Shown: positions 1-64,000 of the stretch, one piece after another
How positions within the stretch are numbered: position 1 is the stretch's first letter
How the letters are laid out: every line of letters begins with the position of its first letter
Origin: Minisyncoccota bacterium
Lineage (GTDB): Bacteria; Patescibacteriota; Minisyncoccia; Phycocordibacterales; DAORIS01
Assembly: GCA_035438625.1 (NCBI GenBank)
Contig: DAORIS010000001.1
Coordinates: 56,104-120,103, forward strand
DNA length: 64,000 nt
Direction: 5' to 3'
The notes under the pieces: model-generated
Databases searched by the model: none
What the model saw: only the letters and a program-made list of their open reading frames with translations
Told to the model about the DNA's origin: nothing
Translations under genes and position numbers: made by a program

Positions 1-581
1 GTTATCTACTTTTAGGTGAAACCTTGACTCTGTTACAAGTCATTGGGGGAGTGTTTATTGTTTTTTCAAGTATTATCCTTACGCTTGAACTTGACTCAGA
101 ATCAGGAATAAAAATAAAAAGGAATATTTTATTTTTAATGCTTTCAGCTGCTGCACTAGTCGGACTATCAGACAGTATGTTTAAGTTCGGTGCGGTAACT
201 TACAATGTTACTCAAGCATTTTTTTGGGAGAATGTCGGATTGTTTATGTTTGGTCTAATTCTTTTATTTTTCAAAAAATATCGATTGAGTTTCATCAGTT
301 TAGTTAAGAAAAGCCCGGGAAGAACTACTGCATTAAACCTGGCTAGTGAGGGATTAACAGCCTTTGGTAACTTTCTTATTAGAGTAGCGATGCTAATTGC
401 ACCCGTTGCATTAGTTACTTCAGTAAGCAGTGTTCAGCCGCTTTTTGTTTTCATTATTAGTGTTTTATTAACAATCTTTTTTCCATTCATTTCTAAGGAA
501 AAAATTTCCAGAAAGCACTTGATACATAAAGTTTCCTGCATTACATGCATTGTCATTGGTGCAATTATATTATCGCTGTAA
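1..581 (+). CDS. DMT/EamA-like transporter, C-terminal part (5' end runs off the window; frame is open to position 1)
   Basis: Frame stays open upstream of the TTG at 24. The 185-aa translation contains about five hydrophobic helices (GGVFIVFSSIILTL, LFMFGLILLFF, IAPVALVTSVSSVQPLFVFIISVLL, ITCIVIGAIILSL), typical of the second EamA repeat. Confidence 0.4.
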   Translation, partial: YLLLGETLTLLQVIGGVFIVFSSIILTLELDSESGIKIKRNILFLMLSAAALVGLSDSMFKFGAVTYNVTQAFFWENVGLFMFGLILLFFKKYRLSFISLVKKSPGRTTALNLASEGLTAFGNFLIRVAMLIAPVALVTSVSSVQPLFVFIISVLLTIFFPFISKEKISRKHLIHKVSCITCIVIGAIILSL

Positions 582-582
582 C

Positions 583-610
583 TTGATTTTTTAATATTAT
601 GTGGTATAAT
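583..610 (+). promoter_or_regulatory. Sigma70-like promoter with extended -10 (TTGATT-16-TGgTATAAT) upstream of the ATP-grasp gene
   Basis: Read directly: cTTGATTttttaatattatgTGgTATAATac, 20 nt before the ATG at 631. Confidence 0.4.
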
Positions 611-630
611 ACACTAACCAAACTAATTTC

Positions 631-1995
631 ATGAGAATTCTATTCATTTCGAAAGATATGATTGCCGGTGACCTCTCGAGAAAACTCAAGGAAGAGGGTC
701 ATGATGTAAAGTTATTTATTGACACAAAAGACGGTAAACACTGTCTTGACGGCTTTGTTAATAAAACTCAAAACTGGAGAAGTGAACTTTCTTGGGTAGG
801 AAAAGAAGGCTTAATAGTATTTGATGATACTGGATACGGAAAAGTTCAAGACAAATTGCGCCAAGAAGGCTACGTTGTTTTTGGCGGATCAGAAATCGGA
901 GAAAAAATCGAGATTGATCGTGAGTACGGTCAGGAAATTTTCGCTCAATACGGAATAAAAACAGTGCCGCTGAAAGATTTTTTTGATGTAAGCGAAGCAA
1001 TTGAGTTCATTAAACAAAATCCAGGGAAGTGGGTTCTAAAACACAACGAACACCTTAATAAGCATTTGACCTACACCGGAATTCTTGATGATGGTAGCGA
1101 TGTAATTGATGTACTTGAAAATCATAGGAAAAATCACACATTGAGTGAAAAAACTATAACTTTACAAAAACTCTTAGAAGGAATTGAGATTGGAGTAGGA
1201 AGATTTTTTAATGGAAATGACTGGGTTGGGCCAATAGAAATGAATATTGAGCATACACGATTGTTTCCAGGTGATGTTGGTCCAATTACTAGTGAAATGG
1301 GTACATTAGCTTGGTATGATGATAGCGATTCAAATAAACTCTTTCAAGAAACACTTGCTAAGCTCAAACCATTCCTAAAAAGCACTGATTACCGTGGGGA
1401 TGTTGCAATTAATTGTATTGTAAATTCAGACGGCGCATTTCCACTTGAAGCAACTATGCGTCTCGGAACTCCTATAGTTCATCTACAATCCGAGATTCAC
1501 TCATCTCCATGGGGAGAATTTCTTCACGCAATAGCTTCCGGGGAAGAATATGATTTAAAGTGGAAAGTTGGATATGGTATTGCTGTTATGATCGCAGTTC
1601 CTCCGTTTCCATACGCACATAAATTGGGAAGATACTCACTAACTGGAGCAAGTATTTTTTGCAACTATAAACAAGGTACGAAAGAGGCCACACATATCCA
1701 TTTTGAAGAAGTTGGCATTAAAGATCACAAGCAATTGTACATTGCCGATTCTAGGGGTTACATTATGTATGCTACAAACATGGGCGACTCCGTAGAACAA
1801 GCAAGATCAAATGTATACAAAATCATTAAAGGGGTAAACATTCCACAAATGTTTTACCGAAACGATATCGGTTATAAATTTATCGTTGAAGATAAGATCA
1901 AGTTACAAAAATGGGGATACTTAAATAAGATTGAAAAAGTTGGGCATGAGAAAGTTAAGGGGGGAATTGAGTTTGATATATCAAAACTTTATTAA
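631..1995 (+). CDS. PurD-like ATP-grasp ligase (phosphoribosylamine-glycine ligase family, divergent)
   Basis: N-terminus [15 protein letters not shown]...EEGHDV matches the PurD pre-ATP-grasp start. [22 protein letters not shown] aligns to PurD [45 protein letters not shown] aligns to PurD [25 protein letters not shown]. 454 aa, longer than PurD. Confidence 0.55.
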   Translation: [454 protein letters not shown]

Positions 1996-2041
1996 CCTTA
2001 AAGCACCTATACTTCTACAGTATGGTGGTACAATTTAATTT

Positions 2042-2413
2042 GTGGAAATTAAAGATAAAATTTTTATAATCCTACTATTTGTTGCTTCAGTTTTAACTAT
2101 TTCTGCTGCATATAGTAGAGTGTACATAACAAAAGATTTTCTATTTACGATAGAAAGAGAGTGTTCTCCAGAGACAGAAAACTGTTTTGGATATGAATCA
2201 GAGGAAGGGGATACTATTTATTATAAGATACTTGAGGCCCCTGCCACACTCATAAACAATCAATGCGGAAACGATATAAGTAGCTGTGAAATTAGCTGCG
2301 ACGAATCAATTAAAAGTTGCAGATATATTTTTTGCACAGATCCCGATGCAGGAAAATATGGCGAGTGTTATTTAAATGAAGAAAACACAGATACACCTGA
2401 AACTTCTTTATGA
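2042..2413 (+). CDS. Small secreted cysteine-rich protein (GTG start; N-terminal signal/TM; 11 Cys)
   Basis: FIILLFVASVLTISAAYS signal-like segment followed by ECSPETENC...NQCGNDISSCEISCDESIKSCRYIFC...GECY. Stop overlaps the start of the next gene (ATGA at 2410-2413). Confidence 0.45.
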   Translation: MEIKDKIFIILLFVASVLTISAAYSRVYITKDFLFTIERECSPETENCFGYESEEGDTIYYKILEAPATLINNQCGNDISSCEISCDESIKSCRYIFCTDPDAGKYGECYLNEENTDTPETSL

Positions 2414-3462
2414 TAGATAAGGAATATGTAACTAAGATTTTATATATTGGATTAGATCCAGAAACTCCAATAGTAATTAATAAAAGGCCAATTCAAGTAA
2501 TAGGTGTTTCAAGCTTAGAATATTTCTCTTATCGTACCCTAAACCCGGCAAATTTATTATTTACCGCAACGTACAGGGCTCAAACAAACAAGATTAACAA
2601 ACGATTCACTCTATTTCTTTTTTGGCTATGGAAAGCAATTAGTTTTCTTTCAACATATCCATATAAAAAATATTCTAATTACCTATCTTTTTGTGTACTA
2701 AATTCTGTTCACATTATAGATGTATCTAACGAAGAGAGTACCCTAGATTACATTACTGAGAATCGCATTGAACTAATAGTAGTTAATAGTTGGTCAATAT
2801 TACCTCAAAAAATTGTTACAGCACCAACATTTGGCACATTAAACATACACCCATCAAAATTACCAATGTATAAAGGTGCATTACCTACACTTTGGTCTTT
2901 AAAAAATGGCGATTCCAAATCAGCCGTAACGTATCAAAAAATTGGCACGTTAATTGACGGTGGAGACATTATTTCTCAGTATGAATTTAATATCGATCCT
3001 ACCGACACTTCGCTGTCAATTGAGTTGAAGATTAGTCAAATTATTAAAAAAACCCTCTTTCAGGATATCCTTAACTATACAAATAAGAAAATTATTCTTA
3101 GACAACAACAAGGAATTGAATCGTGGACTGAAAAATATTCCCAATATATGCAAATTGATTGGGAACATGAAACATCAAAAGAAATTGCAGATAAAACAAT
3201 TTTATACCCTTTTCTGGAGCCTTTTTGTTATTGTTATAGCAGCATAAATGCTAATAAAGTTTACTTTAAGCGTCTTCGTGTACTACCAACACAAGGGAGA
3301 GGTACTTTTCAGCCTGGGCAATATATAATAAGAAATATGGGCATCGTTGTCACTACATATTCAGGAAATTTATTTGCAAGATTATTTATTGATGTACCTT
3401 TAAAAGATAGTCTTTTGCTGCTATTTAACAGTAATAGAAGGTTCGAAAAAACCACATTATGA
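2410..3462 (+). CDS. Formyltransferase-family protein (Fmt/ArnA/PurN-like N-domain plus C-terminal extension)
   Basis: LIVVNSWSILPQKIV...GTLNIHPSKLPMYKGALP matches the formyl_trans_N signature N-[IV]-H-P-S-L-L-P-x-[YF]-[RK]-G. Compare Fmt in this same window: LNIHPSLLPKYRGPSP. Translationally coupled to both neighbours. Confidence 0.6.
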   Translation: MIDKEYVTKILYIGLDPETPIVINKRPIQVIGVSSLEYFSYRTLNPANLLFTATYRAQTNKINKRFTLFLFWLWKAISFLSTYPYKKYSNYLSFCVLNSVHIIDVSNEESTLDYITENRIELIVVNSWSILPQKIVTAPTFGTLNIHPSKLPMYKGALPTLWSLKNGDSKSAVTYQKIGTLIDGGDIISQYEFNIDPTDTSLSIELKISQIIKKTLFQDILNYTNKKIILRQQQGIESWTEKYSQYMQIDWEHETSKEIADKTILYPFLEPFCYCYSSINANKVYFKRLRVLPTQGRGTFQPGQYIIRNMGIVVTTYSGNLFARLFIDVPLKDSLLLLFNSNRRFEKTTL

Positions 3463-5201
3463 CAACTTGCAACTTTCTTCCAGATCCAACATATCTTTTT
3501 TTTAGCTCAGAAGCACCAGTATTACTGTACTATTCACATTTTCCAGCAATAGCAATCACATTACTTCTTGGGTTGTTTGTATTTTTAAGCAATCGTACAC
3601 TTGCAAGTAAATTACTACTTACTATCTCGGTCTTACTTTCTGGATGGACATTACTTAATTTAATTGCATGGACAAACAATGTTGTTGAGAATGTATTATT
3701 TGTATGGTCACTGTTTGGATTAATGTATGGATTAATTTCTGTATTTTCTATATATCTTACTTATGTGTTCATACACAAGAATGATATTCCGTTAAGATAC
3801 AAAATTACATTTGGATTGCTCCTTTTACCAATTTTAATATTTACTTCAACAAAATTTAACCTGAGTGGTTTTTATTATGATCTTTGCGGAGCGTCAGGAC
3901 ATGAAAATGTTTACTTTTTAACGTACTACACTACACTTGGCATCATTTCGATGGTTTGGATTTTTGGACTACTTTTTAAGGCAATTAGAAGGTGCGATAC
4001 GCTTTTTAAAAAGCAAATTTTGCTATTTGGTATCGGTATAGAGTTATTCCTGTCATCTTTCTTTGTATCAAGCTTTCTTGCTAGTTACCTGAACGAGAAA
4101 GGACTTGTGTCTGACTACAGTTTAGAATTCTATGGTTTATTTGGAATGGTGCTGTTTATGGCATTTATTGCATTTATAATTGTTAGATTTAAAGCATTTA
4201 ACGTAAAACTTCTTGGTGCACAAGCCTTGATTGTGGCGCTGATAATTCTTATTGGATCGGAATTTCTATTTGTTGAGAACACATTAAACCAAGTATTAGT
4301 TTCTATTACATTAATTGTTACAGGAATAATCGGCATCGTATTGATTCGTAGTGTTAAGAAGGAAGATTTAGAAAAAGAGAAAATTGAGATGTTAGCAATA
4401 AGTCTTAAGGCAGCAAACGAAAGACTCGAGCGTCTCAACCAAGAGAAGACCGAATTCATCTCGCTTGCAACTCACCAAATCCGTGCTCCACTATCTGCAA
4501 TCAAAGGATACGCTTCACTCATCCTTGAAGGAGACTACGGAGAGACTTCTGATGATATTAAGGACGCAGTTTCAACCATGTACTCTTCTGCGCACAACCT
4601 TGTAGGTGTCGTTGGTGACTATCTCGATATCTCACGAATCGACCTTAACCGGATGAAGTTTAACTTCTCTGATGTTGATCTGAAGCAAACACTCTCAGAG
4701 ATCGTTAAGGAACAGCAACCAAACCTTCGTGGTAAGGGTCTTGAGCTACTCTGGCACCCAGACTCAAGCCTCGCAAAAACTGTTATTTCAGCCGACATTG
4801 GAAAGATTAAGCAGGTTATTAGTAACCTAATCGATAACGCGATTAAATACACTCCAAAGGGATCAATCACGCTTTCTCTTGCTAATGCTGCAAAACTTGA
4901 ACCTGGCACTAAGGGATTCAGGATCACGATCCAAGACACTGGTATCGGACTAAACGAACAGACAATACCTAAACTATTTAAGCGTTTCAGTCGTGCAGAC
5001 AGCGCTCATGAGGTAAACGTACATGGAACTGGTCTTGGACTATACCTCGCACGAAAGATGGTAGAGGCTCATAGTGGAAAAATCTGGGCTGAATCAGATG
5101 GAGAAGGAAAAGGTTCACGATTTATCATTGAACTTCCAGTAAAGGCAGAGCTTAGAGAGAATAGTTTGGCTGATGGAGAAGAGGAAGAAGGCAAAGTATA
5201 A
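3459..5201 (+). CDS. Sensor histidine kinase with polytopic (~7 TM) N-terminal sensor
   Basis: H-box EFISLATHQIRAPLSAIKGYASLI. N-box VISNLIDNAIKYT. G-box GTGLGLYLARKMVEAHSGKIWAESDGEGKGSRF. About seven hydrophobic helices in the first 300 aa. No response regulator adjacent. Confidence 0.85.
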   Translation: MTTCNFLPDPTYLFFSSEAPVLLYYSHFPAIAITLLLGLFVFLSNRTLASKLLLTISVLLSGWTLLNLIAWTNNVVENVLFVWSLFGLMYGLISVFSIYLTYVFIHKNDIPLRYKITFGLLLLPILIFTSTKFNLSGFYYDLCGASGHENVYFLTYYTTLGIISMVWIFGLLFKAIRRCDTLFKKQILLFGIGIELFLSSFFVSSFLASYLNEKGLVSDYSLEFYGLFGMVLFMAFIAFIIVRFKAFNVKLLGAQALIVALIILIGSEFLFVENTLNQVLVSITLIVTGIIGIVLIRSVKKEDLEKEKIEMLAISLKAANERLERLNQEKTEFISLATHQIRAPLSAIKGYASLILEGDYGETSDDIKDAVSTMYSSAHNLVGVVGDYLDISRIDLNRMKFNFSDVDLKQTLSEIVKEQQPNLRGKGLELLWHPDSSLAKTVISADIGKIKQVISNLIDNAIKYTPKGSITLSLANAAKLEPGTKGFRITIQDTGIGLNEQTIPKLFKRFSRADSAHEVNVHGTGLGLYLARKMVEAHSGKIWAESDGEGKGSRFIIELPVKAELRENSLADGEEEEGKV

Positions 5202-5229
5202 TTGCCTTTGAAAGATTTCGGCAAGAATA

Positions 5230-5754
5230 ATGCTGATAAAGATGCCAAAATATTTTTTACAATTAGGGTTCAGTTTGTATGCGACAATCGACAACATAAA
5301 ACAACCACAGTTTAGAAAATTGCTGTTCATTTTACTGTCTAAATATTTCCAAATATTGTTACTAGTTGCACCTTCTAGAAAATTCTCTATTTATCATCGA
5401 TTAGGTATCATTTCTCTTAGAAATAAGAATTTCAACAAAGCAGCCCATTACTCATCACGTATGGATACTCTTATTTCCTCAGAAGATGAGCATTCACGGT
5501 CATTGCTTTTTCATGCAAACGTTTTATTTGAGAAAGGAGAGTATCATGTGGCACTAAACGAATATTTTAACCTAATTAAAGTATCTAGATTTAAATCACT
5601 AATTCTTTCAAACATTGCATTTACATATGAAATAATTGGCGATGTTAGTAATGCTCAACTTTATGCTAAGAAATCAATTGAATTTTCAGCTTTAGAAAAA
5701 GATTTAGCACATACGATTGATCCATCTGAAAATCTAAAAAATTTGATCCAATAA
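5230..5754 (+). CDS. Hypothetical protein (TPR-like helical C-terminal half)
   Basis: ORF only. AT-rich, weak TPR-like pattern HANVLFEKGEYHVALNEYFNLIK...AFTYEIIGDVSNAQLYAKKSIEF. Confidence 0.3.
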   Translation: MLIKMPKYFLQLGFSLYATIDNIKQPQFRKLLFILLSKYFQILLLVAPSRKFSIYHRLGIISLRNKNFNKAAHYSSRMDTLISSEDEHSRSLLFHANVLFEKGEYHVALNEYFNLIKVSRFKSLILSNIAFTYEIIGDVSNAQLYAKKSIEFSALEKDLAHTIDPSENLKNLIQ

Positions 5755-5865
5755 CTTGACAACGTCTTTTGTAAAAGCTTTACTAATTCCAATCCATACT
5801 CCAATGAAGACACGAAACTAGTTTAATAGCTAAACCACCACGCAAGACGCGTTGGTATTTCGTGT

Positions 5866-7308
5866 ATGTCCATTAAGAACCCCAAACAATCCCTCATATC
5901 AATCAAGGGAATCAGTAAAAAATTTGACCAACTAGAAATCCTCAAGGATGCTAGTTTTTCTGTGCTACCTGGAGAGAAAATTGGCCTTGTGGGACCAAAC
6001 GGATCAGGGAAGAGCACACTATTCAAAATACTTGCAGAGCAAGTTGAAAAAGACGCTGGTGTAATTGAAAAGGCTAAAAGTATAAAGATTGAATACCTTC
6101 CTCAGACTCATGAAAATGATCCTAGTTATACTAACCAAAGTGGAGGTGAAATGGCGCGACAAATTCTTGCACCGATTATTGCCTCTAATGCCGACTTATT
6201 TCTCCTCGACGAGCCGACCAACAACCTCGATGCAGAAGGACTCGAGATGATTGAATTGTTTGTATCCAAAAGTAACAAAGCATTTATCATCATCTCTCAC
6301 GACCGTCGATTCCTGGATACGGTTGTTACAAAAATTCTTGATATCGATGTAGAAACAAAATCCATCATGATATATGACGGAAACTACAGCTCGTATGCTG
6401 AGCAAAAAGAAGCATTTCTCGAACGTCGATGGAAAGAATATACAGATAAAATAGAGGAAGTAGACAGGCTTAACACCTCGCTTACACAAAGAGTTTCGTG
6501 GATTAAAGAGATCGAACAAAAGCGTTTTAACATAAGGAACCTCCCAATCCACGAAAAGGAAAAGTCTCACGCTGCATATTTACGTGACAAAGAAGCCAAG
6601 GCGGGAAGGCGAGCTCGTGTCATGAAAGACAGGTTAGAAACATACAAGCAAGATGTTGAATCAGTTCGTAGACCAAAGGAGTTACTACCACTCAAAATAT
6701 CGTTTGATTCAAAGCGGGGCAGCACAAAGGTATTTGATCTCATCAAAGTTGAGAAGGAAATTGGTGATAAGCGAATAGGCCCTATTGATATGCACATCCA
6801 GCACGGAGACAGGATTCACATCACCGGTCCAAATGGGGCTGGAAAGACTACGTTTATCAAAATGTTGCTTGGAGAAATCCAACCAACCAATGGAGCAATC
6901 GAACGCGGAGAGACAGTTCATATTGGATACGTCCCACAAGAACGTTGGATACCGCGTGGAGACAAGACAGTCATAGAAGAATTTCTAGACACCTCAACGG
7001 CAAATGGTGTAGACATTTCTCAAACTGATGCACGAAAAATCCTCAATAGGTTTAGAATCACTGCTGAAGATGTATTAAAGCACCTTCGAGAGCTTAGTCC
7101 TGGCGAATACTCTCGACTAGTCATTGCTGAACTTGTTGCTCAAAAACCAACATGTATCATCCTGGATGAGCCAACAAACCACTTAGACCTTGAAGTTGCG
7201 ACTGAAATTGAAAAAGCACTTTCGACATATTCAGGAGCATTAATAATCGCGAGTCACGATAGGTATTTTGTTGAAAAAGTGGGACTTGATACTATGGTGA
7301 CACTATAG
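5866..7308 (+). CDS. ABC-F family ATPase (two tandem ABC domains, no TM domain)
   Basis: Walker A motifs GPNGSGKST and GPNGAGKTT. Signature motifs QSGGEMARQ and LSPGEYSRL. Walker B motifs LFLLDEPTNNLD and IILDEPTNHLD. Charged inter-domain linker. Confidence 0.85.
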   Translation: MSIKNPKQSLISIKGISKKFDQLEILKDASFSVLPGEKIGLVGPNGSGKSTLFKILAEQVEKDAGVIEKAKSIKIEYLPQTHENDPSYTNQSGGEMARQILAPIIASNADLFLLDEPTNNLDAEGLEMIELFVSKSNKAFIIISHDRRFLDTVVTKILDIDVETKSIMIYDGNYSSYAEQKEAFLERRWKEYTDKIEEVDRLNTSLTQRVSWIKEIEQKRFNIRNLPIHEKEKSHAAYLRDKEAKAGRRARVMKDRLETYKQDVESVRRPKELLPLKISFDSKRGSTKVFDLIKVEKEIGDKRIGPIDMHIQHGDRIHITGPNGAGKTTFIKMLLGEIQPTNGAIERGETVHIGYVPQERWIPRGDKTVIEEFLDTSTANGVDISQTDARKILNRFRITAEDVLKHLRELSPGEYSRLVIAELVAQKPTCIILDEPTNHLDLEVATEIEKALSTYSGALIIASHDRYFVEKVGLDTMVTL

Positions 7309-7310
7309 CC

Positions 7311-7814
7311 ATGAACATTAAATCAACATTCACAAATCGGTTTGGAGACACACTTCACGTATCCTATTTTGAATCTGATCCGTATCAAGACTTAGAAGGA
7401 AAGCATCTGAAAAATATTCATGCGTATTGTTTCCATAAAAGCAACCTCATCCTTGTTAACCACCCAAAAAGCGGATGGATGCCACCCGGAGGCGGGATTG
7501 AACCTGAAGAAACTGTAGAAGAAGCCACAATTCGTGAAGTAAAGGAAGAGACAAATATGAACGTACTTCATCAAGAGGTAATTGGGTATCAAGATGTAGA
7601 AGAAAAAGACGGCAAAATTATACGCCAAGTACGGTGCCTTTGTATTGTTGAGCCACACGGAGAATTTGTCTCAAATCCTGATGGAGAAATCATGGAAATA
7701 AAAGCCATTGATCCGTCTGAATACAAACAGTATTTTGATTGGTTACAAATTGGAGACAGGGTCATGGAAAGGGCTTTATACTTGAAAAGGTTGTACGAAA
7801 ATGAATTGATATAG
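7311..7814 (+). CDS. NUDIX hydrolase
   Basis: Nudix box GGGIEPEETVEEATIREVKEETNM (G-x5-E-x7-R-E-x-x-E-E). Confidence 0.75.
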   Translation: MNIKSTFTNRFGDTLHVSYFESDPYQDLEGKHLKNIHAYCFHKSNLILVNHPKSGWMPPGGGIEPEETVEEATIREVKEETNMNVLHQEVIGYQDVEEKDGKIIRQVRCLCIVEPHGEFVSNPDGEIMEIKAIDPSEYKQYFDWLQIGDRVMERALYLKRLYENELI

Positions 7815-7823
7815 TGTACTTCA

Positions 7824-8870
7824 ATGAGTGAGCCAGCAACACATCAGAATATAATCACTCTCTTTGGTGGCTCAAACGCTGAGCGACTAGTTTCAATTGC
7901 ATCCGCACAAAATGTATCAAGATTTATTGGCGGAGAAATTTGGTTCTGGGCAACTTCAGGAGAAATCTATAGCACACCACAGGAAGAACTTGAAGGTCAC
8001 AAAAACCCCTTTGTTTCAGAATTTCACCCGAAAGGAAAATTGTTATTCACTTCACTTGAGTCAGCATTAGATGACCCATCACTACAAAAACAGAAACCAA
8101 CTTTTTTCCTCGCCCTCCATGGAAAAGTCGGAGAAGACGGTGATGTTCAAAAGTTACTTGAAGAACGCGGGTATTCTTTTACTGGATCAAATTCAGTAGC
8201 GAGCAAGAATGCTTTCGAGAAAACAATTACAAACTCGATTGTTAAAAAGATGGGCATTAGAGTTCCACACTCTGCTACACGTAACACGAGCAACCTTACG
8301 CAATGTGCTCAGGTAATCACACAGATGTTACTGGCACACCAGTCACTCGTCCTTAAGCCCGTTGCAAGCGGATCAAGTGACGGACTATTTTTTGTTTCAA
8401 ATTTAGAACAACTAGAAGTAGCTATGAAGTCTCTTGCCCTTCGCCACAACGAAGAATTTCTTATTGAGGAAAGAATTTTTGGTACTGAAATTACAGTTGG
8501 GGTAATCGAAAGAAGTACTGGGCAAATTGAAATACTTCCTCCCACAGAAGTACGTGTAGATCTTGAGAAAACATTTGATTACGCAGGTAAATACCTAGGG
8601 CACGGTGCGGTAGAAATTACTCCAGCACAAATTTCTAATACTGATACAATAACCGCGCAAAATATCTCAAAGGATATTCATATCGCACTTGGCTGCAGAG
8701 GGTACTCACGAACAGATTTAATTTTGGACACAAAGGGTTTTGTATTCATCGAATTAAACACATTACCTGGACTAACAAACCAATCTTTTATTCCTCAACA
8801 ACTCGACGCTGCAGGCATTCCACTTCAAGCATTTATTGAAGAGCAAATTGCAATAGCACTACGTTCATAA
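7824..8870 (+). CDS. ddl: D-alanine--D-alanine ligase
   Basis: ATP-grasp Ddl pattern: FLALHGKVGEDGDVQKLLEERGYSFTGS N-domain and C-terminal GYSRTDLILDTKGFVFIELNTLPGLT. Confidence 0.8.
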   Translation: MSEPATHQNIITLFGGSNAERLVSIASAQNVSRFIGGEIWFWATSGEIYSTPQEELEGHKNPFVSEFHPKGKLLFTSLESALDDPSLQKQKPTFFLALHGKVGEDGDVQKLLEERGYSFTGSNSVASKNAFEKTITNSIVKKMGIRVPHSATRNTSNLTQCAQVITQMLLAHQSLVLKPVASGSSDGLFFVSNLEQLEVAMKSLALRHNEEFLIEERIFGTEITVGVIERSTGQIEILPPTEVRVDLEKTFDYAGKYLGHGAVEITPAQISNTDTITAQNISKDIHIALGCRGYSRTDLILDTKGFVFIELNTLPGLTNQSFIPQQLDAAGIPLQAFIEEQIAIALRS

Positions 8871-8937
8871 CCTGGACAAAGTGCGTTTTTAATGCCATTA
8901 TATTGACAGGCGTTATTTAACAGAAAGGAGGTATCCA

Positions 8938-9198
8938 ATGTCCGACACGCCAAACAAGCAAACCAGCCCGTATGACTGGTTTGCTCTAGAATTCACCAAG
9001 CATGTAGAGCGTGGTATAGAGTTAGTTGAGCGAGGTGGTACATCGGAAGATTACACTACTCAACACTACAATCTCATGCATCTAGAAAGTGCGGCGAAGG
9101 AAAAAGGACTTAATGATCAAGCGATTAGTATCGTGAAACATGAAGTCTTTGTGAAGTATGGCTTGATTGGAAAACGAGGATGCCATGGATGCACCTGA
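8938..9198 (+). CDS. Hypothetical small protein (first gene of the G+C-richer island)
   Basis: ORF with a strong SD (aaaggaggt) upstream. No recognised domain. Ends in a C-x-x-C. Confidence 0.35.
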   Translation: MSDTPNKQTSPYDWFALEFTKHVERGIELVERGGTSEDYTTQHYNLMHLESAAKEKGLNDQAISIVKHEVFVKYGLIGKRGCHGCT

Positions 9199-9269
9199 TC
9201 CAGCATAACCGGTTCTCTTTGCGGAGCACCGGTTATTTTTTCCAAATTACTTATTTGAAGGGAGTCTCT

Positions 9270-10121
9270 ATGGTTAGGTTCTTAACAAAAGCAGGTACTG
9301 TTGAACAACATCTTCTAACACTTGTTCGGTATTGTGGCATCCAAGTGCAAAACAACATTGCACCAGTTTCACTTTCTCGAACCCTTCAGGAAAAATGGAT
9401 TGTACGCAATGGGTCTGCACGTGACGGACTACCACCGAAAATGGAAGAGTACGATTTACTCGCAGATCTTGGTTTTTACTCAGACAGCGTAGTTCCATTA
9501 AGGCGGAAAAACGGTGAGGAAATCATCTTCGATCGTCGCATTTTAGTTCTAGGAACCACTCATCTACCTACCGCAAGGTCTCGGATCGAGTTCCTGGATC
9601 ACCAATATTCGAAAATTCCATCCGTTCCTGAAATACACCTTCTCACAAGTAGGAGGCCGATTTCAAAAGAAACAGTAATTGAAACATCCGAAACCTTCTT
9701 CGATAAGTCTCTTCAAACCATCAACGAGTTTCACGAAGACACATTCATGGAATTTGTGAGTAGAAAATTAATGTCTCACAAGACATGTATGTTCACACCG
9801 ATAGTTTCCGAAGGAGCTGATGTTGGCGATGATCGCGCGTACGCAAACACAGGCGACACCATCCTTACATGGCAGCGAAAAAGTGCGGTAGTTAAAGGAA
9901 ATTTCTTAATTTTCTCTAGCCAACCAACACTTGGGTATCAACTACTTCTGTGTAAGCGACTTCTACACAATCTGTGCCCAGACGTCAGATTATACGGAAT
10001 TGGACCAGCTGCTCATCCACTTATCCCGATGAAATATTTCCTTGATGTAATCGCTAGACAACTGTTTGAAGAAATTCAATACAGAGACTGTCTAGGGACA
10101 CAAACAACATCTGCGAAGTAA
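9270..10121 (+). CDS. Hypothetical protein (start chosen at MVRFL, which has an SD; the ORF is open from 9180)
   Basis: ORF in the G+C-richer segment. No recognised motifs. Followed by a hairpin plus T-run at 10132-10168. Confidence 0.4.
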   Translation: MVRFLTKAGTVEQHLLTLVRYCGIQVQNNIAPVSLSRTLQEKWIVRNGSARDGLPPKMEEYDLLADLGFYSDSVVPLRRKNGEEIIFDRRILVLGTTHLPTARSRIEFLDHQYSKIPSVPEIHLLTSRRPISKETVIETSETFFDKSLQTINEFHEDTFMEFVSRKLMSHKTCMFTPIVSEGADVGDDRAYANTGDTILTWQRKSAVVKGNFLIFSSQPTLGYQLLLCKRLLHNLCPDVRLYGIGPAAHPLIPMKYFLDVIARQLFEEIQYRDCLGTQTTSAK

Positions 10122-10131
10122 GATTCGAAGC

Positions 10132-10168
10132 AAAGCCCCTGAAACACCTGTTTCTAGGGCTTTTTCTT
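10132..10168 (+). terminator. Rho-independent terminator
   Basis: agcccctgaaac-acct-gtttctagggct followed by ttttctt. Confidence 0.5.
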
Positions 10169-10285
10169 ATACTCAGTTTTCCCTTGGAGAAAACTTGCTT
10201 TTTTAATACAAGTGTTGTATAATTTCTTGTCAGAAGCTGCCACAATGTGTGGCTGCAACATTCCTTGTCTTGAAAAGGAGCTCCC

Positions 10286-10930
10286 ATGTTTCGACAGATC
10301 GTATCCGTTGTGACCTGCGTTGCAGCCACTATATTCTCGTTCCTCTCGACCCAGTCTGCGCACGCGGCGCCCATTACGGCAACCATCACCGGTACCGGTT
10401 CTGGACAGCTCAAAACATCAGGTCCAGTTCCTTTCACTTCATTTACTCAAAAAGCATTTGAAGTGACACTTATTGGCGATACCTCCAGTGTCGAACTGGA
10501 AATATTGCCACCGATTGGACCCTGGCCGGCAATGAATGTGCAAATCATGCCAGCACTTGAAGCGACGCTTCGACTCAACAATGGCACCCCGTACGAGATC
10601 TCGAACCCAACTCAAGCATTCTACAATGAGCACTTCGGCATCGTTGGTTTCAGCAAGCTGACACCAGGCGGCGTAAACGACTTCCTCAACGTCGAAGCCG
10701 GGAGCGCATTAGTTGGGTTCTCATTCAATTCCAACGTGCTCGTGACTGACCCAACTCCTCCCGAGTGGACACTCGATTTCTTTGACCTGCAATTTTCAAA
10801 CGGCGGTCGAATCATTATGGATGACTTTACTGGATCCATGACGTTTCGAACAACCGGCGTCTCTCCTGAACCCAGTTCAGCACTTTTCGGGATTATGTGT
10901 GTACTCTTTACCCGCCGATCGAAGCGTTGA
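10286..10930 (+). CDS. Secreted PEP-CTERM sorting-domain protein
   Basis: N-terminal signal peptide ...FLSTQSAHAAP. C-terminus VSPEPSSALFGIMCVLFTRRSKR has a PEP motif, a hydrophobic helix and an Arg/Lys tail, which is the exosortase-dependent PEP-CTERM architecture. Segment is G+C-richer than flanks by inspection. Confidence 0.7.
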   Translation: MFRQIVSVVTCVAATIFSFLSTQSAHAAPITATITGTGSGQLKTSGPVPFTSFTQKAFEVTLIGDTSSVELEILPPIGPWPAMNVQIMPALEATLRLNNGTPYEISNPTQAFYNEHFGIVGFSKLTPGGVNDFLNVEAGSALVGFSFNSNVLVTDPTPPEWTLDFFDLQFSNGGRIIMDDFTGSMTFRTTGVSPEPSSALFGIMCVLFTRRSKR

Positions 10931-10963
10931 ATCCTCAAACGCACGACTGGTACAGAACCTAGA

Positions 10964-10990
10964 GCCGACCATGGATGGTCGGTTTTTTTG
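10964..10990 (+). terminator. Rho-independent terminator (hairpin ccgacca-tgga-tggtcgg plus T7)
   Basis: Read directly at 10965-10989. Confidence 0.6.
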
Positions 10991-11965
10991 TTGTATTATA
11001 ATCAGACCATGAAAGACACCCGAAAAACCCTCCTCTCAGGCGTAAAGCCGACTGGTAGACCACATATTGGAAATTACTTTGGAGCAATGAAACAGTTTGC
11101 TGATATGCAGCATGAGTTTAACTCGATCTACATGATCGCTGATTATCATGCACTAAACACAACACAGAGCAAAAATGAGATGCGAGAAAGCATTCTTGAT
11201 GTTGCGCTTGATTACTTGGCAATTGGACTTGATCCAAAAAAGTCAGTTATCTTTAAACAGTCAGATGTTTCAGCACATACTGAGCTCGCATGGATTTTTG
11301 ACACTCTTACAACCATGCCATATTTGATGCGCGCGCACGCATTTAAAGATGCTGAAGCAAAAAACAAGGAAATTAATGTTGGTACATTTAATTATCCAAT
11401 GCTCATGGCTGCAGATATTCTTCTATACGATGCAGATGTTGTACCAGTTGGACAAGACCAGAAGCAACACATTGAAATTGCACGCGACACTGCTGAGAAA
11501 TTCAATCGAGTGTTTAAAGAAGATGTGTTCACAGTGCCTGAGCCGTTAATAATGGAATCAGTGGCTGTTGTTCCCGGAACTGACGGACAGAAGATGAGCA
11601 AGAGTTATGGAAACACAATTCCACTTTTTGCAATACGCGAAGAGATTACTAAAGCAGTCATGAGTATTGTTACTGACTCTTCAGGTGGAGTTCCACAAAA
11701 CGTATACGCAATTCACGCACTTATCAAAGACAAACCATCACTTGATGCACTATATGAAGAGAAAGCAGGGAAGTATAAGGACCTAAAGGAAGCATTGATT
11801 GAAGACCTGGATGCCTTTATTGCACCCTTACGTGCAAGACGAGATGCACTTGCACAAGACGAACAATCTGTCATTTCTATCCTTACTGAAGGTGGAGAGC
11901 GCGCAAAAGCTATTGCGGAAGAGAAAATGAAGTTGGTCAGAAAGGCTATTGGTGTGACTTTATAA
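10988..11965 (+). CDS. trpS: Tryptophanyl-tRNA synthetase
   Basis: HIGH-type motif GVKPTGRPHIGNYFGA. KMSKS motif GTDGQKMSKSYGN. Class I Rossmann pattern. Confidence 0.9.
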   Translation: MLYYNQTMKDTRKTLLSGVKPTGRPHIGNYFGAMKQFADMQHEFNSIYMIADYHALNTTQSKNEMRESILDVALDYLAIGLDPKKSVIFKQSDVSAHTELAWIFDTLTTMPYLMRAHAFKDAEAKNKEINVGTFNYPMLMAADILLYDADVVPVGQDQKQHIEIARDTAEKFNRVFKEDVFTVPEPLIMESVAVVPGTDGQKMSKSYGNTIPLFAIREEITKAVMSIVTDSSGGVPQNVYAIHALIKDKPSLDALYEEKAGKYKDLKEALIEDLDAFIAPLRARRDALAQDEQSVISILTEGGERAKAIAEEKMKLVRKAIGVTL

Positions 11966-12031
11966 AAACTTTATCAAATCTTCATTTCTGATTTGGCAGA
12001 ATATCTGGATTAGTAGTGTAACGATCGTACA

Positions 12032-12301
12032 ATGCCAAGAAAAAGCACCGAGGAGCAAATTGAAGAACTAGCTCTAGCTGTCGGGAGAGGATTTGAGCAT
12101 ATGACAAATCTTTTTAACCAAAAATTTAAAGAGATAGATTTAAAATTTGCTGCTATTGATTTAAGATTTGATGCAATTGATAAAAGATTTGCTCTTATGG
12201 ATAAAAGGTTTGAGGTGATAGAGATAAGACTTGATAGCATTGAAAAGCGATTGGATAACATAGAAGAGCGTCTTGAACAACTAGAATTCAGATATAGCTA
12301 G
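12032..12301 (+). CDS. Small heptad-repeat (coiled-coil) protein
   Basis: KFKEIDLKFAAIDLRFDAIDKRFALMDKRFEVIEIRLDSIEKRLDNIEERLEQLE. The 7-aa periodicity shows up as imperfect 21-nt DNA repeats. Confidence 0.45.
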   Translation: MPRKSTEEQIEELALAVGRGFEHMTNLFNQKFKEIDLKFAAIDLRFDAIDKRFALMDKRFEVIEIRLDSIEKRLDNIEERLEQLEFRYS

Positions 12302-12324
12302 CAATTGACGATTATTACGATTGA

Positions 12325-12358
12325 AACCCCTCCAGACATACATGGAGGGGGTTTTTCT
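12325..12358. terminator. Bidirectional Rho-independent terminator (cccctcc...ggagggg plus T-run)
   Basis: gaaacccctccagacatacatggagggggtttttct. Confidence 0.6.
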
Positions 12359-12386
12359 GTACCATTAGGCTATAATTGCAACACAA

Positions 12387-13157
12387 ATGGCAGCATATAG
12401 CATTAAAACTGATGTATACGAAGGTCCACTTGAAGCACTCCTTGACCTCGTTGAAAAACGTAAACTGTTCATCAACGACATATCACTTGCCTCAGTTACT
12501 GACGACTTTATCGCATACGTAGAATCTCTTGGTGGTGGGAAACAAGAAGACGGCACTATGGTTTCTCCATATCCAATTGAAGAGACATCTGAATTTCTGG
12601 TCATTGCCTCAACACTTTTATTAATCAAATCACGATCACTCCTTCCAAACCTTTCTCTTACCGAATCAGAAGCAGCAGACGTTGAAGACCTGGAGGTACG
12701 GTTAAGGCTCCTTCAAACATTTAAAGAGGCAGCACAGGTATTAGGAAGTCATCTGAAAGGTGCTGGATATTGCTATGCACCACTAAACACCCGTGCGTTT
12801 CGTGCAGAACCACGCTTTTCTCCCCACAGCTCCTTGACCCTCCCTGGGCTTCTAGAAGCCGCCTGGAGGGCCATTTCCCTTGTGCCTAAGGTAGAAGAGC
12901 GGCCACAGGTAAATGTCAAAAAGGTGATCTCTCTCGAGGAAACAATTAGCCGGTTAGCAGAACGGGTCACCGCTGCGCTTTCAACAAGCTTTAGGGAATT
13001 CTCTGGGTATGGTACAAAGGAAAAGACTGATGTAATTATTGGCTTTCTTGCACTTCTTGAGCTTGTGAAGCGAGGGGTTATAATTGCCAAGCAGCACGAC
13101 CATTTTGCTGACATAACACTTGAGTCAGAAAAAGTATCAGTACCAAACTATGCATAA
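12387..13157 (+). CDS. scpA: Segregation and condensation protein A
   Basis: N-terminus YEGPLEALLDLVEKRKLFINDISLASVTDDFIAY is typical of ScpA. Overlaps scpB. Confidence 0.8.
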   Translation: MAAYSIKTDVYEGPLEALLDLVEKRKLFINDISLASVTDDFIAYVESLGGGKQEDGTMVSPYPIEETSEFLVIASTLLLIKSRSLLPNLSLTESEAADVEDLEVRLRLLQTFKEAAQVLGSHLKGAGYCYAPLNTRAFRAEPRFSPHSSLTLPGLLEAAWRAISLVPKVEERPQVNVKKVISLEETISRLAERVTAALSTSFREFSGYGTKEKTDVIIGFLALLELVKRGVIIAKQHDHFADITLESEKVSVPNYA

Positions 13158-13728
13158 TATGAAAGACGAATCACAAATTAAAAACATTTCCCAACTTGTT
13201 GAAGCATTGCTCTTTTGGGCTGCAGAACCAGTTCCCAAAGCAGAGCTACAGAAAAAGGTTGGAACATTTATTAATTCTGAAGTTACCGAAGAAGACCTTG
13301 CGCTTGCGCTTGCTGACATGGAAAGCCGTCTTTCTGCAATCGGATCTGCAATACGAGCAACAGTGAGTGAACAAGATGTAGAACTTCGTCTTTCAAGTGA
13401 TGTCTCAGATTTTATAAGCTCCCTTGAGTCAGGTGAGCGAGACCGCGACCTCGGAAAAGCTGGACTTGAGACACTTGCAATCATTCTCTATGAAAACGGA
13501 GCATCAAGAAGGCGTATTGAGCATGTGCGTGGAGTAAATGCACAATTTACCCTCCGTAGCCTACTCATGAGAGGATTGATCGCGAAGACTGAGAAAGAAG
13601 GGGAGCGAGGTGCACGATACATTGCAACCCCTGAGACATTTGCCTTTTTAGGTATATCATCAGCGGCAGACCTTCCAGAATTTACTGCTATTAAAGAAAA
13701 ACTCAATGCCGTCTCGGATAAGGAATAA
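13120..13728 (+). CDS. scpB: Segregation and condensation protein B
   Basis: Tandem winged-helix pattern VEALLFWAAEPV and LETLAIILYENGASRRRIEHVRGVNAQFTLRSLLMRGLI. Confidence 0.8.
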   Translation: MSQKKYQYQTMHNMKDESQIKNISQLVEALLFWAAEPVPKAELQKKVGTFINSEVTEEDLALALADMESRLSAIGSAIRATVSEQDVELRLSSDVSDFISSLESGERDRDLGKAGLETLAIILYENGASRRRIEHVRGVNAQFTLRSLLMRGLIAKTEKEGERGARYIATPETFAFLGISSAADLPEFTAIKEKLNAVSDKE

Positions 13729-14875
13729 GATTAGGAATCAGAAATTAAAATTTCCTAAAACTATTATTGATAGTGCATTTGTCTTGGGATTAATTATCGC
13801 TCCCGCAATTATCTTTGCATCTGAAAAAGTTGGTGGTATGGATAGGCTCGCTGGAGCATTTGGTTCACAAGCGAATATTCAAAATATTCAAACAGTATCT
13901 CAAGAACCTGAGATACAAGGACCAGAGACAATTATATACGTAGCTCCAATACAAGACATTGCGGAACAAACCCCGGTTGATCCAACACCTCTTCCAAATA
14001 TTGTTGTCGAGAATCAGGAACCACATTCTCCTATAATTCCCAAAAAGGAAATTGTTACAGAGGCACCCACAAAACCAACAGATCCATTTTCCAGTATCAC
14101 CCTACGTGCCGCTTCAGCAATTGTCTTTGATGTTGAGCACGACAAAGTAATATTTGAAAAAAACGCAGATACATCACGACCACTTGCGTCGATTACAAAA
14201 GTAGTTACTGCACTCGTTGCAGCTGAAGAAGCCAAGCGTGCAGAGGAAGCGGGTATTCCGGTACAACTTGCAATCCGTGCCGAAGACTTAGCACAAGATG
14301 GTGATAGTGGATTACTCCAAGGAGAATTATGGAATGTGGATAAATTGAGTGATTTAACACTCGTTGTTTCATCAAACGATGGTGCTGAGGCTCTTACACA
14401 AGTAGCGGGAGATAGGGGGACGTTTATTCAGCATATGAATGAATTAGTTTCGCGACTCAAGCTCTCATCAATGAGTTTTTTCAATCCATCAGGACTCGAT
14501 GAATCTACCAGTCGTGCGGGTGGCTACGGAAGTGCCCGAGATGTCGCAACATTATTCACTCACGTAGTTCGGTCAAAGGATCCGATTTTAGACGCAACTC
14601 GATACAAGACATTCTCTGTGGCAAGCGACACAGCTGCACATGATGTGAAAAACACAAACGCTGCCATTGGCTCAATTCCTGGCCTAATCGCCTCAAAAAC
14701 AGGCTACAGTGACCTTGCTGGAGGAAACTTGGCAGTTGCATTTGATGCTGGAATCGGAAGGATAGTTGTTGCAGTAGTGCTTGGTTCTACATATAGCGGC
14801 AGATTTGATGATATGCGTGCGCTCGTCGATGCGGTACTTCGCACGAGGGGTGAGTCAGTAGAATCAGGTATATAG
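13706..14875 (+). CDS. D-alanyl-D-alanine carboxypeptidase (S11, PBP5-like), N-terminal membrane anchor plus Pro/Thr-rich linker
   Basis: SxxK motif in RPLASITKVVTAL. SxN motif in VVSSNDGAEAL. KTG motif in IASKTGYSD. Confidence 0.75.
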   Translation: MPSRIRNKIRNQKLKFPKTIIDSAFVLGLIIAPAIIFASEKVGGMDRLAGAFGSQANIQNIQTVSQEPEIQGPETIIYVAPIQDIAEQTPVDPTPLPNIVVENQEPHSPIIPKKEIVTEAPTKPTDPFSSITLRAASAIVFDVEHDKVIFEKNADTSRPLASITKVVTALVAAEEAKRAEEAGIPVQLAIRAEDLAQDGDSGLLQGELWNVDKLSDLTLVVSSNDGAEALTQVAGDRGTFIQHMNELVSRLKLSSMSFFNPSGLDESTSRAGGYGSARDVATLFTHVVRSKDPILDATRYKTFSVASDTAAHDVKNTNAAIGSIPGLIASKTGYSDLAGGNLAVAFDAGIGRIVVAVVLGSTYSGRFDDMRALVDAVLRTRGESVESGI

Positions 14876-14890
14876 GCGTATAATCTCACT

Positions 14891-15226
14891 ATGGAAAAAT
14901 TTGAGCACATGGGCGAAAACGAAAGATCGGAACAAGATATTTTGATTGATAAATTTATATTCGACGACATCTCTGAAGATGAAATCGTTGCACTTATTGT
15001 TGAGAGAAATAGCCCTGATTTTAAAGAAAAGATACTTAAAGAAATCGATTTTGTAATCAGTGTTTATAATAAATCGAAAGACTTACCTCTAGATGGAGGG
15101 ATTGCACTTCCAAGTGATAACCCCGAGGAAGATGAAATGGCAACACAGGCCTGGGAAGAAGAATCGGAAGAGACGACTGAAAAACTCAATCGTCTCCGTG
15201 CACACTTAGAAAGAATAGTATTGTAA
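14891..15226 (+). CDS. Hypothetical acidic protein
   Basis: ORF only. Confidence 0.3.
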   Translation: MEKFEHMGENERSEQDILIDKFIFDDISEDEIVALIVERNSPDFKEKILKEIDFVISVYNKSKDLPLDGGIALPSDNPEEDEMATQAWEEESEETTEKLNRLRAHLERIVL

Positions 15227-15236
15227 CTAACATTTT

Positions 15237-16307
15237 ATGATTTCAGACGTCGTCAAAGTATTCCTGCCATTCATCATTTCATTTTGTATTGGTATTGCGA
15301 TCACTCCATTTTGGACACACTATTTGTATGCAAATAAACTATGGAAAAAGAAGGCGGGAAAACTAGCGTCTGATGGAACATCAGCAGTAGTCTTTAATGA
15401 AATCCACAAAGACAAAGAAGTTGGAACACCTCGTCTTGGTGGAGTAATTATTTGGGCAAGTGCAATTATCACCATCGCACTCTTTTGGTTATCAAGGTAC
15501 GTTCTCCCTGAAGGATTAGCAGCAAAGATAGACTTCCTCAGCCGAAGTCAGACATGGATTCCACTCGTTGCACTCATCATCGGAGCACTCATTGGATACG
15601 CTGACGACATGATGGAAATCAAAGGAAGTCGTGATCATCACGCTGGAGGACTATCACTTCGAAAGCGCCTCGCTATTGTTACCGCAATTGGACTATCTGT
15701 TGGAGCATGGTTCTTTTACAAACTTGATGTCGTTTCAATCGGCATTCCATTTTATGGACCACTTTTTGTTGGATTTTTAATCATTCCGATATTTATTTTC
15801 GTACTCCTTGCCATTTACGCGTCAGGTGTGATTGATGGAATTGATGGACTTTCTGGTGGAGTATTTGCATCTGCGTTTGCTGCATATGCTGGTATCGCAT
15901 TCTTCCAAGACCAATATGACATTGCAGCATTTTCAGCAACCATTACAGGAGGAATACTTGCATTCTTATGGTTCAACATTCCACCAGCCAGGTTCTACAT
16001 GACAGAGACAGGTAGCATGGCACTCACCATTACCCTTGGAATTGTCGCCTTCATGACCGACTCACTTGGAGGGGGGATAGGTCTTCTTATTCTACCTATT
16101 GTTGCACTTCCACTTGCTGTCACTGTCTTTACAAACGTCCTTCAGGTACTTTCAAAAAGGATCAGAGGAAAAAAGATCTTTCATGTTGCACCCATTCACC
16201 ATCATTTTGAAGCTCTGGGCTGGCCTTCGTATAAAGTGACGATGAGATACTGGATTATTAGTGTTGTTTCAGCGATTTTCGGTATTGTGATCGCTCTTTT
16301 GGCGTAA
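15237..16307 (+). CDS. mraY: Phospho-N-acetylmuramoyl-pentapeptide transferase
   Basis: GTPRLGGVIIW, DDMMEIKG...GLSLRKRL, GVIDGIDGLSGG and HHHFE motifs. Ten TM helices. Confidence 0.9.
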   Translation: MISDVVKVFLPFIISFCIGIAITPFWTHYLYANKLWKKKAGKLASDGTSAVVFNEIHKDKEVGTPRLGGVIIWASAIITIALFWLSRYVLPEGLAAKIDFLSRSQTWIPLVALIIGALIGYADDMMEIKGSRDHHAGGLSLRKRLAIVTAIGLSVGAWFFYKLDVVSIGIPFYGPLFVGFLIIPIFIFVLLAIYASGVIDGIDGLSGGVFASAFAAYAGIAFFQDQYDIAAFSATITGGILAFLWFNIPPARFYMTETGSMALTITLGIVAFMTDSLGGGIGLLILPIVALPLAVTVFTNVLQVLSKRIRGKKIFHVAPIHHHFEALGWPSYKVTMRYWIISVVSAIFGIVIALLA

Positions 16308-16558
16308 ATGGATGTTTAAGGTGGGTTCGAGTCCCTGACCCCCCAGCAAGCAAAGCTGAGCGGGTTAACAAGACAGGTGGTGGTGTAACGATTAGAGGTG
16401 AGCACCGTCTGGATCAACAAACTGCATCCAAATCAACAGATCGTTAGGTGAATCAAAGTTTTGGTTGTGGATAGCCCAATCTTTCTCCATACTGGAGATA
16501 TCACACACTGTTTATTCCCAAAAGGCATGTAGAAAATTTAACAGACATCACTACCGAA

Positions 16559-16825
16559 GTGTTCCTGGACCATCAGTATTTCCACAGATTGATCATAAAA
16601 CACATGTTGGATTTAGGATTAAAACATTCAGATGGGAAACCAATTGATCAATTTAATACTATGATCAGAGAAAGGTTTGAGGGAATTCCAGATGGTTCAA
16701 AATGCTATAAGCCAAAACACCTACACATACACCTTGTTCCTGACAAGGAAGGAGTTGATAGGTTTGTACTCGATGAAAGTGCAGTACACATTAATATTCA
16801 GAAAATTTCGCTATCTGTAAAGTGA
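16559..16825 (+). CDS. Hypothetical protein
   Basis: ORF only. Lies in the junction zone after mraY. Confidence 0.25.
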   Translation: MFLDHQYFHRLIIKHMLDLGLKHSDGKPIDQFNTMIRERFEGIPDGSKCYKPKHLHIHLVPDKEGVDRFVLDESAVHINIQKISLSVK

Positions 16826-17397
16826 TTCTAAGAATAACTACACAACGCATTCCCAAATTAACACTACGTAGAAAAGGTATACTACCTGGACCACACATGC
16901 ACCACATACAACTTATTAACTTCGAACATATCAAAGAGAGCGAAGCGTCAACATACACCTTTCGTGAAGCTGTCCGGGCAATAGTATTTGATGCAAATAA
17001 AAAGATAGCGTTACTTCATGCAAAAAAAGATAATTATTTCAAACTACCAGGTGGTGGCATAGAAAAAGATGAGGAAAAAATTGAAGCTTTAAAACGTGAA
17101 TGCAGGGAAGAGCTGGGATGTGAAATTGATATATTTTGTGATCTTGGAATTGTTACCGAAAACAGAAGTAAAAACAAAATGAAGCATATCTCATACTGTT
17201 ACATGGCACATGTTATAGGAGAAAAAGGAACACCACATATGACCGAGAGTGAAATTCGAGAAGGATTCCATGTTATCTGGATTCCAATTACAGAAGCTAT
17301 CTTAAAGTTAGAATCTGTTACAAACACCACATATCCTGGGTCATACATGGTCGCACGAGACCTCGCGTTTCTAAAAATAGGTTCTCATATTTCTTAA
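16822..17397 (+). CDS. NUDIX hydrolase (second copy; true start may be the internal Met at ~16897)
   Basis: Nudix box GGGIEKDEEKIEALKRECREELGC. Confidence 0.6.
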   Translation: MILRITTQRIPKLTLRRKGILPGPHMHHIQLINFEHIKESEASTYTFREAVRAIVFDANKKIALLHAKKDNYFKLPGGGIEKDEEKIEALKRECREELGCEIDIFCDLGIVTENRSKNKMKHISYCYMAHVIGEKGTPHMTESEIREGFHVIWIPITEAILKLESVTNTTYPGSYMVARDLAFLKIGSHIS

Positions 17398-17533
17398 GCA
17401 CTTAGGACAAGAACTTCGAGTAAGCTGTTGCCAAGATTGGTAATATCTGGTACTGTTTTTGCAGCATATCGTTAAATTTTTGGTTACGTTTGTAGCCGAT
17501 TAGCGAAAGCTGTCCTTTGTTTGGAGGCCTGCT

Positions 17534-17854
17534 ATGATTCGTCGCATTCTTGCGTCTCTGTGCATCTCCGTCCTTTCTGTCCTCTTCATCGTCGGCGCTA
17601 CACCCTCAACGGCTCAAGCAGCTGCGACCCAGGGGTATAACTACTCCTGTGGGGTTGATAATCCCAACAGCACGCAGTGTAGGCGCCAACTGTACCGTGA
17701 AATGCGGAGTTGCCAGCAGAAGATCGTCCAGGGTACACTCGTGTACTCCTGCGAACCAGTCAAAAAGGCCCTACTCGTATCAAATGATGTCGAGATAATG
17801 TTGAGCACGTTCGGCAGTGAAAACAGCAACACCGACGTTACCCCGGCCAGTTAG
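17534..17854 (+). CDS. Small secreted cysteine-containing protein (G+C-richer island)
   Basis: Signal peptide LASLCISVLSVLFIVGATPSTAQAAAT. Four Cys in the mature part. Confidence 0.4.
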   Translation: MIRRILASLCISVLSVLFIVGATPSTAQAAATQGYNYSCGVDNPNSTQCRRQLYREMRSCQQKIVQGTLVYSCEPVKKALLVSNDVEIMLSTFGSENSNTDVTPAS

Positions 17855-18007
17855 TCTCGGCGCAAAGCCAGGCCAAGCCTGGAAGTCAGTAGTTATTCCA
17901 AACTACTGACTTTTTTGTTCGCAGGACAAACAGTGTAGATATTGCTTTTTTTAATATTTGTGGTATAAATATTTTAAGAGTTCTCTGACAAACGTCAGGA
18001 ATATACG

Positions 18008-18970
18008 TTGAAATTGATTCCACCCTCTAACTCGGGAGTTGTCATGTACAACCAGAAACCAGTAATTGTTGCTGTAATTCTCTTTGTGATATGTGCCATA
18101 ACAATAGGTATGGCAACAGTGATGAGCTACCGCCATAGACCCAAACTTACACTCTCAGACAACTCAGTTGTTGTCGGTAAGTCTGTGTCAGACATCGGTC
18201 GTTATGGCGAACCTGGATATGAATACCTACAGGTTCGCGACCTGGAAGCCAAGCGAGTGTATAAGACACTCACCATGTCGCCCGTAAGTGCAGATCCAGC
18301 GAAACTTGCACCATTGTTTGAGGACTTGATTCGTAGTGAACTTAAGAAGCGTCCAGCTGTTGCACACTATGTAACAGTGAAAATGTTTCAAGAGCTACGA
18401 TCAAAAGTTGCCCTCGTCATTGCAAGTGATAGTGGAATGACACGAGAAAATTATGTCAGCCACTTTCCAGGAGCAAGACCACTACCACCAGAATCTGTTG
18501 TGATGCCGGAAGGCAAAACACCTGAAATGCTTTTCAACGAATTTTACGATGAGAAGTTATCCTCAGGCGTACAACTGCGTTCAATCTGTCTCGATCCAAA
18601 GTCCGTTGCGCTATCTTTCAATTGGTATCGTCTTCCAGATGATGTCCGGCAAGGGTTACTCGATAAGAGTGACCAATACCCAGCATCATTTCTTGGAATG
18701 AACGTTGCGTCAGCGCGAGGTTTCGTGTTTTATCGAAACCCAAACTACGAAGCGCTCATGAAAAAGCAAGCTGAGGTTCTATGCTTCAGTGGTAGCTTCA
18801 TTGTTGAAAGCAACGCACTCGTAACTGGACCAGACGGCAAAGAAAATTATGACAGATATCCTCTGAACATGACCTTTGTGTTTGATCCTGAGACGAAAGA
18901 ATGGTGGCTGGAACATGTCGAGCGAACCGTAAGTGTAGTTGCGAGTAACCAAAAAATCATGGTCAATTAA
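18008..18970 (+). CDS. Hypothetical N-terminally membrane-anchored protein
   Basis: TM helix VIVAVILFVICAITIGMATV followed by ~280 aa with no recognised motif. G+C-richer. Confidence 0.4.
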   Translation: MKLIPPSNSGVVMYNQKPVIVAVILFVICAITIGMATVMSYRHRPKLTLSDNSVVVGKSVSDIGRYGEPGYEYLQVRDLEAKRVYKTLTMSPVSADPAKLAPLFEDLIRSELKKRPAVAHYVTVKMFQELRSKVALVIASDSGMTRENYVSHFPGARPLPPESVVMPEGKTPEMLFNEFYDEKLSSGVQLRSICLDPKSVALSFNWYRLPDDVRQGLLDKSDQYPASFLGMNVASARGFVFYRNPNYEALMKKQAEVLCFSGSFIVESNALVTGPDGKENYDRYPLNMTFVFDPETKEWWLEHVERTVSVVASNQKIMVN

Positions 18971-19481
18971 GGAGGTCATCGTGTTGAGACAGAAACTCAA
19001 GTCTCTCTTCTTCATGACATTCCCAATCCTGATTGGATTATTACTATTTGGTGTTGCTTTATACAAAGCATCCCACCTAGAAGAATTCGGTCGGTCGGTC
19101 GCTGAATTACCCCTCATTACAAGTGAGACCTTACCAATCTTAACGATTGGAGTCCCAATGGTTGAAGGGTTTCTCGGGATACTGATTCTCATAACTCCCG
19201 CTCACAGGGGAGTGTTAGTCGGTATACCGACCAGCGCACTGTTTCTTGTATTCATTACGTTTCACTTTTGGAGGATTTACGCCGGACTTATAACACCGTG
19301 CAGCTGTGGAATTCCATTGTTTGGCATTCCACCAGAATACCAATCGCATGCGATGATCATCTTCTGCACTATTGTTTTGAACCTCTGCCAACTGTGGTGG
19401 TGGTTCAAAGAAACACCACCCTCAAAGAGCACCACGAAAGAACGTGGTACTCAGAAAGGTCTCTATGAAGGTGCGGTGTAA
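18939..19481 (+). CDS. DoxX/MauE-like 4-TM membrane protein with CxC-G motif
   Basis: Four hydrophobic helices. LITPCSCGIPLFGIPPE resembles MauE/DoxX-family membrane proteins. Weak assignment. Confidence 0.35.
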   Translation: MRVTKKSWSIKEVIVLRQKLKSLFFMTFPILIGLLLFGVALYKASHLEEFGRSVAELPLITSETLPILTIGVPMVEGFLGILILITPAHRGVLVGIPTSALFLVFITFHFWRIYAGLITPCSCGIPLFGIPPEYQSHAMIIFCTIVLNLCQLWWWFKETPPSKSTTKERGTQKGLYEGAV

Positions 19482-20325
19482 TAAACACGCGTTTACACTT
19501 TCTGAACTACTTGTTGTTATCGGAATCATCGGAATTCTTTTTGCGCTCGTCGTACCTGCACTTGGCATCGCACGACGACACGCACAAAGAACCAAATGTT
19601 TGAGTAATTTAAGGCAGATTGCTCAGGCCACGATGGTGTACGTAACAAATCATCGTAGACTTCCAGTTGGTTCGATGATGATCAATTGGCCAACAAATGA
19701 TCCGCCGACCACTGCACAGTTCGACGCCTTACCACTACCATTCTTCGAGAGTCTGCTCCAACAAACAACCACCTTGGATTTGAAAAAAATCCAACCCTGG
19801 TCCGAGGTGACGAAGAATGTCCACACTGCAAAGATCCTGCTCTGTCCGAACGACGAGCTGGAATCTAAGTCAGTAGATGAACAGGTGAGTCAGTTTGTGT
19901 ATGCATACACATCTTCCAGGCCTACACTCTTTGACTCACACAGGAAAAACGTAGTGAGTTACGAAGTTAATTATGGTCTGGTGAACACCACATCCAGAAC
20001 TGAACTCCAGGATAAGTGGTACAACGGTAACCCATCCAAAGTTAAGCGCCCTACATCCATGGTTCTCTGTGGAGAAGGAATGGGGATTGGTGAGTTTAAA
20101 CACACCTGGGTTCCTGATGTGCAATTTCCCGAAAAGAGTTTGACGTTTGCTGATGTATACAAAGGTAACGGAGTCATGCAGTATTCAGAACTCCGGACAA
20201 TAAATCCCTTTGATATGAAACGACATGGAGGCAAGAGTAATTTTGTCTTCCTGGACGGTCACGCTGAAACAGTGACTATTAACGAGAAGGATCTCTCACA
20301 GTATGATCTGCTTCAGGAAAGATGA
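19465..20325 (+). CDS. DUF1559-type protein: prepilin-like N-terminal cleavage/methylation helix plus C-terminal H-X9-DG motif
   Basis: KHAFTLSELLVVIGIIGILFALVVPALGIARRHAQRTKCLSNLRQIAQATMVY matches the PVC-superphylum DUF1559 N-terminus (RGFTLIELLVVIAIIAIL...[24 protein letters not shown]). C-terminal HGGKSNFVFLDGH is exactly H-x9-DG. Confidence 0.75.
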   Translation: MKVRCNKHAFTLSELLVVIGIIGILFALVVPALGIARRHAQRTKCLSNLRQIAQATMVYVTNHRRLPVGSMMINWPTNDPPTTAQFDALPLPFFESLLQQTTTLDLKKIQPWSEVTKNVHTAKILLCPNDELESKSVDEQVSQFVYAYTSSRPTLFDSHRKNVVSYEVNYGLVNTTSRTELQDKWYNGNPSKVKRPTSMVLCGEGMGIGEFKHTWVPDVQFPEKSLTFADVYKGNGVMQYSELRTINPFDMKRHGGKSNFVFLDGHAETVTINEKDLSQYDLLQER

Positions 20326-20360
20326 CCACGTCAGTTCTTGTTTGTTCTTTTTTACAGCTT

Positions 20361-20400
20361 AGGCCCCAGACGCATATGCGCCCGGGGCTTTTCTTTTCTT
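20361..20400 (+). terminator. Rho-independent terminator after the DUF1559 gene
   Basis: ggcccc-agacgcatatgcgcc-cggggc followed by ttttcttttctt. The inner cgcatatgcg is itself palindromic. Confidence 0.5.
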
Positions 20401-20520
20401 GTAAACCCAATCTTTTTGCTAGTATATCGAACTGAAGATTTAGATGTATATGTAAAGGAGATAATAGAAAAAGACCCATACGCGATTGTGTCATAAACAC
20501 TTCGCATACGGGTCAATTTG

Positions 20521-20811
20521 TTAGTTGGATGCCGCGGTTGACATCCATGAGAAATCGGGCGGCACTTTAACGAACACCATTTCACCAGGAATTGTCGATC
20601 CATTAATTTCCTGGATCAGGTCAGTTACTTCTCCATCGGTAACCATGTTGTGTTGTCTTGCATCTCGCAATGCTGAGACAAACTCAGCCTTAGACCAACA
20701 TTCAATGGTGCAATTACGATTTCGAAAGCGAATCCACCCATGCAGACCACACGATTCACATATTTCCAGTCGAGCAGGGTACTTAGATTCACGATTGTCG
20801 TATCCTTCCAT
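20521..20811 (-). CDS. Small zinc-ribbon-like protein (Met start at 20811 with AAGGAG SD)
   Basis: MEGYDNRESKYPARLEICESCGLHGW...NRNCTIECW has two Cys pairs. The + strand ORF 20525..20863 on the opposite strand has junk-like composition. Confidence 0.3.
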   Translation of the reverse strand: MEGYDNRESKYPARLEICESCGLHGWIRFRNRNCTIECWSKAEFVSALRDARQHNMVTDGEVTDLIQEINGSTIPGEMVFVKVPPDFSWMSTAASN

Positions 20812-20937
20812 TGGGATCTCCTTGTTGATTTTTTTGGTGCGATCTAAGTATATTATAGCATAATTAAGCAATTTGTCAAATATAATACAACATAAAATCT
20901 GTGGATTTTTAAAGTTCTTACATAATGCCGTACAATA

Positions 20938-22071
20938 GTGCAAATGGCCCGTTCAGTAACAAAGGCAGTACAGAAGAAAGGAGCCGATAAAGGCTTGTTC
21001 TTTTTAGTTATCGGACTTGTTGTTGTTGGCTATATTATTTTCTTTTCTGCATCACTTGGACTCCTTGGGCGCGACGAAACAACCATTGGTGGCATCGCAC
21101 TGAAACAAGCAGTTGTGGGTATCCTCGGTGGGGCAGTAGCACTCTTTGTCTGTTCAATTATTCCCACAGACCACATTAGGAGGTTTTCGCCTTGGATATT
21201 CATCGGAGCGATTTTTGTAAACATGCTCATATTTATTCCTGGTATGTCTATTAGCGCTGGAGGTGCAACACGTTGGCTTGATTTGGGTTTTATCTCATTC
21301 CAGCCAGGAGAAATGCTCAAGTTTGCAGCTGTCTTGTTTTATGCAGCACTCCTTCGTCGTAACCGTGACGAAATGGATACATTTAAAGGAGGATTACTAC
21401 CACTCCTTGCAATTGGAGGCATTACAACCGGCATACTTCTTCTCCAGCGAGACACGGACCCAATTATTGGACTTGCACTAGTCCTCATGTTTTTCGTCTC
21501 AGGTGGTCGTTGGAAAGATCTTATAATCGTTGCACTAATCGCTTGTGTTGGTATTGGAGGATTGTTATATACCCGTCCGTATGTTTTGGATCGTGTAAAA
21601 ATATTTATTGACCCATCACAAGACTCACTTGGTTCCGGATACCAAGTACAGCAATCACTGATTGCCATTGGTAACGGAGGATTTTGGGGCCAAGGATTTG
21701 GCCAAAGCGTACAAAAGTTTAAATATCTTCCAGAGCCTGTCGGAGACTCGATATTTGCTGTTGCGGGAGAAGAATTTGGCTTTGCTGGGGCAGCATCCTT
21801 GGTAATTCTATATCTGGTACTTTCTGTTCGACTTTCAACACTTGCGTCACGCACAAGAGATGCTTTTGGAAGAGCTGTCATTATCGGCTTCTTAACCCTG
21901 ATTGTCGGCCAGTCATTTATGAATATTGGGGCTATGGTCAGCATTTTGCCACTAACCGGAGTACCACTTGCATTCATCAGCCACGGAGGAACAGCCCTTC
22001 TATTTGCTCTGGCTGAAATCGGCATTATATTAGGCATTTCTAAGGGGAAATCGTCGAGTTCTGCCGCATAG
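20938..22071 (+). CDS. ftsW: SEDS-family peptidoglycan glycosyltransferase FtsW/RodA
   Basis: SEDS pattern PGEMLKF, LLLQRDTDP and IAIGNGGFWGQGFGQSVQKFKYLPEPVGDSIFAVAGEEFGF. Confidence 0.85.
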   Translation: MQMARSVTKAVQKKGADKGLFFLVIGLVVVGYIIFFSASLGLLGRDETTIGGIALKQAVVGILGGAVALFVCSIIPTDHIRRFSPWIFIGAIFVNMLIFIPGMSISAGGATRWLDLGFISFQPGEMLKFAAVLFYAALLRRNRDEMDTFKGGLLPLLAIGGITTGILLLQRDTDPIIGLALVLMFFVSGGRWKDLIIVALIACVGIGGLLYTRPYVLDRVKIFIDPSQDSLGSGYQVQQSLIAIGNGGFWGQGFGQSVQKFKYLPEPVGDSIFAVAGEEFGFAGAASLVILYLVLSVRLSTLASRTRDAFGRAVIIGFLTLIVGQSFMNIGAMVSILPLTGVPLAFISHGGTALLFALAEIGIILGISKGKSSSSAA

Positions 22072-22094
22072 CGACTGGATGATATACTTGGCCA

Positions 22095-23225
22095 ATGAAA
22101 ATCGTTCTGACAGGAGGGGGAACTGGTGGCCACTTTTACCCACTGATTGCTGTAGCTGAAGAAGTGCAACGGATCGCCAAAGAAAAGAAACTCCTCACAC
22201 CTCAGTTGTACTTTATGTCGCCCCATCCATACGACGAGGGCATCCTCTATGAACACGGAATTCGGTTTATTAAAATTCCTGGCGGAAAAGTACGTCAGTA
22301 TTTCTCAATCAGAAACTTTTTTGATGTGTTTGTAACTGCATATGGTGTTATTAAGGCATTATGGGATATGTTGGTCCTGTATCCTGATGCGGTATTTTCA
22401 AAAGGTGGGTATGGTAGTTTTCCAACACTCATCGCTGCCCGCTTTTATCGCATTCCAATCATTGTCCATGAATCAGATACGGTTCCGGGAAAAGTGAACC
22501 TGTGGTCTGGAAAGATTGCATATCGAATTGCTGTTTCATATCCTGAAGCTGCACAATATTTTCCTAAAGATAAAGTTGCTGTGCTTGGAAACCCGGTTCG
22601 ACCATCTATCTCCATCGCATCAAAAGACACTGGAAAGGAGTATTTTGGCATCCCAGCCGCACGAAAGACTGTACTTGTCCTTGGAGGCTCACAAGGAGCA
22701 AAAATCATTAACGAAGCCATTCTAGAAGCTTTGCCTGATCTTGCAAAAGAGTATTCGGTCATCCACCAAACTGGTACGGCAAACTTTGAGGAAATTAAAA
22801 ACACTTCCTCTGTGGTCGTTTCGGATCCAAGTATTCTTGCAAACTATAAGCCATTTCCAAACCTCGACCCACTACACTTAAAAATGGCAGCGGGAGCAGC
22901 GGACGTGATCATCACTCGAGCAGGATCAACCCTCTTTGAAATTGCACTGTGGGAAACTCCAGCGATTGTCATTCCAATTACTAAATCAAATGGTGACCAC
23001 CAAAAGAAAAACGCTTTTGCGTATGCAAGAGCTGGCGCAGGATTAGTCATTGAAGAAAATAACTTAACTCCACACGTTCTCGTCTCAGAAGTTCGGAGAA
23101 TTGTTGAGACTCCTGCAATTTCAGACAGCATGAAAGCAGCAGCAAAAAGCTTTGCGAAGCCTGACGCTGCTGCAAAAGTTGCGGAAGCCTTGCTTGCTAT
23201 TGGTCTAACCCACGAAACAGAATAA
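22095..23225 (+). CDS. murG: Undecaprenyldiphospho-muramoylpentapeptide beta-N-acetylglucosaminyltransferase
   Basis: MKIVLTGGGTGGHFYPLIAVAEE N-terminal G-loop. C-terminal GGSQGAKIIN...ITRAGSTLFE. Confidence 0.9.
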   Translation: MKIVLTGGGTGGHFYPLIAVAEEVQRIAKEKKLLTPQLYFMSPHPYDEGILYEHGIRFIKIPGGKVRQYFSIRNFFDVFVTAYGVIKALWDMLVLYPDAVFSKGGYGSFPTLIAARFYRIPIIVHESDTVPGKVNLWSGKIAYRIAVSYPEAAQYFPKDKVAVLGNPVRPSISIASKDTGKEYFGIPAARKTVLVLGGSQGAKIINEAILEALPDLAKEYSVIHQTGTANFEEIKNTSSVVVSDPSILANYKPFPNLDPLHLKMAAGAADVIITRAGSTLFEIALWETPAIVIPITKSNGDHQKKNAFAYARAGAGLVIEENNLTPHVLVSEVRRIVETPAISDSMKAAAKSFAKPDAAAKVAEALLAIGLTHETE

Positions 23226-23226
23226 T

Positions 23227-24597
23227 ATGTCTGACACAAAAATAGTAACGAGGTTCGCACCAAGCCCCACAGGATTACTCCACGTGGGTTCGGTCCGTAC
23301 CATGCTCTTTAACTACCTCTATGCAAAAAAGCATGGGGGCAAGTTTATTCTTCGCATCGAAGACACTGACAAAGAACGCTCAAAAAAAGAACACGAGGAA
23401 TACATCTACGAGAGCATGAAATGGCTCAATATTGAAGCCGACGAGACATACGTACAATCAGAACGTACTGACATTTACATAAGCTATATTGATAAATTAA
23501 TTGCAGAAGGGAAGGCGTACACATCAAAAGAAAAAAACGAGGAAACAGGAGTTGAACGAGAATTGATCCGATTCAGAAACCCTAAAACAAAAGTCACCTT
23601 CAATGACATCATTCGAGGAGATATTTCATTTGAGACAGAAGAACTTGGAGATTTCATCATTGCTCGTACCCGAACAGAACCGTTGTATCACTTTGTAGTT
23701 GTAGTTGATGACTTTGAAATGGGCGTAACACACGTCATCCGTGGGGAAGACCATATATCAAACACTCCCCGACAAATCCTCATTCAAGAAGCAATCGGAG
23801 CACCTCGACCTGCATACGCTCACTTGCCACTCATTCTTGCTGAAGACCGGTCAAAGCTTTCGAAGCGAAAGCATGGGGAACTTGTTGCAACCCTGCACTA
23901 TCGTGACAATGGATACATTGCTGACGCCTTTGTTAACTTCCTCTGTTTACTTGGTTGGAACCCAGGAACAGACCAGGAACACTTCACCCGCGAAGACCTT
24001 ATTAACCAGTTTACACTCGAGCGCATTAACAAAGCAGGTGCAATTTTTGATGTCACAAAACTTCGCCACGTAAACAAAGAACACATGCTCAAACTGAATC
24101 CAGCTGTCCTTGAACACACACTTAGAAGTTGGATTGAGAAAGGCTCAATGGTCCGTGGCATGACTATTGCATCAGATCAGTACGGTCCAATTGCAGGAAT
24201 ACTTAAAGACCACATTTCAGTATTCGGAGATGTTGTTGAGGAATTCTCAAGCGGAGAATTCGACTTCTTACTTTCAGATGATGCCTCTCCTGCATATAAA
24301 CTCGACGTGGCTTCAATCCCATGGAAAAAATCTACACCTGAAAAAGCAATCGAACACCTTACGTTTGCTGAGAAATCTCTCGGTGAATTACCCGATAGAG
24401 CTTTTACTGCCGAGTACGTAAAATCATCACTCTGGCCGTATGCAGAAGAGCACGGAAAAGGAGATGTTCTCTGGCCAATCAGGTACAGTCTTTCCGGAAA
24501 ACAAAGTTCACCTGACCCCGTCACGCTAATCACGCTGCTTGGAAAAACAGAAGTCTTAAAAAGAATACGTAATGCAATTACAAAACTTGGAGCATAA
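23227..24597 (+). CDS. gltX: Glutamyl-tRNA synthetase
   Basis: HIGH-region RFAPSPTGLLHVGSVRT. KMSKS-type KLSKRKHG. Confidence 0.9.
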   Translation: MSDTKIVTRFAPSPTGLLHVGSVRTMLFNYLYAKKHGGKFILRIEDTDKERSKKEHEEYIYESMKWLNIEADETYVQSERTDIYISYIDKLIAEGKAYTSKEKNEETGVERELIRFRNPKTKVTFNDIIRGDISFETEELGDFIIARTRTEPLYHFVVVVDDFEMGVTHVIRGEDHISNTPRQILIQEAIGAPRPAYAHLPLILAEDRSKLSKRKHGELVATLHYRDNGYIADAFVNFLCLLGWNPGTDQEHFTREDLINQFTLERINKAGAIFDVTKLRHVNKEHMLKLNPAVLEHTLRSWIEKGSMVRGMTIASDQYGPIAGILKDHISVFGDVVEEFSSGEFDFLLSDDASPAYKLDVASIPWKKSTPEKAIEHLTFAEKSLGELPDRAFTAEYVKSSLWPYAEEHGKGDVLWPIRYSLSGKQSSPDPVTLITLLGKTEVLKRIRNAITKLGA

Positions 24598-25912
24598 AAA
24601 GGCGCTTTCAACTCTTTTAGTAACAGCAATCTTTGTTGGTCTTTTTTGTGTTGCACACGTATTTCTTGCGGAAACTTCGCACGCACAAACTGCAGTTGAT
24701 CAAGCGAAAGTGAAAGAGCTGGAGCGAGAGATCAAGGCACGTAACGAAGCACTTGCTGAACTTGAAGAGGAAATTAGTAAGTATCAAGGACAACTTACCG
24801 AAACATCACAGCGTGCTCGCACACTACAAAATACGGTTAACGAGCTTAATGCGTCAATCAATAAACTAACCAAAGAAACTCAAAAGACTCTTACAAATAT
24901 CGACAAGACAAACTTAACGATTGAGAAGTTAACAATTGATATCAAGACCAAGGAGCAGATTATCGGCGAACACAGACGGGCGCTCCGAGACATTATTTTC
25001 CAGTCGAGCCAACAGCAGTCTCAGTCGTTAATGGAGACAATACTTAAAGATACATCACTTGCTGCAGCATTTCAGGCAATTGATACAGGTCGCCAAGTAC
25101 AAAACTCTATTCAACAAAACCTTGACCTAATTTATGATACAAAGCGATCACTTGAAGGATCGGTAAATGAGAAGGAGAGTGAGAAAGTATCTCTTCAAAA
25201 ATATAAAGATCAACTACTCGACCAGCGCAAACTTGCCGAATCAAGCAAGGGTGAAAAAAGCAAAGTCCTCTCACAAACAAAAAGTGAAGAGAGCGAGTAT
25301 CAACGTCTCTTGAACCAAAAGATTGCAGCGAGAAAAGCATTCGAATCAGAACTCGCACAACTTGAAGCTGCGCTGAAAATTGCAATTGACCCAGCAAGTA
25401 TTCCTCAAAACGGAGACAAGGTACTCTCATGGCCAGTTGCCTCTGTTCGCATTACACAGCAGTTCGGAGACACTGAATTTTCTCGAAGTAACCCATTTGT
25501 ATATAGTGGACGAGGTCACAACGGTATCGACTTAGCCGCAAGTATCGGTACACCAATTAAGTCAGCTGCTGCTGGTACTGTTATTGGAACAGGAGACACG
25601 GACACAGCGTGTCCTGGAGGATCGTATGGAAAATGGGTGATGATCGAACACTCAAGTGGTCTTTCAACCCTCTACGCTCACTTATCTATGATTAAAGTTG
25701 CCCCCGGACAAGCGGTTTCAAACGGCGGACTGATTGGATACTCTGGTAACACTGGATACTCAACCGGTCCACACCTACACTTCACCGTATACGCTTCACA
25801 AGGTGTAAAGATCCAGTCACGTCCATCAACTGCCTGCGGAGGAAAGGTGTATACAATGCCGATTGCTGACCTTAAGGCATACCTCAACCCACTTCTGTAT
25901 ATCAATCAATAA
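24572..25912 (+). CDS. M23 (LytM-type) peptidase with N-terminal signal/TM and long coiled coil (EnvC-like)
   Basis: GRGHNGIDLAASIGTPIKSAAAGTV...HSSGLSTLYAHLSMI...GYSGNTGYSTGPHLHFTVY is the HxxxD...HxH M23 motif. Coiled coil between residues 40-260. Confidence 0.8.
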   Translation: MQLQNLEHKKALSTLLVTAIFVGLFCVAHVFLAETSHAQTAVDQAKVKELEREIKARNEALAELEEEISKYQGQLTETSQRARTLQNTVNELNASINKLTKETQKTLTNIDKTNLTIEKLTIDIKTKEQIIGEHRRALRDIIFQSSQQQSQSLMETILKDTSLAAAFQAIDTGRQVQNSIQQNLDLIYDTKRSLEGSVNEKESEKVSLQKYKDQLLDQRKLAESSKGEKSKVLSQTKSEESEYQRLLNQKIAARKAFESELAQLEAALKIAIDPASIPQNGDKVLSWPVASVRITQQFGDTEFSRSNPFVYSGRGHNGIDLAASIGTPIKSAAAGTVIGTGDTDTACPGGSYGKWVMIEHSSGLSTLYAHLSMIKVAPGQAVSNGGLIGYSGNTGYSTGPHLHFTVYASQGVKIQSRPSTACGGKVYTMPIADLKAYLNPLLYINQ

Positions 25913-26058
25913 CGTATGATCAAAACTGTATTTTCACTCATCGTCTTAATGGCAGTCCTACAGTTATATTTTAATATTGATGTAATCGCGTATGCAGAAC
26001 ATGGACTTGCAACAGCGAGAGCAAAAGCTCCTGGAGTAATTGAAGACATACAAGCGTC

Positions 26059-27480
26059 ATGGCCATTTACACGTTAACGAAGGCCGCGAGAATATTTACA
26101 TCCGCGACAACAATAACAGCACTACTATGGCACACCGTAATGCCATGTTCACTTCATGCTGCAATAAATATAAAAAAGTATGAACACATGCGTGAGTTCA
26201 TCGAACAAGGACAAGGCACAGGTGAGTACGCAACATTTGAAGTTCCTTCATCAGTCTTATCATCGATAGATTCTCTTGCTGAAATTACTGTTGTCTCAAA
26301 ATCTGACACGGTTCCACTGCCCCTCTCGTTTGAGCAGGGAAGTGTGAAGAAAAGTAGAAACCAAGTATATGCACGCGATACGTTTTCAACTGATGGAAAA
26401 ATCGTCCACATGGTCCCCGCAGGATCATTTCCAAAGGGGAAACTGATGGAATTAGTGTTTGGAGATAAGACACAAGTGAGTGGAACTGTGTCAATTTTCT
26501 ATACAAACGCAAATGCTGGAATGGACTTTAGCTTCTGGCAAATAGTTGCAAAAGATATTCCTGTGTATTCAAGCGCAAATTACCGAGACATTATCCGCAT
26601 GCAAAATACGATTGATGTAGATAAGTTAATGACAGCAGCAAGAATTTATCGTGGGGAAGACGCATTCGTATACGATCCACAGTACATGATTGTATTTAAA
26701 ACTGGTCCAGTATCTCCTGAGCCGACTTCCCTGGTATTATTTTCAATTCCGAAAGGGGACAACATTGGACTCCTCTACCGGTATGCATATGAAGAAGAAC
26801 GGAATGATACTGAAAAAACATACATCATTGATTTCAACCAAGCGGGTGTTATGCATGATGGAATCGAACTTACCGTCCGTGACCGAACATACGCGTCATA
26901 TGTAAAGCTCTACACAAGCTCTGATAAGAATGCTTGGACTCTTCGTGAAACAGATTCAATCTGGGGCGACCCGACTGCAGCCACAGGAACCTCAAAAGAA
27001 AAGAATCGGGTTTCATACACACCAACCCCTGATAGATACATCAAGTTGGAACTTGATTCGAGTGTACAAATTCATTCATTAGTAGGTATCAGTCACGCAC
27101 CGGTCCACGCTTTTGTGAAGCTCAAAAATGACCCACAAGCCTTTTCAGGAACTTCAACTGATACATCTACCGCTCGCAAAATATACCAACCGTCGAACCT
27201 TCGCATGTATTACAGTGTTCCAGATATATATAAGATGGATGAGACAAAGATAAAGGTTTTGGACTCTGGAACAATCGTACGTACAGGTGCAATCGAATTA
27301 ACAATTGGTCCTGAAACAAAAAATCCTGAATTCAATGATACGTTTTCAATAAGTGCAACTCGAGGCTCAGGAGAGAGGGTAAGGGAAGTTATTAATGTAT
27401 ACGGACAACTGATTGCATCATCAATCGCAGCACTGGGAGTTTTAACTATTGTATTAATGATTATTCGAAGCAAGTCATAA
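26059..27480 (+). CDS. Hypothetical secreted protein with C-terminal TM anchor and basic tail
   Basis: N-terminal hydrophobic segment, then ~430 aa with no recognised domain. C-terminus LIASSIAALGVLTIVLMIIRSKS. Confidence 0.45.
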   Translation: MAIYTLTKAARIFTSATTITALLWHTVMPCSLHAAINIKKYEHMREFIEQGQGTGEYATFEVPSSVLSSIDSLAEITVVSKSDTVPLPLSFEQGSVKKSRNQVYARDTFSTDGKIVHMVPAGSFPKGKLMELVFGDKTQVSGTVSIFYTNANAGMDFSFWQIVAKDIPVYSSANYRDIIRMQNTIDVDKLMTAARIYRGEDAFVYDPQYMIVFKTGPVSPEPTSLVLFSIPKGDNIGLLYRYAYEEERNDTEKTYIIDFNQAGVMHDGIELTVRDRTYASYVKLYTSSDKNAWTLRETDSIWGDPTAATGTSKEKNRVSYTPTPDRYIKLELDSSVQIHSLVGISHAPVHAFVKLKNDPQAFSGTSTDTSTARKIYQPSNLRMYYSVPDIYKMDETKIKVLDSGTIVRTGAIELTIGPETKNPEFNDTFSISATRGSGERVREVINVYGQLIASSIAALGVLTIVLMIIRSKS

Positions 27481-27814
27481 CCTCGGCTAGCCCAAGGCAT
27501 AGGTCGTAAAAGATATATTGTGCGACACTCTCATACCACTTCCCCAGGGCATCAAAAAGTTATCCACAGTTGAGATTTTTTACACCTCTCTACTCTACTT
27601 AGTAATTACAGATAAAAATATCGCGCGAATTTTCTCGCGCGATACTGACATCCATTTCTATTGAGCAGAGGACGGGTCGGCATCCATGCCTAGACTAGGA
27701 TCACCTCCCTTCTACGAGGTTATCAGGGAAGCCTCGTACGACATGGTCCGGTAAATAAGTGGCATTTGCATAAGCCCACCAACCTTCCTGCTTACCAAGC
27801 AAAGGAACTTGCAC

Positions 27815-27848
27815 AGAAAACCCCCCGAACGTTCGGGGGGTTTTCTTG
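27815..27848. terminator. Bidirectional Rho-independent terminator (ccccccgaac-gttcgggggg flanked by A-run and T-run)
   Basis: gaaaaccccccgaacgttcggggggttttct. Confidence 0.7.
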
Positions 27849-27878
27849 ATGCTTACATGTGATCAGTATACTGCGAGA

Positions 27879-28388
27879 TTATCGCTTTGACCAACATGGC
27901 TTGGAAGCACTCCAAGGCTGGGAACCACTCTTCTTATATAGGTACTCAGCGTAGGCTAGGTTACCTTCAAGAGTAAGGAGGTCGAGTCCGAGCTTTTCAG
28001 CGGTCTTCTTATGGTATCGCTCGTTAATCTGCATAACTCCTACGTCAGCTGAGTCAACCTTTCCACGAAGCACCTTACCGCTACTATCATAGTGACGGAG
28101 AGTTGATTCACAGAATGCGATCTCGGCAAGAATAGGTGTTGCGGCGAAATACGCCTTAACAGTTTGTGCAATATCTTCTGACTGCTTTTGCTTCTTGTTA
28201 GAAGTTAAAGCGTCTGAAGTATTTGGAGCGTCAGATGTAAGTAGGCTTTCAGTAGTAGCAATAAGGACAGTATCGGCAGCAGTAGCAGGATTTGATAGTG
28301 CAAGTGTCACGTCCATTGGACCCTGCGCGTTAATAGCAGGAGCAACGGCGATAACGAGCACTGATGCGAACTTTGCAAGTGATGTCAT
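27879..28388 (-). CDS. Secreted lysozyme-like / transglycosylase-like protein
   Basis: Signal peptide LAKFASVLVIAVAPAINAQG. AFCESTL...DVGVMQINERYH resembles the glycoside-hydrolase catalytic Glu and GLMQI region of SLT/RPF-type domains. Weak. Confidence 0.35.
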   Translation of the reverse strand: MTSLAKFASVLVIAVAPAINAQGPMDVTLALSNPATAADTVLIATTESLLTSDAPNTSDALTSNKKQKQSEDIAQTVKAYFAATPILAEIAFCESTLRHYDSSGKVLRGKVDSADVGVMQINERYHKKTAEKLGLDLLTLEGNLAYAEYLYKKSGSQPWSASKPCWSKR

Positions 28389-28546
28389 AAAAAAACCAGT
28401 TGAGCAACTTACGAAGTCACTTAACTGATTAGGTACTAATTATAGCATTTTTATACGCCATTTGTCAAGTACTTAAATCGATTTTAAGGGTGACCAACAC
28501 AATAAAAATGCCTCAACTGAGCCATTTTAAACCGAAGTCGGTTGAC

Positions 28547-28792
28547 TCATTCCGGGAGGTATTTTGTAATTTTTAGGTCAAAAGATAGCCAAATTTTGCT
28601 TAGTCGTGGAAAACGAGAAAGACTGGCGTTTATTTTGTTCTTTAGGACAGGAATTACGTGCGCAATGAGATACACACCGACAACAAGAAGGACAACTCCT
28701 GGAATAACTGGAAGTAAGAGACCTAAAGCACCAACTGAACACAATACAACCCCTGAAGAGAATACTGCTGTTCGTTTGATTTTAACCTTCAC
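28547..28792 (-). CDS. Small 2-TM membrane protein (PGPGW-like LLPVIPGVVLLVVG)
   Basis: ORF with two hydrophobic helices. Confidence 0.3.
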   Translation of the reverse strand: MKVKIKRTAVFSSGVVLCSVGALGLLLPVIPGVVLLVVGVYLIAHVIPVLKNKINASLSRFPRLSKIWLSFDLKITKYLPE

Positions 28793-28823
28793 CTTTCTAT
28801 TATACCTTTTTATTTACCACAAC

Positions 28824-29217
28824 TCACCGCTTCTCCCCTTTTGCTTCAGTGCTCGAACAATTCTTCGCCTTTTCATACCCTGCACTTATCGCCTCCCCTT
28901 CACTTATAAACGTCTTCAAGTTTTCTTTCTTGATCGATGAGTATCCGCTGCACCATGGAAAGTAATACTTCGTTCCACTTCCTGAAGCATAGACAGGGCT
29001 ATTTGAAGCGGGCCTAGTTGTAGCTTTGGTGGGGATTTCGACCGCTTCCCCAACTAAACCCTGGCTCTCTATAACCAAATCCTCTAGGAGCCCAGGTGGT
29101 GGTCGTGGGGGGCGGGTTAATAACCCCTACACCATACCCAATACACATTCCCACTATGCCTGAGGCGGCAGTAAGGTACAGAGGCTTGATTTTTGTTGAA
29201 AATTGCTGTATATTCAT
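28824..29217 (-). pseudogene. Probable frameshifted gene: N-terminal TM segment (frame of 29014..29217) plus Ada-like Cys-rich metal-binding domain (frame of 28824..29078)
   Basis: Two overlapping minus-strand ORFs in different frames. Upstream frame: MNIQQF...GIVGMCIGYGVGVINPPPTTTTW. Downstream frame: GSGTKYYFPWCSGYSSIKKENLKTFISEGEAISAGYEKAKNC, resembling Y-x-x-x-C...N...F...EA..AGY...C of Ada-type zinc-binding domains. The junction lies at a G/C homopolymer (ggtggtggtcgtggggggcggg, ~29095-29116). Confidence 0.3.
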
Positions 29218-29299
29218 CTGATCTCTATATCAGTCACACCGAGGTATCTCGATGTGCGGCCAGCATATAGGAAACCATATTAAGAAAAAGTAAAAATCA

Positions 29300-29572
29300 A
29301 TGGCATCCAAAAAGGCTGGCGGAACAGCCAAAAACCTCCGCGACTCTAAACCGAAGTTCCTCGGTATCAAGATCAACCACGGTCAAACAGCAAAGACCGG
29401 TATGATTATCGTGCGTCAGCGCGGTACTAAGTACATGGCTGGCCGAAACATCGGTATTGGAAAAGACCACACGCTCTTTGCTCTCAAAGACGGCGTAGTT
29501 AACTATGCTGATCGACGCAAAGAGAACTTTGATGGTTCACGAAGCGTTCGAAAAGAAGTGAGCGTAGCCTAA
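29300..29572 (+). CDS. rpmA: 50S ribosomal protein L27
   Basis: [24 protein letters not shown]...[30 protein letters not shown] matches the L27 consensus (AHKKGGGSTRNGRDS...RQRGTKFHAG...GRDHTLFA). Confidence 0.9.
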
Positions 29573-29589
29573 ACTACACACAAACAAAA

Positions 29590-29616
29590 AACCGACCACA
29601 TGGTCGGTTTTTTGTT
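29590..29616. terminator. Bidirectional terminator (aaaaaa-ccgaccacatggtcgg-tttttt) between rpmA and rplI
   Basis: Read directly. Confidence 0.65.
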
Positions 29617-29627
29617 ACCTACACTTT

Positions 29628-30071
29628 CTACTGCTTAACAATATTAACCTTAAAGATAAGTGTCTCATCCCCAATCTTCACTTCTACCTTGTGATCCCCT
29701 GCTTCCTTGATTGGCTTTTCCAGCTTCAGTGCTGACTCAGGAATTTTCTTTCCAGTCTGGACTACAATCTGCTCAGCAATTTCCTTAACATGGATCGCCT
29801 TAAATAAGCTACCCTTCTCGTTTGTTGCAACGTGTAATACTGGAGGCTCCTTTTGGAGTGTCCTGATGACTCCAACTAGGACTGCATCCTCTGCCTTTTG
29901 CGCAGCCAGGCGAGCAGAGTCGTCTGCTTTCATCTTTTCAAGTACCTCAGGAGTAGCGATAACCGCTAGTCCTTGTGGAATGAGGAAGTTGAGTGCGTAT
30001 CCATCCTTTGCGTCCTTAATGGTGTGTTTCTGTCCGTATCGAGGCACATCTTTCAGAAGAATAACTTTCAT
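29628..30071 (-). CDS. rplI: 50S ribosomal protein L9
   Basis: MKVILLKDVPRYGQKHTIKDAKDGYALNFLIPQGLA matches the L9 N-domain consensus. Confidence 0.85.
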   Translation of the reverse strand: MKVILLKDVPRYGQKHTIKDAKDGYALNFLIPQGLAVIATPEVLEKMKADDSARLAAQKAEDAVLVGVIRTLQKEPPVLHVATNEKGSLFKAIHVKEIAEQIVVQTGKKIPESALKLEKPIKEAGDHKVEVKIGDETLIFKVNIVKQ

Positions 30072-30129
30072 ACTGTATAAATTTAATTAATTAGTGTATT
30101 TCTACTCTTTTCTTGTCTCTTTTACCAGT

Positions 30130-31389
30130 CTACTTTCCAGTATTCAAGAATTCAATTGCTCGCTCAAATTGAGCGTCCTTTGTTCCAGAGAGTGCTCCAA
30201 ACCCTGATCGAACATCGTCTGGTCGAGGAGTAACTTCAATTGTCGGTGTTAATCCTTCCTTTGAGATCGAGTTATTTTTTGGTGTTAACCATTCTGCCAC
30301 AGTCACTTTAAGTGATGTGTTTGAGGTTACGTTCAAATACTCTTGTACAGAGCCTTTTCCGAAGCTACGGGTACCGATAAGGGTTGCAATACCATATTCC
30401 TGGAGTGCGCCCGCAAAGATTTCTGATGCAGATGCTGATCCTCCGTCAATGAGTACAACTACACGTGAGTCACTAGGGATCGTAGCGTATCCACGACTTC
30501 TATAGAGGTTATCCTTTTTGCTCTTAAAGCGTTCGGTCACAATTACATCCCCTTCTTTGACAAACCAGCTCGCAGCGTCAACTGCTGCATCGAGGTATCC
30601 TCCTGGATTTCCACGAAGGTCTACAATCAAGCGCTTACTTCCTGAGGCATAGAACTGCTGCATTGCACGAGAGAATTGGCTACTTGCAGTTCCTGTGAAG
30701 TTATAGAGTCTAATTACGAATGTTCCGTCTGGTAGACGCTCAGAATCAAGTGTAGGGATACTGATCACATCACGAACAACTTTAAGCTCCAAAGCTTGAT
30801 CATCTTCACCTCGCAATACTGAGAGTGTCACCGTTGTTCCTTTCTTTCCCTTAAGGTTCTTAATGGCACCATCAAGTGTCATGTCAGATACAGTCTGACC
30901 ATTGATTGAAATGATTCTGTCTCCTGACTTGACCCCCGCTTTTTCTGATGGACTATTTTTAAGTGGAGCCACAACTGTTAGGTATCCATCCTTAAGCGCA
31001 ATTTCAGCACCAATTCCTTCAAACGATCCTGAAATTTCTTCCTGGAAAGACTTTGTCTCTTCTGGTGGGAAGAATGTTGTATACGGATCACCGTACGCAG
31101 CTGAAAGTCCCTGGATTGCTGCGTAGATCTTATCTTGATCAGTTACATCTTGCCCTTTTGTTCCTCCATACTTTTCATCAAGCAAGTTCCACACCTTCCA
31201 AAAGACTGCGAAATCCGCACCTTCGTCAACCCCAGCTGGTACAGATGCTCCAAGAATATTACTTGGAATCTGTACTGCCTGCGCCTCACGTCGGCCGTAC
31301 ATATACCCTCCCGAAACCGCTGTAATTACCAAAACAGCAGATATAAGCCCTGAAATCCAACGTGAATATTTTTCTGTCATAGCAAGCAT
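30130..31389 (-). CDS. ctpA: Carboxyl-terminal processing protease (S41) with PDZ domain
   Basis: PDZ segment GIGAEIALKDGYLTVVAPLKNSPSEKAGVKSGDRIISING. S41 catalytic region VVLIDGGSASASEIFAGALQEYG...TRSFGKGSVQ. Confidence 0.85.
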   Translation of the reverse strand: MLAMTEKYSRWISGLISAVLVITAVSGGYMYGRREAQAVQIPSNILGASVPAGVDEGADFAVFWKVWNLLDEKYGGTKGQDVTDQDKIYAAIQGLSAAYGDPYTTFFPPEETKSFQEEISGSFEGIGAEIALKDGYLTVVAPLKNSPSEKAGVKSGDRIISINGQTVSDMTLDGAIKNLKGKKGTTVTLSVLRGEDDQALELKVVRDVISIPTLDSERLPDGTFVIRLYNFTGTASSQFSRAMQQFYASGSKRLIVDLRGNPGGYLDAAVDAASWFVKEGDVIVTERFKSKKDNLYRSRGYATIPSDSRVVVLIDGGSASASEIFAGALQEYGIATLIGTRSFGKGSVQEYLNVTSNTSLKVTVAEWLTPKNNSISKEGLTPTIEVTPRPDDVRSGFGALSGTKDAQFERAIEFLNTGK

Positions 31390-31408
31390 TATACTGTATA
31401 ATCTTCAC

Positions 31409-32302
31409 ATGATCGAAGTCAGGAAAATTGGCTCCCTACAATGGATTGATGTCGTAATGCCGACTCATGATGAGGCGCGACAACTGATTAGTGTCTACGG
31501 AATCAGCCCTGAAATTGTTGATAAAAGCATCCTCCCTTCGGTTCGTCCTGATGTTGCACATACTGCCGACTCTATATATACCGCCCTTCATGTTCCTATA
31601 TTGGAGAGAAGAAAGAATGAAATTACTATCTCTAAAGATGAGATAGATTTTATTGTTCGAGAAAAGGATGTGGTCACCATTCATTATGCTTCCTATGAAC
31701 CACTTGTAGAGTTTATAAAAATCCTCGAAGTGAATGAGGTTACCGAGCGAAGGAAATACAACCACGGAACAGATCTATTCTTTGAAATGCTCCGTCATAT
31801 TATTGATTCAGAACGACACATTGTAACCATCCTCATCTCTGAACTTGAGCGTGTTGAGAAAATGATTTTTTCTAGCAAGGAAAAACGAGCTGTTCACCTC
31901 ATCTCTAACCTTGCACGTGCCATCCAACACTTCAAACGTACGTTCCGTGGGCAAAGAGCAGCACTCGATCAGATCAACTTCTCTTCCCCGCTCTTTCAAT
32001 ACATTAAAGATGAACACGTTCGCATTTTAGAAGACAGTCATTTAGCAGAAGAAATACTCCACGAGATGCAAGACGCAAATACCGCCATGCTCCACTCGAA
32101 AGAGCACGATAGTATTCAAATTCTTACCATTGTCTCCTGTACCCTACTCCTTCCAACGTTTGTGTATGATGGTGCCCACATCATTTCTTCCCTTATGACT
32201 GGTAACGCAACAACTACACAAATTGCCTGGTTAATCCTTACACTTTCAGGCTTTGCAACCGCAGTATATCTACTACTCCGACCAAAATCTTCCCATGAAT
32301 AA
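31409..32302 (+). CDS. CorA-like divalent-cation transporter family protein (degenerate GMN motif)
   Basis: Soluble N-domain plus two C-terminal TM helices (ILTIVSCTLLLPTFVYDGAHI / IAWLILTLSGFATAVYLLL). VYDGAH sits where CorA has YGMNF. Confidence 0.4.
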   Translation: MIEVRKIGSLQWIDVVMPTHDEARQLISVYGISPEIVDKSILPSVRPDVAHTADSIYTALHVPILERRKNEITISKDEIDFIVREKDVVTIHYASYEPLVEFIKILEVNEVTERRKYNHGTDLFFEMLRHIIDSERHIVTILISELERVEKMIFSSKEKRAVHLISNLARAIQHFKRTFRGQRAALDQINFSSPLFQYIKDEHVRILEDSHLAEEILHEMQDANTAMLHSKEHDSIQILTIVSCTLLLPTFVYDGAHIISSLMTGNATTTQIAWLILTLSGFATAVYLLLRPKSSHE

Positions 32303-33716
32303 CCCCACACCGAATTCCAGAATTACTGTATACAACACACTTTCAGGAAAAGAAGAACAAATTAAGCCCATAACACCAGGTGTTATTTCCATGTACCACT
32401 GTGGCCCTACCGTATATGACTTTGCCCACATTGGTAACTTGCGAGCATATATATTTGCTGACACACTCAGACGTACTATTGAATCTGCTGGATACGATGT
32501 AAAACAAGTGATCAATATCACTGACGTTGGACACCTCACCTCAGACGCCGACCAAGGAGAAGACAAAATGGAAGAAAGTGCTCGCAAAAAACACAAAACC
32601 GCCAAAGAAATTACTGAAGAGTACACCGCTGCTTTTCTTAACGACCTTACGCAACTCAACATCCGTACAGCTGGTACGATATTTCCAAAGGCAACAGATC
32701 ATATTCCTGAACAGATTGCACTCATTAAAAAACTTGAAGAGAACGGATATACATACACAACATCTGACGGTGTATATTTTGATACATCAAAATTTTCTGA
32801 CTATGGAACACTTGGCGGTATTGATTTAGAAGGATTAAAGTCAGGAGCACGCGTCGAGGAAAATCCAGAAAAAAAGAATCATACTGATTTCGCTGTATGG
32901 AAGTTTTCAAAAGAAGCTGGAACACGACAACAGGAATGGGATTCTCCATGGGGAGTTGGATTTCCAGGTTGGCACATAGAGTGTTCTGCCATGTCAATGA
33001 AATATCTTGGCGAAACATTTGATATCCACACAGGAGGCATCGATCATATTCCGGTCCACCACAACAATGAAATCGCACAGTCACAATGTGCAACAGGAAA
33101 AACATATGTGCACACATGGATGCACTCAGCATTCATGACGGTTGATGGGCACAAGATGTCTAAGTCTCTTGGAAACACGTATACACTTTCTGATTTACAG
33201 AAAAAAAATATCGACCCATTGGCACTTCGATATTTTTTTTTAAATGCATCATACCGACTACAAGTTAATTTCACTCTTGAAGCTGTCGAAAGTGCCGGGC
33301 AAGCATTACATAACCTCTACGCACTTGTTGAAACACAACCACAGCTACTTCGTCATTTTGGAAAAGCACCTACAAGTGAAACATCATCTGATATTCCTGC
33401 ACTTATCGAGGCAATGAACTCTGACCTAAATACTTCTAAAGCCCTTTCAATCCTGTGGCAAGGTCTAAAGAATTCCACAGGTTCTCCCCAGTCAAAGATC
33501 GAACTTATTACCATTGCTGACAAATATCTTGGATTAGGACTCACTGATGCCTTAACGCTTCCACCCCTCGAAGTCCTAAATCTGGCTACAGAACGAGAGT
33601 CTTTGCGTGCAGCGAAAGATTTTACTGCTTCTGACACACTAAAGGTAGATATCAGAAATGCCGGTTACGCAATACAAGATAGTCCCTCTGGACCAATACT
33701 CCTCCGCATACGGTAG
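32295..33716 (+). CDS. cysS: Cysteinyl-tRNA synthetase (start taken at MNNPT; 8-nt ATGAATAA overlap with the upstream stop; ORF open from 32253)
   Basis: HIGH motif CGPTVYDFAHIGN. KMSKS motif GHKMSKSLGN. Zn-binding Cys in WHIECSAM. Confidence 0.9.
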   Translation: MNNPTPNSRITVYNTLSGKEEQIKPITPGVISMYHCGPTVYDFAHIGNLRAYIFADTLRRTIESAGYDVKQVINITDVGHLTSDADQGEDKMEESARKKHKTAKEITEEYTAAFLNDLTQLNIRTAGTIFPKATDHIPEQIALIKKLEENGYTYTTSDGVYFDTSKFSDYGTLGGIDLEGLKSGARVEENPEKKNHTDFAVWKFSKEAGTRQQEWDSPWGVGFPGWHIECSAMSMKYLGETFDIHTGGIDHIPVHHNNEIAQSQCATGKTYVHTWMHSAFMTVDGHKMSKSLGNTYTLSDLQKKNIDPLALRYFFLNASYRLQVNFTLEAVESAGQALHNLYALVETQPQLLRHFGKAPTSETSSDIPALIEAMNSDLNTSKALSILWQGLKNSTGSPQSKIELITIADKYLGLGLTDALTLPPLEVLNLATERESLRAAKDFTASDTLKVDIRNAGYAIQDSPSGPILLRIR

Positions 33717-33736
33717 CGTGATAAAATCTACTGCAT

Positions 33737-35128
33737 ATGGCAGTCAGATCTCAACAACCAACTCGATTACCATCTTTGCGAATTCCACCTCAGAGTCTTG
33801 AAGCTGAGATGGCACTTCTTGGCTCAGTGATGCTTCGTGCGGAAGCAATGTACGAAGTTATGGATAGCATTGCAGCAGAATGTTTCTACGCAGAAAAACA
33901 TGGAATTATTTGGAGCTGCTATCTTTTCCTGTTAACAAAGCGCGCACCGATTGACATCCTTTCAGTTTCTTCTCACATCAAAGAATCTGGTGACCTTGAA
34001 AAAATTGGCGGAGCAAGTTATTTAACAGAACTTGTGAACTGCGTTCCTTCTGCAGCAAACGTTCAATATTACGCTGAGCTCGTAAAGAAGAAACACATCA
34101 TGCGTGAACTCATTCGCGCATCCGAAGAAATTTCTTCTATTGGCTTTGACGAAGGACACGAAATCGACCAAGCGCTCGATATTGCAGAAAAGAAAATCTT
34201 TGATATTTCTCACAAAGGTTCAAAGTTTACTGCTACATCAATCAAAGACGCACTCTCTGGGGCGCTTGAGCGTATTGATCGCCTACACCAAAATACCGAC
34301 GAACTCCGCGGGGTACCATCTGGGTTTGCTGAGCTCGACGCAAAACTGTCCGGCTTCCAGAAGTCCGACCTCATTATCCTTGCTGCTCGCCCATCAGTGG
34401 GAAAAACCTCGCTCGTACTTGATATGGCGCGCAACGCTGCAATCAGACATGGAGTTCACACAGCAATCTTCTCACTTGAAATGAGCGCACAGCAGCTTGT
34501 AGATAGAATGCTCGCAGCTGAGTCACGAGTTGATGCATGGAAACTTCGTACTGGAAAACTAACGAATGATGAAGATTTTGAGCGTATCAGGGACTCACTC
34601 GAGACTTTGTCTGCTGCACCGATTTATATTGACGACCAACCCGCAGCAAGCATCCTTCGTATGAGAAGCACTGCGCGACGCCTTAAGGCTGAAAAAGGTC
34701 TTGGACTTATCATCGTAGACTACTTGCAGCTGATGGCGCCATCTACAACAAGCAGTAAGGACAACGTCGTACAACAAGTGACGGAAATCTCACGATCCCT
34801 AAAGCAACTCGCCCGTGAAATGGATGTGCCGGTTATTGCACTGTCACAGCTTTCTCGTGCCGTTGAACAACGTGGTGGTCGCCCTCGTCTTTCTGACCTT
34901 CGAGACTCAGGTTCTATTGAACAGGACGCCGATGTAGTTATGTTCATCCACCGAGAAGATAAGACAAAGGAAGACTCTCAAAAGCCAAACATTGCTGAAA
35001 TTCTCATCGAAAAACACCGTAACGGTCCAACTGGAAAAGTGGAACTATTCTTCGATGACAAGAAGTCATCCTTCCTTTCTATTGATAAGACATTCGGCGC
35101 TGCAATTAGCGGAGGCGACGATTTCTAA
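33737..35128 (+). CDS. dnaB: Replicative DNA helicase DnaB
   Basis: N-terminal PPQSLEAEMALLGSVML. Walker A AARPSVGKTSLVLDMA. RecA-like C-domain. No intein. Confidence 0.9.
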   Translation: MAVRSQQPTRLPSLRIPPQSLEAEMALLGSVMLRAEAMYEVMDSIAAECFYAEKHGIIWSCYLFLLTKRAPIDILSVSSHIKESGDLEKIGGASYLTELVNCVPSAANVQYYAELVKKKHIMRELIRASEEISSIGFDEGHEIDQALDIAEKKIFDISHKGSKFTATSIKDALSGALERIDRLHQNTDELRGVPSGFAELDAKLSGFQKSDLIILAARPSVGKTSLVLDMARNAAIRHGVHTAIFSLEMSAQQLVDRMLAAESRVDAWKLRTGKLTNDEDFERIRDSLETLSAAPIYIDDQPAASILRMRSTARRLKAEKGLGLIIVDYLQLMAPSTTSSKDNVVQQVTEISRSLKQLAREMDVPVIALSQLSRAVEQRGGRPRLSDLRDSGSIEQDADVVMFIHREDKTKEDSQKPNIAEILIEKHRNGPTGKVELFFDDKKSSFLSIDKTFGAAISGGDDF

Positions 35129-35137
35129 TTCATTTCT

Positions 35138-35782
35138 ATGAACGCCATCGACTCACTGCAGGAAATCATTGCGAGGCTTCCTGGTATTGGCCCACGACAA
35201 GCACGAAGGATTGTCTTTAGTATTGCTCAGCAAGGCTCTGACTTCCGTGGTCGTTTTATACGAGAATTAGAGAGACTTTCTGACACCACAGCAGAATGCA
35301 CTCTCTGCCGAAGACAGACTCTTAAAGCTGATCTACACAGTGATGGAGCGTGCTCAATTTGCTCTGATTCAACGCGTGATACTTCAACAAGGATGATTGT
35401 CAGCACCTCACTTGATCTTGAGGCAATTGAGCGCACCGGGGCATATAGAGGCGTCTATTACGTGTTTGGCCCACTCGTTCCCCTCTCCCCTACTTCATTT
35501 CAAGAAACTTCTGCAGAGAATCGTATCAATACCCTTTTGAATTTCCTTTCAAGAAATAATAATGTTCTACTAAAAGAAATTGTCATTTCATTTTCAGCAA
35601 CAGCTGATGGACAACACACCTCGCATGTTATTGCAGAACGTATCCGAAACTCACAAGAACAGACACTAGTCTCAGTTCCAATAACTGTCCTTGGACGAGG
35701 AATGTCCACTGGTACTGAAATTGAATATATTGATGAAGGGACATTTGCTGCAGCTTTCAAAGGAAGAAATCCCGCGGAATAA
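35138..35782 (+). CDS. recR: Recombination protein RecR
   Basis: LQEIIARLPGIGPRQARRIVF helix-hairpin-helix. C4 zinc finger CTLCRRQ...CSICSD. Toprim domain. Confidence 0.9.
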   Translation: MNAIDSLQEIIARLPGIGPRQARRIVFSIAQQGSDFRGRFIRELERLSDTTAECTLCRRQTLKADLHSDGACSICSDSTRDTSTRMIVSTSLDLEAIERTGAYRGVYYVFGPLVPLSPTSFQETSAENRINTLLNFLSRNNNVLLKEIVISFSATADGQHTSHVIAERIRNSQEQTLVSVPITVLGRGMSTGTEIEYIDEGTFAAAFKGRNPAE

Positions 35783-35830
35783 AAAATGCCACACGAGACT
35801 CGCGTGGCATAATGTATCTCATTGGAACCA

Positions 35831-36043
35831 TTACGCATCATTGGTTTGAACATACACAACCAACCCAAGAAACAAGAACAGCACACCGATGACTTCGAGA
35901 AAAAGCCCAGTGAAGGCATCGGTAAAGTTAATTTTCTTACCCCGTAAGAAATTCATGAATGTAGCCGGGATAATCAACCACAACCCAACTACAACAATAA
36001 TAATTCCAAATACCAACATGAAGCATGACTCATTCCTGCTCAT
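35831..36043 (-). CDS. Small 2-TM membrane protein
   Basis: ORF with two hydrophobic helices. Confidence 0.3.
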   Translation of the reverse strand: MSRNESCFMLVFGIIIVVVGLWLIIPATFMNFLRGKKINFTDAFTGLFLEVIGVLFLFLGLVVYVQTNDA

Positions 36044-36109
36044 GTAACACCTCGACTTTGAGATAAAGAAAAAGTTCTAAGACTTAAACTACACCACATT
36101 TCTATATAA

Positions 36110-36142
36110 TACAAAATCCCGCCTCTAGGCGGGATTTTGTAT
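36110..36142. terminator. Bidirectional terminator (aaaatcccgcc-tcta-ggcgggatttt) downstream of rplU
   Basis: Read directly. Confidence 0.65.
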
Positions 36143-36145
36143 TGA

Positions 36146-36463
36146 TTAGGCGATCTTATCGATCTTTACCTGTACGAATAGTTGACGGTGACCGTTACGC
36201 TTCATGTATCGGCTCTTTTGCTTATATTTAACAACCAAAATCTTTGGGTGTCGTCCAATCTTTTCTACAGTTGCATGAACTTCAGCACCTGAAACTGTTG
36301 GAGTACCAATTTTTGAATTGTCACCTTCAGTTGAAAGGAGGACTTCACCGAAGACAATCTTGTCGCCTTCTTTTTGCTCATCAGCAAGCTTCTCTATCTT
36401 AAGAGAGTCGCCTTCAGCAACAAGATACTGCTTGCCACCGGTCTTAATAATTGCGCTTTTCAT
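36146..36463 (-). CDS. rplU: 50S ribosomal protein L21
   Basis: MKSAIIKTGGKQYLVAEGDSLKIEKL matches the L21 start (MYAVIKTGGKQYRV...). Confidence 0.9.
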   Translation of the reverse strand: MKSAIIKTGGKQYLVAEGDSLKIEKLADEQKEGDKIVFGEVLLSTEGDNSKIGTPTVSGAEVHATVEKIGRHPKILVVKYKQKSRYMKRNGHRQLFVQVKIDKIA

Positions 36464-36520
36464 AGGCGTCTATAGTACCGTATATAGGGCTTTTTGGCAA
36501 CTATTACAGATATTAACCGA

Positions 36521-37648
36521 CTATTCCTCTCCGTCGAACTCAATTGGCTTATCAATCAAGGGTAGTGCAGCAGCAAGTTCGTATTTATCACCAGTAATCC
36601 TCATTACATCTTTATCAATTTTTTTAAATTCCTTGGCTGAAGATGTGTAATGATTCACAACAGTACCAAGGGAGTTACCAAGCTTCTCGTGGTACTGCTC
36701 AAAGGCTTTGAGGTGCTTTGCGAGTTCCCCCACATGGATTGCAATCTGCTTTGCAGATTCTTCAATCTTAAGCGCCTTCAAGCCCTGCATGACGGTCTGG
36801 AGGTATGCAAGAAACGATGTTGGAGAAACAATGATGACGCGCTTCTCTCTAAAAGCATAGTTAATGAGGTCTTCGGTATTAATCTTTAGTGATCCAACCT
36901 TGTTAATAAGGAGGTCGTAATAGATACCTTCTGAAGGGATGAACATGAACGCAAAGTCCATGGTATTTTCGTCCGGTCGAATATACTTTGATGTTTCATC
37001 GATTCGCATCTTAAGATCACTTTTGAACATCTTCTCAAGTCGTTCCTTTTCAACTGGGTCATGCTCACCGATAGCACGATTATAGTTTTCAAGAGAAAAT
37101 TTGGAATCAATTGGAATAATTTTTTCTTGAATGATTACAGCCGCATCGACAATTTCACCATTCTTAAATTTATACTGCATTTGATATGAGCCCGGTGGAA
37201 GAACGTTCTTAAGAACATTCTCAAGGAAATATTCGCCAAGAACACCACGTTGCTTTGGGTTTTTAAGTACATCTTGAAGAACCCGAAGTTCGGTTGCCAC
37301 ATCACTTACCCGTTTATTTCCTTCCTTCACCTCAGTGAGTTCTTTTGTAATATCCTTAATCAGTTTCTGTGACTCACCAAACTGGAACGTTACGGAGTCA
37401 CGCACCACCTTTGAAGATTCACTGATTTTTGTGTCCATTGTGCGCTGGAAATCACCCATTTGGCTATTGAGAACTTTACGCATCTCACCCATCTCTTGGA
37501 GGACAATTTGCACCATTGGGGCACCTGTATCTTCATCTTCTTTCTTTGAAGACTTGATTGTTTTGTAGATAAAAAATATAGCACCCGCATTAAGCGCTAA
37601 AAAAGCAATAACTGCGATGAAAATACCGATAAGAATAGTTGGTGACAT
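36521..37648 (-). CDS. rmuC: DNA recombination protein RmuC
   Basis: N-terminal TM, coiled coil, and the RmuC signature KQRGVLGEYFLENVLKNVLP (QRGxWGExxLE). Confidence 0.7.
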   Translation of the reverse strand: MSPTILIGIFIAVIAFLALNAGAIFFIYKTIKSSKKEDEDTGAPMVQIVLQEMGEMRKVLNSQMGDFQRTMDTKISESSKVVRDSVTFQFGESQKLIKDITKELTEVKEGNKRVSDVATELRVLQDVLKNPKQRGVLGEYFLENVLKNVLPPGSYQMQYKFKNGEIVDAAVIIQEKIIPIDSKFSLENYNRAIGEHDPVEKERLEKMFKSDLKMRIDETSKYIRPDENTMDFAFMFIPSEGIYYDLLINKVGSLKINTEDLINYAFREKRVIIVSPTSFLAYLQTVMQGLKALKIEESAKQIAIHVGELAKHLKAFEQYHEKLGNSLGTVVNHYTSSAKEFKKIDKDVMRITGDKYELAAALPLIDKPIEFDGEE

Positions 37649-37689
37649 GCACGCATTATACCCGAAACCATCGTGCTATACTCCCCTCC

Positions 37690-38154
37690 ATGACAATGCA
37701 AAACATCCAAGCAACTATCAAATCACAACTTATTGAGGCAATGCGAGCAAAAGACGCCGTACGAACCGGAGTTATCCGCGGTCTCATGAGTGCATTTACA
37801 AACGAGCTTGTAGCAAAAGGATTAACTCCTCAGACTCCCCTTCCTGATGAAGATGCACTTCGTGTTATCGAACGTGCAGCAAAACAAAGAAAAGACTCAA
37901 TACAACAGTTTATCGACGGTGGACGACCAGAACTTGCTGATACGGAAAAAGCAGAACTCGATATTATCGAAACATACCTCCCTGAGATGATGTCTCAAGA
38001 TGAGATTCGTGTTGTTGCAGAAGCAAAGAAAGCAGAACTCGGAATTACTGATAAATCAAAGGCAGGGCAATTTACAGGAATGCTCATGAAAGAGCTAAAA
38101 GGAAAAGCTCGAGGAGACGACGTGAAATCTGTCGTAGACCAACTGCTTGCATAA
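37690..38154 (+). CDS. GatB/YqeY-domain protein
   Basis: MTMQNIQATIKSQLIEAMRAKDAVRTGVIRGLMSAF...LADTEKAELDIIETYLP matches the YqeY pattern. The ORF is open from 37639, but that would overlap the rmuC 5' end. Confidence 0.65.
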   Translation: MTMQNIQATIKSQLIEAMRAKDAVRTGVIRGLMSAFTNELVAKGLTPQTPLPDEDALRVIERAAKQRKDSIQQFIDGGRPELADTEKAELDIIETYLPEMMSQDEIRVVAEAKKAELGITDKSKAGQFTGMLMKELKGKARGDDVKSVVDQLLA

Positions 38155-38441
38155 AAAATCTTGCAATAAAAAACCCGGCCACATGCGCCGGGGAAACAAC
38201 CCTTGTTTTATTTAGAGATTCGCAGCAATCGTTGGCTGCAGGGTTATCTCTATCCTTCTTTCTTAATATCAGTACGTCCCTGAACCTTCATTATTAATGG
38301 AACGCACCTCACTCGAAAAGGTAAAGGAGTGTGCCCAATGACATCTCAGCTTGGTACCGGCCGATACCTTGCCAAAACCGGGATAACCTCTCGAGAAACT
38401 TACAAATTTTATTATACTATATCAGTTTTAATTGTCAACTA

Positions 38442-39656
38442 CTAGTGTGCGTGTCCTCCGTGTGCATGCACATGCGAATGTTGTTCAGAAGCAGCTTCAA
38501 CTGACGCGATTTCTTTCTTTACCGTCTCTGAATTTTTTGGTCCTACTGGCATTTTAATGAGTAGCCACACAGCGATAAGCGTTGTAAGTGGTACAGCAAG
38601 CACAAGACCAATACCGCCTAGCATTGTTCGTACTACTTCCGTTGCAAATACTTCCCTGTTAAGTGTAAATCCGAGGGACGACTCTGAAGTTGAGATGAGT
38701 AACAATAGCGGAAGCGACGCACCGGCATACGCAATGGCGAGTGTGTTAACGAGCGCACCAATGTGTTCTCGTCCCATACGTATTGCTCGCGCATAAATTA
38801 CGTTACGTGGAACGTGAGGACCAATTCGATGCAACTCTTCAACAGCAAGAGACTGTCCAATTGCAACATCATAGAGAGCTCCAAGGAGACCAATCAATAT
38901 TCCACCAAGAAGTAGCCCTTGGAAATCAATAATGCCTCCGGTATTAAAGTTTAGATACACCGCTTCATCAGAATCAAATCCTGAAAGCGAAGTAACATCT
39001 ACGCTAAACGCAGTGAGAAACCCAACAGCAACGACCGTAAGCACCATTCCTAACACTGCTGATGTTGTCATCTTACTTATCCCATGTGTCACATATGATC
39101 CGACGATGATAATAATTGCTGAGACGGCTACACTCACCAACACAGGTGAATATCCAGCAAGTACTCCTGGGAACAACACGTACACAATCAAGAGCAAGCT
39201 TCCAGCAAGTGTGATCAGTCCTCGTAACCCTTGCATTCCGCCAAAAAAGAGTACTGCTGCTATAAAGAGAACTGTAAAGAATACAAGCCATGGCAGACGA
39301 TACGGTTCAGCGATAGACCAGTATTCATTTCCTTCAAACTGACTTATCGTATGTGTGAGATATATTTTCTGTCCAACTTCTACAATTAAGCGATCGTTTT
39401 CAAACGTAATTACTTTTCCAACATTCTCTCCATCTAACAACCTCACTTCAATAGTTTGAATTCTTGCAGTTACAGGAGTATCAGCAATGGTTTCAGTTCG
39501 TTCTTCAAGAATCCGTACCACTTCCCCTTTACGGTGCTCAAAAGAGTCTTGGACCAGAACAGCATCACCTGCGTTTACGACACCAGAAGTGAGGAAGGGT
39601 GCTAATAAAAATATTAGTGAGAATACTGAAATATGAAGAATTTTTCTCATGCGCAA
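38442..39656 (-). CDS. YibE/F-family polytopic membrane protein with His-rich C-terminus
   Basis: Signal plus ~120-aa extracytoplasmic domain, then ~8 TM helices. C-terminal HSHVHAHGGHAH. Confidence 0.5.
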   Translation of the reverse strand: MRMRKILHISVFSLIFLLAPFLTSGVVNAGDAVLVQDSFEHRKGEVVRILEERTETIADTPVTARIQTIEVRLLDGENVGKVITFENDRLIVEVGQKIYLTHTISQFEGNEYWSIAEPYRLPWLVFFTVLFIAAVLFFGGMQGLRGLITLAGSLLLIVYVLFPGVLAGYSPVLVSVAVSAIIIIVGSYVTHGISKMTTSAVLGMVLTVVAVGFLTAFSVDVTSLSGFDSDEAVYLNFNTGGIIDFQGLLLGGILIGLLGALYDVAIGQSLAVEELHRIGPHVPRNVIYARAIRMGREHIGALVNTLAIAYAGASLPLLLLISTSESSLGFTLNREVFATEVVRTMLGGIGLVLAVPLTTLIAVWLLIKMPVGPKNSETVKKEIASVEAASEQHSHVHAHGGHAH

Positions 39657-39705
39657 AGTCTAGCATATTGATAAATCGCCGTTTTCGATTAGAATGGCAA
39701 TGTCC

Positions 39706-39777
39706 GGCGCTATCGTCTAACGGTTAGGACGAGGGCTTCTCAAGCCCTAAATCGGGGTTCGATTCCCCGTAGCGTCA
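39706..39777 (+). tRNA. tRNA-Glu (anticodon CUC); CCA not encoded
   Basis: Cloverleaf read by hand. Acceptor GGCGCTA/TAGCGTC with one G-U pair. D-arm tcgtc-taacggttag-gacga. Anticodon stem agggc/gccct with loop ttCTCaa. T-arm cgggg-ttcgatt-ccccg. Discriminator A. Confidence 0.8.
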
Positions 39778-39854
39778 CATATATTGACATTATTAAAGAT
39801 TAGTGTTATTTTTAAAATGGATCGAAAGCTACATTTTGCACGAAAGGATACATC

Positions 39855-40709
39855 ATGCGGAAAAAGCAAATAGCACCTTTAACATCTACCAGACCAACAA
39901 TTGAAACGTCATGTCCTGGTATTGGACTAATGCGCTATGCTTACACAGAGGAGAAAGAGCGGAGCGACATCTCCACAATTGAAGAGGCACGAAAAAATGG
40001 CAACGTCTGTAAAGATGCACTCCATCTTTACAGCAATCTACAAAGGACAGCCGCACATCTAAAGATCTGCTTCACAGAAGAAGAGGCTCAAGGGATGGAG
40101 TTAAAGTTCCATCTTCAAGAGATGTGCAATGCGTCCACAACCCATCACTTGCTCTCTGAGTGTGCTGAAGTATGTCAAGGAGCTATTCCTAACCAACTGA
40201 GAGCAGATGAATGGGCACAGTGGCATCCATACCGCAGTAGGACATTTCTGTTACCAGACAAGAAGAAGTTAAGTCTTCTTGGTGAGACTGAATCATCGGT
40301 TAGACAAAAATTCCTAGATTGCATCGCAGGGATCTCAGAGGCACTTGTCCGTAAACTACGAAATAATTTCGAAAAGGAGGACTGCACGGACATTCTCACC
40401 AGCCTCAAAGAAGCAATCATGATTTCAGGAAAGGGTTGGTCTTCATTTGGTATTACTCCAGCCGAAGCGATAGACCTAACTCAGAAATCAATCATGTTCA
40501 CGACAAAACGTCTTGTGCAAAATGCATGTGCCAAGAAAAATTTGGCTGATCTTTTAAAAGCCCTAAACCTACGCAAGGAATGGGGGTTCAGCTGGTCAGA
40601 CATTGGAATCACACCGCAGGAAGCATACCGGGTAATAACTGATATGTATATCCGATCACTTGAAATACCCGAACTAATTGAAGAGCTACAACTTCTTCCC
40701 CGGCTGTAA
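39855..40709 (+). CDS. Hypothetical protein with internal repeat (GWSSFGITPAEAID / GFSWSDIGITPQEAY)
   Basis: ORF immediately downstream of tRNA-Glu. Slightly G+C-richer. No recognised domain. Confidence 0.4.
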   Translation: MRKKQIAPLTSTRPTIETSCPGIGLMRYAYTEEKERSDISTIEEARKNGNVCKDALHLYSNLQRTAAHLKICFTEEEAQGMELKFHLQEMCNASTTHHLLSECAEVCQGAIPNQLRADEWAQWHPYRSRTFLLPDKKKLSLLGETESSVRQKFLDCIAGISEALVRKLRNNFEKEDCTDILTSLKEAIMISGKGWSSFGITPAEAIDLTQKSIMFTTKRLVQNACAKKNLADLLKALNLRKEWGFSWSDIGITPQEAYRVITDMYIRSLEIPELIEELQLLPRL

Positions 40710-40730
40710 ATCCCAATTATGCGACTTAAC

Positions 40731-40766
40731 AACCCCAAACCGAAAGGAATGGGGTTTTGTTTTACT
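40731..40766 (+). terminator. Rho-independent terminator (cccca...tgggg plus ttttgtttt)
   Basis: aaccccaaaccgaaaggaatggggttttgtttt. Confidence 0.5.
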
Positions 40767-41201
40767 TTAATTCGTAATAAGACATTAAATATAAAATGAC
40801 TTGGTTCCAATTCCATCCCACTTGGGTCACAACAGAAAGAGTTACCCTAAATACAAAGAAGCCCACAACCTTTCGGTGTGGGCTTCAAATTGAAATGTTC
40901 AAAGGTGTCCTTAGAGCAGGACAACGAACGGCCTTCCGTTGACTTTGACCACTGTCGTTCGACATGTGGTACGTGTGGACGGACGAACGTTCAAGCGAAG
41001 GTTTCTTCCGCGGGCAAGCTTGTGGCTACCTGCTGAAGCAAAACACCAACGCGATTTGGAACTTGATGAGGACATGGGTCCCTCGTGTAAAAAGAACGAT
41101 ACCGGTAGCGGATAACCAACCCTGGTACACCGTACTCCACCTGTATCTGATATATATTATATAACTTTTTAGACCACTGTCAAGTACCCGAATGTATGGC
41201 C

Positions 41202-42533
41202 TTATTCCTTGCTTTTCCAGACTGAATCTTGCCGCACAAGTAACTCACTCGCCTGTTCTGGTTGATCCATGACTTCTAGGACTGCTCGCTCCATACGCAT
41301 ACTTTGAGAGCCTTTTATGAGTACAACATCACCTGCTTCAATGATAGTTTCTACAAACTTCCCCGCTTTCTTAGAATCTTCATACTGAAAAATGTGTGTC
41401 TCTGCCATTCCGTGCTCAAGTGCTCCTCGTGCAATTTCTCGCGCTCTAATTCCAACCGTAACAAGTACATGTGCAGCACGTGCAACTTTTTCACCAACTG
41501 CATAGTGAGCTCCGGGCGAGTGCGCACCGAGCTCCATCATGTCACCAAGCACAACAATCTTCTTTCCTTCTGCATGGACTGATTTCAAAGCTTGTAGCGC
41601 TTCTTGGACAGCAATCGGTGATGAGTTATATGTGTCATCGATAATTACAGAATCTTTAATGCCATCGATAAGACGCATACGTCCACGACTGGGTGTTGTT
41701 GTAGCGAGCGCCTTTATTGCATCAACAAGAGAAATGTCAAATGTCTGCGCGACCGCAATAGCAGCAAGTCCTGAAAATGATCGGTGTGTTCCGATTGTTC
41801 CTGGGAGTGTCAGTGTGTACTCGGTTCCCATTCCACCTCCGGCTACAAAGCGCGCCTCTTCACCGATAGGAAACTTTGTTTTTTGCTTTCCACTGCTACT
41901 TTCTGCGTACATTGGCTTTGATCCTAGGAGTTGAATATCTGCGCCTGATTTTTTTCCATAGGTAATGAGCTTTTGGTTTTCAGCCATTACATCTTTTGCT
42001 GACATTGAAAATATACTGTCCGCGTCAACAATGAGGGTTCCGCCAGATTTAAGTGCTTTTGCAAGTTCAATTTTCTCAGCTGCAAGTGACGCAGCGTCTG
42101 GAAAGAATTCAACGTGTACGGGAATTTCAGGAATGTGAGTAATGACAGTCACATCAGGTGTGAGCCATGTACCAATATTTTTAATATCCCCTGGATGATC
42201 TGCACCAACCTCAACGACAATGATTTCAGGATATTCATTAGAAAAGAAAGCGATCTTGAAGCCCACGATAATATTCCACAGCCACCCAATAGGATTTGCC
42301 CATGCATTTGGAAGTCCCAAAATAGTGAGTGGTACTCCAATTTCTGAGTTGAAACTCTTATCGCTTTTTCGTGCGTGATACTTTGTTGAAATCACCGCAT
42401 AAATTGCGTCTTTTGCAGATGTCTTTCCAACATTACCGGTTACTGCAATTATCTTAGGCTTCTTTCTCTTAAGAAGAATTGCTGACTCTTTAGATAGTAT
42501 CTGGGTGACAACGCGCTTAAAGTATTCTTTCAT
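41202..42533 (-). CDS. murF: UDP-N-acetylmuramoyl-tripeptide--D-alanyl-D-alanine ligase
   Basis: Mur ligase P-loop IIAVTGNVGKTSAKDAI. DDTYNSSP motif. C-terminal VLIKGSQSMRME. Confidence 0.85.
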   Translation of the reverse strand: MKEYFKRVVTQILSKESAILLKRKKPKIIAVTGNVGKTSAKDAIYAVISTKYHARKSDKSFNSEIGVPLTILGLPNAWANPIGWLWNIIVGFKIAFFSNEYPEIIVVEVGADHPGDIKNIGTWLTPDVTVITHIPEIPVHVEFFPDAASLAAEKIELAKALKSGGTLIVDADSIFSMSAKDVMAENQKLITYGKKSGADIQLLGSKPMYAESSSGKQKTKFPIGEEARFVAGGGMGTEYTLTLPGTIGTHRSFSGLAAIAVAQTFDISLVDAIKALATTTPSRGRMRLIDGIKDSVIIDDTYNSSPIAVQEALQALKSVHAEGKKIVVLGDMMELGAHSPGAHYAVGEKVARAAHVLVTVGIRAREIARGALEHGMAETHIFQYEDSKKAGKFVETIIEAGDVVLIKGSQSMRMERAVLEVMDQPEQASELLVRQDSVWKSKE

Positions 42534-42554
42534 GTGGCTATAATACCAAAGCTA

Positions 42555-44270
42555 TTAGCGATCTGGGGGTATTTCGTAATAATTGATCAAATACTGTGCA
42601 ATGGTGTGGAATGGGTATGACAGTGTGTGTGAGGCATAGTCTTCTCCTTGAGGCTCAAGGGTATACATGAATACGAGGAATTTAGGGTCATACGCTGGGA
42701 AATATCCAAAGAATGAGTGGAGATATCGGTCGTCATAGTATCCTCCTCCTGGCTTGGCAATTTGAGCTGTTCCGGTCTTTGCAGCAATGCTATACCCCGG
42801 GATTACCACTTCTCCACCCAACAATGCTTTATCCACCACCGTCGTCAACATAGAAGAGATTTTACGAGACGTTTCAGCAGAAAATACTCGTTGCTTTTCT
42901 GTATACGTTGGAGTTTTTGTCGTGCCTGATGTGTATTCAATTCGCTTCACAACATGCGGTGTGATTAGTTCTCCACCATTTCCAAGCGCAGAAAGTGCTC
43001 GGACAAGAGAAACTGGTGTAACGGCAATACCTTGTCCGAATGACGCTGTTGCATAGTTAACATCTTCACGAGTTCGAAGGTTCTGTGCCAAGTTTCTTCC
43101 TTCGTGTGGAAGATCAATTCCAGAGTAGCTATCAAGCCCAAGCGCAAAGAAATAATCTGCAAAACGCTTGTTGCCGAGTTTTGTTGCGATATACGACACA
43201 CCAGTGTTGAGAGACTGGTTTAGAACTTCTTGCATTGAAACTTCTCCGCGAGCACGTTTGTCGTAGTTATAAATAGTTCGTCCGTTTAAGGTAAGTGATC
43301 CGGCATCAAAATATGTTGAGGTTGGTTCAATGACCCCAGCATCAAGTCCTGCTGCAACAGTAAGTGGCTTAATAATCGATCCCATTTCGTACACATTTTG
43401 TACGTTTGGATTGGTAAATACTGCAGCATCATCGACAGTTTGGAATGTGTTTGGATCGAAATTAGGAACGGCTCCCATTGCGTATATTTCCCCGTTTTGT
43501 GGATTAATAATGATTCCTCCCGTTAATTTTGCATTATATTTTTCTTGTACTCCTTCAAGTTCTCGTTCAAACAGCAATTGAACGTTTGGTTCGATAGTTG
43601 AAACAACATCACCTTCACCACCTGATGAGTATGTGATTTTTTTATTAATATTTGAAAATACTTCTGCAAAGAAGTTTGAGTACACATTCTTTGTGCCGCG
43701 CCCGAGTATGTCTTCAAATTGTCGCTCCAAGCCGTATCGTCCACCAAAATCATCCCCGTCGTATCCCAAAAATCCCAAGGCGTGTGATGCAAGGGTGTTT
43801 CCTGGGTATGTCCTCCATCGCTCGGTAAACAAGCGAACCCCAGGAAGATTAAGTGCTTCAAGCTCTGCCCCAGCTTCTTTAGTGATTCGTTTACCAATTT
43901 CTTCATACGGATCTTCTTTTTTATCCGCCTTCTTCATGAATATCTCTCGATCAAGTGGGTAGATTGCATTTAACTTGTCATACGTTCCCTCTTCATCAGT
44001 AATAAGACCTGGGTTAATGGCGAGCGTGTATCCGGTTTGAAGAGCTGCAGCAGAAAATTTTTCACCATCTTTAGTAGTGAAATAAATTGAACCGCGATCG
44101 AAAATCTTTTGATCAGGATTTGTGTACTGCCTATCAGCACGCTCTCGAAACGCTTCTGCGTTTACAATTTGTAACGAATACAAACGTGCAATAAGTACAC
44201 CTGAAAATAAGAGAAAGCCAAAGGCAATTAGCCTTACTCTCCAACGAAATTCATCCTTGCTGCCCTTCAT
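42555..44270 (-). CDS. ftsI: Penicillin-binding protein (class B transpeptidase), FtsI-like
   Basis: N-terminal TM. SxxK GSIIKPLTV. SxN SLNTGVS. KTG AKTGTAQ. Confidence 0.85.
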   Translation of the reverse strand: MKGSKDEFRWRVRLIAFGFLLFSGVLIARLYSLQIVNAEAFRERADRQYTNPDQKIFDRGSIYFTTKDGEKFSAAALQTGYTLAINPGLITDEEGTYDKLNAIYPLDREIFMKKADKKEDPYEEIGKRITKEAGAELEALNLPGVRLFTERWRTYPGNTLASHALGFLGYDGDDFGGRYGLERQFEDILGRGTKNVYSNFFAEVFSNINKKITYSSGGEGDVVSTIEPNVQLLFERELEGVQEKYNAKLTGGIIINPQNGEIYAMGAVPNFDPNTFQTVDDAAVFTNPNVQNVYEMGSIIKPLTVAAGLDAGVIEPTSTYFDAGSLTLNGRTIYNYDKRARGEVSMQEVLNQSLNTGVSYIATKLGNKRFADYFFALGLDSYSGIDLPHEGRNLAQNLRTREDVNYATASFGQGIAVTPVSLVRALSALGNGGELITPHVVKRIEYTSGTTKTPTYTEKQRVFSAETSRKISSMLTTVVDKALLGGEVVIPGYSIAAKTGTAQIAKPGGGYYDDRYLHSFFGYFPAYDPKFLVFMYTLEPQGEDYASHTLSYPFHTIAQYLINYYEIPPDR

Positions 44271-44289
44271 CGTGCGATAAGTATACGAC

Positions 44290-44604
44290 CTACCGGTTGC
44301 CTAGCGCTATACCCAATGAGTGAACATCGATAATACTTCTGTTCTCTGAGAGGTCAGAGAGTGTATATGTTGAAGGGTCTTCAATTGAAACACCTGACTT
44401 AATAGCAATAAAGTCTTGTTCGAGCATATTAATTTCTGCAGAAACTTCTGCCTGCTTTTCTGAGAAATGCTGCTTGCTTGCAGCTACTTTAACTACTCCC
44501 ACCACCAGGAAACCGTATGAAATCACTGAAGCTACGAGTACTGAAATTGCAATCTTACATGCAAGTACTGCATACGTTTTCCTGATTTTGCGAGTATAGT
44601 TCAT
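44290..44604 (-). CDS. ftsL: FtsL-like cell division protein (bitopic, coiled coil)
   Basis: Single TM (ISVLVASVISYGFLVVGVV) plus short coiled coil. Sits in the canonical rsmH-ftsL-ftsI position. Confidence 0.45.
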   Translation of the reverse strand: MNYTRKIRKTYAVLACKIAISVLVASVISYGFLVVGVVKVAASKQHFSEKQAEVSAEINMLEQDFIAIKSGVSIEDPSTYTLSDLSENRSIIDVHSLGIALGNR

Positions 44605-44622
44605 TTATTTTAAAAGTTACTG

Positions 44623-45513
44623 CTAATGTGTTTTTTCTACGATGCGAAGTTTGGCACTTCGAGATCGTGGGTTTTCCTGTACCTCTTTCTCTCCTCCTTC
44701 AATCGGACGCTTTGTAAGCAGCTTTCCTGATTGTGCGTCCGAAAGCTCTCTAAAATATCTCTTTACAATTCTGTCTTCTAAACTATGAAACGAGATTGCA
44801 GCGATTCTCCCTTCAGAACTGAGTACGTCCCACGCCACGTGTAGCCCCTTCGCAACTGCATCAAGTTCCCTATTAACTGCAATGCGTAGCGCTTGAAACG
44901 TTCGTGTAGCAGGGTGAATGCGACCATGTCGATATATTGCTGGAACTACTCCTTTGATGATGTCTACAAGCGTTGCAGTGCTATTGATTCGCCCTTCTTC
45001 CCGTGCCGATACAATTGCTCGAGCAATTCGCTTTGCATACTTCTCTTCTCCAAAGCCTGTGAGGATCGCAACAAGTGTATCTTCTCCCCATTCGTTAACG
45101 ACATCAGCTGCAGTTACTGGATAGTTTCCACTGGTTGTGTCAAAACGCATGTCGAGTGGTTCGTCTTCGGCGAATGTAAACCCTCGCTCTGAACCTTGTA
45201 ACTGGTCTGAGCTTAGTCCGAAATCGAAGAGTACACCGACCACAGTTGATCCAGGTGTAACAAACTCTTTCATTCGCTCATATGACGCGTGATACACCTT
45301 CGCTCGATCCTTGAAGCGTTCTAGTGCATGTGTTGCCCTCTCCATCGCTCCACGATCAAGATCAAATCCGATGAGATGTAATTTTGGATACCGCTCAAGG
45401 ATTTCGATTGCATGTCCTGCGTTATTTACCGTTCCGTCAATGACAACACCCTTTGCAAAGCGTTCAAGTCCTAGACTTTGGATTGTTTCTTCTAAAAGAA
45501 CTGGTATGTGCAT
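44623..45513 (-). CDS. rsmH: 16S rRNA (cytosine1402-N4)-methyltransferase RsmH/MraW
   Basis: MHIPVLLEETIQSL...VIDGTVNNAGHAIEIL...FDLGLSSDQL. Confidence 0.9.
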   Translation of the reverse strand: MHIPVLLEETIQSLGLERFAKGVVIDGTVNNAGHAIEILERYPKLHLIGFDLDRGAMERATHALERFKDRAKVYHASYERMKEFVTPGSTVVGVLFDFGLSSDQLQGSERGFTFAEDEPLDMRFDTTSGNYPVTAADVVNEWGEDTLVAILTGFGEEKYAKRIARAIVSAREEGRINSTATLVDIIKGVVPAIYRHGRIHPATRTFQALRIAVNRELDAVAKGLHVAWDVLSSEGRIAAISFHSLEDRIVKRYFRELSDAQSGKLLTKRPIEGGEKEVQENPRSRSAKLRIVEKTH

Positions 45514-45531
45514 AGATATTTGCTTTGTGCG

Positions 45532-45966
45532 TTATATTGCTCCGACTTCACCTAGCTTTTCAGCCAAGGCATCAGCCTTTGAAATGACAGCACTCTTATA
45601 TTCCATCCATCGTTCAGGATTCCAGATCTCAACTCGATTATGAACTCCGGCAAACACCATCTTTCCAGATAATCCTGCGAACTGTCGCAAGAATTCTGGA
45701 ATGAGGATTCGACCAAGGGCGTCCACATCGACTTCTGCTGCACCGGCGAGCATGAATCGGTTAAAACTTCGCATATCTGACTGACCGATTCCCATTCCTC
45801 CGAGTTTTTCAGCGATCTTCTTCCATTCCTTAACGGAATATAAGAACAAGCAGTTATCAAGCCCGTGAGAAATAACAACCTTCTTCCCTACTTCTGAGCG
45901 AAATTTCATAGGCAACGATACCCGGTTTTTTTCGTCTGCAGAATGAGTATATTCGCCTATGAGCAT
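45532..45966 (-). CDS. mraZ: Transcriptional regulator MraZ
   Basis: Duplicated DxxxR-type modules (SADEKNRVSLP and LGRILIP). 144 aa. Confidence 0.85.
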   Translation of the reverse strand: MLIGEYTHSADEKNRVSLPMKFRSEVGKKVVISHGLDNCLFLYSVKEWKKIAEKLGGMGIGQSDMRSFNRFMLAGAAEVDVDALGRILIPEFLRQFAGLSGKMVFAGVHNRVEIWNPERWMEYKSAVISKADALAEKLGEVGAI

Positions 45967-46119
45967 GTTTTGTTGTTTCCCACGTTATACCACTTCTTAC
46001 CATTATAGTGCAACGTATTACATTCGCATTCCACTTATCCCCAAAAAACCCATATAGGACACGGATTTTTACAAAAGAAAAGCCGCCACGGAAAGTGGCG
46101 GCCATACGAATGAAGTTTG

Positions 46120-46542
46120 CTATGAGAGCGGTGGCCTGGCGTAGATTTTTGTGTATCCACAACCAGGATGTACACAACGCTTCATTTCTTCAGATTGATC
46201 ACTGTCCAAGAGTATCAAACTTTGAGTGACAAGGGAGTTGTGTCTGCATTGAGGACATCGTCGCCGAAACACAAACAAAAACAGTGTTGCGCACATAAGC
46301 ATAACGAATATCACAACCGAAAAAGAAGCAATGATTGCCGTGTCGGAATTTGCTGCAGCAAGCATGGAACCCTCCACGTAAAACAATAAGAACAATAGTG
46401 AACGCCGAATAACACAATGCCATATACCGCTTTTTTTGTCAAAAAAATAGCGCCCACGTTTGAGCGCCATAAAGAAATAAAATGAGTCACTAGTATTTTC
46501 TCCACTTAAATGAACAATTCCGACACGTGTGCACCCACTCAA
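46120..46542 (-). CDS. Membrane-anchored zinc-ribbon protein (paralog 2; real start probably an internal Met)
   Basis: TM helix IIASFSVVIFVMLMCATLFLFVF followed by RRRCPQCRHN...~25 aa...CVHPGCG. Confidence 0.3.
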   Translation of the reverse strand: MSGCTRVGIVHLSGENTSDSFYFFMALKRGRYFFDKKSGIWHCVIRRSLLFLLFYVEGSMLAAANSDTAIIASFSVVIFVMLMCATLFLFVFRRRCPQCRHNSLVTQSLILLDSDQSEEMKRCVHPGCGYTKIYARPPLS

Positions 46543-46768
46543 AGTCTACGCGGTTATCTGCCAACTCCTGAGTTCGCACAACCGAATATTTCTTGCATTG
46601 AGGACACAGTCCGAACTTATCTTGAATAACGTAACAAACAGCACCCACCACAATGAAAATCACATCACGGATCCCGAAAGTGCCAGGCACAGCTAACATA
46701 ATCAACACTAGATACTCCCTTCGAAAGAAGAACTGGGCTAAGGGTATACCATAAAACAAATAGGTCAA
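46490..46768 (-). CDS. Membrane-anchored zinc-ribbon protein (paralog 1)
   Basis: TM helices, then GLCPQCKKYS...~20 aa...CRNCSF. Same TM plus CPQC...CxxC layout as the neighbour. Confidence 0.35.
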   Translation of the reverse strand: MTYLFYGIPLAQFFFRREYLVLIMLAVPGTFGIRDVIFIVVGAVCYVIQDKFGLCPQCKKYSVVRTQELADNRVDFEWVHTCRNCSFKWRKY

Positions 46769-46771
46769 GTG

Positions 46772-48244
46772 TTATTTCTCTTCTTGCTTTGGCTTCACCA
46801 ATGGGAACGTCTGGAGTTCACGAAGTGTAATACCTAAAAGGAGCGCAATGAGTCTCTCACCAAAGCCCATTCCAAAGGCTGGTGGCATTCCATGCTCGAG
46901 CATTTCAACAAATTCCCAGTCAGGCATCATCGCTTCAGTATCACCCGCTTCAAGGAGTGCACGTTGTGCTTCAAATCGTTCTCGCTGATCAATTGGATCA
47001 TTTAATTCTGAAAATCCATTGTTTGCTTCAGATCCCGCGAGGATAAGTTGTGCGCGTTGCACTTTACGTGGGTCAGACGGCAATTCTTTTGCAAGTGGTG
47101 AGACAAGCTTTGGATGATTAATGAGCCACACTGGACCTGCAATTTGCTTACGACAATATTTCCATAATGTATCAGTGAGTCGTTCGCGGTTTTTTCCTTC
47201 ATACTCCACTCCGAGCTCATCTAATCGCTTCTGCATTTCTTCTTCAGTTGCCTCTAGAACATCAACACCAGTCATGTCTTTAACTGTATCTGTGTAATCA
47301 ATTTTCTTCCACTCTCCTGCGATTTCGATTCCCTGAAATCCTTTGATATCAAATGTATCTTTTCCAAACGCAGTCTTGATAGCGTGTTTTAAAAGTTCTT
47401 CTGTAAACTTCATTCCCTCTTCGTATTCCATGTATGAGGAATAAAATTCAAGGTTGGTGAACTCTTGTGCGTGCTCTGGGCTAGTTCCTTCATTTCTGTA
47501 CGCCCGTCCAATTTCAAAGGTACGTGGAATACCACCCGCAAGAAGTCTCTTCTGCCATAGTTCTCCTACAGAGATACGTAGAAACATATCCATATCAAAA
47601 TCATCGTGGTGTGTTCGGAATGGGTTGGCTTCTGCCCCTCCCGTTGTCACTTCAAGTGTTGGCGTATCAACTTCAATAAAACCTCGCTCTAGGAGAAAGT
47701 TTCGGGCAGCGTTCCAGAAGCGAGACTTTGTTCTAATTATTTCTTGTGCGTTTGGGTCAAATAAAATATCGAGGTATCGCTTTCGAAGCTTCTCTTCAGG
47801 ATCCTGTAGTCCGTGCCATTTATCAGGAAGTGGAAGAAGTGATTTGGTGAGCATGTTCCAGCTTTCGACAAGAACAGTTTTCTCACCTCGGTTTGTTGTA
47901 AACACGGTTCCTGTGCACTCAATAAAATCACCAACATCAACAGTCTCTACAAAAAGCGCAAATAGTTTCTCATCGAGGGGTTCGTTCTTCTTTAGAAGTA
48001 CTTGAAACTTTCCTGTGCCGTCAAATAAGTTACCAAACGCAAGTGCGCCTTGTGGCCGAAGTGACATCAAGCGTCCCGAAATAGTTACTTGTGTCTTTGC
48101 TTCCTCAATAGCTACCGCTGTTTCAATAAGTGAGCTAATTGTATGTGTACGACTTGAGCGTGCTGGGTACGCCAAACGACCAGCTTCTTTTAAAAGCTGT
48201 ATCTTTTGGATGCGTACATCCTTGATCTCTTCGGCTGATGCCAT
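46772..48244 (-). CDS. lysS: Lysyl-tRNA synthetase (class II)
   Basis: N-terminal OB anticodon-binding domain. Class II motifs including RNEGTSPEHAQEFTNLEFY and GMGFGERL. Confidence 0.9.
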   Translation of the reverse strand: MASAEEIKDVRIQKIQLLKEAGRLAYPARSSRTHTISSLIETAVAIEEAKTQVTISGRLMSLRPQGALAFGNLFDGTGKFQVLLKKNEPLDEKLFALFVETVDVGDFIECTGTVFTTNRGEKTVLVESWNMLTKSLLPLPDKWHGLQDPEEKLRKRYLDILFDPNAQEIIRTKSRFWNAARNFLLERGFIEVDTPTLEVTTGGAEANPFRTHHDDFDMDMFLRISVGELWQKRLLAGGIPRTFEIGRAYRNEGTSPEHAQEFTNLEFYSSYMEYEEGMKFTEELLKHAIKTAFGKDTFDIKGFQGIEIAGEWKKIDYTDTVKDMTGVDVLEATEEEMQKRLDELGVEYEGKNRERLTDTLWKYCRKQIAGPVWLINHPKLVSPLAKELPSDPRKVQRAQLILAGSEANNGFSELNDPIDQRERFEAQRALLEAGDTEAMMPDWEFVEMLEHGMPPAFGMGFGERLIALLLGITLRELQTFPLVKPKQEEK

Positions 48245-48721
48245 TTAATCTATTCGAGTAATCTTATAAACCATTTCGCCTTTAGGCATTCGTACAGAAA
48301 AGGTTTCACCTTTCTTCTTCCCAATCATAGCAGCTGCAAGCGGAGAATCGATAGATAGTTTGTTTTGTGAGATGTCCGCCTCTTCAGACCCAACAATTAT
48401 GTACGCCTGTTGTGTTCCATCACCTTCTTTTGTAACTGTCACCTTGTTTCCAATAGAAACAATATCCGTAGTTGGCTTATGTCCCTCAGCGATAATTGTT
48501 GCATGCTTAAGAAGTATCTCAAGTTTGCTGATTCTCTCTTCGAGATTCATCTGTGACTCACGTGCCTGGTGGTATTCAGCGTTTTCAGAGAGGTCACCAA
48601 GTGACTTTGAATATTCAAGTTCTTCGGCAACTTCCTTACGCCTAACCGTGCGTAATTCTTCGAGTTCGCGGGTCAACTCGTCGAATTTCTCTGAGGTTAA
48701 ATAGTGAGTGTCAGTGTTCAT
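48245..48721 (-). CDS. greA: Transcription elongation factor GreA
   Basis: LTSEKFDELTRELEELR...GDLSENAEYHQARE coiled-coil finger plus FKBP-like C-domain. Confidence 0.85.
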   Translation of the reverse strand: MNTDTHYLTSEKFDELTRELEELRTVRRKEVAEELEYSKSLGDLSENAEYHQARESQMNLEERISKLEILLKHATIIAEGHKPTTDIVSIGNKVTVTKEGDGTQQAYIIVGSEEADISQNKLSIDSPLAAAMIGKKKGETFSVRMPKGEMVYKITRID

Positions 48722-48749
48722 GAGCGTTAACTATATATAAGAATTAAAG

Positions 48750-50408
48750 TTAGTCAAACTGGAAATACTCAGGCGCCTGAATCATAGCAGCATCAATGAA
48801 TTGCCTAACTAGCCACGGCGCTCCAAGTGTGTTTTCACGTGGCCCTTTTTCCATAAGCAAAACAAAAGCATATTTTGGTTTTTCGTAAGGATAGTACCCA
48901 ATTGCCCAAGAATTCACATATTCTTTATTAGCACCCACTTCAGCTGTCCCTGATTTTCCTGCGGCTTCAAACGGAAGACCGTTTAGAGCGATCATTGTTC
49001 CCTCTTCAACTGCTAAATGCATCCCTTCACGAACAACATTTAAGTCTTCTGGGGAAAACGTGATCATCATAGATTTTGCATATGTGTCTATATCTCCTTT
49101 TATAATGGTTGGCTCAACAAGACGGTCACCGGTTGCAATACCTGAAATCGCCCGTACCGCTTGAGCTGGTGTTATGAGTGTGCCGAACTGACCAATTGCC
49201 GTGTGATACGTATCTCCGAGTCTCCACGGGTCACCGTCAAATGTCTTCAGTTTCCACTCAGGAGTTGGAATGACACCACTTTGGGAACTGAAAAATGGTG
49301 AAACAAGCGGCTTTCCAAATCCAAATTGCTGCATGTACTCATCAATCCGAACAATACCTAATCCCTTCTGGTCTTCATATCCCCCGCCAATGGCGTAAAA
49401 ATACACGTCAGAGGAGACTGCGATCGCTCGACGCATGTCTACATACCCGTGGGCTTTCCAGTCTCTAAAAACTGATGGTTTATCAGGAAAGTATGGATTG
49501 GGAATACTAATAGCTCCTGTTGAAAGGATACTTTTCTCTGGTGAGATTAAATTTTCGTTTAACGCACCGAGTGCAATAAATGGTTTGATAATAGATCCAG
49601 GAGCAAAAAGGCCAACCGATGCTCGATCAAGGAATACATTTCGAGGATCAGATAGTTGTGCAGCGATTGAAGCGGAAGTTCCATTTGTCATCACATCTGA
49701 AGAAAATTCAGGATACGACACATGTGTGATCACTTCTCCTGTTTCGATGTCCATAAGCATTCCTGCTCCACCATGGAAATCTCTTTCTTCGACCGCTTTT
49801 TGTAATGTATCGGTAAGTATTTTTTGCAAACGCGAGTCGACTGATAAATAAACTGAATCACCATGGTCGGGCTCATCAACCGTACTTTCTCCCAGAAGTC
49901 CACCTGAAACATCTGTCTCACGCAACTTCACTCCATTTTCACCTTTTAATTCTTCATCAAACAACAATTCAGCACCTTCACGTGCATCAAAATCATGTGA
50001 GTAATAGTTACCGCTCGAATCTTTTCCAGGATATTTAACGTACCCTGTTAAATGTGAAATACCTGGAACAGTTGAGTACATTCGGCGTGAAAAATCTCCA
50101 TCCACTCGTTCATTCCACGCAAGCGGCACACCATTCCTATCAAAAATCACACCTCGCTCGGCAAATACAATTGAACGCTCAAGTCGGTTCTTTTCACTTC
50201 GTTCAAATAAATCACTGCCTTGAACGATTTGTAGCGATGCAGACCGATACAAAAACGCTCCAATCATCAAAAACAAGATTGTAGCGACTCCAATAATCGT
50301 TGGGCGCGAGAGTGATCGTTCCATCCGTCCTTCAAATTGGTGTGTATCTAGGCCGGCCAGATTATGCGCATCAAGAAATATTGCATCTGGATCGAGGTGT
50401 TGATTCAT
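48750..50408 (-). CDS. mrdA: Penicillin-binding protein 2 (class B, elongasome)
   Basis: SxxK GSIIKPFIAL. SxD/N SSDVYF. KSG KSGTAEV. Last gene of the mreBCD-mrdA set. Confidence 0.85.
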   Translation of the reverse strand: MNQHLDPDAIFLDAHNLAGLDTHQFEGRMERSLSRPTIIGVATILFLMIGAFLYRSASLQIVQGSDLFERSEKNRLERSIVFAERGVIFDRNGVPLAWNERVDGDFSRRMYSTVPGISHLTGYVKYPGKDSSGNYYSHDFDAREGAELLFDEELKGENGVKLRETDVSGGLLGESTVDEPDHGDSVYLSVDSRLQKILTDTLQKAVEERDFHGGAGMLMDIETGEVITHVSYPEFSSDVMTNGTSASIAAQLSDPRNVFLDRASVGLFAPGSIIKPFIALGALNENLISPEKSILSTGAISIPNPYFPDKPSVFRDWKAHGYVDMRRAIAVSSDVYFYAIGGGYEDQKGLGIVRIDEYMQQFGFGKPLVSPFFSSQSGVIPTPEWKLKTFDGDPWRLGDTYHTAIGQFGTLITPAQAVRAISGIATGDRLVEPTIIKGDIDTYAKSMMITFSPEDLNVVREGMHLAVEEGTMIALNGLPFEAAGKSGTAEVGANKEYVNSWAIGYYPYEKPKYAFVLLMEKGPRENTLGAPWLVRQFIDAAMIQAPEYFQFD

Positions 50409-50687
50409 TTAACTGTATACTATCAATTTCTGCTTAATCCGTTCAATAACGAGGAGAAGAATGAAACCTACGACAGCAATTTGAATCTGCGTAAACACTG
50501 GCGCTCCGTATATGAGCGCAGCAAGAGTAAGTGCTGCAACCGCCTCAGCGTATGCGGTAAATATAAACATATAAATAAGCGCTACTAGCCCAGCCAATAA
50601 GTAGTGTATTGGAGCAAGAATAAGAATCAGGACCAATCCAAGTGCCCTGTATATCCAAGAACTATTTCGTTCATCACTCGGCAACAT
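50409..50687 (-). CDS. mreD: MreD-like small membrane protein
   Basis: 92 aa with three hydrophobic helices, positioned between mreC and mrdA. Shorter than typical MreD. Confidence 0.4.
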   Translation of the reverse strand: MLPSDERNSSWIYRALGLVLILILAPIHYLLAGLVALIYMFIFTAYAEAVAALTLAALIYGAPVFTQIQIAVVGFILLLVIERIKQKLIVYS

Positions 50688-51600
50688 ATATATCCTTCAA
50701 TTCAAATAATGAAACAGGAAGCATAAATGTAACTGTGACCAATGGATCAACATCCGAACCATCAATATGATTTATGTGTGAAAAAACTTCTGTCGGATGT
50801 GTTGCAGCGAACACTTCAAGTCCTTCAGTTACAAGTAACCCCTTAGGGATTTCAGTTTGAAACATACCCCCACCTTTTCCAAACGCAACATGTGAAACCG
50901 TACTTGTTCCAAATGTTACCGGAAACGTCGTGTTTGGTTTTGAAAATAAATCTACTGTTACCGTCTTTCCAGAAAGAGATGTAATTGTACCGATTGAAAC
51001 TGGTGCACCTCCCGCTGTCACCACATATATTTCTTTTCCTTGAGAAAGCACAGAGTTTTCTATACCAGAATCAATAAGTGCAACGATAGTATCAAATGGA
51101 GAAAATGGTGGTTTTGAAAGTACACGACCAATCTTTTTCATGGGGGCGTATTGTTTTCTTGACACTTCAAACGTTGGAGCTTCATATGTCGGAACAGATG
51201 ATGAGGCGACGGTTGGCGGAGCATCAAATAACGTACTCGATGCGGTTATTTGTACCTCCTCTGGCTCCTGTAAGCCTCTAATTTGCTCCTGCATCGACAA
51301 TCGAAACGTTTCCGTACTTGATGCGAGCGCAGCATATTCGGCCCGTAGGCGGGCATTTTCATCCTGTACAGCCCTATTCCCTATCCATTCTGATACAAAC
51401 GGATTTACCGTTCGAAAAACATAGTCTCTACTTACAACTATTGGATACGTTGCGTACGCAAGAAGTGTATGTGCAAGACCTTGAAATACGATAAGTGCCA
51501 AACAAAATGCAGCAAGCACACCAAGTGCAGCCATTTGCATTGACCGGAGTCGCCTATCTTGTCGGCGGAAGCTCGTTTGCATCCTGTATGAGTACTTCAC
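50674..51600 (-). CDS. mreC: Rod shape-determining protein MreC
   Basis: N-terminal TM plus coiled coil (ENARLRAEYAALAS), then beta-rich domain. Gene order mreB-mreC-mreD. Confidence 0.65.
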   Translation of the reverse strand: MKYSYRMQTSFRRQDRRLRSMQMAALGVLAAFCLALIVFQGLAHTLLAYATYPIVVSRDYVFRTVNPFVSEWIGNRAVQDENARLRAEYAALASSTETFRLSMQEQIRGLQEPEEVQITASSTLFDAPPTVASSSVPTYEAPTFEVSRKQYAPMKKIGRVLSKPPFSPFDTIVALIDSGIENSVLSQGKEIYVVTAGGAPVSIGTITSLSGKTVTVDLFSKPNTTFPVTFGTSTVSHVAFGKGGGMFQTEIPKGLLVTEGLEVFAATHPTEVFSHINHIDGSDVDPLVTVTFMLPVSLFELKDIYVAE

Positions 51601-52615
51601 GATATATATCTATGTTTTCTAGAATTATACCTGTTCCACGCGCAACTGCAGTAAGAGGCTCGTCTGCAATGTGTACAGGAATTTTTAGATATTCAGAAAG
51701 CAACATGTCGAGACCTCTAATGAGTGCTCCACCGCCAGTTAAAAATACACCGTCTCTCATTACATCAGCCAACACTTCTGGAGGAGTTGTTTCAAGAATT
51801 TCTTTGATTGATTCAATTAAGGCGTCGATCGACTGACCAATTGCCTCACGAATATCTGCGTCAGAGACTGTCACTTCACGAGGTAGTCCTGTAATGAGGT
51901 CACGTCCTTTGATTTTAGTTTCCCGAGGTTCTGCTCCAGGAATGACTGAACCAATTAAAATCTTTGCTTCTTCCGCAGTCTTTTCTCCGATTAAAATCTT
52001 AAACTCGTTTCTTACATACGCAATAATGTCTGAATTGAATCGATCTCCTGCGATTCGCGCGTTCCGAGACTTCACAATTCCACCAAGTGAGATGACGGCA
52101 ATGTCGGTTGTTCCACCTCCGATGTCAATAATCATGCTACCAACTGGCTCATGGACTGGAAGCCTGATTCCAATTGCTGCTGCCATTGGTTCTTCAACAA
52201 TAAATACTTCGCGCGCTCCTGCATTCATTGCAGCATCACGTACGGCACGAGTTTCAACGTTTGTTATTCCCGATGGAACTCCAACCACAATACGAGGACC
52301 GAGTAACTTCTTATGTTCAGCTTGGGCACGTCTAATTAAATACCGAAGCATTTCTTCGGTAACTTCAAAGTCTGAGATAACACCATCAACAATAGGACGC
52401 ACTGCGACAATGTGTTGCGGTGTCCTTCCGAGCATGTTTTTTGCTGCCTGACCAACAGCCACGACCGTGTTAGTTCGTTGGTTTAAAGCAACAACTGAAG
52501 GCTCATTTACCACAATTCCATGGCCACGAAGATATACCAGCGTATTTGCCGTTCCCAAGTCTATTCCTACATCGTTAGAGAGAAATTCGCGTATTTTCCG
52601 GAATAATTTCTGCAT
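51554..52615 (-). CDS. mreB: Rod shape-determining protein MreB
   Basis: IDLGTANTLVYLRGHGIVVNEPSVVA, DIGGGTTDIAVISLGGIV and FLTGGGALIRGLD actin-fold motifs. Confidence 0.9.
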   Translation of the reverse strand: MQKLFRKIREFLSNDVGIDLGTANTLVYLRGHGIVVNEPSVVALNQRTNTVVAVGQAAKNMLGRTPQHIVAVRPIVDGVISDFEVTEEMLRYLIRRAQAEHKKLLGPRIVVGVPSGITNVETRAVRDAAMNAGAREVFIVEEPMAAAIGIRLPVHEPVGSMIIDIGGGTTDIAVISLGGIVKSRNARIAGDRFNSDIIAYVRNEFKILIGEKTAEEAKILIGSVIPGAEPRETKIKGRDLITGLPREVTVSDADIREAIGQSIDALIESIKEILETTPPEVLADVMRDGVFLTGGGALIRGLDMLLSEYLKIPVHIADEPLTAVARGTGIILENIDIYREVLIQDANELPPTR

Positions 52616-52624
52616 GACAACGCA

Positions 52625-53878
52625 TTATACACAAATATCCGAGATTGCCGAGATGTCAGTTCCTATGATTTGTGTTTCACCAGTTTTTCGATTTCTGTAC
52701 TCAATACCACCTGCTTTAAGGGACTTTTCAGAAATGATAAGAATGTGTGGCATACCCATAAGTTCTGCGTCAGATAATTTCTCTCCAGGACGCAAATCTC
52801 GATCATCGAGGATAGCAGTAACACCAGAAGATTGTAGCTCTGTATATGTTTTTAATGCAGTTGCTTGTACCTCTTCGCTATTTCCAAGTTGTGCTATGTG
52901 CACACGAGCTGGTGCAACGGCTGATGGCCAGACAATTCCTTTATCATCCGAAAATACTTCTACAATCGTGCCCATGAGCCTTCCAGGACCAATTCCATAA
53001 CTTCCCATGACTACTGATTTTCGCTCTCCTGTCTCGTCTGTGTATGTAAGCTCAAGTGGATCTGAAAACTTTGTACCAAGATTGAAAATATTTCCAACTT
53101 CTACTGCCTTAATTTCCTTTAAGGTGTCTTTTGATAATCCGAGCTCAGACAAGACTTCATCTGTATACACTTCTTTGTTAACGGCAACTTTTTTCTTTGT
53201 ATCAATATAAATAGTATCTTCACCAGCTTCTGTTATTGTCTGGAACTCTTCTGAAAACTTACTGAAAATTCCTCCTGACGCGAATGTTGGGTATGTAACG
53301 TCTCCTAAACCAACCGCATCAAAGATTCTGATGTATGCAGCCCTCACTTGTGCATAAAAAGCATCGTGCTCTTCAACTGTTTTTGAGAACGAGTAGAGGT
53401 CTTTCATTAAAAATTCCTTTCCACGCATGATGCCGCTTTTTGCGCGCGCTTCATTTCTAAATTTAATCTGGAACTGAAATACATATCGAGGCAAGTCACG
53501 GTATGACGAGATGTGATCTCTCATGAGGTTTGTGAGTGGCTCTTCGTGAGTAATACCAAGACCGGTTTCACCGCCTGACTTGAATGTAGTCTTAAACCAG
53601 TTATCAACTTTTGCATCGTCCCAACGGTCGGTCTTTTTCCAAACCTCTTTGTCTTGAAGTGCTGAGAGTGACACTTCTTGTGCGCCAAGTCCAACCATTT
53701 CCTTGCGGATAATTGAGACAATATTTTGAAGGACAATATTTCCTAGCGGTAAAAACGAGTAGACTCCTGCAAGGTTTTTATGAACGTAGCCTGCACGCTC
53801 TAGAAGAATTGCATTCTTTGACTGCTCATCAGCAGGATTCTCTCTTCGAGTCTTCGTAAATAGTGTCTGTAACCTCAT
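52625..53878 (-). CDS. proS: Prolyl-tRNA synthetase, minimal form (417 aa, no INS editing insertion)
   Basis: Class II motifs: motif 1 region ...AGYVHKNLAGVYSFLPLG, motif 2 FRNEARAKSGIMRGKEF, motif 3 region GSYGIGPGRL. C-terminal anticodon-binding ARVHIAQLG. Confidence 0.85.
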   Translation of the reverse strand: MRLQTLFTKTRRENPADEQSKNAILLERAGYVHKNLAGVYSFLPLGNIVLQNIVSIIRKEMVGLGAQEVSLSALQDKEVWKKTDRWDDAKVDNWFKTTFKSGGETGLGITHEEPLTNLMRDHISSYRDLPRYVFQFQIKFRNEARAKSGIMRGKEFLMKDLYSFSKTVEEHDAFYAQVRAAYIRIFDAVGLGDVTYPTFASGGIFSKFSEEFQTITEAGEDTIYIDTKKKVAVNKEVYTDEVLSELGLSKDTLKEIKAVEVGNIFNLGTKFSDPLELTYTDETGERKSVVMGSYGIGPGRLMGTIVEVFSDDKGIVWPSAVAPARVHIAQLGNSEEVQATALKTYTELQSSGVTAILDDRDLRPGEKLSDAELMGMPHILIISEKSLKAGGIEYRNRKTGETQIIGTDISAISDICV

Positions 53879-54993
53879 AGTAATTTAATAACGTCATTAA
53901 CGGTTATAAACAACATCAAACCAAGGAGAATTACAAAGCCACCGATGTTTACCGCATTTGCAAATGTTGGTGAAATCCGACGTCGTGTAATTGATTCAAT
54001 TATTACAAATAACAATCGTCCTCCATCAAGCGCTGGGAACGGCAAGATGTTAATAACAGCCAGGTTAATTGAAATAAGTGCAGTGAATGACACAAGGTAT
54101 GCAAATCCCATTTGTCCTGCAGTTGAAACAAGCTTTGCGATTCCAACTGGACCTGACACCTGAGACATGATGTCATCTTCAGTAAAGATTCCTGTAAAGA
54201 AATGGTACAGACCGCCAGTAATTGCTACGGTCATATTTGCCGTAAGGTTTGCTCCTTCGATAAACGCCTTATATATTGGAAGTTTGAGTAGTCCAACGGT
54301 GCCTAGTCCAATTCCAATCATCGGAGTTGTGGTTGCACTTGATACCACTGGAATAACCGTAGTAGTTGTAGCAGTAGAGCCTCGCATCACTCTCATAGTC
54401 AGACCGTCAGATGACGAATCCTTAATGAAGTTTTGTACTGTTTGAACATCACTCGGTGCAACTACCTCAAGACCTCCAACATCTCCTGAGACAGAGCGTT
54501 TTGATAGTTCAACAATCTCGTCCCCTGGTAATAGTCCTGCTCGTGAAGCTGGAGAGTCTGGGTCAACAATACTGATAACAACTTTTACATCATCGTATCG
54601 TGCACCTTCTATATAGTCTGTTGAAACTGGAAAACCAACCATAAACCCAAGGGATATTGATATCCAGGCAAATAAGATATTAAAGGTTACCCCCGCGAGA
54701 AGCACAATTGCCTGCATCCATCGTGGCTTTGACGTGAAACTGCGATTTGAATCAGATCCAGTGAGAGATTCTTCACTTGGATTTTCACCGTGAATTCGAA
54801 CATACCCTCCAATTGGAAGTGCGTTAAGTGCATATTCAGTCTCTCCTTTTTTCCATGCAAAGATTCGTGGAGGAAAACCAAGTGCAAACTCATCCACTCG
54901 CATACCAAACAGTTTTGCGGTAACAAAGTGACCTAGTTCATGTACAAAAATCAGTACAGAGAGGACAATGAGAAAAAGTATTACGGTAAACAT
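53875..54993 (-). CDS. rseP: RseP-like site-2 protease (M50) with PDZ domain
   Basis: HExxH in IFVHELGHFVTAKLFG. PDZ GLLPGDEIVEL. C-terminal LDGG motif. Confidence 0.85.
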   Translation of the reverse strand: MFTVILFLIVLSVLIFVHELGHFVTAKLFGMRVDEFALGFPPRIFAWKKGETEYALNALPIGGYVRIHGENPSEESLTGSDSNRSFTSKPRWMQAIVLLAGVTFNILFAWISISLGFMVGFPVSTDYIEGARYDDVKVVISIVDPDSPASRAGLLPGDEIVELSKRSVSGDVGGLEVVAPSDVQTVQNFIKDSSSDGLTMRVMRGSTATTTTVIPVVSSATTTPMIGIGLGTVGLLKLPIYKAFIEGANLTANMTVAITGGLYHFFTGIFTEDDIMSQVSGPVGIAKLVSTAGQMGFAYLVSFTALISINLAVINILPFPALDGGRLLFVIIESITRRRISPTFANAVNIGGFVILLGLMLFITVNDVIKLL

Positions 54994-55544
54994 TATTGTT
55001 CGAGAATTTCCTTCTCTTTTTTAACCATCATTTCTTCAAGCTTCTTCTGGGTCTCTTGAATAATCTTTTCCATCTCGGTCTTGAAACGGAATTTGTCATC
55101 TTCGCTCATTCCACCTTCCTTTTCCTTGTTCTGAATTTCTTGCCACGTGTCATCACGAAGACCACGGAGAGAAATCTTCGCTTGTTCAAGTTTATCTTTT
55201 GCAATCTTCACAAATTGTGTTCGGCGTTCTGTTGTTAACTGAGGAAACGTAAGTCGAAGTCCTTTTCCATCGTTTGCAATTCCAAGACCCAAATCAGCTG
55301 CCTGGATTCCCTTTTCAAGGTCCTTCACAACACTTGCGTCATATGGAGTCACTCGGAGTGTTCGTGCGTCTTCGCCGGTTACTGATGCCAACTGAGAAAT
55401 TGGCATTTGGCTGCCATAGGCTTCTATTTTTACACCATCCAAAATAGCTGGAGTTGCTCGTCCAGTTCTAATTTGTGTGTTTTCGTTGAGTAACCAAGAC
55501 TCAACATCTTGGGCTTTTTTCTTCAGTAATGAAAAGTTATACAT
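54993..55544 (-). CDS. frr: Ribosome recycling factor (start at MYNFS, 8-nt overlap with upstream gene; ORF open to 55598)
   Basis: IRTGRATPAILDGVKIEAYGSQMPISQLASV...VTPYDAS...LGLGIANDGKGLRLTFPQLTTERR matches the Frr consensus. Confidence 0.85.
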   Translation of the reverse strand: MYNFSLLKKKAQDVESWLLNENTQIRTGRATPAILDGVKIEAYGSQMPISQLASVTGEDARTLRVTPYDASVVKDLEKGIQAADLGLGIANDGKGLRLTFPQLTTERRTQFVKIAKDKLEQAKISLRGLRDDTWQEIQNKEKEGGMSEDDKFRFKTEMEKIIQETQKKLEEMMVKKEKEILEQ

Positions 55545-56178
55545 ATTTAGGAAGTATAAGGGATAGGTATTCCAATAGCAATTTAAGCGAGATACCATTT
55601 CTATCGAGTGCTGAGCGTGTTTCGTGGATAACTGAGAGTGCGCGTGCAGTCTCTTGTGGTGTCATTGATGTGTCTTCTGACCGAATAACTACTGCTAGTC
55701 GCTCAATAAATAGTCCCGCCTCAGCATGGTCTTTACCTTTGATGTATTTCTGGACCAATTTGATTCGTCCTGCTGGACCACTCGCTAAAAATTCTGCTGT
55801 TGTGTCTTTCTTTTTTGATGGTCGCTTTGTTTCCTCTTGTTTTTGACCTAATGTATTTACAATATGCGCTCGCGAACGGAGCGTGGGAATAATTGTATGT
55901 GGTGACATATGAAGAAATAATCTATTTCCTCCTGACATTTCTTCAGTTAACTTTAAAAGAGCATTTTGTGCTTCTAATGTTACTGTACGGACTCGGATGT
56001 GACCTACTTTCCCGTTTCCACCAAATGCATTGGTTGAAAAAAACGTATATACATGTCTAACAACATCAATAGTGAGCGTATCGTCCTCGTATATATATGT
56101 ATCCAATGGATTCTCCAGGGTTAGTGACTCTTCCGACGGGTGGAGGATTACAAAATGATGTGTGGATACTTCTTCCAT
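55537..56178 (-). CDS. DNA polymerase III delta-prime-like (clamp-loader AAA+ remnant; no Walker A seen)
   Basis: NALLKLTEE plus sensor-2-like IIPTLRSRAHIV correspond to the LLKTLEEPP and TIRSRCQ motifs of HolB/DnaX. No N-terminal GxxGxGK[ST] present. Confidence 0.4.
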   Translation of the reverse strand: MEEVSTHHFVILHPSEESLTLENPLDTYIYEDDTLTIDVVRHVYTFFSTNAFGGNGKVGHIRVRTVTLEAQNALLKLTEEMSGGNRLFLHMSPHTIIPTLRSRAHIVNTLGQKQEETKRPSKKKDTTAEFLASGPAGRIKLVQKYIKGKDHAEAGLFIERLAVVIRSEDTSMTPQETARALSVIHETRSALDRNGISLKLLLEYLSLILPKYV

Positions 56179-56306
56179 AGTGGATATTTTACAGCCTTAT
56201 TGAAGAATATTTTACCAGGCATATAATTTATTGACGTAATAACTATTATATGATCTAATATATAAGTAAGGATCTTGTATCCTATGTTCATTTACAGGGA
56301 GTAGTA

Positions 56307-56630
56307 ATGGTAATGCGTATCAACGCTCTGCTGTCTCTTCTACTTACGATCTCTGTTCTGCTTAACGTCAGCCTCTTACGTTCAGAGGTAGACGCGAAGA
56401 AAGAGATCACTCGACTCGACTCCCGCTACGACGACACGTTTAGCATTATTGCTAGACAAGACACTCGCATCAACCAACTGATCAACGAACACCCGACAAC
56501 GCGTCCTTTGAGTAGCACATACCAAGGCGAAGGGAAATTACGCGCGCTTCAATTTCCGCCGATTCTACACACCGCTCGCGCACGCGCGACACCAAGTACC
56601 CGTCCAACCACCGTGCCAACTACCAAGTAG
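56307..56630 (+). CDS. Small secreted protein (G+C-richer; signal peptide; Thr/Pro-rich tail)
   Basis: LLSLLLTISVLLNVSLL signal-like helix. Followed by terminator at 56646-56688. Confidence 0.35.
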   Translation: MVMRINALLSLLLTISVLLNVSLLRSEVDAKKEITRLDSRYDDTFSIIARQDTRINQLINEHPTTRPLSSTYQGEGKLRALQFPPILHTARARATPSTRPTTVPTTK

Positions 56631-56645
56631 GCACATGTGAACTTT

Positions 56646-56688
56646 AAATCGCACTTGTTTGTAAGCAAACTTGTGCGATTTTTCTTTA
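56646..56688 (+). terminator. Rho-independent terminator
   Basis: aatcgcacttgtttg-taagc-aaacttgtgcgatt followed by tttcttt. Confidence 0.55.
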
Positions 56689-57033
56689 CCTTGATTTACT
56701 AATATAAAAAACAGTGTTATAGAAAGTCCTGTTCCACCACCACCCCACAAAGAGGTTTGTATGCCAAGGGGTAATACTTCACAGCCACCCGCGAATCTCA
56801 CCAAAGAGGAATTACTTGCGGAGTACGTCGATCTCGCAGTAAAAACAGTTGCGGAGCTTAGAAACACACCTACCCGAGTACCGGGGTTTGAAATCAAGAT
56901 TGGCTCATCGGACAGACAACACAGCGATCAATGCCATCCAATTCAGAATGAACTCACTCAAAGAAGAAATGATGCGCCGAATGAGGCGTTAACATTATTC
57001 CGTACTAGCCGCCATGATTCATGGCGGCTTTTC

Positions 57034-58044
57034 TTATCGCTTCGCTACAATTGCACGCTTATATACATCCAAATGTTCAAGTGCAATACCGGTTCCCTTT
57101 GCTACACAAAAATATGCTTCATCAGCAAGTAGTGCTTTAACACCTGTCCTTCGAAAAACCAGTTCGGGAAGATTTCTAAGTTGTGATGTACCACCAGTCA
57201 TAATAATTCCCTGGTCAATAATGTCTGAGGCAAGTTCAGGAGGAGTCTCTTGAAGTACTGACTTAATCGCATTGATCATTTCTCGAAGTTCTCGGGAAAT
57301 TGCTTTCACTACTTCGTTTGTTCGCATTTCAATAGAACGCGGAAGACCTGAGACAAAATCTCTTCCCTTTACAATCATTGTCAATTCTTCTTCAACAGGA
57401 ACGGCTGATCCAACTTGAATTTTGATATCCTCTGCCGTCTTTTCCCCAATCGAAAGGTTAAACGTCTTTTTTACATAATCAATTATTGCCGCATCAATTT
57501 TGTTTCCAGCAACTTTCACAGAAGTGGATGCCACAATTCCTCCAAGTGAAATCACCGCCACATCAGTTGTTCCACCTCCAGCGTCAACAACCATTCGTCC
57601 CATTGGTTCGTGAATTGGAATACCAGCACCAATTGCCGCAAGAATAGGTTCTTTAACAACATACGCATTCTTTGCACCAGCTTTAACCGCAGCTTCGATA
57701 ACCGCACGTCGCTCGGTTGATGTCACTCCAGCAGGAACTGAGATGAGTACGTCAGGGCGAATAATATTAAAACGGCCGAGTGCCTTATGAATGTAATATC
57801 GAAGCATCGCTTCGGTTACACGATAGTCCGCAATCACCCCATCTTTCATTGGACGATACGCAATGATTTCATCCGGTGTTCGTCCGATCATAAACTTGGC
57901 TTCAGATCCTACCGCGAGGATTCTATTGTTAGACGAGACCGCAACAACTGAAGGCTCATTTAGTACCACTCCCTTTCCGGGCACAAACACCAGCGTGTTT
58001 GCTGTACCTAGGTCAATTCCAAGCTTTTTAGTAAAAAATCCCAT
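57034..58044 (-). CDS. Second MreB/Mbl-like actin homolog
   Basis: LGIDLGTANTLVFVPGKGVVLNEPSVVA and DAGGGTTDVAVISLGGIV. Stand-alone, not next to mreCD. Confidence 0.85.
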   Translation of the reverse strand: MGFFTKKLGIDLGTANTLVFVPGKGVVLNEPSVVAVSSNNRILAVGSEAKFMIGRTPDEIIAYRPMKDGVIADYRVTEAMLRYYIHKALGRFNIIRPDVLISVPAGVTSTERRAVIEAAVKAGAKNAYVVKEPILAAIGAGIPIHEPMGRMVVDAGGGTTDVAVISLGGIVASTSVKVAGNKIDAAIIDYVKKTFNLSIGEKTAEDIKIQVGSAVPVEEELTMIVKGRDFVSGLPRSIEMRTNEVVKAISRELREMINAIKSVLQETPPELASDIIDQGIIMTGGTSQLRNLPELVFRRTGVKALLADEAYFCVAKGTGIALEHLDVYKRAIVAKR

Positions 58045-58132
58045 GTGGGGTCATACTACGTCGTTTCCTTGTTTTTTTCAATAAAAGAAAAGCCGCCACA
58101 GTCTGTGGCGGCAAATAAATTCTGTACTCCCT

Positions 58133-58462
58133 TTAAACCGCAAGGTGAGCGTCACTCTCAAGGAGTTTGCTATGAACCCGGTCAATGATCATGCCGACCG
58201 TGAATGAATCGCGAAAACTCCAATCATGAGCACGTCTCAGTTCTTCATCTGAAAGGAGTTGAAAATGAAATGTTCTTTCAACCAAATACCGAAGTTGGAG
58301 AAACCACACCCCGTCATCATAAGAAAGGGGTGGGTCTTTCAACTTGAGCTCAGAGCGCAGTGTAAGTGGATCCCCATCGTAATACACCGCTTGAGCAATG
58401 AGGCTTTTTACCAGAGCAGTGGTCGCTTCGACACTAATAGATTTTGCCGATGTGCCAGACAC
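58133..58462 (-). CDS. Hypothetical protein
   Basis: ORF only. Confidence 0.3.
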   Translation of the reverse strand: MSGTSAKSISVEATTALVKSLIAQAVYYDGDPLTLRSELKLKDPPLSYDDGVWFLQLRYLVERTFHFQLLSDEELRRAHDWSFRDSFTVGMIIDRVHSKLLESDAHLAV

Positions 58463-58578
58463 AGCAGACCTCCTTGGTTATGTGGACTAGGAACAATTAT
58501 TCACATTAAATCACATACAGAAACACTAGACATCCTAAACAAAACTGCCACGGTGTGTGGCAGTGGAGTTGGACTATA

Positions 58579-59019
58579 CTACTTCAACATCTGAGTGATG
58601 CCGTGAAGTTCTTTATCAATTCGATTGACAATCTCCTCAACAGTGATCACTGAGCGAGCGTGCCCACTCTGATCGAGGTTGTTAAGTTCGGTGTCATCAA
58701 AAATCGTGACATGAAACTCATTTTCAACCCTTTGGTTGAGCAGCCTGTAAAAGAACCGGTCGACGATGCCAATTGGATCGTCTTGCAAAGCCGTTTCAGT
58801 GGGCACCTGTTCTGGTCGACCTTCAAATAAGGTCGATTCAGCAACAATCACCTTCACCGATCTTCGAATTGCTTCTTTCGTATGCCATGGTTTCAGCATG
58901 ATTCCTCCATGTGGTTTGAAATTACTAAAATGTACTGTGCTACAGAGTAACACTGATTCAAGGAACATTATACCATAATTTATTGCAGAAATCAACGATT
59001 TTATATTTTTCCACACCAC
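58579..59019 (-). CDS. Hypothetical protein (probably starts at an internal Met)
   Basis: ORF only. Confidence 0.3.
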   Translation of the reverse strand: MVWKNIKSLISAINYGIMFLESVLLCSTVHFSNFKPHGGIMLKPWHTKEAIRRSVKVIVAESTLFEGRPEQVPTETALQDDPIGIVDRFFYRLLNQRVENEFHVTIFDDTELNNLDQSGHARSVITVEEIVNRIDKELHGITQMLK

Positions 59020-59070
59020 GAACCACTCTCAAGGTGACAAGTTACTATATATCATATATGCTATATAGAT

Positions 59071-60582
59071 ATGAATTCATACACAAAAGAGATAGGGGTA
59101 ATGATCGGTCGATTCAGGGAACACGCGGGCCTAACACAGGGTAAATTGGCAGAAATGGTAGGCACAACACAAAGCGCTATTGCTCGTATTGAAAAGGGTG
59201 ACCAGAACCTTTCTGCTGAGATGATCATGAAAATCAGCGATGCACTCGAACAAGACCTTATTCGAGTTTCTGATGGATCTCTCAATATTAAAGTTGAAGG
59301 TGGACGAAAGCTCTCAGGAGCAATTGATACAAAGACTTCAAAAAACGGTGCCATGGGACTCCTTGCCGCTTCCCTCCTTAACCACGGAAAAACAACACTC
59401 AAAAACGTACCAAAGATTGAAGAAGTAAAGAGAATGATTGAAGTATTCGCTTCAATGGGTATCAGTATTGAATGGAAAGGACCGGATCTCGAAATCCAAG
59501 TACCAAAGAAAATAGATTTTAAAAATATTGATGTTGCAGCGGCTGAGCGCACTCGAAGCATCATCATGCTTATTGGCCCCCTCATTCACCACGCAAAGAA
59601 ATTCAGTCTTCCACAAGCTGGTGGTTGCAAACTTGGATCACGAACCGTTCGACCACACCTCTTTGCACTTGAGAAATTTGGAGTACATGTTGAATCAAAA
59701 GAGCGCTCATACGATATTTCAGCACCAAAACTTCAACCTGCTGAAATTGTTCTCTATGAATCAGGTGACACAGTAACTGAAAACGCAATCATTGCAGCTG
59801 CAGGAATTCCAGGAAAAACTATCATCAAATATGCCTCAGCGAACTACATGGGACAAGAGGTATGTTTCTTCCTCGAAAAACTCGGTGTAAAAATTGATGG
59901 AATCGGGACAACAACAATCACCGTCCACGGCGTTAAAGATATTGACATGGACGTAACATACTATCTTTCCGAAGATCCGATTGAGTCAATGTTTTTCCTT
60001 GCTGCAGCAATTGTCACCAAGTCTTCCCTCCTCATCCGTCGCTGCCCAATTGAATTCCTCGAAGTAGAATTGATCAAATTAGAGAAGATGGGTTTTAAAT
60101 ATGAAATTGTAAAAGAATATCAATCACACAACGGCCGAACAAAACTTGTTGATATTCAGACTCACCCATCAAAACTCGTTGCCCTTGAAGAAAAGATCGA
60201 GTGCCGACCTTACCCAGGACTTAACATCGACAACTTACCTTTCTTTGCAATCATTGCTACTCAAGCCGAAGGAATGACGTTGATTCACGACTGGGTATAT
60301 GAGAAGCGTGCAATTCACACAAAAGATATTGATAAGCTTGGTGCTGAGACCGTCTTGATTGACCCACATCGATTACAAATCATTGGACCGACACCACTTA
60401 AGGCAGCTGAGGTTATCTGCCCTCCAGCACTCCGCCCAGCAGCAATTCTCCTGATTGGAATGCTTGCAGCAAATGGAACATCAGTACTACGCAATATATA
60501 CAGTATTAACCGAGGATATGAGGACCTTGTTTCACGATTGAACTCAATTGGTGCAAACGTGAAAATTCTTCGAGAATCATAG
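59071..60582 (+). CDS. murA: Fusion protein: N-terminal XRE-type HTH domain plus UDP-N-acetylglucosamine 1-carboxyvinyltransferase MurA
   Basis: HTH IGRFREHAGLTQGKLAEMVGTTQSAIARIEKGDQNLSAEMIMKISDAL (residues ~10-60). MurA then begins LNIKVEGGRKLSGAIDTKTSKNGAMGLLAASLL...LKNVPKIEEV (compare E. coli [32 protein letters not shown]...IQNVPKLKDV). Catalytic Cys loop PQAGGCKLGSRTVRPH. C-terminal YSINRGYEDLVSRLNSIGANV matches [21 protein letters not shown]. The alternative start at 59101 (MIGRF, SD GAGATAGGGG) still includes the HTH. Confidence 0.75.
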   Translation: MNSYTKEIGVMIGRFREHAGLTQGKLAEMVGTTQSAIARIEKGDQNLSAEMIMKISDALEQDLIRVSDGSLNIKVEGGRKLSGAIDTKTSKNGAMGLLAASLLNHGKTTLKNVPKIEEVKRMIEVFASMGISIEWKGPDLEIQVPKKIDFKNIDVAAAERTRSIIMLIGPLIHHAKKFSLPQAGGCKLGSRTVRPHLFALEKFGVHVESKERSYDISAPKLQPAEIVLYESGDTVTENAIIAAAGIPGKTIIKYASANYMGQEVCFFLEKLGVKIDGIGTTTITVHGVKDIDMDVTYYLSEDPIESMFFLAAAIVTKSSLLIRRCPIEFLEVELIKLEKMGFKYEIVKEYQSHNGRTKLVDIQTHPSKLVALEEKIECRPYPGLNIDNLPFFAIIATQAEGMTLIHDWVYEKRAIHTKDIDKLGAETVLIDPHRLQIIGPTPLKAAEVICPPALRPAAILLIGMLAANGTSVLRNIYSINRGYEDLVSRLNSIGANVKILRES

Positions 60583-60593
60583 ATAATAGGGGC

Positions 60594-62465
60594 GTGTACA
60601 CACTAACCGTATCTCCGCTTGAGATAGGACTCCGAGAACCGCTTACGTACTTTTCATCGAGCGGTTTTTCGCGTGGAGCATTGGTACCCATCAGAATTCG
60701 CAACAAACCTCTCCTTGGTGTTGTAATTGATAGCTCACCTATTCGAAACAGAACTGACATTAAGAACATGCCATTCACCTTAAAAAGACTAGGAAATGGC
60801 GAGGGTGTAATTGGAACACAGAAAGTTGATCCTGCCCTTTTGGAATCTACTTCAATACTTGCTGATGCACACCTTACACTTTCAGGCTCTGTAATTAAGG
60901 CACTCTATCCTGAAATGCCAATTGATCTATTGGAGCAATTGATAACCGCACCAAAACATAAAGCGATTGTAAAGAATCAGCAGGCACGATCTTTTGCATT
61001 ATCAATAGACGGACAGAGAAATAAGATTTTAGAAATAACAAAGGAAGTAACATCCTCAGGAAAAAGTATTGCGATAATTACACCCACACGAGACATAGGT
61101 AAGCACATTGAACAACTCCTTGAAGGCACTGCGCCTACATGTCGACTTGAAGGAACTCTCACAACTGCAAAACAAAAAAAGCTCCGTGAAATTGTCCGCT
61201 CACCAGTTATTCCAATTACAATCACCACCCCACAGTACGCTGCAATCGCTTCAACACGAGCAGACGAGATACTTGCTGTTAATGTTTCTGAGGCAGGTTG
61301 GACGATGGTCAAAGAACCAAGAGTTTCTTTTCTGCAGTGGCTTTCACTGTATACAGAAAAAGCGGGTAAACCAATTACACACCTTGGTAGCACCATTCCT
61401 CTTACAATCGCTACAGGAAGCACGGTAACCATTGACCGAACCCCACTTAAAAAAAGAGTTCGTGGTGTCCTTCAAAAGTTATATGCCGATACAAAGCTAT
61501 CTGAAGAAGTCACGCAAACACTACAGGATGGAAAAAATGTCTTTGTACTTTCATTTAGAAAAGCTCTCTACGGGATTGTTCGCTGTGGGGACTGTGGAGT
61601 TTCTGTTCCCTGCGTGAATTGTGGACTTCCTGTAACCCTTATTCGAAAAGTAGAACCTCGCCCACCTGAAGAATTAGTTGGATTAGCTGGAAGCACCCAA
61701 GCAAAAGATCCGCGCGCATACCATTGCCACCACTGCCAAAGTGAACAACCACTACGAGACCTCTGTGCTAACTGCGGAAGCTGGAGACTGCGCCTCATCA
61801 AGCCAGGCACCGAGTCAGTTTCTGAAGATGTTAAAAAAGCATTTCCTGATGCGAAAGTTATTACGATTGATAAAGATATTGCTTCGACCCCAAAGCGAGC
61901 AGAAGAACTTCTAAAAAAATCCTCGGGTGGAACTATTATTGTCGGAACCATATATGCACTTCCATATCTTAAGAATATTGGGTGCACTGTTATTCCCCAC
62001 CCTGAAAATATGCTTTCAATCCCTCAGTATCACATTCTTGAATCTGCTCGAACACTTATGGAAAAAATTGCCGACATAACTTCCGGCACCATATATATAG
62101 AAGCGCATGAACGTAATGATCAAATCTTGGACCTTCTAATAAAACCAACACTCGAGGAATTTATTGACTCAGAACAAAAACTTCGAGAACAACTTCACTA
62201 TCCCCCATATGGTTCAATCATTACCATCACCACATCTGGAAACCCAACAAAAGTACGTGAGTCACTTGAGACCCTACAACAAGCGTTTATTGCACATGAT
62301 CCAGTTTCATTGCCACTTGTAGTAATGGGTACAAAAGCTAAGGGTGGAGTACGAATTCATATCCAGAAAGGAACATCAGAAAGTGAGTACGGAAGCCTCA
62401 TTTCCTCTATTATTAGCCTCCATCCATCATTTAGACTTACTGTAGACCCATATGGGCTGGAATAG
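60594..62465 (+). CDS. priA: Primosomal protein N' (PriA)-like with degenerate helicase motifs
   Basis: N-terminal 3'-binding-domain-like start YTLTVSPLEIGLREPLTYFSS...GALVPIRIRNKPLLGVVID. Cys-rich insertion VRCGDCGVSVPCVNCGLPVTL...YHCHHCQSEQPLRDLCANCGS...KPGTE (two C4 clusters, as in PriA). REQLHYPPYGS and the ...VDPYGLE end are PriA-like. Walker A position reads VTSSGKS and the DEEH position reads VSEAG. Sits in the conserved priA-def-fmt arrangement. Confidence 0.6.
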   Translation: MYTLTVSPLEIGLREPLTYFSSSGFSRGALVPIRIRNKPLLGVVIDSSPIRNRTDIKNMPFTLKRLGNGEGVIGTQKVDPALLESTSILADAHLTLSGSVIKALYPEMPIDLLEQLITAPKHKAIVKNQQARSFALSIDGQRNKILEITKEVTSSGKSIAIITPTRDIGKHIEQLLEGTAPTCRLEGTLTTAKQKKLREIVRSPVIPITITTPQYAAIASTRADEILAVNVSEAGWTMVKEPRVSFLQWLSLYTEKAGKPITHLGSTIPLTIATGSTVTIDRTPLKKRVRGVLQKLYADTKLSEEVTQTLQDGKNVFVLSFRKALYGIVRCGDCGVSVPCVNCGLPVTLIRKVEPRPPEELVGLAGSTQAKDPRAYHCHHCQSEQPLRDLCANCGSWRLRLIKPGTESVSEDVKKAFPDAKVITIDKDIASTPKRAEELLKKSSGGTIIVGTIYALPYLKNIGCTVIPHPENMLSIPQYHILESARTLMEKIADITSGTIYIEAHERNDQILDLLIKPTLEEFIDSEQKLREQLHYPPYGSIITITTSGNPTKVRESLETLQQAFIAHDPVSLPLVVMGTKAKGGVRIHIQKGTSESEYGSLISSIISLHPSFRLTVDPYGLE

Positions 62466-63045
62466 CTACAACTTGTCTAAAAACCAGTTATCTGATGATA
62501 TATATCCAATGACAACAATTCTCCAAGCCGAACACCCCACACTTCGAAAGATTGCAGATCCAGTTCAACCAAAAGACCTTGGTTCTGCACATCTCACACG
62601 GATTATTAACTCCATGAAAGAGGCACTAGACTCACAGGACGATGGTGTTGCTATTGCCGCACCTCAAATTGGCTCATCTCTTCGAATTTTCATTGTTTCA
62701 AAGAAAGCATTTAGACGTGGACGAAATGCCGACATGCATGCAGAAGACTTGGTGTGTATTAATCCTGAAATTACAAAACTTTCAAAAGAAAAGAAATTAC
62801 TCCCGGAAGGATGCCTCTCCGTTCGATACTTATACGGAAAGATTGAGCGTAGTACCAAAGCCACGCTTCGTGCATACAATGAACGAGGTGAAATATTCAC
62901 TCGCGGTGCATCAGGGCTACTTGCTCAAATTTTCCAACATGAAGTTGACCACCTAGAAGGAAAACTATTTACCGACCGCGCAGTCGACGTTGAAGACCTC
63001 CCTCCTGAACGTATAAAAGATCATAAGGAACCACAAATCGGATGA
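62452..63045 (+). CDS. def: Peptide deformylase
   Basis: Motif 1 GVAIAAPQIGSSLR. Motif 2 EGCLSV. Motif 3 QHEVDHLEG. Confidence 0.9.
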   Translation: MGWNSYNLSKNQLSDDIYPMTTILQAEHPTLRKIADPVQPKDLGSAHLTRIINSMKEALDSQDDGVAIAAPQIGSSLRIFIVSKKAFRRGRNADMHAEDLVCINPEITKLSKEKKLLPEGCLSVRYLYGKIERSTKATLRAYNERGEIFTRGASGLLAQIFQHEVDHLEGKLFTDRAVDVEDLPPERIKDHKEPQIG

Positions 63046-63932
63046 AACTAATTTTTTTCGGTAGTTCATCGTTTTCAATCTCAGTCCTTGAGTCTCTTCA
63101 AAAAAGAGGGATTACTCCTTCAGGAATTGTAACCACCCCTTACGCCCCACAAGGTCGTGGAAGAGAAGTTAAGCCAAATGTGGTGGCATTATACGCACAG
63201 TTCCATAACATCCCTTTTCTCGCCCCACAGTCAATTCGAGGTGAGCATGCAATAGGGACAGAGTCTAGTATTACCGCACTTGGCGGAGAAGTCTTTCTTG
63301 TGGCTTCCTATGGAAAGATAATTCCAAAAAATATCCTCGATCTACCAGATCGAGGAGTATTGAATATCCATCCTTCCCTCCTTCCAAAGTACCGAGGTCC
63401 TTCTCCAATGCAAAGCATGATCCTTGATGAGACACTTCAAAAAGATGGAATTGGAATTTCCATAATGCTTCTTGATGAACAAATGGATCATGGACCAATC
63501 GTGGCACAAAAAGTTGTTCAACCACTTGCATGGCCAATGAAAGAAGAATCTTTAGAATTGTTTATGGCCGACGAAGGAGCAGCGCTATTTTCTGAGTGTA
63601 TTTCTGATTGGATGAATGGAACAAAAGAAGCAATTGAACAGAATCACGATGAGGCAACCTATACTCATAAGTTTTCAAAAGAAGATGCACGAATACAACT
63701 CACTTCCCTAGCCGACACACGAGATGAACACCTCCACGAAGAGGCATTCCGAAAGTTTTGTGCATTTCACCGATCTCCTGGTGTCTGGTTTACCGATTCC
63801 CACGCAGGACGTGAGATTCGGGTAAAGATAACTGATGTAGCAATGGTTGGTACCATGTTCACTCCTTTAAAAGTGGTTCCTGAGGGACGGAAAGAGATGA
63901 ATTATCAAGACTATCTTCGCGGCAAGAAATAG
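63042..63932 (+). CDS. fmt: Methionyl-tRNA formyltransferase
   Basis: MKLIFFGSS...VLNIHPSLLPKYRGPSPMQ plus Fmt C-terminal domain. 4-nt overlap with def. Confidence 0.9.
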   Translation: MKLIFFGSSSFSISVLESLQKRGITPSGIVTTPYAPQGRGREVKPNVVALYAQFHNIPFLAPQSIRGEHAIGTESSITALGGEVFLVASYGKIIPKNILDLPDRGVLNIHPSLLPKYRGPSPMQSMILDETLQKDGIGISIMLLDEQMDHGPIVAQKVVQPLAWPMKEESLELFMADEGAALFSECISDWMNGTKEAIEQNHDEATYTHKFSKEDARIQLTSLADTRDEHLHEEAFRKFCAFHRSPGVWFTDSHAGREIRVKITDVAMVGTMFTPLKVVPEGRKEMNYQDYLRGKK

Positions 63933-64000
63933 CCTAAAAAGTCTTGAAAAACAAGTGTTCTCTGCTATACTGCCATCCAGGCTTTTTAGTTCTTTGCAGA

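Follow-up and report, generated by a model that had tools for sequence, protein, structure and literature searches.

A PurD-fold ligase, EamA permease and membrane sensor kinase module recurring in CPR bacteria, with a formyltransferase in its variable slot

The two enzymes discussed here have their nearest described relatives in PurD and in Fmt and ArnA. For PurD we follow the residue roles given for the glycine, PRA and ATP sites (PMC2978367, PMC8880213). PRA decays with a half-life near 5 s (PMC2978367), which means that a PurD without PurF makes little sense, and Parcubacteria are generally without genes for de novo nucleotide synthesis (PMC4508563). An earlier note on the 64-kb stretch of DNA analysed here (the window) compared a PurD-like ligase gene and a formyltransferase gene with purine steps 2 and 3, and suggested that the pair ligates and formylates another amine. 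We find that positions 24-5201 hold this genome's form of a module seen in many ultra-small CPR bacteria of the Paceibacteria type, the group to which the source organism belongs. The note could not recognise the arrangement as a described system, and our literature search found no published description of a ligase-permease-kinase module.

Four open reading frames, co-directional on the + strand, occupy 631-5201. They encode a PurD-fold ATP-grasp ligase (631-1995, 454 aa), a small Cys-rich protein with a GTG start (2042-2413, 123 aa), an Fmt/ArnA-like formyltransferase (2410-3462, 350 aa) and a polytopic sensor histidine kinase (3459-5201, 580 aa), the last forming the 3' end of the module. 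The overlaps described earlier, at 2410-2413 and 3459-3462, are both ATGA, and the sole intergenic gap is the 46 bp between ligase and small gene (1996-2041). No terminator-like site was found on the + strand within the junctions of these genes, the single + strand match (1504-1517, 5 pairs) lying inside the ligase frame. Gene spacing suggests that the four genes are co-transcribed. A sigma-70-like promoter match with an extended -10 (583-610, + strand, TTGATT-16-TGnTATAAT, 10 of 12 positions) lies between EamA and ligase, 20 nt 5' of the ligase ATG, but the region holds no more such sites than its shuffles do (17 found against 23.6 expected) and it is therefore only suggestive. The four-gene unit proposed earlier does recur in relatives; however it left out the EamA/DMT permease gene directly upstream, which is also part of the unit, making it larger than four genes. 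The 3' part of this gene is at 24-581 (+ strand) and its 5' end lies beyond the window start; on the source contig the full gene (L001:8995-9924) encodes 309 aa, matches PF00892 and scores 242 bits on an EamA profile made from the relatives.

The ligase is PurD-like but divergent, as had been proposed. It matches GARS_A (40 bits) and falls just short for GARS_C (34.4 against a cutoff of 34.8), the profile search did not find GARS_N, and it scores 103 bits on the PurD equivalog model TIGR00877, for which the cutoff is 288. With its AlphaFold model (pLDDT 85.7) the top 15 matches in a PDB fold search are all PurD, at a TM of about 0.7 and 16-20% identity. The ATP ligands (E94, R97, K137, E186 and E273) and the carboxylate-binding Arg (R277) are retained. 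The ligands for the glycine amine and PRA are partly lost, E292 being replaced by I282 and D290 (human D295) by S/T280; the B-loop GLAAGK and R13/E14 are missing, and Thr replaces the Mg-binding Asn of the ExN motif throughout the family. There are more than 1400 homologues in CPR, the best 120 of which are 53-72% identical, and the start codon at 631 is backed by M1, L4 and F5, conserved in the family alignment. The protein has a PurD fold, apparently with a new function, and is not a GAR synthetase.

The formyltransferase matches PF00551 (Formyl_trans_N) with 67 bits. The closest equivalog is Fmt (TIGR00460, 98 bits against a cutoff of 201.5), with PurN well behind (41 against 150), and the model (pLDDT 92.3) matches the folds of Fmt and ArnA-FT at a TM of about 0.55-0.6, which bears out the earlier assignment to the Fmt/ArnA type rather than PurN. 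The catalytic Asn-His-Asp (N145, H147, D183) is invariant across the family. A helical, partly hydrophobic insertion at about residues 46-97 stands where the aligned Fmt sequences have the QPDRPxGRG loop, and in the same alignment the LQxEGKKxM motif is not present. It is a two-domain Fmt/ArnA-like protein and belongs to a family of its own, whose members are about 345 aa long. It is a second paralogue, as there is a normal housekeeping PriA-Def-Fmt operon at 60594-63932, with its canonical Def-Fmt pair at 62452-63932.

With a PurD fold and GARS_A/GARS_C matches in one protein, Fmt as the nearest equivalog and fold of the other, and FolD encoded two genes upstream of EamA, one could propose genuine purine steps 2 and 3 by divergent PurD and PurN proteins, or a second initiator Met-tRNA formyltransferase. 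We find this scarcely credible. GAR synthetase is rejected for the ligase on the TIGR00877 score, the missing GARS_N and the loss of the PRA site, the B-loop and two glycine-site acidic residues; PurN is rejected on its score, and a second Met-tRNA Fmt on the TIGR00460 score, the Def-Fmt pair and the replaced loop and missing motif. Nor is there another pur gene among the window genes scanned. That both proteins fall below the PurD and PurN equivalog cutoffs agrees with the earlier view that they are not purine enzymes.

In the small protein we count 8 cysteines instead of the 11 first reported; it starts with a hydrophobic segment that is either a signal peptide or a signal anchor; the 8-Cys domain is probably extracytoplasmic. 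A word-indexed search gave no match besides the protein itself. Its positional homologues comprise 27 distinct sequences with the pattern R..DY..CD..E.CF..Y..A..C..C..C..C..C..C, and such a candidate membrane-anchored ectoprotein is encoded in 23 of the 78 species reached via the ligase, while 13 of the 26 formyltransferase loci that could be assessed have it nearby. The kinase has clear HisKA (E=1.6e-12) and HATPase_c (E=2.6e-27) domains. Among 67 family members, conservation reaches 90% or more at H339 and in the N, G1, F and G2 boxes. It was first described as a 7-TM sensor kinase, and polytopic it is, but the number is not clearly seven: a crude hydropathy scan gives about 8-9 hydrophobic segments, followed by a coiled coil and the two kinase domains. 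Cys4 and Cys143 are conserved in the membrane part, and there is almost no extracytoplasmic domain. As stated earlier there is no response regulator nearby, and no receiver domain was found anywhere in the 64-kb window.

We looked at 118 non-redundant related loci, with 96 kinase genes, and at 78 non-redundant species reached via the ligase. The genes of the four-gene neighbourhood co-occur in relatives, and finding the arrangement again in this way indicates more than chance. The kinase family has a density of 15.6 genes per 100 kb in the first 2 kb around the ligase, falling to 0 at 8-10 kb, and in the 78 species the figures for EamA are 16.2 within 2 kb and 0 beyond 4 kb. Of the ligase-centred loci, 52 extend 4 kb or more in both directions; 42 of these have the kinase and 30 have EamA no further than 4 kb away. 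The three genes stay together in at least four different orders or orientations. It is thus the polytopic kinase and EamA that are the ligase's constant partners, with the formyltransferase less constant than EamA. No conserved gene was found 3' of the kinase in related loci. DnaK/DnaJ, TrpRS, AspRS and NUDIX genes also recur near the module, many CPR gene orders being broadly syntenic.

The pairing of ligase and formyltransferase, taken in the earlier note as the core of the system, is not conserved: the formyltransferase is present in only 2 of the 78 ligase-centred species, while some slot enzyme is present in 32 and no recognised one in 46. Seen from the formyltransferase the association is closer. 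The kinase is directly downstream in 24 of 32 assessable CPR loci, and of 26 formyltransferase-centred loci 24 have ligase or EamA within 3 kb and 16 have the ligase itself, which is directly 5' in L095, L097, L098 and L101; in L008 and L009 the small gene, formyltransferase and kinase are retained in that order, with the ligase not within 8 kb.

The position directly 5' of the kinase is in fact a variable slot, as a rule coupled to the kinase in translation. Of the 96 kinases, 22 are immediately preceded on their own strand by a formyltransferase gene, 10 by SET, 7 by GAMT, 4 by GNAT, 3 by a PrmA-like and 3 by an agmatinase-like gene; for 29 there is no labelled gene, and gaps to the kinase are mostly -4 to +30 bp. 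SET, GNAT and PrmA occupants were identified by Pfam; the GAMT homologue aligns over its full length with rat GAMT (E=1.7e-42), and the agmatinase-like hydrolase scores 173.7 on TIGR01230 (cutoff 174.3). The enzymes can also be stacked, as formyltransferase-SET-SET-GAMT in L099, formyltransferase-SET-kinase in L098, L101 and L104, and EamA-U260-formyltransferase-small gene-SET-kinase in L118, a pattern that suggests tailoring in several steps. At least six N-modifying enzymes are interchangeable in this position. One of them is the formyltransferase, whose closest tie is to the kinase.

On a rough NJ tree of 82 kinases the slot occupant switched about 31 times, so the slot could in part be an insertion hot spot, and it is conceivable, if distinctly unlikely, that the formyltransferase and small gene have no functional link to the ligase and merely sit in a syntenic block. 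The low count among ligase-centred species and the broad CPR synteny fit this, as does GC3, which is 0.231 for the formyltransferase against 0.29-0.39 for most genes, and 0.23 for small gene plus formyltransferase against 0.29-0.32 for ligase, EamA and kinase, suggesting later acquisition of these two. However every occupant with an assignable activity acts on an amino or guanidino nitrogen, the occupants are co-oriented and tightly coupled to the kinase and sometimes stacked, the ligase or EamA is nearly always close to the formyltransferase and the ligase is directly upstream in at least four loci, and no flanking repeats or mobile-element genes were found at the locus.

Proteins are the classical methylation targets of SET and PrmA-type enzymes, whose presence in the slot fits a protein target better than a small metabolite, and RimI-type GNATs are protein modifiers too. 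The slot enzymes (SET, PrmA-like, GNAT, GAMT/Rmt2-like, Fmt-like) might then mark a Lys, Arg or N-terminal nitrogen of a protein such as the kinase or a partner and so tune signalling, with the ligase a RimK-like enzyme that attaches an amino acid to a protein; the frequent 4-bp overlap of slot gene and kinase suggests one-to-one co-production, and the family-specific C-terminal helix of the ligase (KLxxWGYL) could be a docking element. We consider this improbable, as the GAMT homologue aligns full-length with a small-molecule enzyme and an agmatinase-like ureohydrolase at the equivalog cutoff also occupies the slot, pointing to small guanidino or amino compounds. To our knowledge no such ureohydrolase acts on proteins and no member of the PurD fold modifies them.

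Also against a protein target is the non-CPR branch of the formyltransferase family, in which the gene lies in an operon with the order u218, adenylating ligase, formyltransferase, α-oxoamine synthase, with a convergent MatE gene. Judged by its genes this locus appears to be a small-molecule pathway yielding a free amine, with MatE as exporter, and the presence together of another carboxylate-activating ligase, the amine-generating synthase and the exporter gives independent support for ligation and formylation of another amine, still the best reading.

An Arn/Pmr-like remodelling of envelope amines under sensor control is also to be weighed, and we think it unlikely. The ligase and slot enzymes would modify an amine of a lipid head group or of a peptidoglycan or glycan precursor, EamA would be a flippase like the ArnE/F-type DMT proteins, and the intramembrane-sensing kinase would read the state of the envelope. 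CPR bacteria scavenge lipids, the formyltransferase fold fits ArnA-FT almost as well as Fmt and has the hydrophobic helical insertion, the kinase is polytopic with hardly any external domain, genes for peptidoglycan and cell division prevail in the window, Ddl lies 2.6 kb downstream, and in L009 an LPG_synthase_C gene adjoins EamA. However closeness to Ddl/Mur genes is not kept in the relatives' loci, the conserved module members include no glycosyltransferase, aminotransferase or lipid-carrier enzyme, and the non-CPR pathway appears soluble. As far as we know, all characterised agmatinase and GAMT homologues have free small molecules as substrates.

We tentatively favour a reading in which a small metabolite with an amine group is ligated and N-capped, in a process coupled to transport and to sensing at the membrane. 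The cytoplasmic ligase is predicted to use ATP to join a carboxylate to the amine of a small, basic, amino-acid-derived metabolite, its substrates no longer being glycine and phosphoribosylamine. The slot enzyme would cap or edit a free nitrogen of the same compound, in this genome probably by N-formylation with 10-formyl-THF, FolD being encoded nearby. EamA would carry the compound or a precursor across the membrane, and the kinase would monitor the compound or its effect on the envelope, possibly with the Cys-rich ectoprotein as co-sensor. We infer that the enzymes share a substrate and that this is a small molecule, as well as which way transport runs and to what the kinase responds, the functional links being drawn from shared gene neighbourhood.

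With regard to known systems, the ligase shares with PurD the full fold and the ATP ligands but is without the PRA site, the B-loop and two acidic residues that bind glycine or its amine. The formyltransferase likewise keeps the catalytic residues of Fmt, but has the QPDRPxGRG loop replaced and the LQxEGKKxM motif missing. As it is one swappable slot enzyme, purine steps 2 and 3 offer no more than a loose chemical analogy.

The five genes of window positions 1-5201 all lie on the + strand. The first is the 3' part (24-581) of an EamA/DMT permease gene, which is complete, at 309 aa, in the source-contig locus (L001:8995-9924; handles of this form denote related loci that we fetched). It is followed by genes for the PurD-like ATP-grasp ligase (454 aa, 631-1995), a small protein of 123 aa whose N-terminus has a hydrophobic segment and whose tail is Cys-rich (2042-2413), the formyltransferase (350 aa, 2410-3462) and a polytopic histidine kinase of 580 aa (3459-5201). 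The last four had been put forward in the earlier note as an operon with two overlapping junctions, and both overlaps are indeed present, each as ATGA. The single gap among these four genes is 46 bp, the promoter scan gave a good match to an extended -10 promoter at 583-610, and the terminator scan gave no + strand terminator-like site within any junction. Neither promoter-like nor terminator-like sites are enriched in the region relative to shuffled sequence, and co-transcription of the four genes is plausible as judged from the gene layout. The small protein, to which 11 cysteines had been attributed, has 8. The JGI public call of the PurD-like protein begins at Met10 (window 658), but we prefer the start at 631 because the family conserves M1, L4 and F5. 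Two genes upstream of the EamA gene there is a gene for FolD, the supplier of 10-formyl-THF. Directly 3' of the kinase gene is an ORF of 174 aa (5230-5754) with weak TPR-like matches and a GC3 of 0.24; none of the 122 fetched loci contains a homologue of it, and it may be an orphan gene or non-coding sequence.

The remainder of the window carries the usual CPR housekeeping genes, including peptidoglycan/cell-division genes, aminoacyl-tRNA synthetases, DnaB and RRF. Two PBP-type transpeptidases and two MreB paralogues fall within 16 kb (42555-44270, 48750-50408, 51554-52615 and 57034-58044), in a region dense in cell-wall and cell-shape genes. The MurA ORF (59071-60582, +) overlaps a - strand ORF (59061-59585), and its N-terminal 60 or so residues match an XRE/HipB-type helix-turn-helix (TIGR03070, E=4e-11, residues 6-60); either MurA is genuinely fused to an HTH domain here or its start codon has been placed too far 5'. 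The cumulative GC skew is highest at about 16-22 kb of the window and declines steadily from there, and gene orientation is mostly + until about 36 kb and mostly - after it, with DnaB at 33737-35128; the pattern at about 16000-36000 may be a feature of replication architecture. For seven sizeable ORFs, of 213-473 aa, Pfam gives no match at E<=1e-8 (9180-10121, 18008-18970, 19444-20325, 26059-27480, 39855-40709, 50674-51600 and 55537-56178).

With regard to the ligase, the suggestion that it is distinct from PurD is well supported, and we conclude that it is a paralogue of PurD and not PurD itself. It scores 102.8 bits with TIGR00877 against an equivalog cutoff of 288. In Pfam it matches GARS_A, with GARS_C just under cutoff, and GARS_N is absent both from it and from all of the best 120 homologues listed. 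These 120, from a family with more than 1400 cluster representatives, are 53-72% identical to the ligase, and every organism name that the source supplies among them is of a CPR lineage. The predicted structure (pLDDT 85.7) has the full four-domain PurD fold, and the top 15 Foldseek matches in the PDB are all GAR synthetases (PurD), with TM of 0.67-0.74 and identity of 16-20%. When the family profile is compared with every solved PurD, the alignment begins only at about residue 72, the N-terminal 70 residues being unalignable.

The roles of PurD residues were taken from PMC8880213 and PMC2978367, using A. aeolicus PurD numbering, which could be checked against the printed alignment. The ATP ligands E100, K143 and E192 are kept (ligase E94, K137 and E186) and K103 is replaced conservatively (R97). 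E283 of the ExN motif is kept (E273), and these five general ATP-grasp positions are conserved in the ligase; the Mg-binding Asn of the motif, N285, is a Thr (T275) that is invariant in the family. The carboxylate-binding Arg, R287, is kept (R277). Among the glycine ligands D212 is replaced conservatively (E207) and E292 is lost (I282). Also lost is D290 (human D295), for which binding of the PRA amine and a role as base have been proposed; position 280 is Thr in this protein and mostly Ser in the rest of the family. Another sequence takes the place of the B-loop GLAAGK, and R13/E14 in the GGREHA loop of human PurD, the proposed PRA/phosphate site (PMC2978367), have no counterpart, the sequence there being ISKDMIAGD. 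With most ATP residues and the carboxylate Arg kept, and several residues for glycine and PRA lost, the ligase is probably still an ATP-dependent carboxylate-activating enzyme, but for another acid and another acceptor.

The ligase thus resembles PurD in its four-domain fold, ATP-grasp nucleotide ligands and substrate-carboxylate Arg, and in several genomes a folate-type formyltransferase directly follows it, as in PurD then PurN. It differs in having a permease and a sensor kinase as partners rather than pur genes, and in an additional C-terminal helix (KLxxWGYL) peculiar to the family, in which L425, W428 and G429 are invariant. The scanned window genes include no pur genes, and neither do the precomputed Pfam labels for the upstream 10 kb; the host lineage is generally without de novo nucleotide (purine) synthesis (PMC4508563).

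The formyltransferase is likewise outside the known equivalogs. Its scores are 98.4 bits against a cutoff of 201.5 for TIGR00460 (Fmt), 40.8 against 150 for TIGR00639 (PurN), and 70 against 777 and 37 against 238 for the sugar/ArnA models NF005998 and NF005755. PurN is a single-domain protein of about 200 aa, whereas this protein of 350 aa has a C-terminal domain, and its model (pLDDT 92.3) predicts a two-domain Fmt/ArnA-like fold. The likeness to Fmt and the ArnA formyltransferase lies in the Asn-His-Asp N-domain and the C-terminal β-barrel domain, and these enzymes are the closest in both fold and sequence. All 20 family members compared have the catalytic N145, H147 and D183. By sequence search the family is a separate one of about 70 proteins of about 345 aa, canonical Fmts appearing only at E>=1e-16. 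Where aligned Fmts have the QPDRPxGRG loop, it has about 50 inserted residues that are helical and in part hydrophobic, and it lacks the basic C-domain motif LQxEGKKxM; the loop is said to be for tRNA recognition in Fmt, and the motif reportedly also binds tRNA (2FMT work).

There is a canonical PriA-Def-Fmt operon at 60594-63932, with Def above its cutoff and, after def, a formyltransferase (63042-63932) that scores 164.4 bits with TIGR00460 in an alignment starting at residue 1. The genome therefore has its own housekeeping initiator formyltransferase, and the protein encoded at 2410-3462 is a second, specialised paralogue. Unlike Fmt it is not adjacent to def, which has its separate Fmt partner; unlike ArnA it has no dehydrogenase domain, and there are no sugar-nucleotide genes beside it in any locus examined. 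The succession of a PurD-like protein and a formyltransferase does invite comparison with purine steps 2 and 3, and the fold of the second protein with an additional initiator Fmt, but we rejected both on the equivalog scores, the residue mapping and the separate Def-Fmt pair, and a true purine or initiator function for these genes is scarcely credible.

For study of the neighbourhood in relatives there were 122 loci in total, comprising 80 species-level loci found via the ligase, 33 metagenome loci found via the formyltransferase and nine fetched earlier. All ORFs in them were scored with purpose-built profiles, and counts were taken over 78 non-redundant ligase-centred species, or over 118 non-redundant loci with 96 kinase genes. 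Among the 52 ligase-centred loci with at least 4 kb on each side, a polytopic kinase is within 4 kb of the ligase in 42 and an EamA gene in 30. At 0-2 kb from the ligase there are 15.6 kinase and 16.2 EamA genes per 100 kb, and by 8-10 kb both have fallen to zero. The three genes are found together in at least four different orders and orientations, which points to selection for their proximity more than to inherited gene order.

The arrangement thus recurs in relatives, and the conserved unit differs from that envisaged in the earlier note, which had centred on the ligase/formyltransferase pairing. The position directly 5' of the kinase gene is a variable slot. The same-strand gene directly upstream of the 96 kinases is a formyltransferase in 22 cases, a SET gene in 10, a GAMT homologue in seven, a GNAT gene in four, and a PrmA-like methyltransferase or an agmatinase-like ureohydrolase in three each, with the distance to the kinase gene mostly -4 to +30 bp. 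The SET, GNAT and PrmA-like proteins were identified by Pfam, the agmatinase-like protein scores 173.7 with TIGR01230 against a cutoff of 174.3, and the GAMT homologue matches rat GAMT over its full length at E=1.7e-42. Slot enzymes may also be stacked, as formyltransferase>SET>SET>GAMT (L099), formyltransferase>SET>kinase (L098, L101 and L104) or EamA>U260>formyltransferase>small protein>SET>kinase (L118), U260 being a family described below.

GAMT (guanidinoacetate N-methyltransferase) is regarded mainly as an animal enzyme of creatine synthesis. There are full-length homologues in Paceibacteria at L018:8278-8997 and in loci L014, L034, L061, L063, L078, L080 and L099; in seven of these loci the gene is 1-8 bp upstream of a polytopic kinase gene, the contig of L099 ending before any kinase.

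In CPR loci centred on the formyltransferase, the kinase gene is downstream on the same strand in 24 of 32, a ligase or EamA gene is within 3 kb in 24 of 26, and the ligase gene itself lies that close in 16 of 26. It is directly upstream of the formyltransferase gene in L097, L098 and L101, and also in L095. However, only two of the 78 ligase-centred species have the formyltransferase, and 32 have some slot enzyme. The pairing is thus real and recurrent, but a minority configuration, and the formyltransferase is one of several enzymes that can take the kinase-linked slot.

We suggest, tentatively and at somewhat short of an even chance, that the module of ligase, permease, kinase and slot enzyme is a small-molecule pathway of ligation and N-capping, coupled to the permease and the membrane sensor kinase. 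It would act on an amine- or guanidino-bearing compound derived from an amino acid, and the Cys-rich ectoprotein is possibly a co-sensor with the kinase. A limit on this reading is the change of ExN to ExT, which makes the ligase activity only putative. Several observations count against it. On a neighbour-joining tree of 82 kinases the slot type changes about 31 times, against a permutation mean of 40, which gives some signal of co-evolution of slot type and kinase that is not decisive; the small-protein and formyltransferase genes have a lower GC3 than their neighbours; and in some loci small protein>formyltransferase>kinase is kept without the ligase. The slot changes and the lower GC3 would also fit an insertion hot spot whose genes have no functional link, which we think improbable. 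Mobile-element insertion of the small-protein and formyltransferase genes was also considered; the GC3 dip is the only hint of it, the repeats found being short, imperfect and of the chance kind, with integrase and transposase genes absent, and it was rejected.

The kinase has HisKA and HATPase_c domains, both above Pfam cutoff, and across 67 homologues conservation is at least 90% for H339 and for the N, G1, F and G2 boxes. C4 and C143 are invariant in the family, in segments predicted to face outward. It had been noted that there is no response regulator nearby, and the 64 kb indeed contains no receiver domain at E<=1. Across the fetched loci no conserved genes were found 3' of the kinase. 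In some relatives stand-alone small receiver-domain genes adjoin the module, either directly after the kinase or beside EamA (L065:7719-8096, L069:21046-21300 and L081:13545-13931; beside EamA in L067 and L071-L073). Two paralogous polytopic kinases flank the ligase in L002 (6254-7906 and 11007-12635), and also in L060 and L097; in L002 the gene before one of them is for a small Cys-rich protein and that before the other is SET, which suggests that there are two sub-types of kinase.

A word-indexed search with the small protein gave no match besides itself, but it is not an orphan, as positional homologues from the fetched loci form a real family with a conserved Cys framework, present in 23 of the 78 ligase-centred species. 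It was considered as the precursor of a graspetide or other RiPP and rejected, since the ligase, with its PurD fold, does not belong to the graspetide clade of ATP-grasp enzymes, and what the small protein conserves is its Cys framework, beside a TM anchor, where a precursor would combine a conserved leader with a variable core; a survey of CPR graspetides makes no mention of PurD (PMC8939145). Anti-phage defence was also rejected, as PADLOC gives only a weak, generic HATPase match for the kinase (E=2e-7) and none for the others. The U260 proteins, of about 260-290 aa, recur within the module (L050:2511-3305 and L054:8232-8999, both on the - strand, and 13 further loci), are usually encoded between EamA and the small protein or just 5' of the kinase, and have no match in Pfam, NCBIfam, PDB sequences or PADLOC.

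Six distant members of the formyltransferase family, at 33-36% identity (L113-L116, L119 and L120; some are from gut metagenomes), lack all of the CPR partners. Their operon, for example L116:5776-11670, runs from u218, an unknown protein of 218 aa, through a stand-alone amino-acid-adenylation/DltA-like ligase and the formyltransferase to an α-oxoamine synthase of the BioF/Kbl/SPT/CqsA family, and in all four loci that reach far enough (L113-L116) it is followed by a convergent gene for a MatE exporter. It appears to be an uncharacterised small-molecule cluster, in which, going by the gene content, a carboxylate would be activated, a free amine made and the product exported. Both in the CPR module and, unrelated to it, in this operon, the formyltransferase family is thus accompanied by a putative exporter and by a ligase predicted to activate a carboxylate. 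It should be said that SET and PrmA-type enzymes usually act on proteins, which counts against ligation and N-capping of a small molecule and would fit a module for protein modification; with the formyltransferase family also in an operon of the small-molecule kind, we find protein modification quite improbable.

All components of the module are of known superfamilies, and biosynthetic enzymes with an exporter and a sensor kinase are a known kind of arrangement. What is distinctive is a PurD-derived ligase where purine synthesis is generally absent, together with EamA, a polytopic kinase and swappable N-modifying enzymes that include a bacterial GAMT homologue. We found no description of this module in the literature, a Lipocone paper and the graspetide survey not being relevant. 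CPR bacteria (Patescibacteria) are a large share of bacterial diversity, mostly uncultured, with very small genomes and few regulatory or biosynthetic systems. The conservation of the ligase, at 53-60% identity, across many lineages that generally lack purine synthesis implies an important role in these cells, and sensor kinases, of which the module's is one, are few in these genomes. There is also a difficulty in annotation, as source names of homologues show that automated labels often call the ligase 'phosphoribosylamine--glycine ligase', which could imply a step of purine synthesis that CPR genomes probably do not have. The module is a concrete and testable unit from which it may be possible to learn how these episymbionts handle or detect basic metabolites of amino-acid origin. 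As soluble proteins by prediction, each with a confident model, the ligase and formyltransferase could be expressed heterologously to look for their substrates, with no need for a culture of the organism.

With regard to known systems, the Arn/Pmr system has a transiently N-formylated amino sugar, the DMT-type flippase ArnE/F and two-component control, and the module resembles it in having a folate-dependent N-formyltransferase, a DMT-superfamily membrane protein and a sensor kinase. On that likeness the module could be for remodelling of envelope amines. However it has no conserved equivalents of ArnB, ArnC, ArnD or ArnT, the ligase has no Arn counterpart, and the slot may hold methyl- or acetyltransferases or a ureohydrolase instead; we see envelope remodelling as unlikely.

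The module may also be a CPR-wide system of chemical signalling or host sensing, which we put forward as a speculation that is unlikely to be right. The PurD-derived ligase would build a small amide scaffold, and the N-capping enzymes, which can be exchanged and stacked (formyl, acetyl, methyl, guanidino-methyl and de-amidino), would give lineage-specific 'dialects', with the product exported by EamA and detected by the polytopic kinase with the Cys-rich ectoprotein as co-receptor. To our knowledge no small-molecule communication system has been described for Patescibacteria, and if this reading is true it would be the first. The nearest parallels are CqsA/CqsS and LqsA/LqsS, in which an enzyme making a small amino-ketone signal is encoded beside a polytopic sensor kinase, with Agr similar in outline. 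The comparison is of the 'works like' kind, the module being known here from its genes. The module differs from these systems in having no α-oxoamine synthase, the chemistry being instead putative ATP-grasp ligation and N-capping, in having no adjacent receiver or phosphotransfer partner in the window, and in its dedicated permease and Cys-rich ectoprotein. It resembles them in having biosynthetic enzymes encoded beside a multi-pass kinase without a large periplasmic domain, and the non-CPR relatives of its formyltransferase are in operons with α-oxoamine synthases of the BioF/SPT/CqsA family.

Follow-up and report, generated by a model that had tools for sequence, protein, structure and literature searches.

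The segment at positions 8880-10990 of the window, as we refer to the whole 64-kb stretch of DNA analysed here, lies between ddl on its left and trpS on its right and contains three ORFs, all of which had been claimed in an earlier note. The third, referred to in the following as the PEP gene, encodes a secreted-type protein with a Pro-Glu-Pro motif near its C-terminus. The features of the segment are:

8938..9198, + strand: orfA, 86 aa, without a signal peptide, taken from the ORF list
9205..9242, + strand: terminator-like hairpin and U-tract after orfA, -16.7 kcal/mol, z -4.5
9270..10121, + strand: orfB, 283 aa, with a JGI gene call at identical coordinates
10127..10172, + strand: terminator-like hairpin and U-tract after orfB, -16.8 kcal/mol, z -4.1, kept in the related locus L008
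10195..10223, + strand: promoter-like site read from the sequence, TTGCTT, 17 nt, TATAAT
10236..10280, + strand: 5' leader with two small hairpins, from the fold of the leader
10286..10930, + strand: PEP gene, 645 nt, 214 aa, C-terminal end ...GVSPEPSSALFGIMCVLFTRRSKR
10286..10366, + strand: putative Sec-type signal peptide, residues 1-27, MFRQ...SAHA/AP, with a hydrophobic core and model helix 2-26
10367..10864, + strand: passenger domain, ~165 aa, predicted all-beta, small barrel
10865..10930, + strand: PEP-CTERM-like tail, PEP at residues 194-196, 13 hydrophobic residues with an invariant Cys, RRSKR, stop
10961..10993, + strand: intrinsic terminator after the PEP gene, 11-bp stem and T-run, -16 kcal/mol, z -3.8

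None of the three products had a Pfam, NCBIfam or PADLOC match in whole-ORF scans, and the whole PEP protein gave zero Pfam or NCBIfam matches at E<=10. For orfB, no PDB sequence relative was found at E<0.9, a word-index homology search returned only the self-match, and an AF2 model from the single sequence reached a pLDDT of 30, too low to be used. Homologues of orfA (41% identity, same position) and orfB (51% identity) were found in L008; orfA is missing from a second related locus, L001.

The PEP gene is real and conserved. Its product yielded a confident AF2 model (pLDDT 91.9), in which a helix at residues 2-26 coincides with the hydrophobic core between the initial MFRQ and the AHA/AP site, as in an N-terminal signal peptide. 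The N-terminus of the homologue P0003 is conserved (MFRRIASIVACLAAT), which favours the ATG at 10286 rather than the shorter genes called by NCBI (132 aa) and JGI (206 aa). Both of these calls are truncated, and the signal peptide was thereby hidden.

The PEP gene forms its own transcription unit. A perfect TATAAT at 10218-10223 is kept in L008, where the promoter block ACTTGCTTTTTT...TTGTATAAT is conserved; the promoter was missed by a consensus scan because the -35 element, TTGCTT, matches at only 3/6 positions. All three genes are followed by a hairpin and a U-tract (-16 to -17 kcal/mol, z -3.8 to -4.5), and the hairpin 3' of the PEP gene recurs after its homologues in L008 and L001. The promoter and terminators that had been claimed for the segment can thus be retained, except that the -35 element is weak. 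In the folded leader, the second hairpin pairs UUCCUU with the AAGGAG ribosome-binding site; in L008, a G-C pair of the first stem is replaced by A-U, which preserves the pairing, and at this place L001 has another hairpin, of 6 bp. These hairpins are weak evidence because their energies are no better than those of shuffled sequences (z -0.5 to -1.5). A candidate sigma-54 box upstream of the gene was rejected by eye, since its arrangement, TGG-N9-TTGC, has the wrong spacing.

The whole of 8.9-11.0 kb had been described as a G+C-richer island. The region 8880-10990 does have a GC of 0.451, where the window averages 0.421, and ranks in the top 2.3% of equal-size windows, and the G+C-rich run gcgcacgcggcgcccattacgg is present at about 10359. 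The visual contrast arises in part because the left flank is unusually AT-rich (window 1-5800, GC 0.30-0.37). By windowed GC and codon usage, composition was not uniform, and the only outlier in the segment was the PEP gene, with a GC of 0.507 (top 0.24% of 645-nt windows) and a GC3 of 0.528, compared to 0.326 expected from the synonymous usage of the window (z 5.6). orfB lies at background (GC 0.425, GC3 z 0.7) and orfA is mildly raised (GC3 0.43, z 2.0); the island is therefore one gene, not the whole segment. The codon usage of this gene is foreign to the genome. It is enriched in the G-ending and CpG codons GCG, CCG, ACG, TCG and GTG, which the ribosomal-protein genes avoid, and also in TTC, CAC, AAC, ATC, TAC, CTC and GGC, which are raised in ribosomal-protein genes as well; the L27 gene has a GC3 of 0.51.

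A local jump in GC could be produced by an assembly chimera, in which a fragment from a GC-richer organism had been joined into a Paceibacteria contig, and one Logan contig indeed ends inside the PEP gene, at window position 10820. However, the window is matched without a single mismatch by a JGI contig of 118.7 kb and by two Logan contigs, a Logan contig crosses the ddl-orfA-orfB-PEP junctions, and an NCBI MAG contig of 140 kb encodes identical proteins. The junctions are also reproduced, at diverged sequence, in L008, in its twin from a second sample and in L001. With two assemblies of different origin agreeing across the junctions and a gene order common to the relatives, the misassembly that the earlier note had allowed for was excluded, and we give a chimera practically no credence.

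The searches turned up only three close homologues of the PEP gene; each belongs to a related member of the Paceibacteria and lies immediately 3' of ddl. They are 33-50% identical, with signal peptide, domain and tail common to all. L008 shares the order NUDIX-ddl-orfA-orfB-PEP-trpS-scpA-scpB and L001 the order ddl-PEP, and in a neighbour-joining tree the three Paceibacteria copies form an exclusive clade. The high GC3 is also shared: it is 0.59 and 0.63 for the PEP gene in L008 and L001, against ~0.27-0.31 in the neighbouring genes, and spans 0.53-0.63 among the Paceibacteria copies overall, against about 0.3. At the same time, synonymous sites are largely to fully saturated between the lineages, with an excess identity at four-fold sites of 0.03-0.45 (window versus L008) and 0.04-0.09 (window versus L001). 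The shared position and the high GC3 in spite of saturated sites indicate an old transfer that has since been inherited vertically.

Beyond these loci, ddl, orfA, orfB or the PEP gene was found upstream of trpS in 0/80 GTDB Paceibacteria loci whose trpS is 64-74% identical. A profile scan of GTDB genomes with the three-sequence alignment detected no relative, nor did a scan of JGI metagenome contigs, which is little informative, as known JGI contigs were also missed.

A recent arrival, either of the single gene or of a 2.1-kb genomic island newly gained by the host, would explain the contrast in composition with ddl and trpS, and would suit genes that each have their own terminator. We nevertheless consider it highly unlikely: L008 and L001 both have the gene at this position, with a ddl only 55-68% identical to that of the window and with saturated synonymous sites; orfB is compositionally native; and there is no integrase, tRNA or repeat at the borders of the segment. 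Rfam and tRNA scans likewise showed no RNA gene and no tRNA integration site near the locus.

Alternatively, the gene might be native, or its origin irrelevant, with G+C-rich codons kept by selection on a very highly expressed surface protein or on the mRNA. This would account for a GC3 excess that persists in three lineages despite the state of their four-fold sites, and for the C-ending codons that the gene has in common with the ribosomal-protein genes, and it would agree with a monocistronic gene with a perfect -10, a strong terminator and a 5' hairpin. The G-ending and CpG codons, avoided by the ribosomal-protein genes, speak against it, as do the missing gene at the locus in the 80 other Paceibacteria and the lack of a relative in the profile scan of GTDB representatives. 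Furthermore, all other detectable relatives have exosortase-type tails, and those with genomic context lie in GC-rich contigs. We regard selection as the main cause as improbable, albeit worth weighing. It may still contribute, since ~one to three synonymous turnovers of neutral amelioration fit the high GC3 only marginally, requiring a donor GC3 near 0.9.

A horizontal origin is the best reading of the foreign codon usage together with a PEP-CTERM family whose few members that can be placed come from GC-richer, non-CPR genomes; the donor was probably a high-GC bacterium. The earlier suggestion of horizontal acquisition thus holds as to origin, but the event was not recent.

The tail of the PEP protein, SPEPSSALFGIMCVLFTRRSKR, has the layout SPEP-SSALFGIMCVLFT-RRSKR-stop, with PEP, a helix (residues 197-212 in the model) and a basic cluster at the extreme C-terminus, and P0003 and P0002 have the same layout. 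The PEP, AL, G, C and R of the tail are invariant among the three Paceibacteria copies; over these three sequences, on which the conservation rests, the tail is better conserved than the remainder of the protein, with 8/22 invariant columns compared to 51/214. The isolated tail scored 14.1 bits on PF07589, below the cut-off of 20.7, and was unlisted for TIGR02595; the homologue P0002 reached 12.7 and 10.3 bits. By hhalign, the tail lines up with the VPEP consensus columns of the wider family described below and thus with bona fide PEP-CTERM tails. It is a divergent, sub-threshold PEP-CTERM, homologous to PEP-CTERM and derived from this sorting signal of Gram-negative bacteria. What had been called a textbook PEP-CTERM protein does carry a signal peptide and a tail of this class, but textbook it is not, given its scores. 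Among all ORFs of the window, this is the one PEP-type tail. Another ORF, at 26059-27480, has a signal peptide, a C-terminal helix and a basic stub with no PEP motif (tail ...LGVLTIVLMIIRSKS).

An exhaustive HMMER search gathered 57 family proteins, mostly ~200 aa in length and matching end to end. PEP is found in the tail of 46/57, in the VPEP form in 34; some of the remaining members have VPLP- or IPTL-type tails, and 31-32/57 matched TIGR02595 or PF07589. The PEP protein is a homologue, from end to end and with its tail, of this unnamed family of small PEP-CTERM proteins. The only member with a named organism is P0012, a PEP-CTERM protein of Tautonia plasticadhaerens (Planctomycetota). Contigs with distant members have a GC of 0.55-0.68, and the few members that can be placed belong to larger, GC-richer, non-CPR genomes. 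In the contexts of distant members (L009, L010, L091 and the P0017 contig), there was no adjacent exosortase and no shared gene order.

Three members, P0004, P0026 and P0013, align over ~170 residues to the floc_PepA model NF033554, corresponding to its C-terminal two-thirds, and the family is apparently a distant relative of PepA, a flocculation-associated PEP-CTERM protein of Aquincola and Zoogloea (PMC9850573). Like PepA, these are small secreted PEP-CTERM proteins; unlike it, they score at most 52.8 bits (P0004) against a cut-off of 80, and the PEP protein itself and P0003 have no match. PepA genes are RpoN-dependent and lie near prsT in Betaproteobacteria; nothing alike was shown for the PEP gene.

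The locus can be compared with the PEP-CTERM/exosortase system proper (EpsH, XrtA; Haft et al. 2006, PMC1569441; TIGR02595, PF07589). Common to both are the signal peptide, the Pro-Glu-Pro, the short hydrophobic helix and the basic cluster, as well as a single-gene transcription unit with a long upstream spacer, a passenger with little homology to known proteins, and a tail that aligns with the canonical VPEP tails of the family. The PEP protein differs in having Ser/Thr for Val before PEP and a Cys in the helix, and in its sub-threshold scores. All descriptions of the system come from bacteria that have EPS genes and an outer membrane, and in published PEP-CTERM genomes the median number of PEP-CTERM proteins is eight, alongside an EpsH homologue (PMC1569441). 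The host studied here, which NCBI names Candidatus Paceibacterota, belongs to the Paceibacteria (CPR), whose cells are regarded as having no outer membrane; within 83 kb, there is a single copy and an EpsH homologue is missing. Neither a sigma-54 box nor a PrsK/PrsR/PrsT set was identified. The regulators (TIGR02916, TIGR02915, TIGR02917) were sought in the kinase and TPR protein encoded upstream: the 9-TM histidine kinase at 3459-5201 was rejected as PrsK, having only generic kinase matches among the best 25 listed, and the small TPR protein at 5242-5754 was rejected as PrsT (15 bits versus 312).

No exosortase (PF09721) or sortase match was found on the called genes from 9.3 kb left to 9.9 kb right of the window (~83 kb), nor was there one among ten unannotated proteins from it, membrane proteins included, when these were rescanned at E<=1. 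No EPS locus is present within the same ~83 kb. The statement that no exosortase was in view was thus borne out at this larger range.

The genome may still encode a cognate exosortase/archaeosortase-family enzyme elsewhere, so that the PEP protein would be truly sorted, with a cut at PEP followed by either attachment or release. We take this to be a serious contender, though we lean against it. In its favour, three lineages with saturated sites have kept the P-E-P, A-L, G and Cys of the tail unchanged and the tail is better conserved than the remainder of the protein; the invariant P-E-P is a hint that the tail may still be recognised by such an enzyme; the alternative is that it acts as a plain anchor. 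An unrelated protein with an AVPEP...RYRRSRR tail also occurs in a Nomurabacteria MAG (L048), and archaeosortases function in cells without an outer membrane. On the other hand, the enzyme was missing from the 83 kb, where there is only one such tail, a link between exosortases and CPR was not found in the literature searched, and a search of ~1.07 Mb of Paceibacteria DNA for multi-TM ORFs with the motif CSG...N..R, itself a weak test, gave no candidate. Archaeosortase A and its PGF-CTERM signal (TIGR04126) belong to the same superclass of sorting signals and act in cells that have no outer membrane, and the P0002 tail scored 22.2 bits on PGF_CTERM, below the cut-off of 24.5; however, the motif here is PEP, not PGF, the tail of the PEP protein has no match to the model, and no archaeosortase was seen. 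Were true sorting to occur, CPR bacteria, which have no outer membrane, would come within the range of exosortase-type sorting.

Plain C-terminally anchored (type I) surface proteins share with the PEP protein a signal peptide, an extracellular domain, one helix and a basic cytoplasmic stub; the ORF at 26059-27480 encodes a protein of this type. The PEP protein departs from them in its hydrophobic stretch, which spans only 13-14 residues after PEP and would make a short anchor for stable attachment, and in its conserved PEP motif, which a mere anchor would not need. Sec export followed by C-terminal membrane anchoring is nonetheless the most likely working of the PEP protein. The signal peptide would be removed after AHA, the ~165-residue beta-barrel would lie outside the cell, and the short helix would hold the protein in the cytoplasmic membrane with the Arg/Lys tail inside. 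CPR cells are generally regarded as having no outer membrane, so a protein anchored in this way would be on the cell surface.

Taken together, these results lead us to favour, with some reservation, a lineage-specific surface-protein gene that the ancestor of a small Paceibacteria clade would have gained horizontally, long ago, from a G+C-rich PEP-CTERM/exosortase bacterium, and that was then inherited vertically downstream of ddl. Against this reading we count that the tail falls below both curated cut-offs, that no exosortase lies in the 83 kb, and that there is one such tail.

Two further observations concern genes elsewhere. The AVPEP tail of the Nomurabacteria protein is carried on an unrelated passenger domain. 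In the window, a DUF1559 gene with a C-terminal H-X9-DG motif and raised GC3 lies 9 kb from the PEP gene, and genes of this kind are typical of Planctomycetota/Verrucomicrobiota; this also speaks for the reading favoured above. Along with the [S/T]PEP...C...RR tail in three lineages, these would fit repeated capture from PEP-CTERM-bearing neighbours or hosts. A bolder interpretation, which we think distinctly unlikely, is that either Paceibacteria without an outer membrane run working exosortase/archaeosortase-type sorting, or this episymbiont displays a PepA-like floc-matrix protein captured from PEP-CTERM bacteria, with which it would embed itself in the extracellular matrix of such hosts. 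For the tail itself, two readings matter: either the range of PEP-CTERM sorting extends to ultra-small bacteria without an outer membrane, like that of archaeosortases in archaea, or a sorting signal was clearly turned into a plain anchor once it had been transferred. The importance of either is limited by the fact that this is one small hypothetical gene and that CPR genomes are well known to receive genes by transfer. That a foreign composition was kept through at least one full synonymous turnover is relevant to the dating of transfers by GC anomalies.

The window derives from a Candidatus Paceibacterota (CPR) MAG, and its proteins match NCBI PLF31_00350 and PLF31_00355. Three ORFs lie between ddl and trpS, the last of which is the PEP gene. 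The expected GC3 listed for each ORF is that of the same protein encoded with the window's average synonymous codons.

Genes of the ddl–trpS interval
7824-8870: ddl, left neighbour of the three ORFs
8938-9198: orfA, 86 aa; GC 0.444, GC3 0.43 observed, 0.357 expected (z 2.0)
9270-10121: orfB, 283 aa; GC 0.425, GC3 0.364 observed, 0.34 expected (z 0.7)
10286-10930 (+): PEP gene, 214 aa; GC 0.507, GC3 0.528 observed, 0.326 expected (z 5.6)
11009-11965: trpS, right neighbour of the three ORFs

The DNA matched JGI contig 3300014059 Ga0119868_1000020 and two Logan contigs of SRR1145916 with 0 mismatches, which contradicts a misassembly at the PEP gene. Each of the three ORFs is followed by a stable hairpin and a U-tract, and the PEP gene is preceded by TTGCTT-17 nt-TATAAT and an AAGGAG ribosome-binding site. 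NCBI and JGI call this gene at 132 and 206 aa, respectively, each short of the 214-aa ORF; the longer reading is supported by conservation of the N-terminus in P0003, a close homologue on the related Paceibacteria contig L008. The leader (10236-10280) contains a possible 5' hairpin that is retained in L008 via a G-C to A-U change and replaced by a different 6-bp hairpin in L001, a second related contig; in a second stem, UUCCUU pairs with the Shine-Dalgarno sequence. The hairpin energies were no better than those of shuffled controls.

The earlier note had described a G+C-rich island of 2.1 kb, suggestive of horizontal acquisition. The span 8880-10990 has a GC of 0.451, compared with 0.421 for the window, placing it in the top 2.3% of equal-sized windows. 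The enrichment is real for the PEP gene, whose GC ranks within the top 0.24% for windows of 645 nt, but the z scores of orfA and orfB do not bear out the full extent. Since the GC3 of the PEP gene exceeds the synonymous-codon expectation, the anomaly lies in codon choice, beyond amino-acid content alone. Both C-ending and G-ending codons are enriched, whereas the window's ribosomal-protein genes enrich C-ending codons only, which argues against simple translational selection. Elsewhere, a marked AT-rich block at 1-5800 (GC 0.30–0.37, GC3 0.23–0.32), containing an EamA transporter, GARS, a formyltransferase-like gene and the start of a histidine kinase, departs from the window mean more than this span does, in the opposite direction.

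Only three close copies of the PEP gene were present in the searched collections: that of the window, P0003 (50% identity) and P0002 on L001 (35–38%). In L008 the gene order is that of the window, NUDIX-ddl-orfA-orfB-PEP-trpS-x-scpA-scpB, contradicting a recent acquisition. P0002 lies directly 3' of ddl, with the same kind of terminator downstream; orfA and orfB are both missing from L001. Among 80 other Paceibacteria species (trpS 64–74% identical), ddl, orfA, orfB and the PEP gene were found upstream of trpS in none. In a neighbour-joining tree the three copies make up a clade of their own, and P0003 and P0002 have GC3 values of 0.59 and 0.63, against ≈0.27–0.31 for neighbouring genes. Conserved genes of the window and L008 share 83–96% protein identity, with four-fold-site identity just 0.03–0.45 above random; for L001 the latter is 0.04–0.09.

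The simplest account of the PEP gene is a single ancient transfer, in which a high-GC, PEP-CTERM-bearing donor would have passed the gene to the ancestor of this Paceibacteria clade, with vertical descent thereafter. From a donor GC3 near 0.9, neutral decay through 1–1.5 turnovers in each lineage would leave barely more or less than the residual excess, by our own estimate from the four-fold-site identities. Some selection on the gene's own composition may contribute, although as a rival explanation it is the less likely one. The feature noticed earlier is real, its description being confirmed in part and its interpretation partly supported: a transfer, but ancient rather than recent, and of one gene only. 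Homologues of orfA and orfB were found in L008 only (41% and 51% identity, respectively), neither has any family, structural or defence-system match, and the PEP gene is explicable without them. The ddl gene is itself only 55% identical to its L008 counterpart (7544-8584), compared with 79–96% for housekeeping neighbours (ABC-F 79, TrpS 88, ScpA 94, MraY 96); it is either fast-evolving or was replaced in one lineage.

The PEP-gene protein has a Sec-type signal peptide (MFRQ, hydrophobic core, AHA/AP), an all-beta domain of ≈165 residues and the C-terminal tail SPEP-SSALFGIMCVLFT-RRSKR. It had been called a textbook PEP-CTERM protein. By the curated models it is not: the whole protein matched none of them, and the isolated tail, at 14.1 bits, fell short of the PF07589 cut-off (20.7) and was unlisted for TIGR02595. 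Neither Pfam nor NCBIfam has a model dedicated to the passenger domain. What stands is the homology. HMMER, run exhaustively against 1.84 billion cluster representatives, yielded 57 proteins, mostly of ≈200 aa and matching end to end, of which 46 have PEP in the tail (34 as VPEP) and 31–32 match PEP-CTERM models; exosortase signals of the VPLP or IPTL type occur among the others. One member, from the planctomycete Tautonia plasticadhaerens, is annotated as a PEP-CTERM protein, and contigs of distant members with context have a GC of 0.55–0.68. About 170 residues of intermediate members align to the model for PepA (NF033554), with scores below its cut-off; PepA is a flocculation-associated PEP-CTERM protein, and an Aquincola rpoN1 mutant that overexpresses it forms flocs again (PMC9850573). 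Judged from these relatives, the tail is a PEP-CTERM signal by homology, divergent and outside the curated models.

It is the only PEP-type tail in the window. That no exosortase is in view held for the called genes from 9.3 kb left to 9.9 kb right of the window, where exosortase, archaeosortase and sortase families gave no match; nor did ten proteins without annotation, among them every unannotated polytopic one, at E ≤ 1. Our working mechanism is predicted Sec export, after which the protein would be anchored at the cell surface by its C-terminus. That an enzyme encoded elsewhere also cleaves it is a serious possibility, somewhat short of an even chance. A still-recognized signal would fit the PEP, AL, G and mid-helix Cys, invariant across three saturated lineages, and a tail conserved beyond the protein as a whole, as well as an unrelated protein that is the sole other case of such a tail in ≈1.07 Mb of Paceibacteria DNA:

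L048 1702-2442 (+): 246-aa secreted protein ending AVPEPATSVTFIGGIVMLLRYRRSRR, Candidatus Nomurabacteria MAG MFD01223.bin.1.26

A still-recognized signal fits less well with a single copy and no enzyme among those called genes, when the published rule for PEP-CTERM genomes is an EpsH homologue together with EPS genes and an outer membrane, the copies usually being many (PMC1569441), or with a motif-free, C-terminally anchored protein in the same window (26059-27480). Export and anchoring is the reading to which we commit.

The L048 protein (PF07589 15.1 bits, below cut-off) shares the tail alone with the PEP-gene family, and its gene adjoins a NUDIX gene. The protein at 26059-27480 (+), 473 aa without family assignment, has a weak F5/8 type C match (19.7 bits); one hydrophobic helix and the residues IRSKS form its C-terminus. 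At 3459-5754 (+), a histidine kinase with an unannotated N-terminal domain of nine predicted transmembrane segments is followed by a 170-aa TPR protein; their likeness to PrsK/PrsT is superficial, with generic matches only.

A 286-aa protein at 19465-20325 (+) combines a prepilin N-methylation motif (PF07963, 25.9 bits) with DUF1559 (PF07596, 34.2 bits vs. 23.3) and, at the C-terminus, an H-X9-DG motif (TIGR04294, 21.9 vs. 19); the 215-aa JGI call loses the pilin-like N-terminus. In Planctomycetota and Verrucomicrobiota the family has undergone massive expansion, and the gene (GC3 0.47 vs. about 0.36) is probably a second import from a donor of that type. The 640 nt at 17400-18040 contain no called gene and have no Rfam match; within them, a 106-aa ORF at 17534-17854 (+) encodes a signal peptide and several Cys, with GC 0.53 and the window's highest GC3, 0.63. 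On L007, a stretch reaching past the window's right end, a one-strand cluster at 11140-20534 (1.2 to 10.6 kb beyond that end) encodes a large serine recombinase, an HTH protein, a GmrSD/HNH nuclease, an EcoRI-type methylase, a Fic protein and a metallo-beta-lactamase-fold protein, and has the appearance of an island, mobile or defensive, that has integrated there.

Follow-up and report, generated by a model that had tools for sequence, protein, structure and literature searches.

A recurring four-gene cassette with a DUF1559-type prepilin and a MauE homologue at the mraY-ftsW junction of a Paceibacterota genome

The interrupted mraY-ftsW junction

We analyzed a stretch of 64,000 nucleotides (the 64-kb window) from the tiny genome of a Paceibacterota (CPR) bacterium, in which the end of mraY (16307) and the start of ftsW (20938) lie 4.6 kb apart. 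The features of this region are listed in Table 1. The ftsW gene (20938-22071; PF01098, 6e-84) is followed by murG (22095-23225). An earlier sequence-only reading had given the coordinates and gene content of the interval correctly. It regarded the interval as a single insertion of about 4.6 kb into a canonical mraY-murD-ftsW order, and this part needs revision.

Table 1. Features at and around the mraY-ftsW interval (window coordinates)
Feature	Position	Strand	Remarks
mraY	15237..16307	+	PF00953; left flank of insertion site
T-loop-like 11-mer GGTTCGAGTCC	16324..16334	+	exact match; inside ~52% GC scrap 16310-16440; not a tRNA
Decayed HIT-family gene	~16448..16825	+	IPKRHV..., HLHIHL histidine triad; in-frame stops 16445, 16472; N-terminus missing
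NUDIX hydrolase, 166 aa	16897..17397 (ORF 16822-17397)	+	PF00293, 1e-13; older HIT/NUDIX layer
Cassette gene 1, 106-aa Sec-secreted protein	17534..17854	+	4 Cys in mature protein; GGAGG Shine-Dalgarno 7 nt upstream
Cassette gene 2, 308/320 aa	18044 (or 18008)..18970	+	N-terminal TM helix, helical domain, C-terminal NTF2-like cone
Cassette gene 3, MauE	19014..19481	+	PF07291 43.1 bits (cut-off 27); four TM; 17-nt overlap with gene 4
Cassette gene 4, DUF1559/H-X9-DG prepilin-type protein	19465..20325	+	leader MKVRCNKHA, mature F10-T-L-S-E14; C-terminal DLLQER
Intrinsic terminator	20361..20400	+	GGCCCCAG...CCGGGGC then TTTTCTTTTCTT; palindrome I14; closes cassette
96-aa Cys-containing gene (CxxC...CxxxC)	20521..20811	-	divergent from ftsW; absent from the sequence-only reading
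Sigma-70 promoter TTGACA-16-TG-TATAAT	20852..20879	-	12/12 matches, extended -10; for 96-aa gene; AT-rich divergent region shared with ftsW
ftsW-murG	20938..23225	+	PF01098, PF03033, PF04101; right flank of insertion site

Three relatives (loci L029, L030, and L010) share a 20-kb gene order with the window, and their MraY proteins are 71%, 62%, and 42% identical to that of the window, respectively (FtsW and MurG of L029 are 63% and 67% identical). The gap between mraY and ftsW in these loci is only 17, 4, and 3 nt, while the flanking synteny is otherwise identical. Since the relatives have this short junction without murD, the interval in the window is an insertion and the absence of murD is ancestral. 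The ancestral order in this lineage is trpS-scpA-scpB-S11 peptidase-mraY|ftsW-murG-gltX-M23. Thus, murD is indeed missing here, as had been observed, but the canonical order does not apply. Neither the interval nor the ORFs scanned in the window include a murD, and the one Mur ligase noted (41202-42533) is MurF-like. The mraW-ftsI-murF genes lie at 41-45 kb on the opposite strand, so the dcw genes are dispersed in the window.

The closest sister lineage (locus L028; FtsW 95%, MurG 93%, and GltX 95% identical) has a 5.9-kb HIT/NUDIX/deaminase array between mraY and ftsW. It includes five NUDIX genes, one of them also of 166 aa, and intact HIT genes of 119 and 149 aa; no matches to MauE, N_methyl, or DUF1559 were found in this array. 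The junction has turned into a variable spot, which in the window and the sister clade is occupied by HIT/NUDIX-type genes and a small divergent gene. The insertion is two-layered, with an older, variable HIT/NUDIX array and a newer 3-kb four-gene operon (17534-20325). At this site the operon is present only in the window genome and is absent from the sister.

The 4.6 kb are not one insertion, because the HIT and NUDIX genes are native-like in composition and the reverse-strand gene has a sister homologue at the same place. The HIT pseudogene, which the sequence-only reading did not mention, has a core-like GC3 of 0.34 and a weak NCBIfam match to HIT-type ATP adenylyltransferase. The NUDIX gene (GC3 0.29) is the second in the window, as described before, the other being located at 7311-7814. 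The 96-aa protein has no family match and is 47% identical (E 4e-27) to a 101-aa protein encoded at the same position in the sister. This gene is native to the locus and lies outside the cassette. The G+C-rich scrap next to mraY does contain the T-loop 11-mer that had suggested a tRNA. However, no tRNA was detected there by ARAGORN or Infernal/Rfam, even at E<=10, and the scrap folds no better than its shuffles (z-score 0.02). Only three T-stem pairs are possible on reading the sequence by eye.

The four-gene cassette

The four genes form a tightly packed 3-kb operon that carries a ribosome-binding site and a terminator of its own, the latter with a fold of -17.7 kcal/mol (z=-2.35). The first gene encodes the secreted Cys protein noted before, with the motif Y-S-C-G-V-D-x-P-x3-Q-C ... 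C ... C. Homologues at the same position in three other loci (L017, L018, and L023) share 15 invariant columns with it, including C39, C49, C60, and C73. The second gene, previously read as a membrane-anchored unknown, has no Pfam or NCBIfam match and no homologue closer than 32% identity in 5.8 billion clusters. Its product is a membrane-anchored extracytoplasmic member of a new, unannotated family, in which the Cys residues are not conserved.

The third gene was predicted as a DoxX/MauE-like CxC membrane protein, and the profile search identifies it as MauE. The CXC motif (C96-S-C98) is in the TM3-TM4 loop. This motif and the TM2 Glu (E51) are invariant in the six cassette MauEs, and the TM1 Lys is present in five of these. 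The family, the four TM helices, and the conserved residues are shared with MauE of the methylamine-utilization cluster, as is the pairing with a small Cys-rich exported protein (MauA there, gene 1 here). In contrast, neither a mau cluster nor a thioredoxin-like partner (MauD or DsbA) is present, the motif of the cassette protein is C-S-C-G rather than C-G-C-F-G, and this MauE is encoded alongside a prepilin, to which it is fused in one case.

The fourth gene scores above the curated cut-offs for PF07596 (34.1 bits; cut-off 23.3), PF07963 (25.8; 21.2), TIGR02532 (22.1; 16.3), and TIGR04294 H-X9-DG (21.4; 19). The DUF1559 assignment therefore stands the HMM search named as its test, and the C-terminal motif is exact, as claimed (H254-x9-D264-G265). 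Residues C45 and C127 are invariant across 67 H-X9-DG proteins. The protein has the architecture of the DUF1559/H-X9-DG proteins of Planctomycetota and Verrucomicrobiota, with their class-III signal peptide, C-L-S-N-L-R-Q-I segment, second invariant Cys (placed within a C-P motif), and H-x9-DG near the C-terminus. It differs from these in its Paceibacterota (CPR) host, its single copy in the 64-kb window (68 paralogues are described in P. limnophila and tens in Planctomycetes; PMC10632474), its Ala at -1, its distinctive C-terminal DLLQ(E/K/G) tail, and its place inside a fixed four-gene cassette. Database proteins are no more than 31-41% identical to it, and no homologue above 31% was found in 5.8 billion clusters. 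The protein is also distinct from T2SS GspG and type IV minor pilins. Its GspG score of 33 bits is far under the cut-off of 88.85, the likeness is confined to the first ~65 residues, and the globular domain, in which H-X9-DG is found, has roughly double the size. There is no secretion or pilus operon around it.

The cassette was found at seven loci (the window, L016, L017, L018, L021, L023, and L024), and the operon is thus a conserved unit with the same gene order in at least six other metagenomic lineages. All seven have the small Cys-rich ORF and, after it, a homologue of the 320-aa protein. MauE is adjacent or fused in six (absent in L024), and the H-X9-DG prepilin is likewise present in six (none was seen in L021). 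One protein, P0004, is a MauE::prepilin fusion. The cassette prepilins group with one another, as a sub-cluster of their own, in 70-99% of UPGMA bootstraps. The suggestion of a pseudopilin-associated module is borne out. The label "PVC-type" was too narrow, as for each protein of the cassette the closest relatives come from copies of the cassette in other low-GC genomes and not from PVC genomes.

We found no earlier description of the four-gene cassette in the literature searched. The Verru_Chthon cassette (TIGR02596 and partners) of the PVC group (Verrucomicrobia/Chthoniobacter) is also a small conserved four-gene set around prepilin-type proteins. However, gene 4 matches its protein D only weakly (E 3e-4; score 20.9, far under the cut-off of 70), and that cassette comprises several prepilin-like proteins and is not known to include a MauE, a Cys-rich peptide, or an anchor of the NTF2-like type. 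The recurrence of this package in unrelated bacteria provides a first conserved genetic context for the enigmatic DUF1559 family.

Proposed function

The best explanation, which we consider somewhat probable, is that the four genes are a horizontally acquired, portable, disulfide-dependent pseudopilin module with its own DsbB-like oxidase. MauE has been shown to replace DsbB in E. coli, with CXC as the active site (preprint 10.64898/2026.03.05.709764). The cassette MauE would introduce disulfides into the co-encoded exported Cys proteins, with C45 and C127 of the pseudopilin (as a pair) and the four Cys residues of gene 1 as putative targets. The pseudopilin would be cleaved after Ala-1 by the prepilin peptidase of the host, and a type IV pilus or T2SS-like machinery of the host would take it in as a minor or tip subunit. 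Patescibacteria have well-conserved type IV pili, which drive episymbiosis (PMC11623550). Our guess is that the NTF2-like membrane protein would serve as a docking or chaperone partner. An oxidase of its own would let the module move into hosts perhaps without DsbA/DsbB, such as CPR bacteria.

DsbB-like enzymes normally work via a thioredoxin-fold partner; none is encoded in the cassette, which counts against the oxidase reading. Quinone use has been proposed for MauE. CPR bacteria in general are not known to have quinone biosynthesis and respiratory chains, which also counts against this reading, and we take the window host to be probably without a quinone pool, a difference from the mau-cluster MauE. 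The search for processing machinery that had been called for gave no prepilin peptidase, pilus ATPase, or platform genes in the 64-kb window and the 10 kb that follow it, a further point against the proposed function.

Another such point is the residue at -1, which in five of the eight cassette-type prepilins, gene 4 included, is Ala as opposed to the near-universal Gly. An alternative that we consider unlikely is that the DUF1559 protein does not enter a fibre but is a membrane-anchored extracytoplasmic protein (a binding protein or an H-X9-DG enzyme) with an uncleaved N-terminal helix, which would join the other three cassette proteins in a membrane redox or envelope-maintenance complex. The prepilin motif scores above its curated cut-off and has F+1 and E+5. 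The MauE::prepilin fusion retains the whole motif where its two parts join, which would be expected if cleavage takes place there. The structure model is pilin-like, and its fold matches are all pilins.

More doubtful still is a cassette that makes and handles a disulfide-rich secreted peptide (a bacteriocin or signal), which MauE would mature, with the NTF2-like protein as immunity protein or receptor and the pseudopilin as a minimal export piston. T2SS pseudopili do act as export pistons, and the small Sec-secreted ORF is the most constant companion in the cassette loci. The original Mau system couples MauE to the maturation of the small, disulfide-rich MauA subunit (10.64898/2026.03.05.709764). 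However, with its ordinary Sec signal peptide the small protein does not need a pseudopilus to cross the membrane. Profile searches gave no bacteriocin, RiPP, or defence family matches, and homology between the small Cys-rich proteins of high-GC and low-GC hosts is not detectable.

Composition and acquisition

The block at 17.4-20.5 kb is compositionally foreign, as had been proposed. The segment 17501-20500 has the top GC among 3-kb windows outside the first 8 kb (0.452, z=2.85). GC3 is 0.405-0.636 in the cassette, highest value in gene 1 (0.636), against a core mean of 0.349 (Mann-Whitney p=0.001), and exceeds that of neighbor genes in all four low-GC hosts (the window, L017, L018, and L023).

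It is very improbable that the cassette genes are ancestral here and vertically inherited, with a composition that reflects no more than a bias in amino acids or expression. Points in favor are a tetranucleotide deviation of modest size (z 2.0-2.6), the lack of an integrase, att site, or tRNA, and the HIT/NUDIX and reverse-strand genes, which do belong to the older content of the locus. This explanation is nevertheless largely refuted already. The comparison of syntenic regions shows the cassette to be absent from the three relatives, where mraY abuts ftsW, and from the sister with its 93-95% identical flanks. GC3 is a synonymous-site signal, and it is raised in all four cassette genes. An assembly chimera or mis-binned PVC DNA on a CPR contig, which the published description of DUF1559 as apparently confined to Planctomycetes (PMC10632474) would favor, is scarcely credible, as the same joins are seen in independent assemblies, namely a 118.7-kb JGI contig, a 140.4-kb NCBI MAG contig, and two Logan contigs (the first spans NUDIX and the Cys protein, the second the stretch between the 320-aa protein and a 473-aa gene past M23), and the cassette GC of 0.45 is not PVC-like, with the nearest relatives in other low-GC contigs.

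We infer that the cassette was gained by horizontal transfer, with no integrase at the site. Natural transformation with recombination at the hotspot is plausible. A loss from the sister is a less probable alternative to a gain by the window lineage. Like integrase-type genomic islands at tRNA genes, the cassette has a distinct composition, is absent from the sister, and occupies a recurrently variable site. Unlike these, it is just 3 kb long and has no integrase, tRNA, or flanking direct repeats, and no relatives were found in phage and plasmid collections. The prepilins of the window and L018 are 40% identical, whereas their Ddl proteins are only 27% identical.

Genes between mraY and ftsW

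The interval between mraY and ftsW is an insertion, and the evidence for this is direct. A sequence-only reading had proposed foreign DNA at this position. The observation stands, and so does the core of its interpretation, with the corrections that the interval has two layers, that no murD is to be expected there, that it contains no tRNA and that it is not simply "PVC DNA". Relatives were fetched stepwise, ever closer, with FtsW homologues. In three of them ftsW lies 3–17 nt behind mraY: 3 nt in L010 (Patescibacteria; MraY 42% identical to that of the window), 4 nt in L030 (62%) and 17 nt in L029 (71%). The neighborhood hisK ... trpS-scpA-scpB-S11 peptidase-mraY-ftsW-murG-gltX-M23 is common to the window, L029 and L030, and the synteny with L030 extends to L27, L9, S41 and CorA. 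The gene layout first read from the sequence was confirmed by an ORF listing and by Pfam/NCBIfam scans; a HIT-family pseudogene and a reverse-strand 96-aa gene had been overlooked.

Features of the mraY-ftsW interval and its flanks, with window positions
Feature	Position	Place or strand	Characteristics and evidence
mraY	15237-16307	left flank	ORF listing and Pfam/NCBIfam
HIT-family pseudogene			IPKRHV..., HLHIHL triad; in-frame stops at 16445 and 16472; N-terminus absent
NUDIX	called 16897-17397; ORF from 16822		
Small protein, 106 aa	17534-17854		Sec-type signal peptide; four Cys in mature part
308/320-aa protein	18008/18044-18970		TM-anchored; no family match
MauE	19014-19481		PF07291; C-S-C motif
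Prepilin, 286 aa	19465-20325		PF07596, PF07963/TIGR02532 and TIGR04294 above curated cut-offs
Intrinsic terminator	20361-20400		closes forward block; −17.7 kcal/mol, z = −2.35
96-aa gene	20521-20811	reverse strand	behind a 12/12 sigma-70 promoter with extended −10
ftsW	starts 20938	right flank	

The first reading had noted that murD is missing from its canonical position. L010, L029 and L030, which do not have the insertion, also have no murD between mraY and ftsW; the lineage thus lacked it there ancestrally, and the insertion did not cause the absence. The interval and the window ORFs scanned contain no murD, and a 443-aa Mur ligase considered as a candidate was rejected as MurF-like. The dcw genes are dispersed, with mraW, ftsI and a MurF-like ligase at 41.2–45.5 kb on the other strand.

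A sister lineage (locus L028) has flanking proteins 93–95% identical to those of the window and ftsW DNA that is approximately 83% identical. Its mraY-ftsW interval measures 5.9 kb and holds a HIT gene (119 aa), a gene for a 272-aa protein, a dCMP deaminase, five NUDIX genes and a second HIT gene (149 aa); a 101-aa reverse-strand gene adjoins ftsW. MauE, N_methyl and DUF1559 gave no match in this interval. Among 5.8 billion protein clusters, nothing beyond the window's own genome was closer than 31–32% to the window prepilin or the 320-aa protein, and the sister therefore has no orthologues of these two. Because the sister interval contains such genes, we assign the HIT remnant, the NUDIX gene and the reverse-strand gene to an older, variable HIT/NUDIX layer. 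The block of four genes at 17534-20325, referred to here as the cassette, is specific to the window genome. A single insertion, as first supposed, thus describes the four-gene block, which is new, but not the HIT/NUDIX/reverse-strand layer, for which the sister array and core-like GC3 values (HIT 0.34, NUDIX 0.29) indicate an older age.

On the sister contig (JGI 3300071358, 24,755 bp) this hotspot is a dense array of nucleotide-hydrolase genes. The window NUDIX protein matches the PADLOC candidate family PDC-S07 (E 3.5e-11); PADLOC gave nothing for the cassette, and the idea of a defence system was dropped. The reverse-strand gene encodes a small protein with a CxxC...CxxxC pattern and is divergent from ftsW; together with its textbook sigma-70 promoter it occupies 20521-20879 (−). 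Its position is kept in the sister, where the 101-aa protein is only 47% identical to it, against 93–95% for the flanking proteins, and this gene is thus evolving unusually fast.

A short scrap behind mraY had been described as tRNA-like. The exact GGTTCGAGTCC is present, but no tRNA was detected: ARAGORN, Rfam at gathering thresholds and Infernal with Rfam at E≤10 on 16200-16600 were all empty, and the idea of a tRNA or att site was rejected. The scrap folds no better than its shuffles and is unlike the 3' end of tRNA-Glu, the sole tRNA of the window.

The cassette stands out in composition, as had been claimed from the sequence. The GC3 of its genes 1–4 is 0.636, 0.405, 0.475 and 0.463, compared to a mean of 0.349 (sd 0.042) for 34 core genes (Mann-Whitney p=0.001). 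Beyond the AT-rich first 8 kb, no 3-kb segment is richer in GC than 17501-20500, and none deviates more in tetranucleotides than 17251-20250, offset by 250 bp. The GC content of the genome is approximately 43%. Atypical composition and absence from relatives (the sister, L029, L030 and L010) are both features of a genomic island. The further marks of an island, namely an integrase or recombinase, direct repeats and a tRNA target, were not found; 16308-20937 encodes no integrase or recombinase, and the flanks share only short, low-identity matches as expected by chance. No match was obtained by megablast with the entire interval, or against plasmids by tblastn with the 320-aa protein or the prepilin; phages (tblastn of the 320-aa protein) and viral contigs (scan) were likewise empty. 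The window belongs to the JGI metagenome contig Ga0119868_1000020 (118.7 kb), and its DNA is also found in a 140.4-kb NCBI MAG contig (proteins HRH25921-HRH25930, locus tags PLF31_00385 to PLF31_00420) and in Logan contigs from SRR1145916.

Proteins of the cassette

By HMM criteria, the product of the fourth gene genuinely belongs to the DUF1559/H-X9-DG prepilin-type proteins, in agreement with the first assignment. PF07596 (SBP_bac_10) scores 34.1 bits against a cut-off of 23.3, as a partial match in which residues 43-166 cover profile positions 3-125 of 268. TIGR04294 (H-X9-DG-CTERM) scores 21.4 bits against 19, and H254, D264 and G265 are conserved in 67 relatives. The class III signal peptide is recognized by PF07963 (25.8 bits against 21.2) and TIGR02532 (22.1 against 16.3), and the segment F10-T-L-S-E14 supplies Phe at +1 and Glu at +5. 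The Gly expected at −1 of a prepilin peptidase site is replaced by Ala (...NKHA/FTLSE). Ala at −1 is also observed in the cassette loci L017, L023 and L024 and in the cassette-type prepilin P0002, with Gly in L018, in the prepilin P0004 and in generic DUF1559 proteins. Matches in the PDB by sequence are limited to pilin N-terminal helices. Two other families were rejected, GspG, the T2SS major pseudopilin (TIGR01710, 33.2 bits against 88.85), and the Verru_Chthon cassette protein (20.9 against 70). Over the 64-kb window and the 10 kb that follow it (approximately 75 kb in all) there are no pilus genes, and in particular none for a prepilin peptidase, an assembly ATPase or a platform protein.

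DUF1559 has been described as apparently restricted to Planctomycetes (PMC10632474), whereas here it is found in a Paceibacterota genome. The MAG is labeled Candidatus Paceibacterota bacterium at NCBI, and the named relatives of its FtsW are all Parcubacteria, Paceibacterota, Pacebacteria or just "bacterium". The locus documents DUF1559 proteins outside the PVC superphylum.

MauE from two phyla can replace DsbB in E. coli; the CXC motif between TM3 and TM4 is indispensable, and the predicted quinone site is lined by a conserved Lys and a conserved Glu (10.64898/2026.03.05.709764). We took the criteria for a DsbB-like MauE from this preprint. The cassette protein matches PF07291 with 43.1 bits (gathering threshold 27) and has the CXC in the TM3-TM4 loop, the Lys in TM1 and the Glu in TM2. 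C96-S-C98 and E51 are invariant among the cassette MauEs, and the Lys is present in five of six. The CXC of the window protein is followed by G-I, in contrast to the usual F-G. No thioredoxin-fold protein is encoded in the cassette. CPR bacteria probably do not have quinones.

The AF2 model of the 320-aa protein is confident (pLDDT 92.5) and has a TM helix at the N-terminus, then a helical domain, and a cone at the C-terminus. With matches to NTF2 proteins of the peptidoglycan type, the protein is a candidate member of the NTF2-like superfamily. An exhaustive phmmer search of 1.84 billion proteins gave 25 representatives, none with a Pfam match. These proteins are a new, rare family.

Recurrence of the cassette

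Among the closest full-length matches of the window prepilin is P0004, a 489-aa MauE::prepilin fusion. Its contig (L016) has a GC content of 64%. The product of the gene directly upstream of P0004 has 322 aa and is homologous to the 320-aa protein, with 25% full-length identity (E 3e-15); this gene is preceded by a small Cys-rich secreted ORF.

Gene contexts were obtained for five of the 25 representatives of the 320-aa family (L017, L018, L023, L024 and L021; L019 and L020 are near-identical copies of L018). The order in L017, L018 and L023 is small 4-Cys protein, 320-aa homologue, MauE and H-X9-DG prepilin. L024 has the small Cys-rich ORF, the 320-aa homologue and the prepilin, without MauE. 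In L021 the small Cys-rich ORF, the 320-aa homologue and MauE are followed by a TPR protein, and the contig ends soon after. A small Cys-rich ORF thus precedes the 320-aa gene in all seven loci, with MauE adjacent or fused in six and the prepilin present in six. This recurrence bears out the earlier suggestion of a pseudopilin-associated module. No further cassette loci came from JGI metagenome contigs, which were scanned with an alignment of the low-GC 320-aa proteins and for the peptide YSCGVD[NM]P.

The low-GC small proteins have Y-S-C-G-V-D-x-P-x3-Q-C and four invariant Cys in common, the cassette MauEs the CXC motif and the TM2 Glu, and the cassette prepilins F+1, E+5, C45, C127, H-x9-DG and a DLLQ-type C-terminus. 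The cassette-linked prepilins group together among 72 H-X9-DG proteins in a UPGMA tree on p-distances, a cruder method than NJ. The four low-GC prepilins are united in 86% of bootstraps, the three high-GC ones in 99% and the whole set of seven in 70%. The cassettes of L017, L018 and L023 have GC3 values of 0.49–0.75, above those of most neighboring genes, and the window and L018 are 40% identical in their prepilins compared to 27% in their Ddl proteins. The GC3 excess in these other low-GC loci and the difference between prepilins and Ddl suggest that the cassette moves horizontally as a unit.

The small ORFs of the high-GC loci (L016 8736-8936, L021 1162-1425 and L024 5588-5911) have C-P-x-x-C plus CC and C...GC. 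No homology between them and the Y-S-C-G-V-D type of the low-GC loci is detectable; they may be analogues that share the position, or peptides with a redox or metal-binding role. In L017 (3861-4262) and L018 (4442-5369), methionine sulfoxide reductase genes (msrB, or msrA plus msrB) adjoin the cassette on its upstream side in divergent orientation; their presence in two independent loci may be a redox link or a coincidence. On the 289-kb contig of L017 (JGI 3300053153), which carries a SWIB-domain gene, neighboring genes swing between GC3 values of approximately 0.25–0.31 and 0.55–0.65, and this genome looks highly mosaic.

Possible function and further observations

We propose a self-contained module because MauE keeps its functional features, because the other products are exported and have conserved Cys or are Cys-rich, and because in the P0004 lineage MauE is fused straight before an intact prepilin cleavage motif. 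In this module MauE would oxidize the pseudopilin (C45-C127) and the small 4-Cys protein, a prepilin peptidase and pilus machinery of the host would process and assemble the pseudopilin, and the 320-aa protein, as a putative NTF2-like anchor, would serve as partner or chaperone. Such a host apparatus is plausible, since type IV pili are well conserved in Patescibacteria, where they mediate episymbiosis (PMC11623550). Taken together, the four genes may tentatively be read as an unrecognized mobile "oxidative-folding pseudopilin" operon, common to PVC-like high-GC and CPR/low-GC bacteria. DUF1559 proteins would then be disulfide-bonded, MauE-dependent pilus or pseudopilus subunits with an NTF2-like membrane partner and a small Cys-rich ligand, and the type IV pilus surface of CPR episymbionts would be re-tooled for attachment or uptake. 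The lack of pilus genes within approximately 75 kb, the Ala at −1, the missing thioredoxin-fold partner, the probable lack of quinones in CPR bacteria and the absence of MauE from L024 count against the proposed module. Two observations hint at an uncleaved, membrane-anchored redox or envelope complex, namely the NTF2 matches of the peptidoglycan type and the msrA/msrB genes that adjoin the cassette in L017 and L018; we consider such a complex unlikely. That these exported, Cys-bearing products make up a disulfide-rich secreted peptide system appears quite improbable.

No paralogous family in Planctomycetes is larger than that of the DUF1559/H-X9-DG proteins, with 68 copies in P. limnophila, two of them essential (PMC10632474). 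These proteins have no assigned function and almost no literature. A linkage of DUF1559 or H-X9-DG to MauE is not described in the literature searched, and none of the cassette, the MauE::prepilin fusion and the 320-aa family therefore seems to have been described before. The fixed neighborhood, which includes a Rosetta-stone fusion to MauE, makes DUF1559 function experimentally approachable, and the conserved cassette provides a testable hypothesis for it. If true, the oxidative-folding operon would be the first functional handle on this large, partly essential family. A CPR genome has here acquired a foreign surface module and kept it within the best conserved string of its cell-wall genes. 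Type IV pili mediate host attachment in CPR bacteria, and by importing a pilin-like protein that brings its own folding catalyst, such a bacterium could plausibly gain new interactions with hosts.

Several other features of the window were observed. The segment 1-6500 is strongly AT-rich (GC 0.32–0.36), with tetranucleotide z values up to 4.6, far above the deviation of the cassette. Its products are a GARS-like ATP-grasp protein, a formyltransferase-like protein and a histidine kinase, and the segment may be native despite its composition, since L030 keeps the GARS-hisK order. The hisK-trpS interval is longer in the window than in L029 and L030. A 214-aa secreted protein encoded at 10286-10930 (+) has the second-highest GC3 in the window (0.526) and a C-terminus that resembles a PEP-CTERM-type sorting signal (...GVSPEPSSALFGIMCVLFTRRSKR). 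No family matches the protein, and its gene may be another foreign one. Genes of the dcw cluster and the elongasome are scattered over 41202-45513 (−) and 48750-58044 (−): mraW, ftsI and the MurF-like ligase are grouped, and the genes for a second PBP and for two paralogues of MreB (51554-52615 and 57034-58044) lie apart from this group. MurA (59071-60582, +) is a single 503-aa ORF with an N-terminal XRE-type HTH_3 domain and an EPSP_synthase domain, a fusion reproduced by the JGI gene call. Just downstream of the window (L025 11140-20534) lies a separate mobile or defence island beside fmt, with a large serine recombinase and, behind it, GmrSD/HNH, an EcoRI-type methylase, Fic and a protein of the metallo-beta-lactamase fold.
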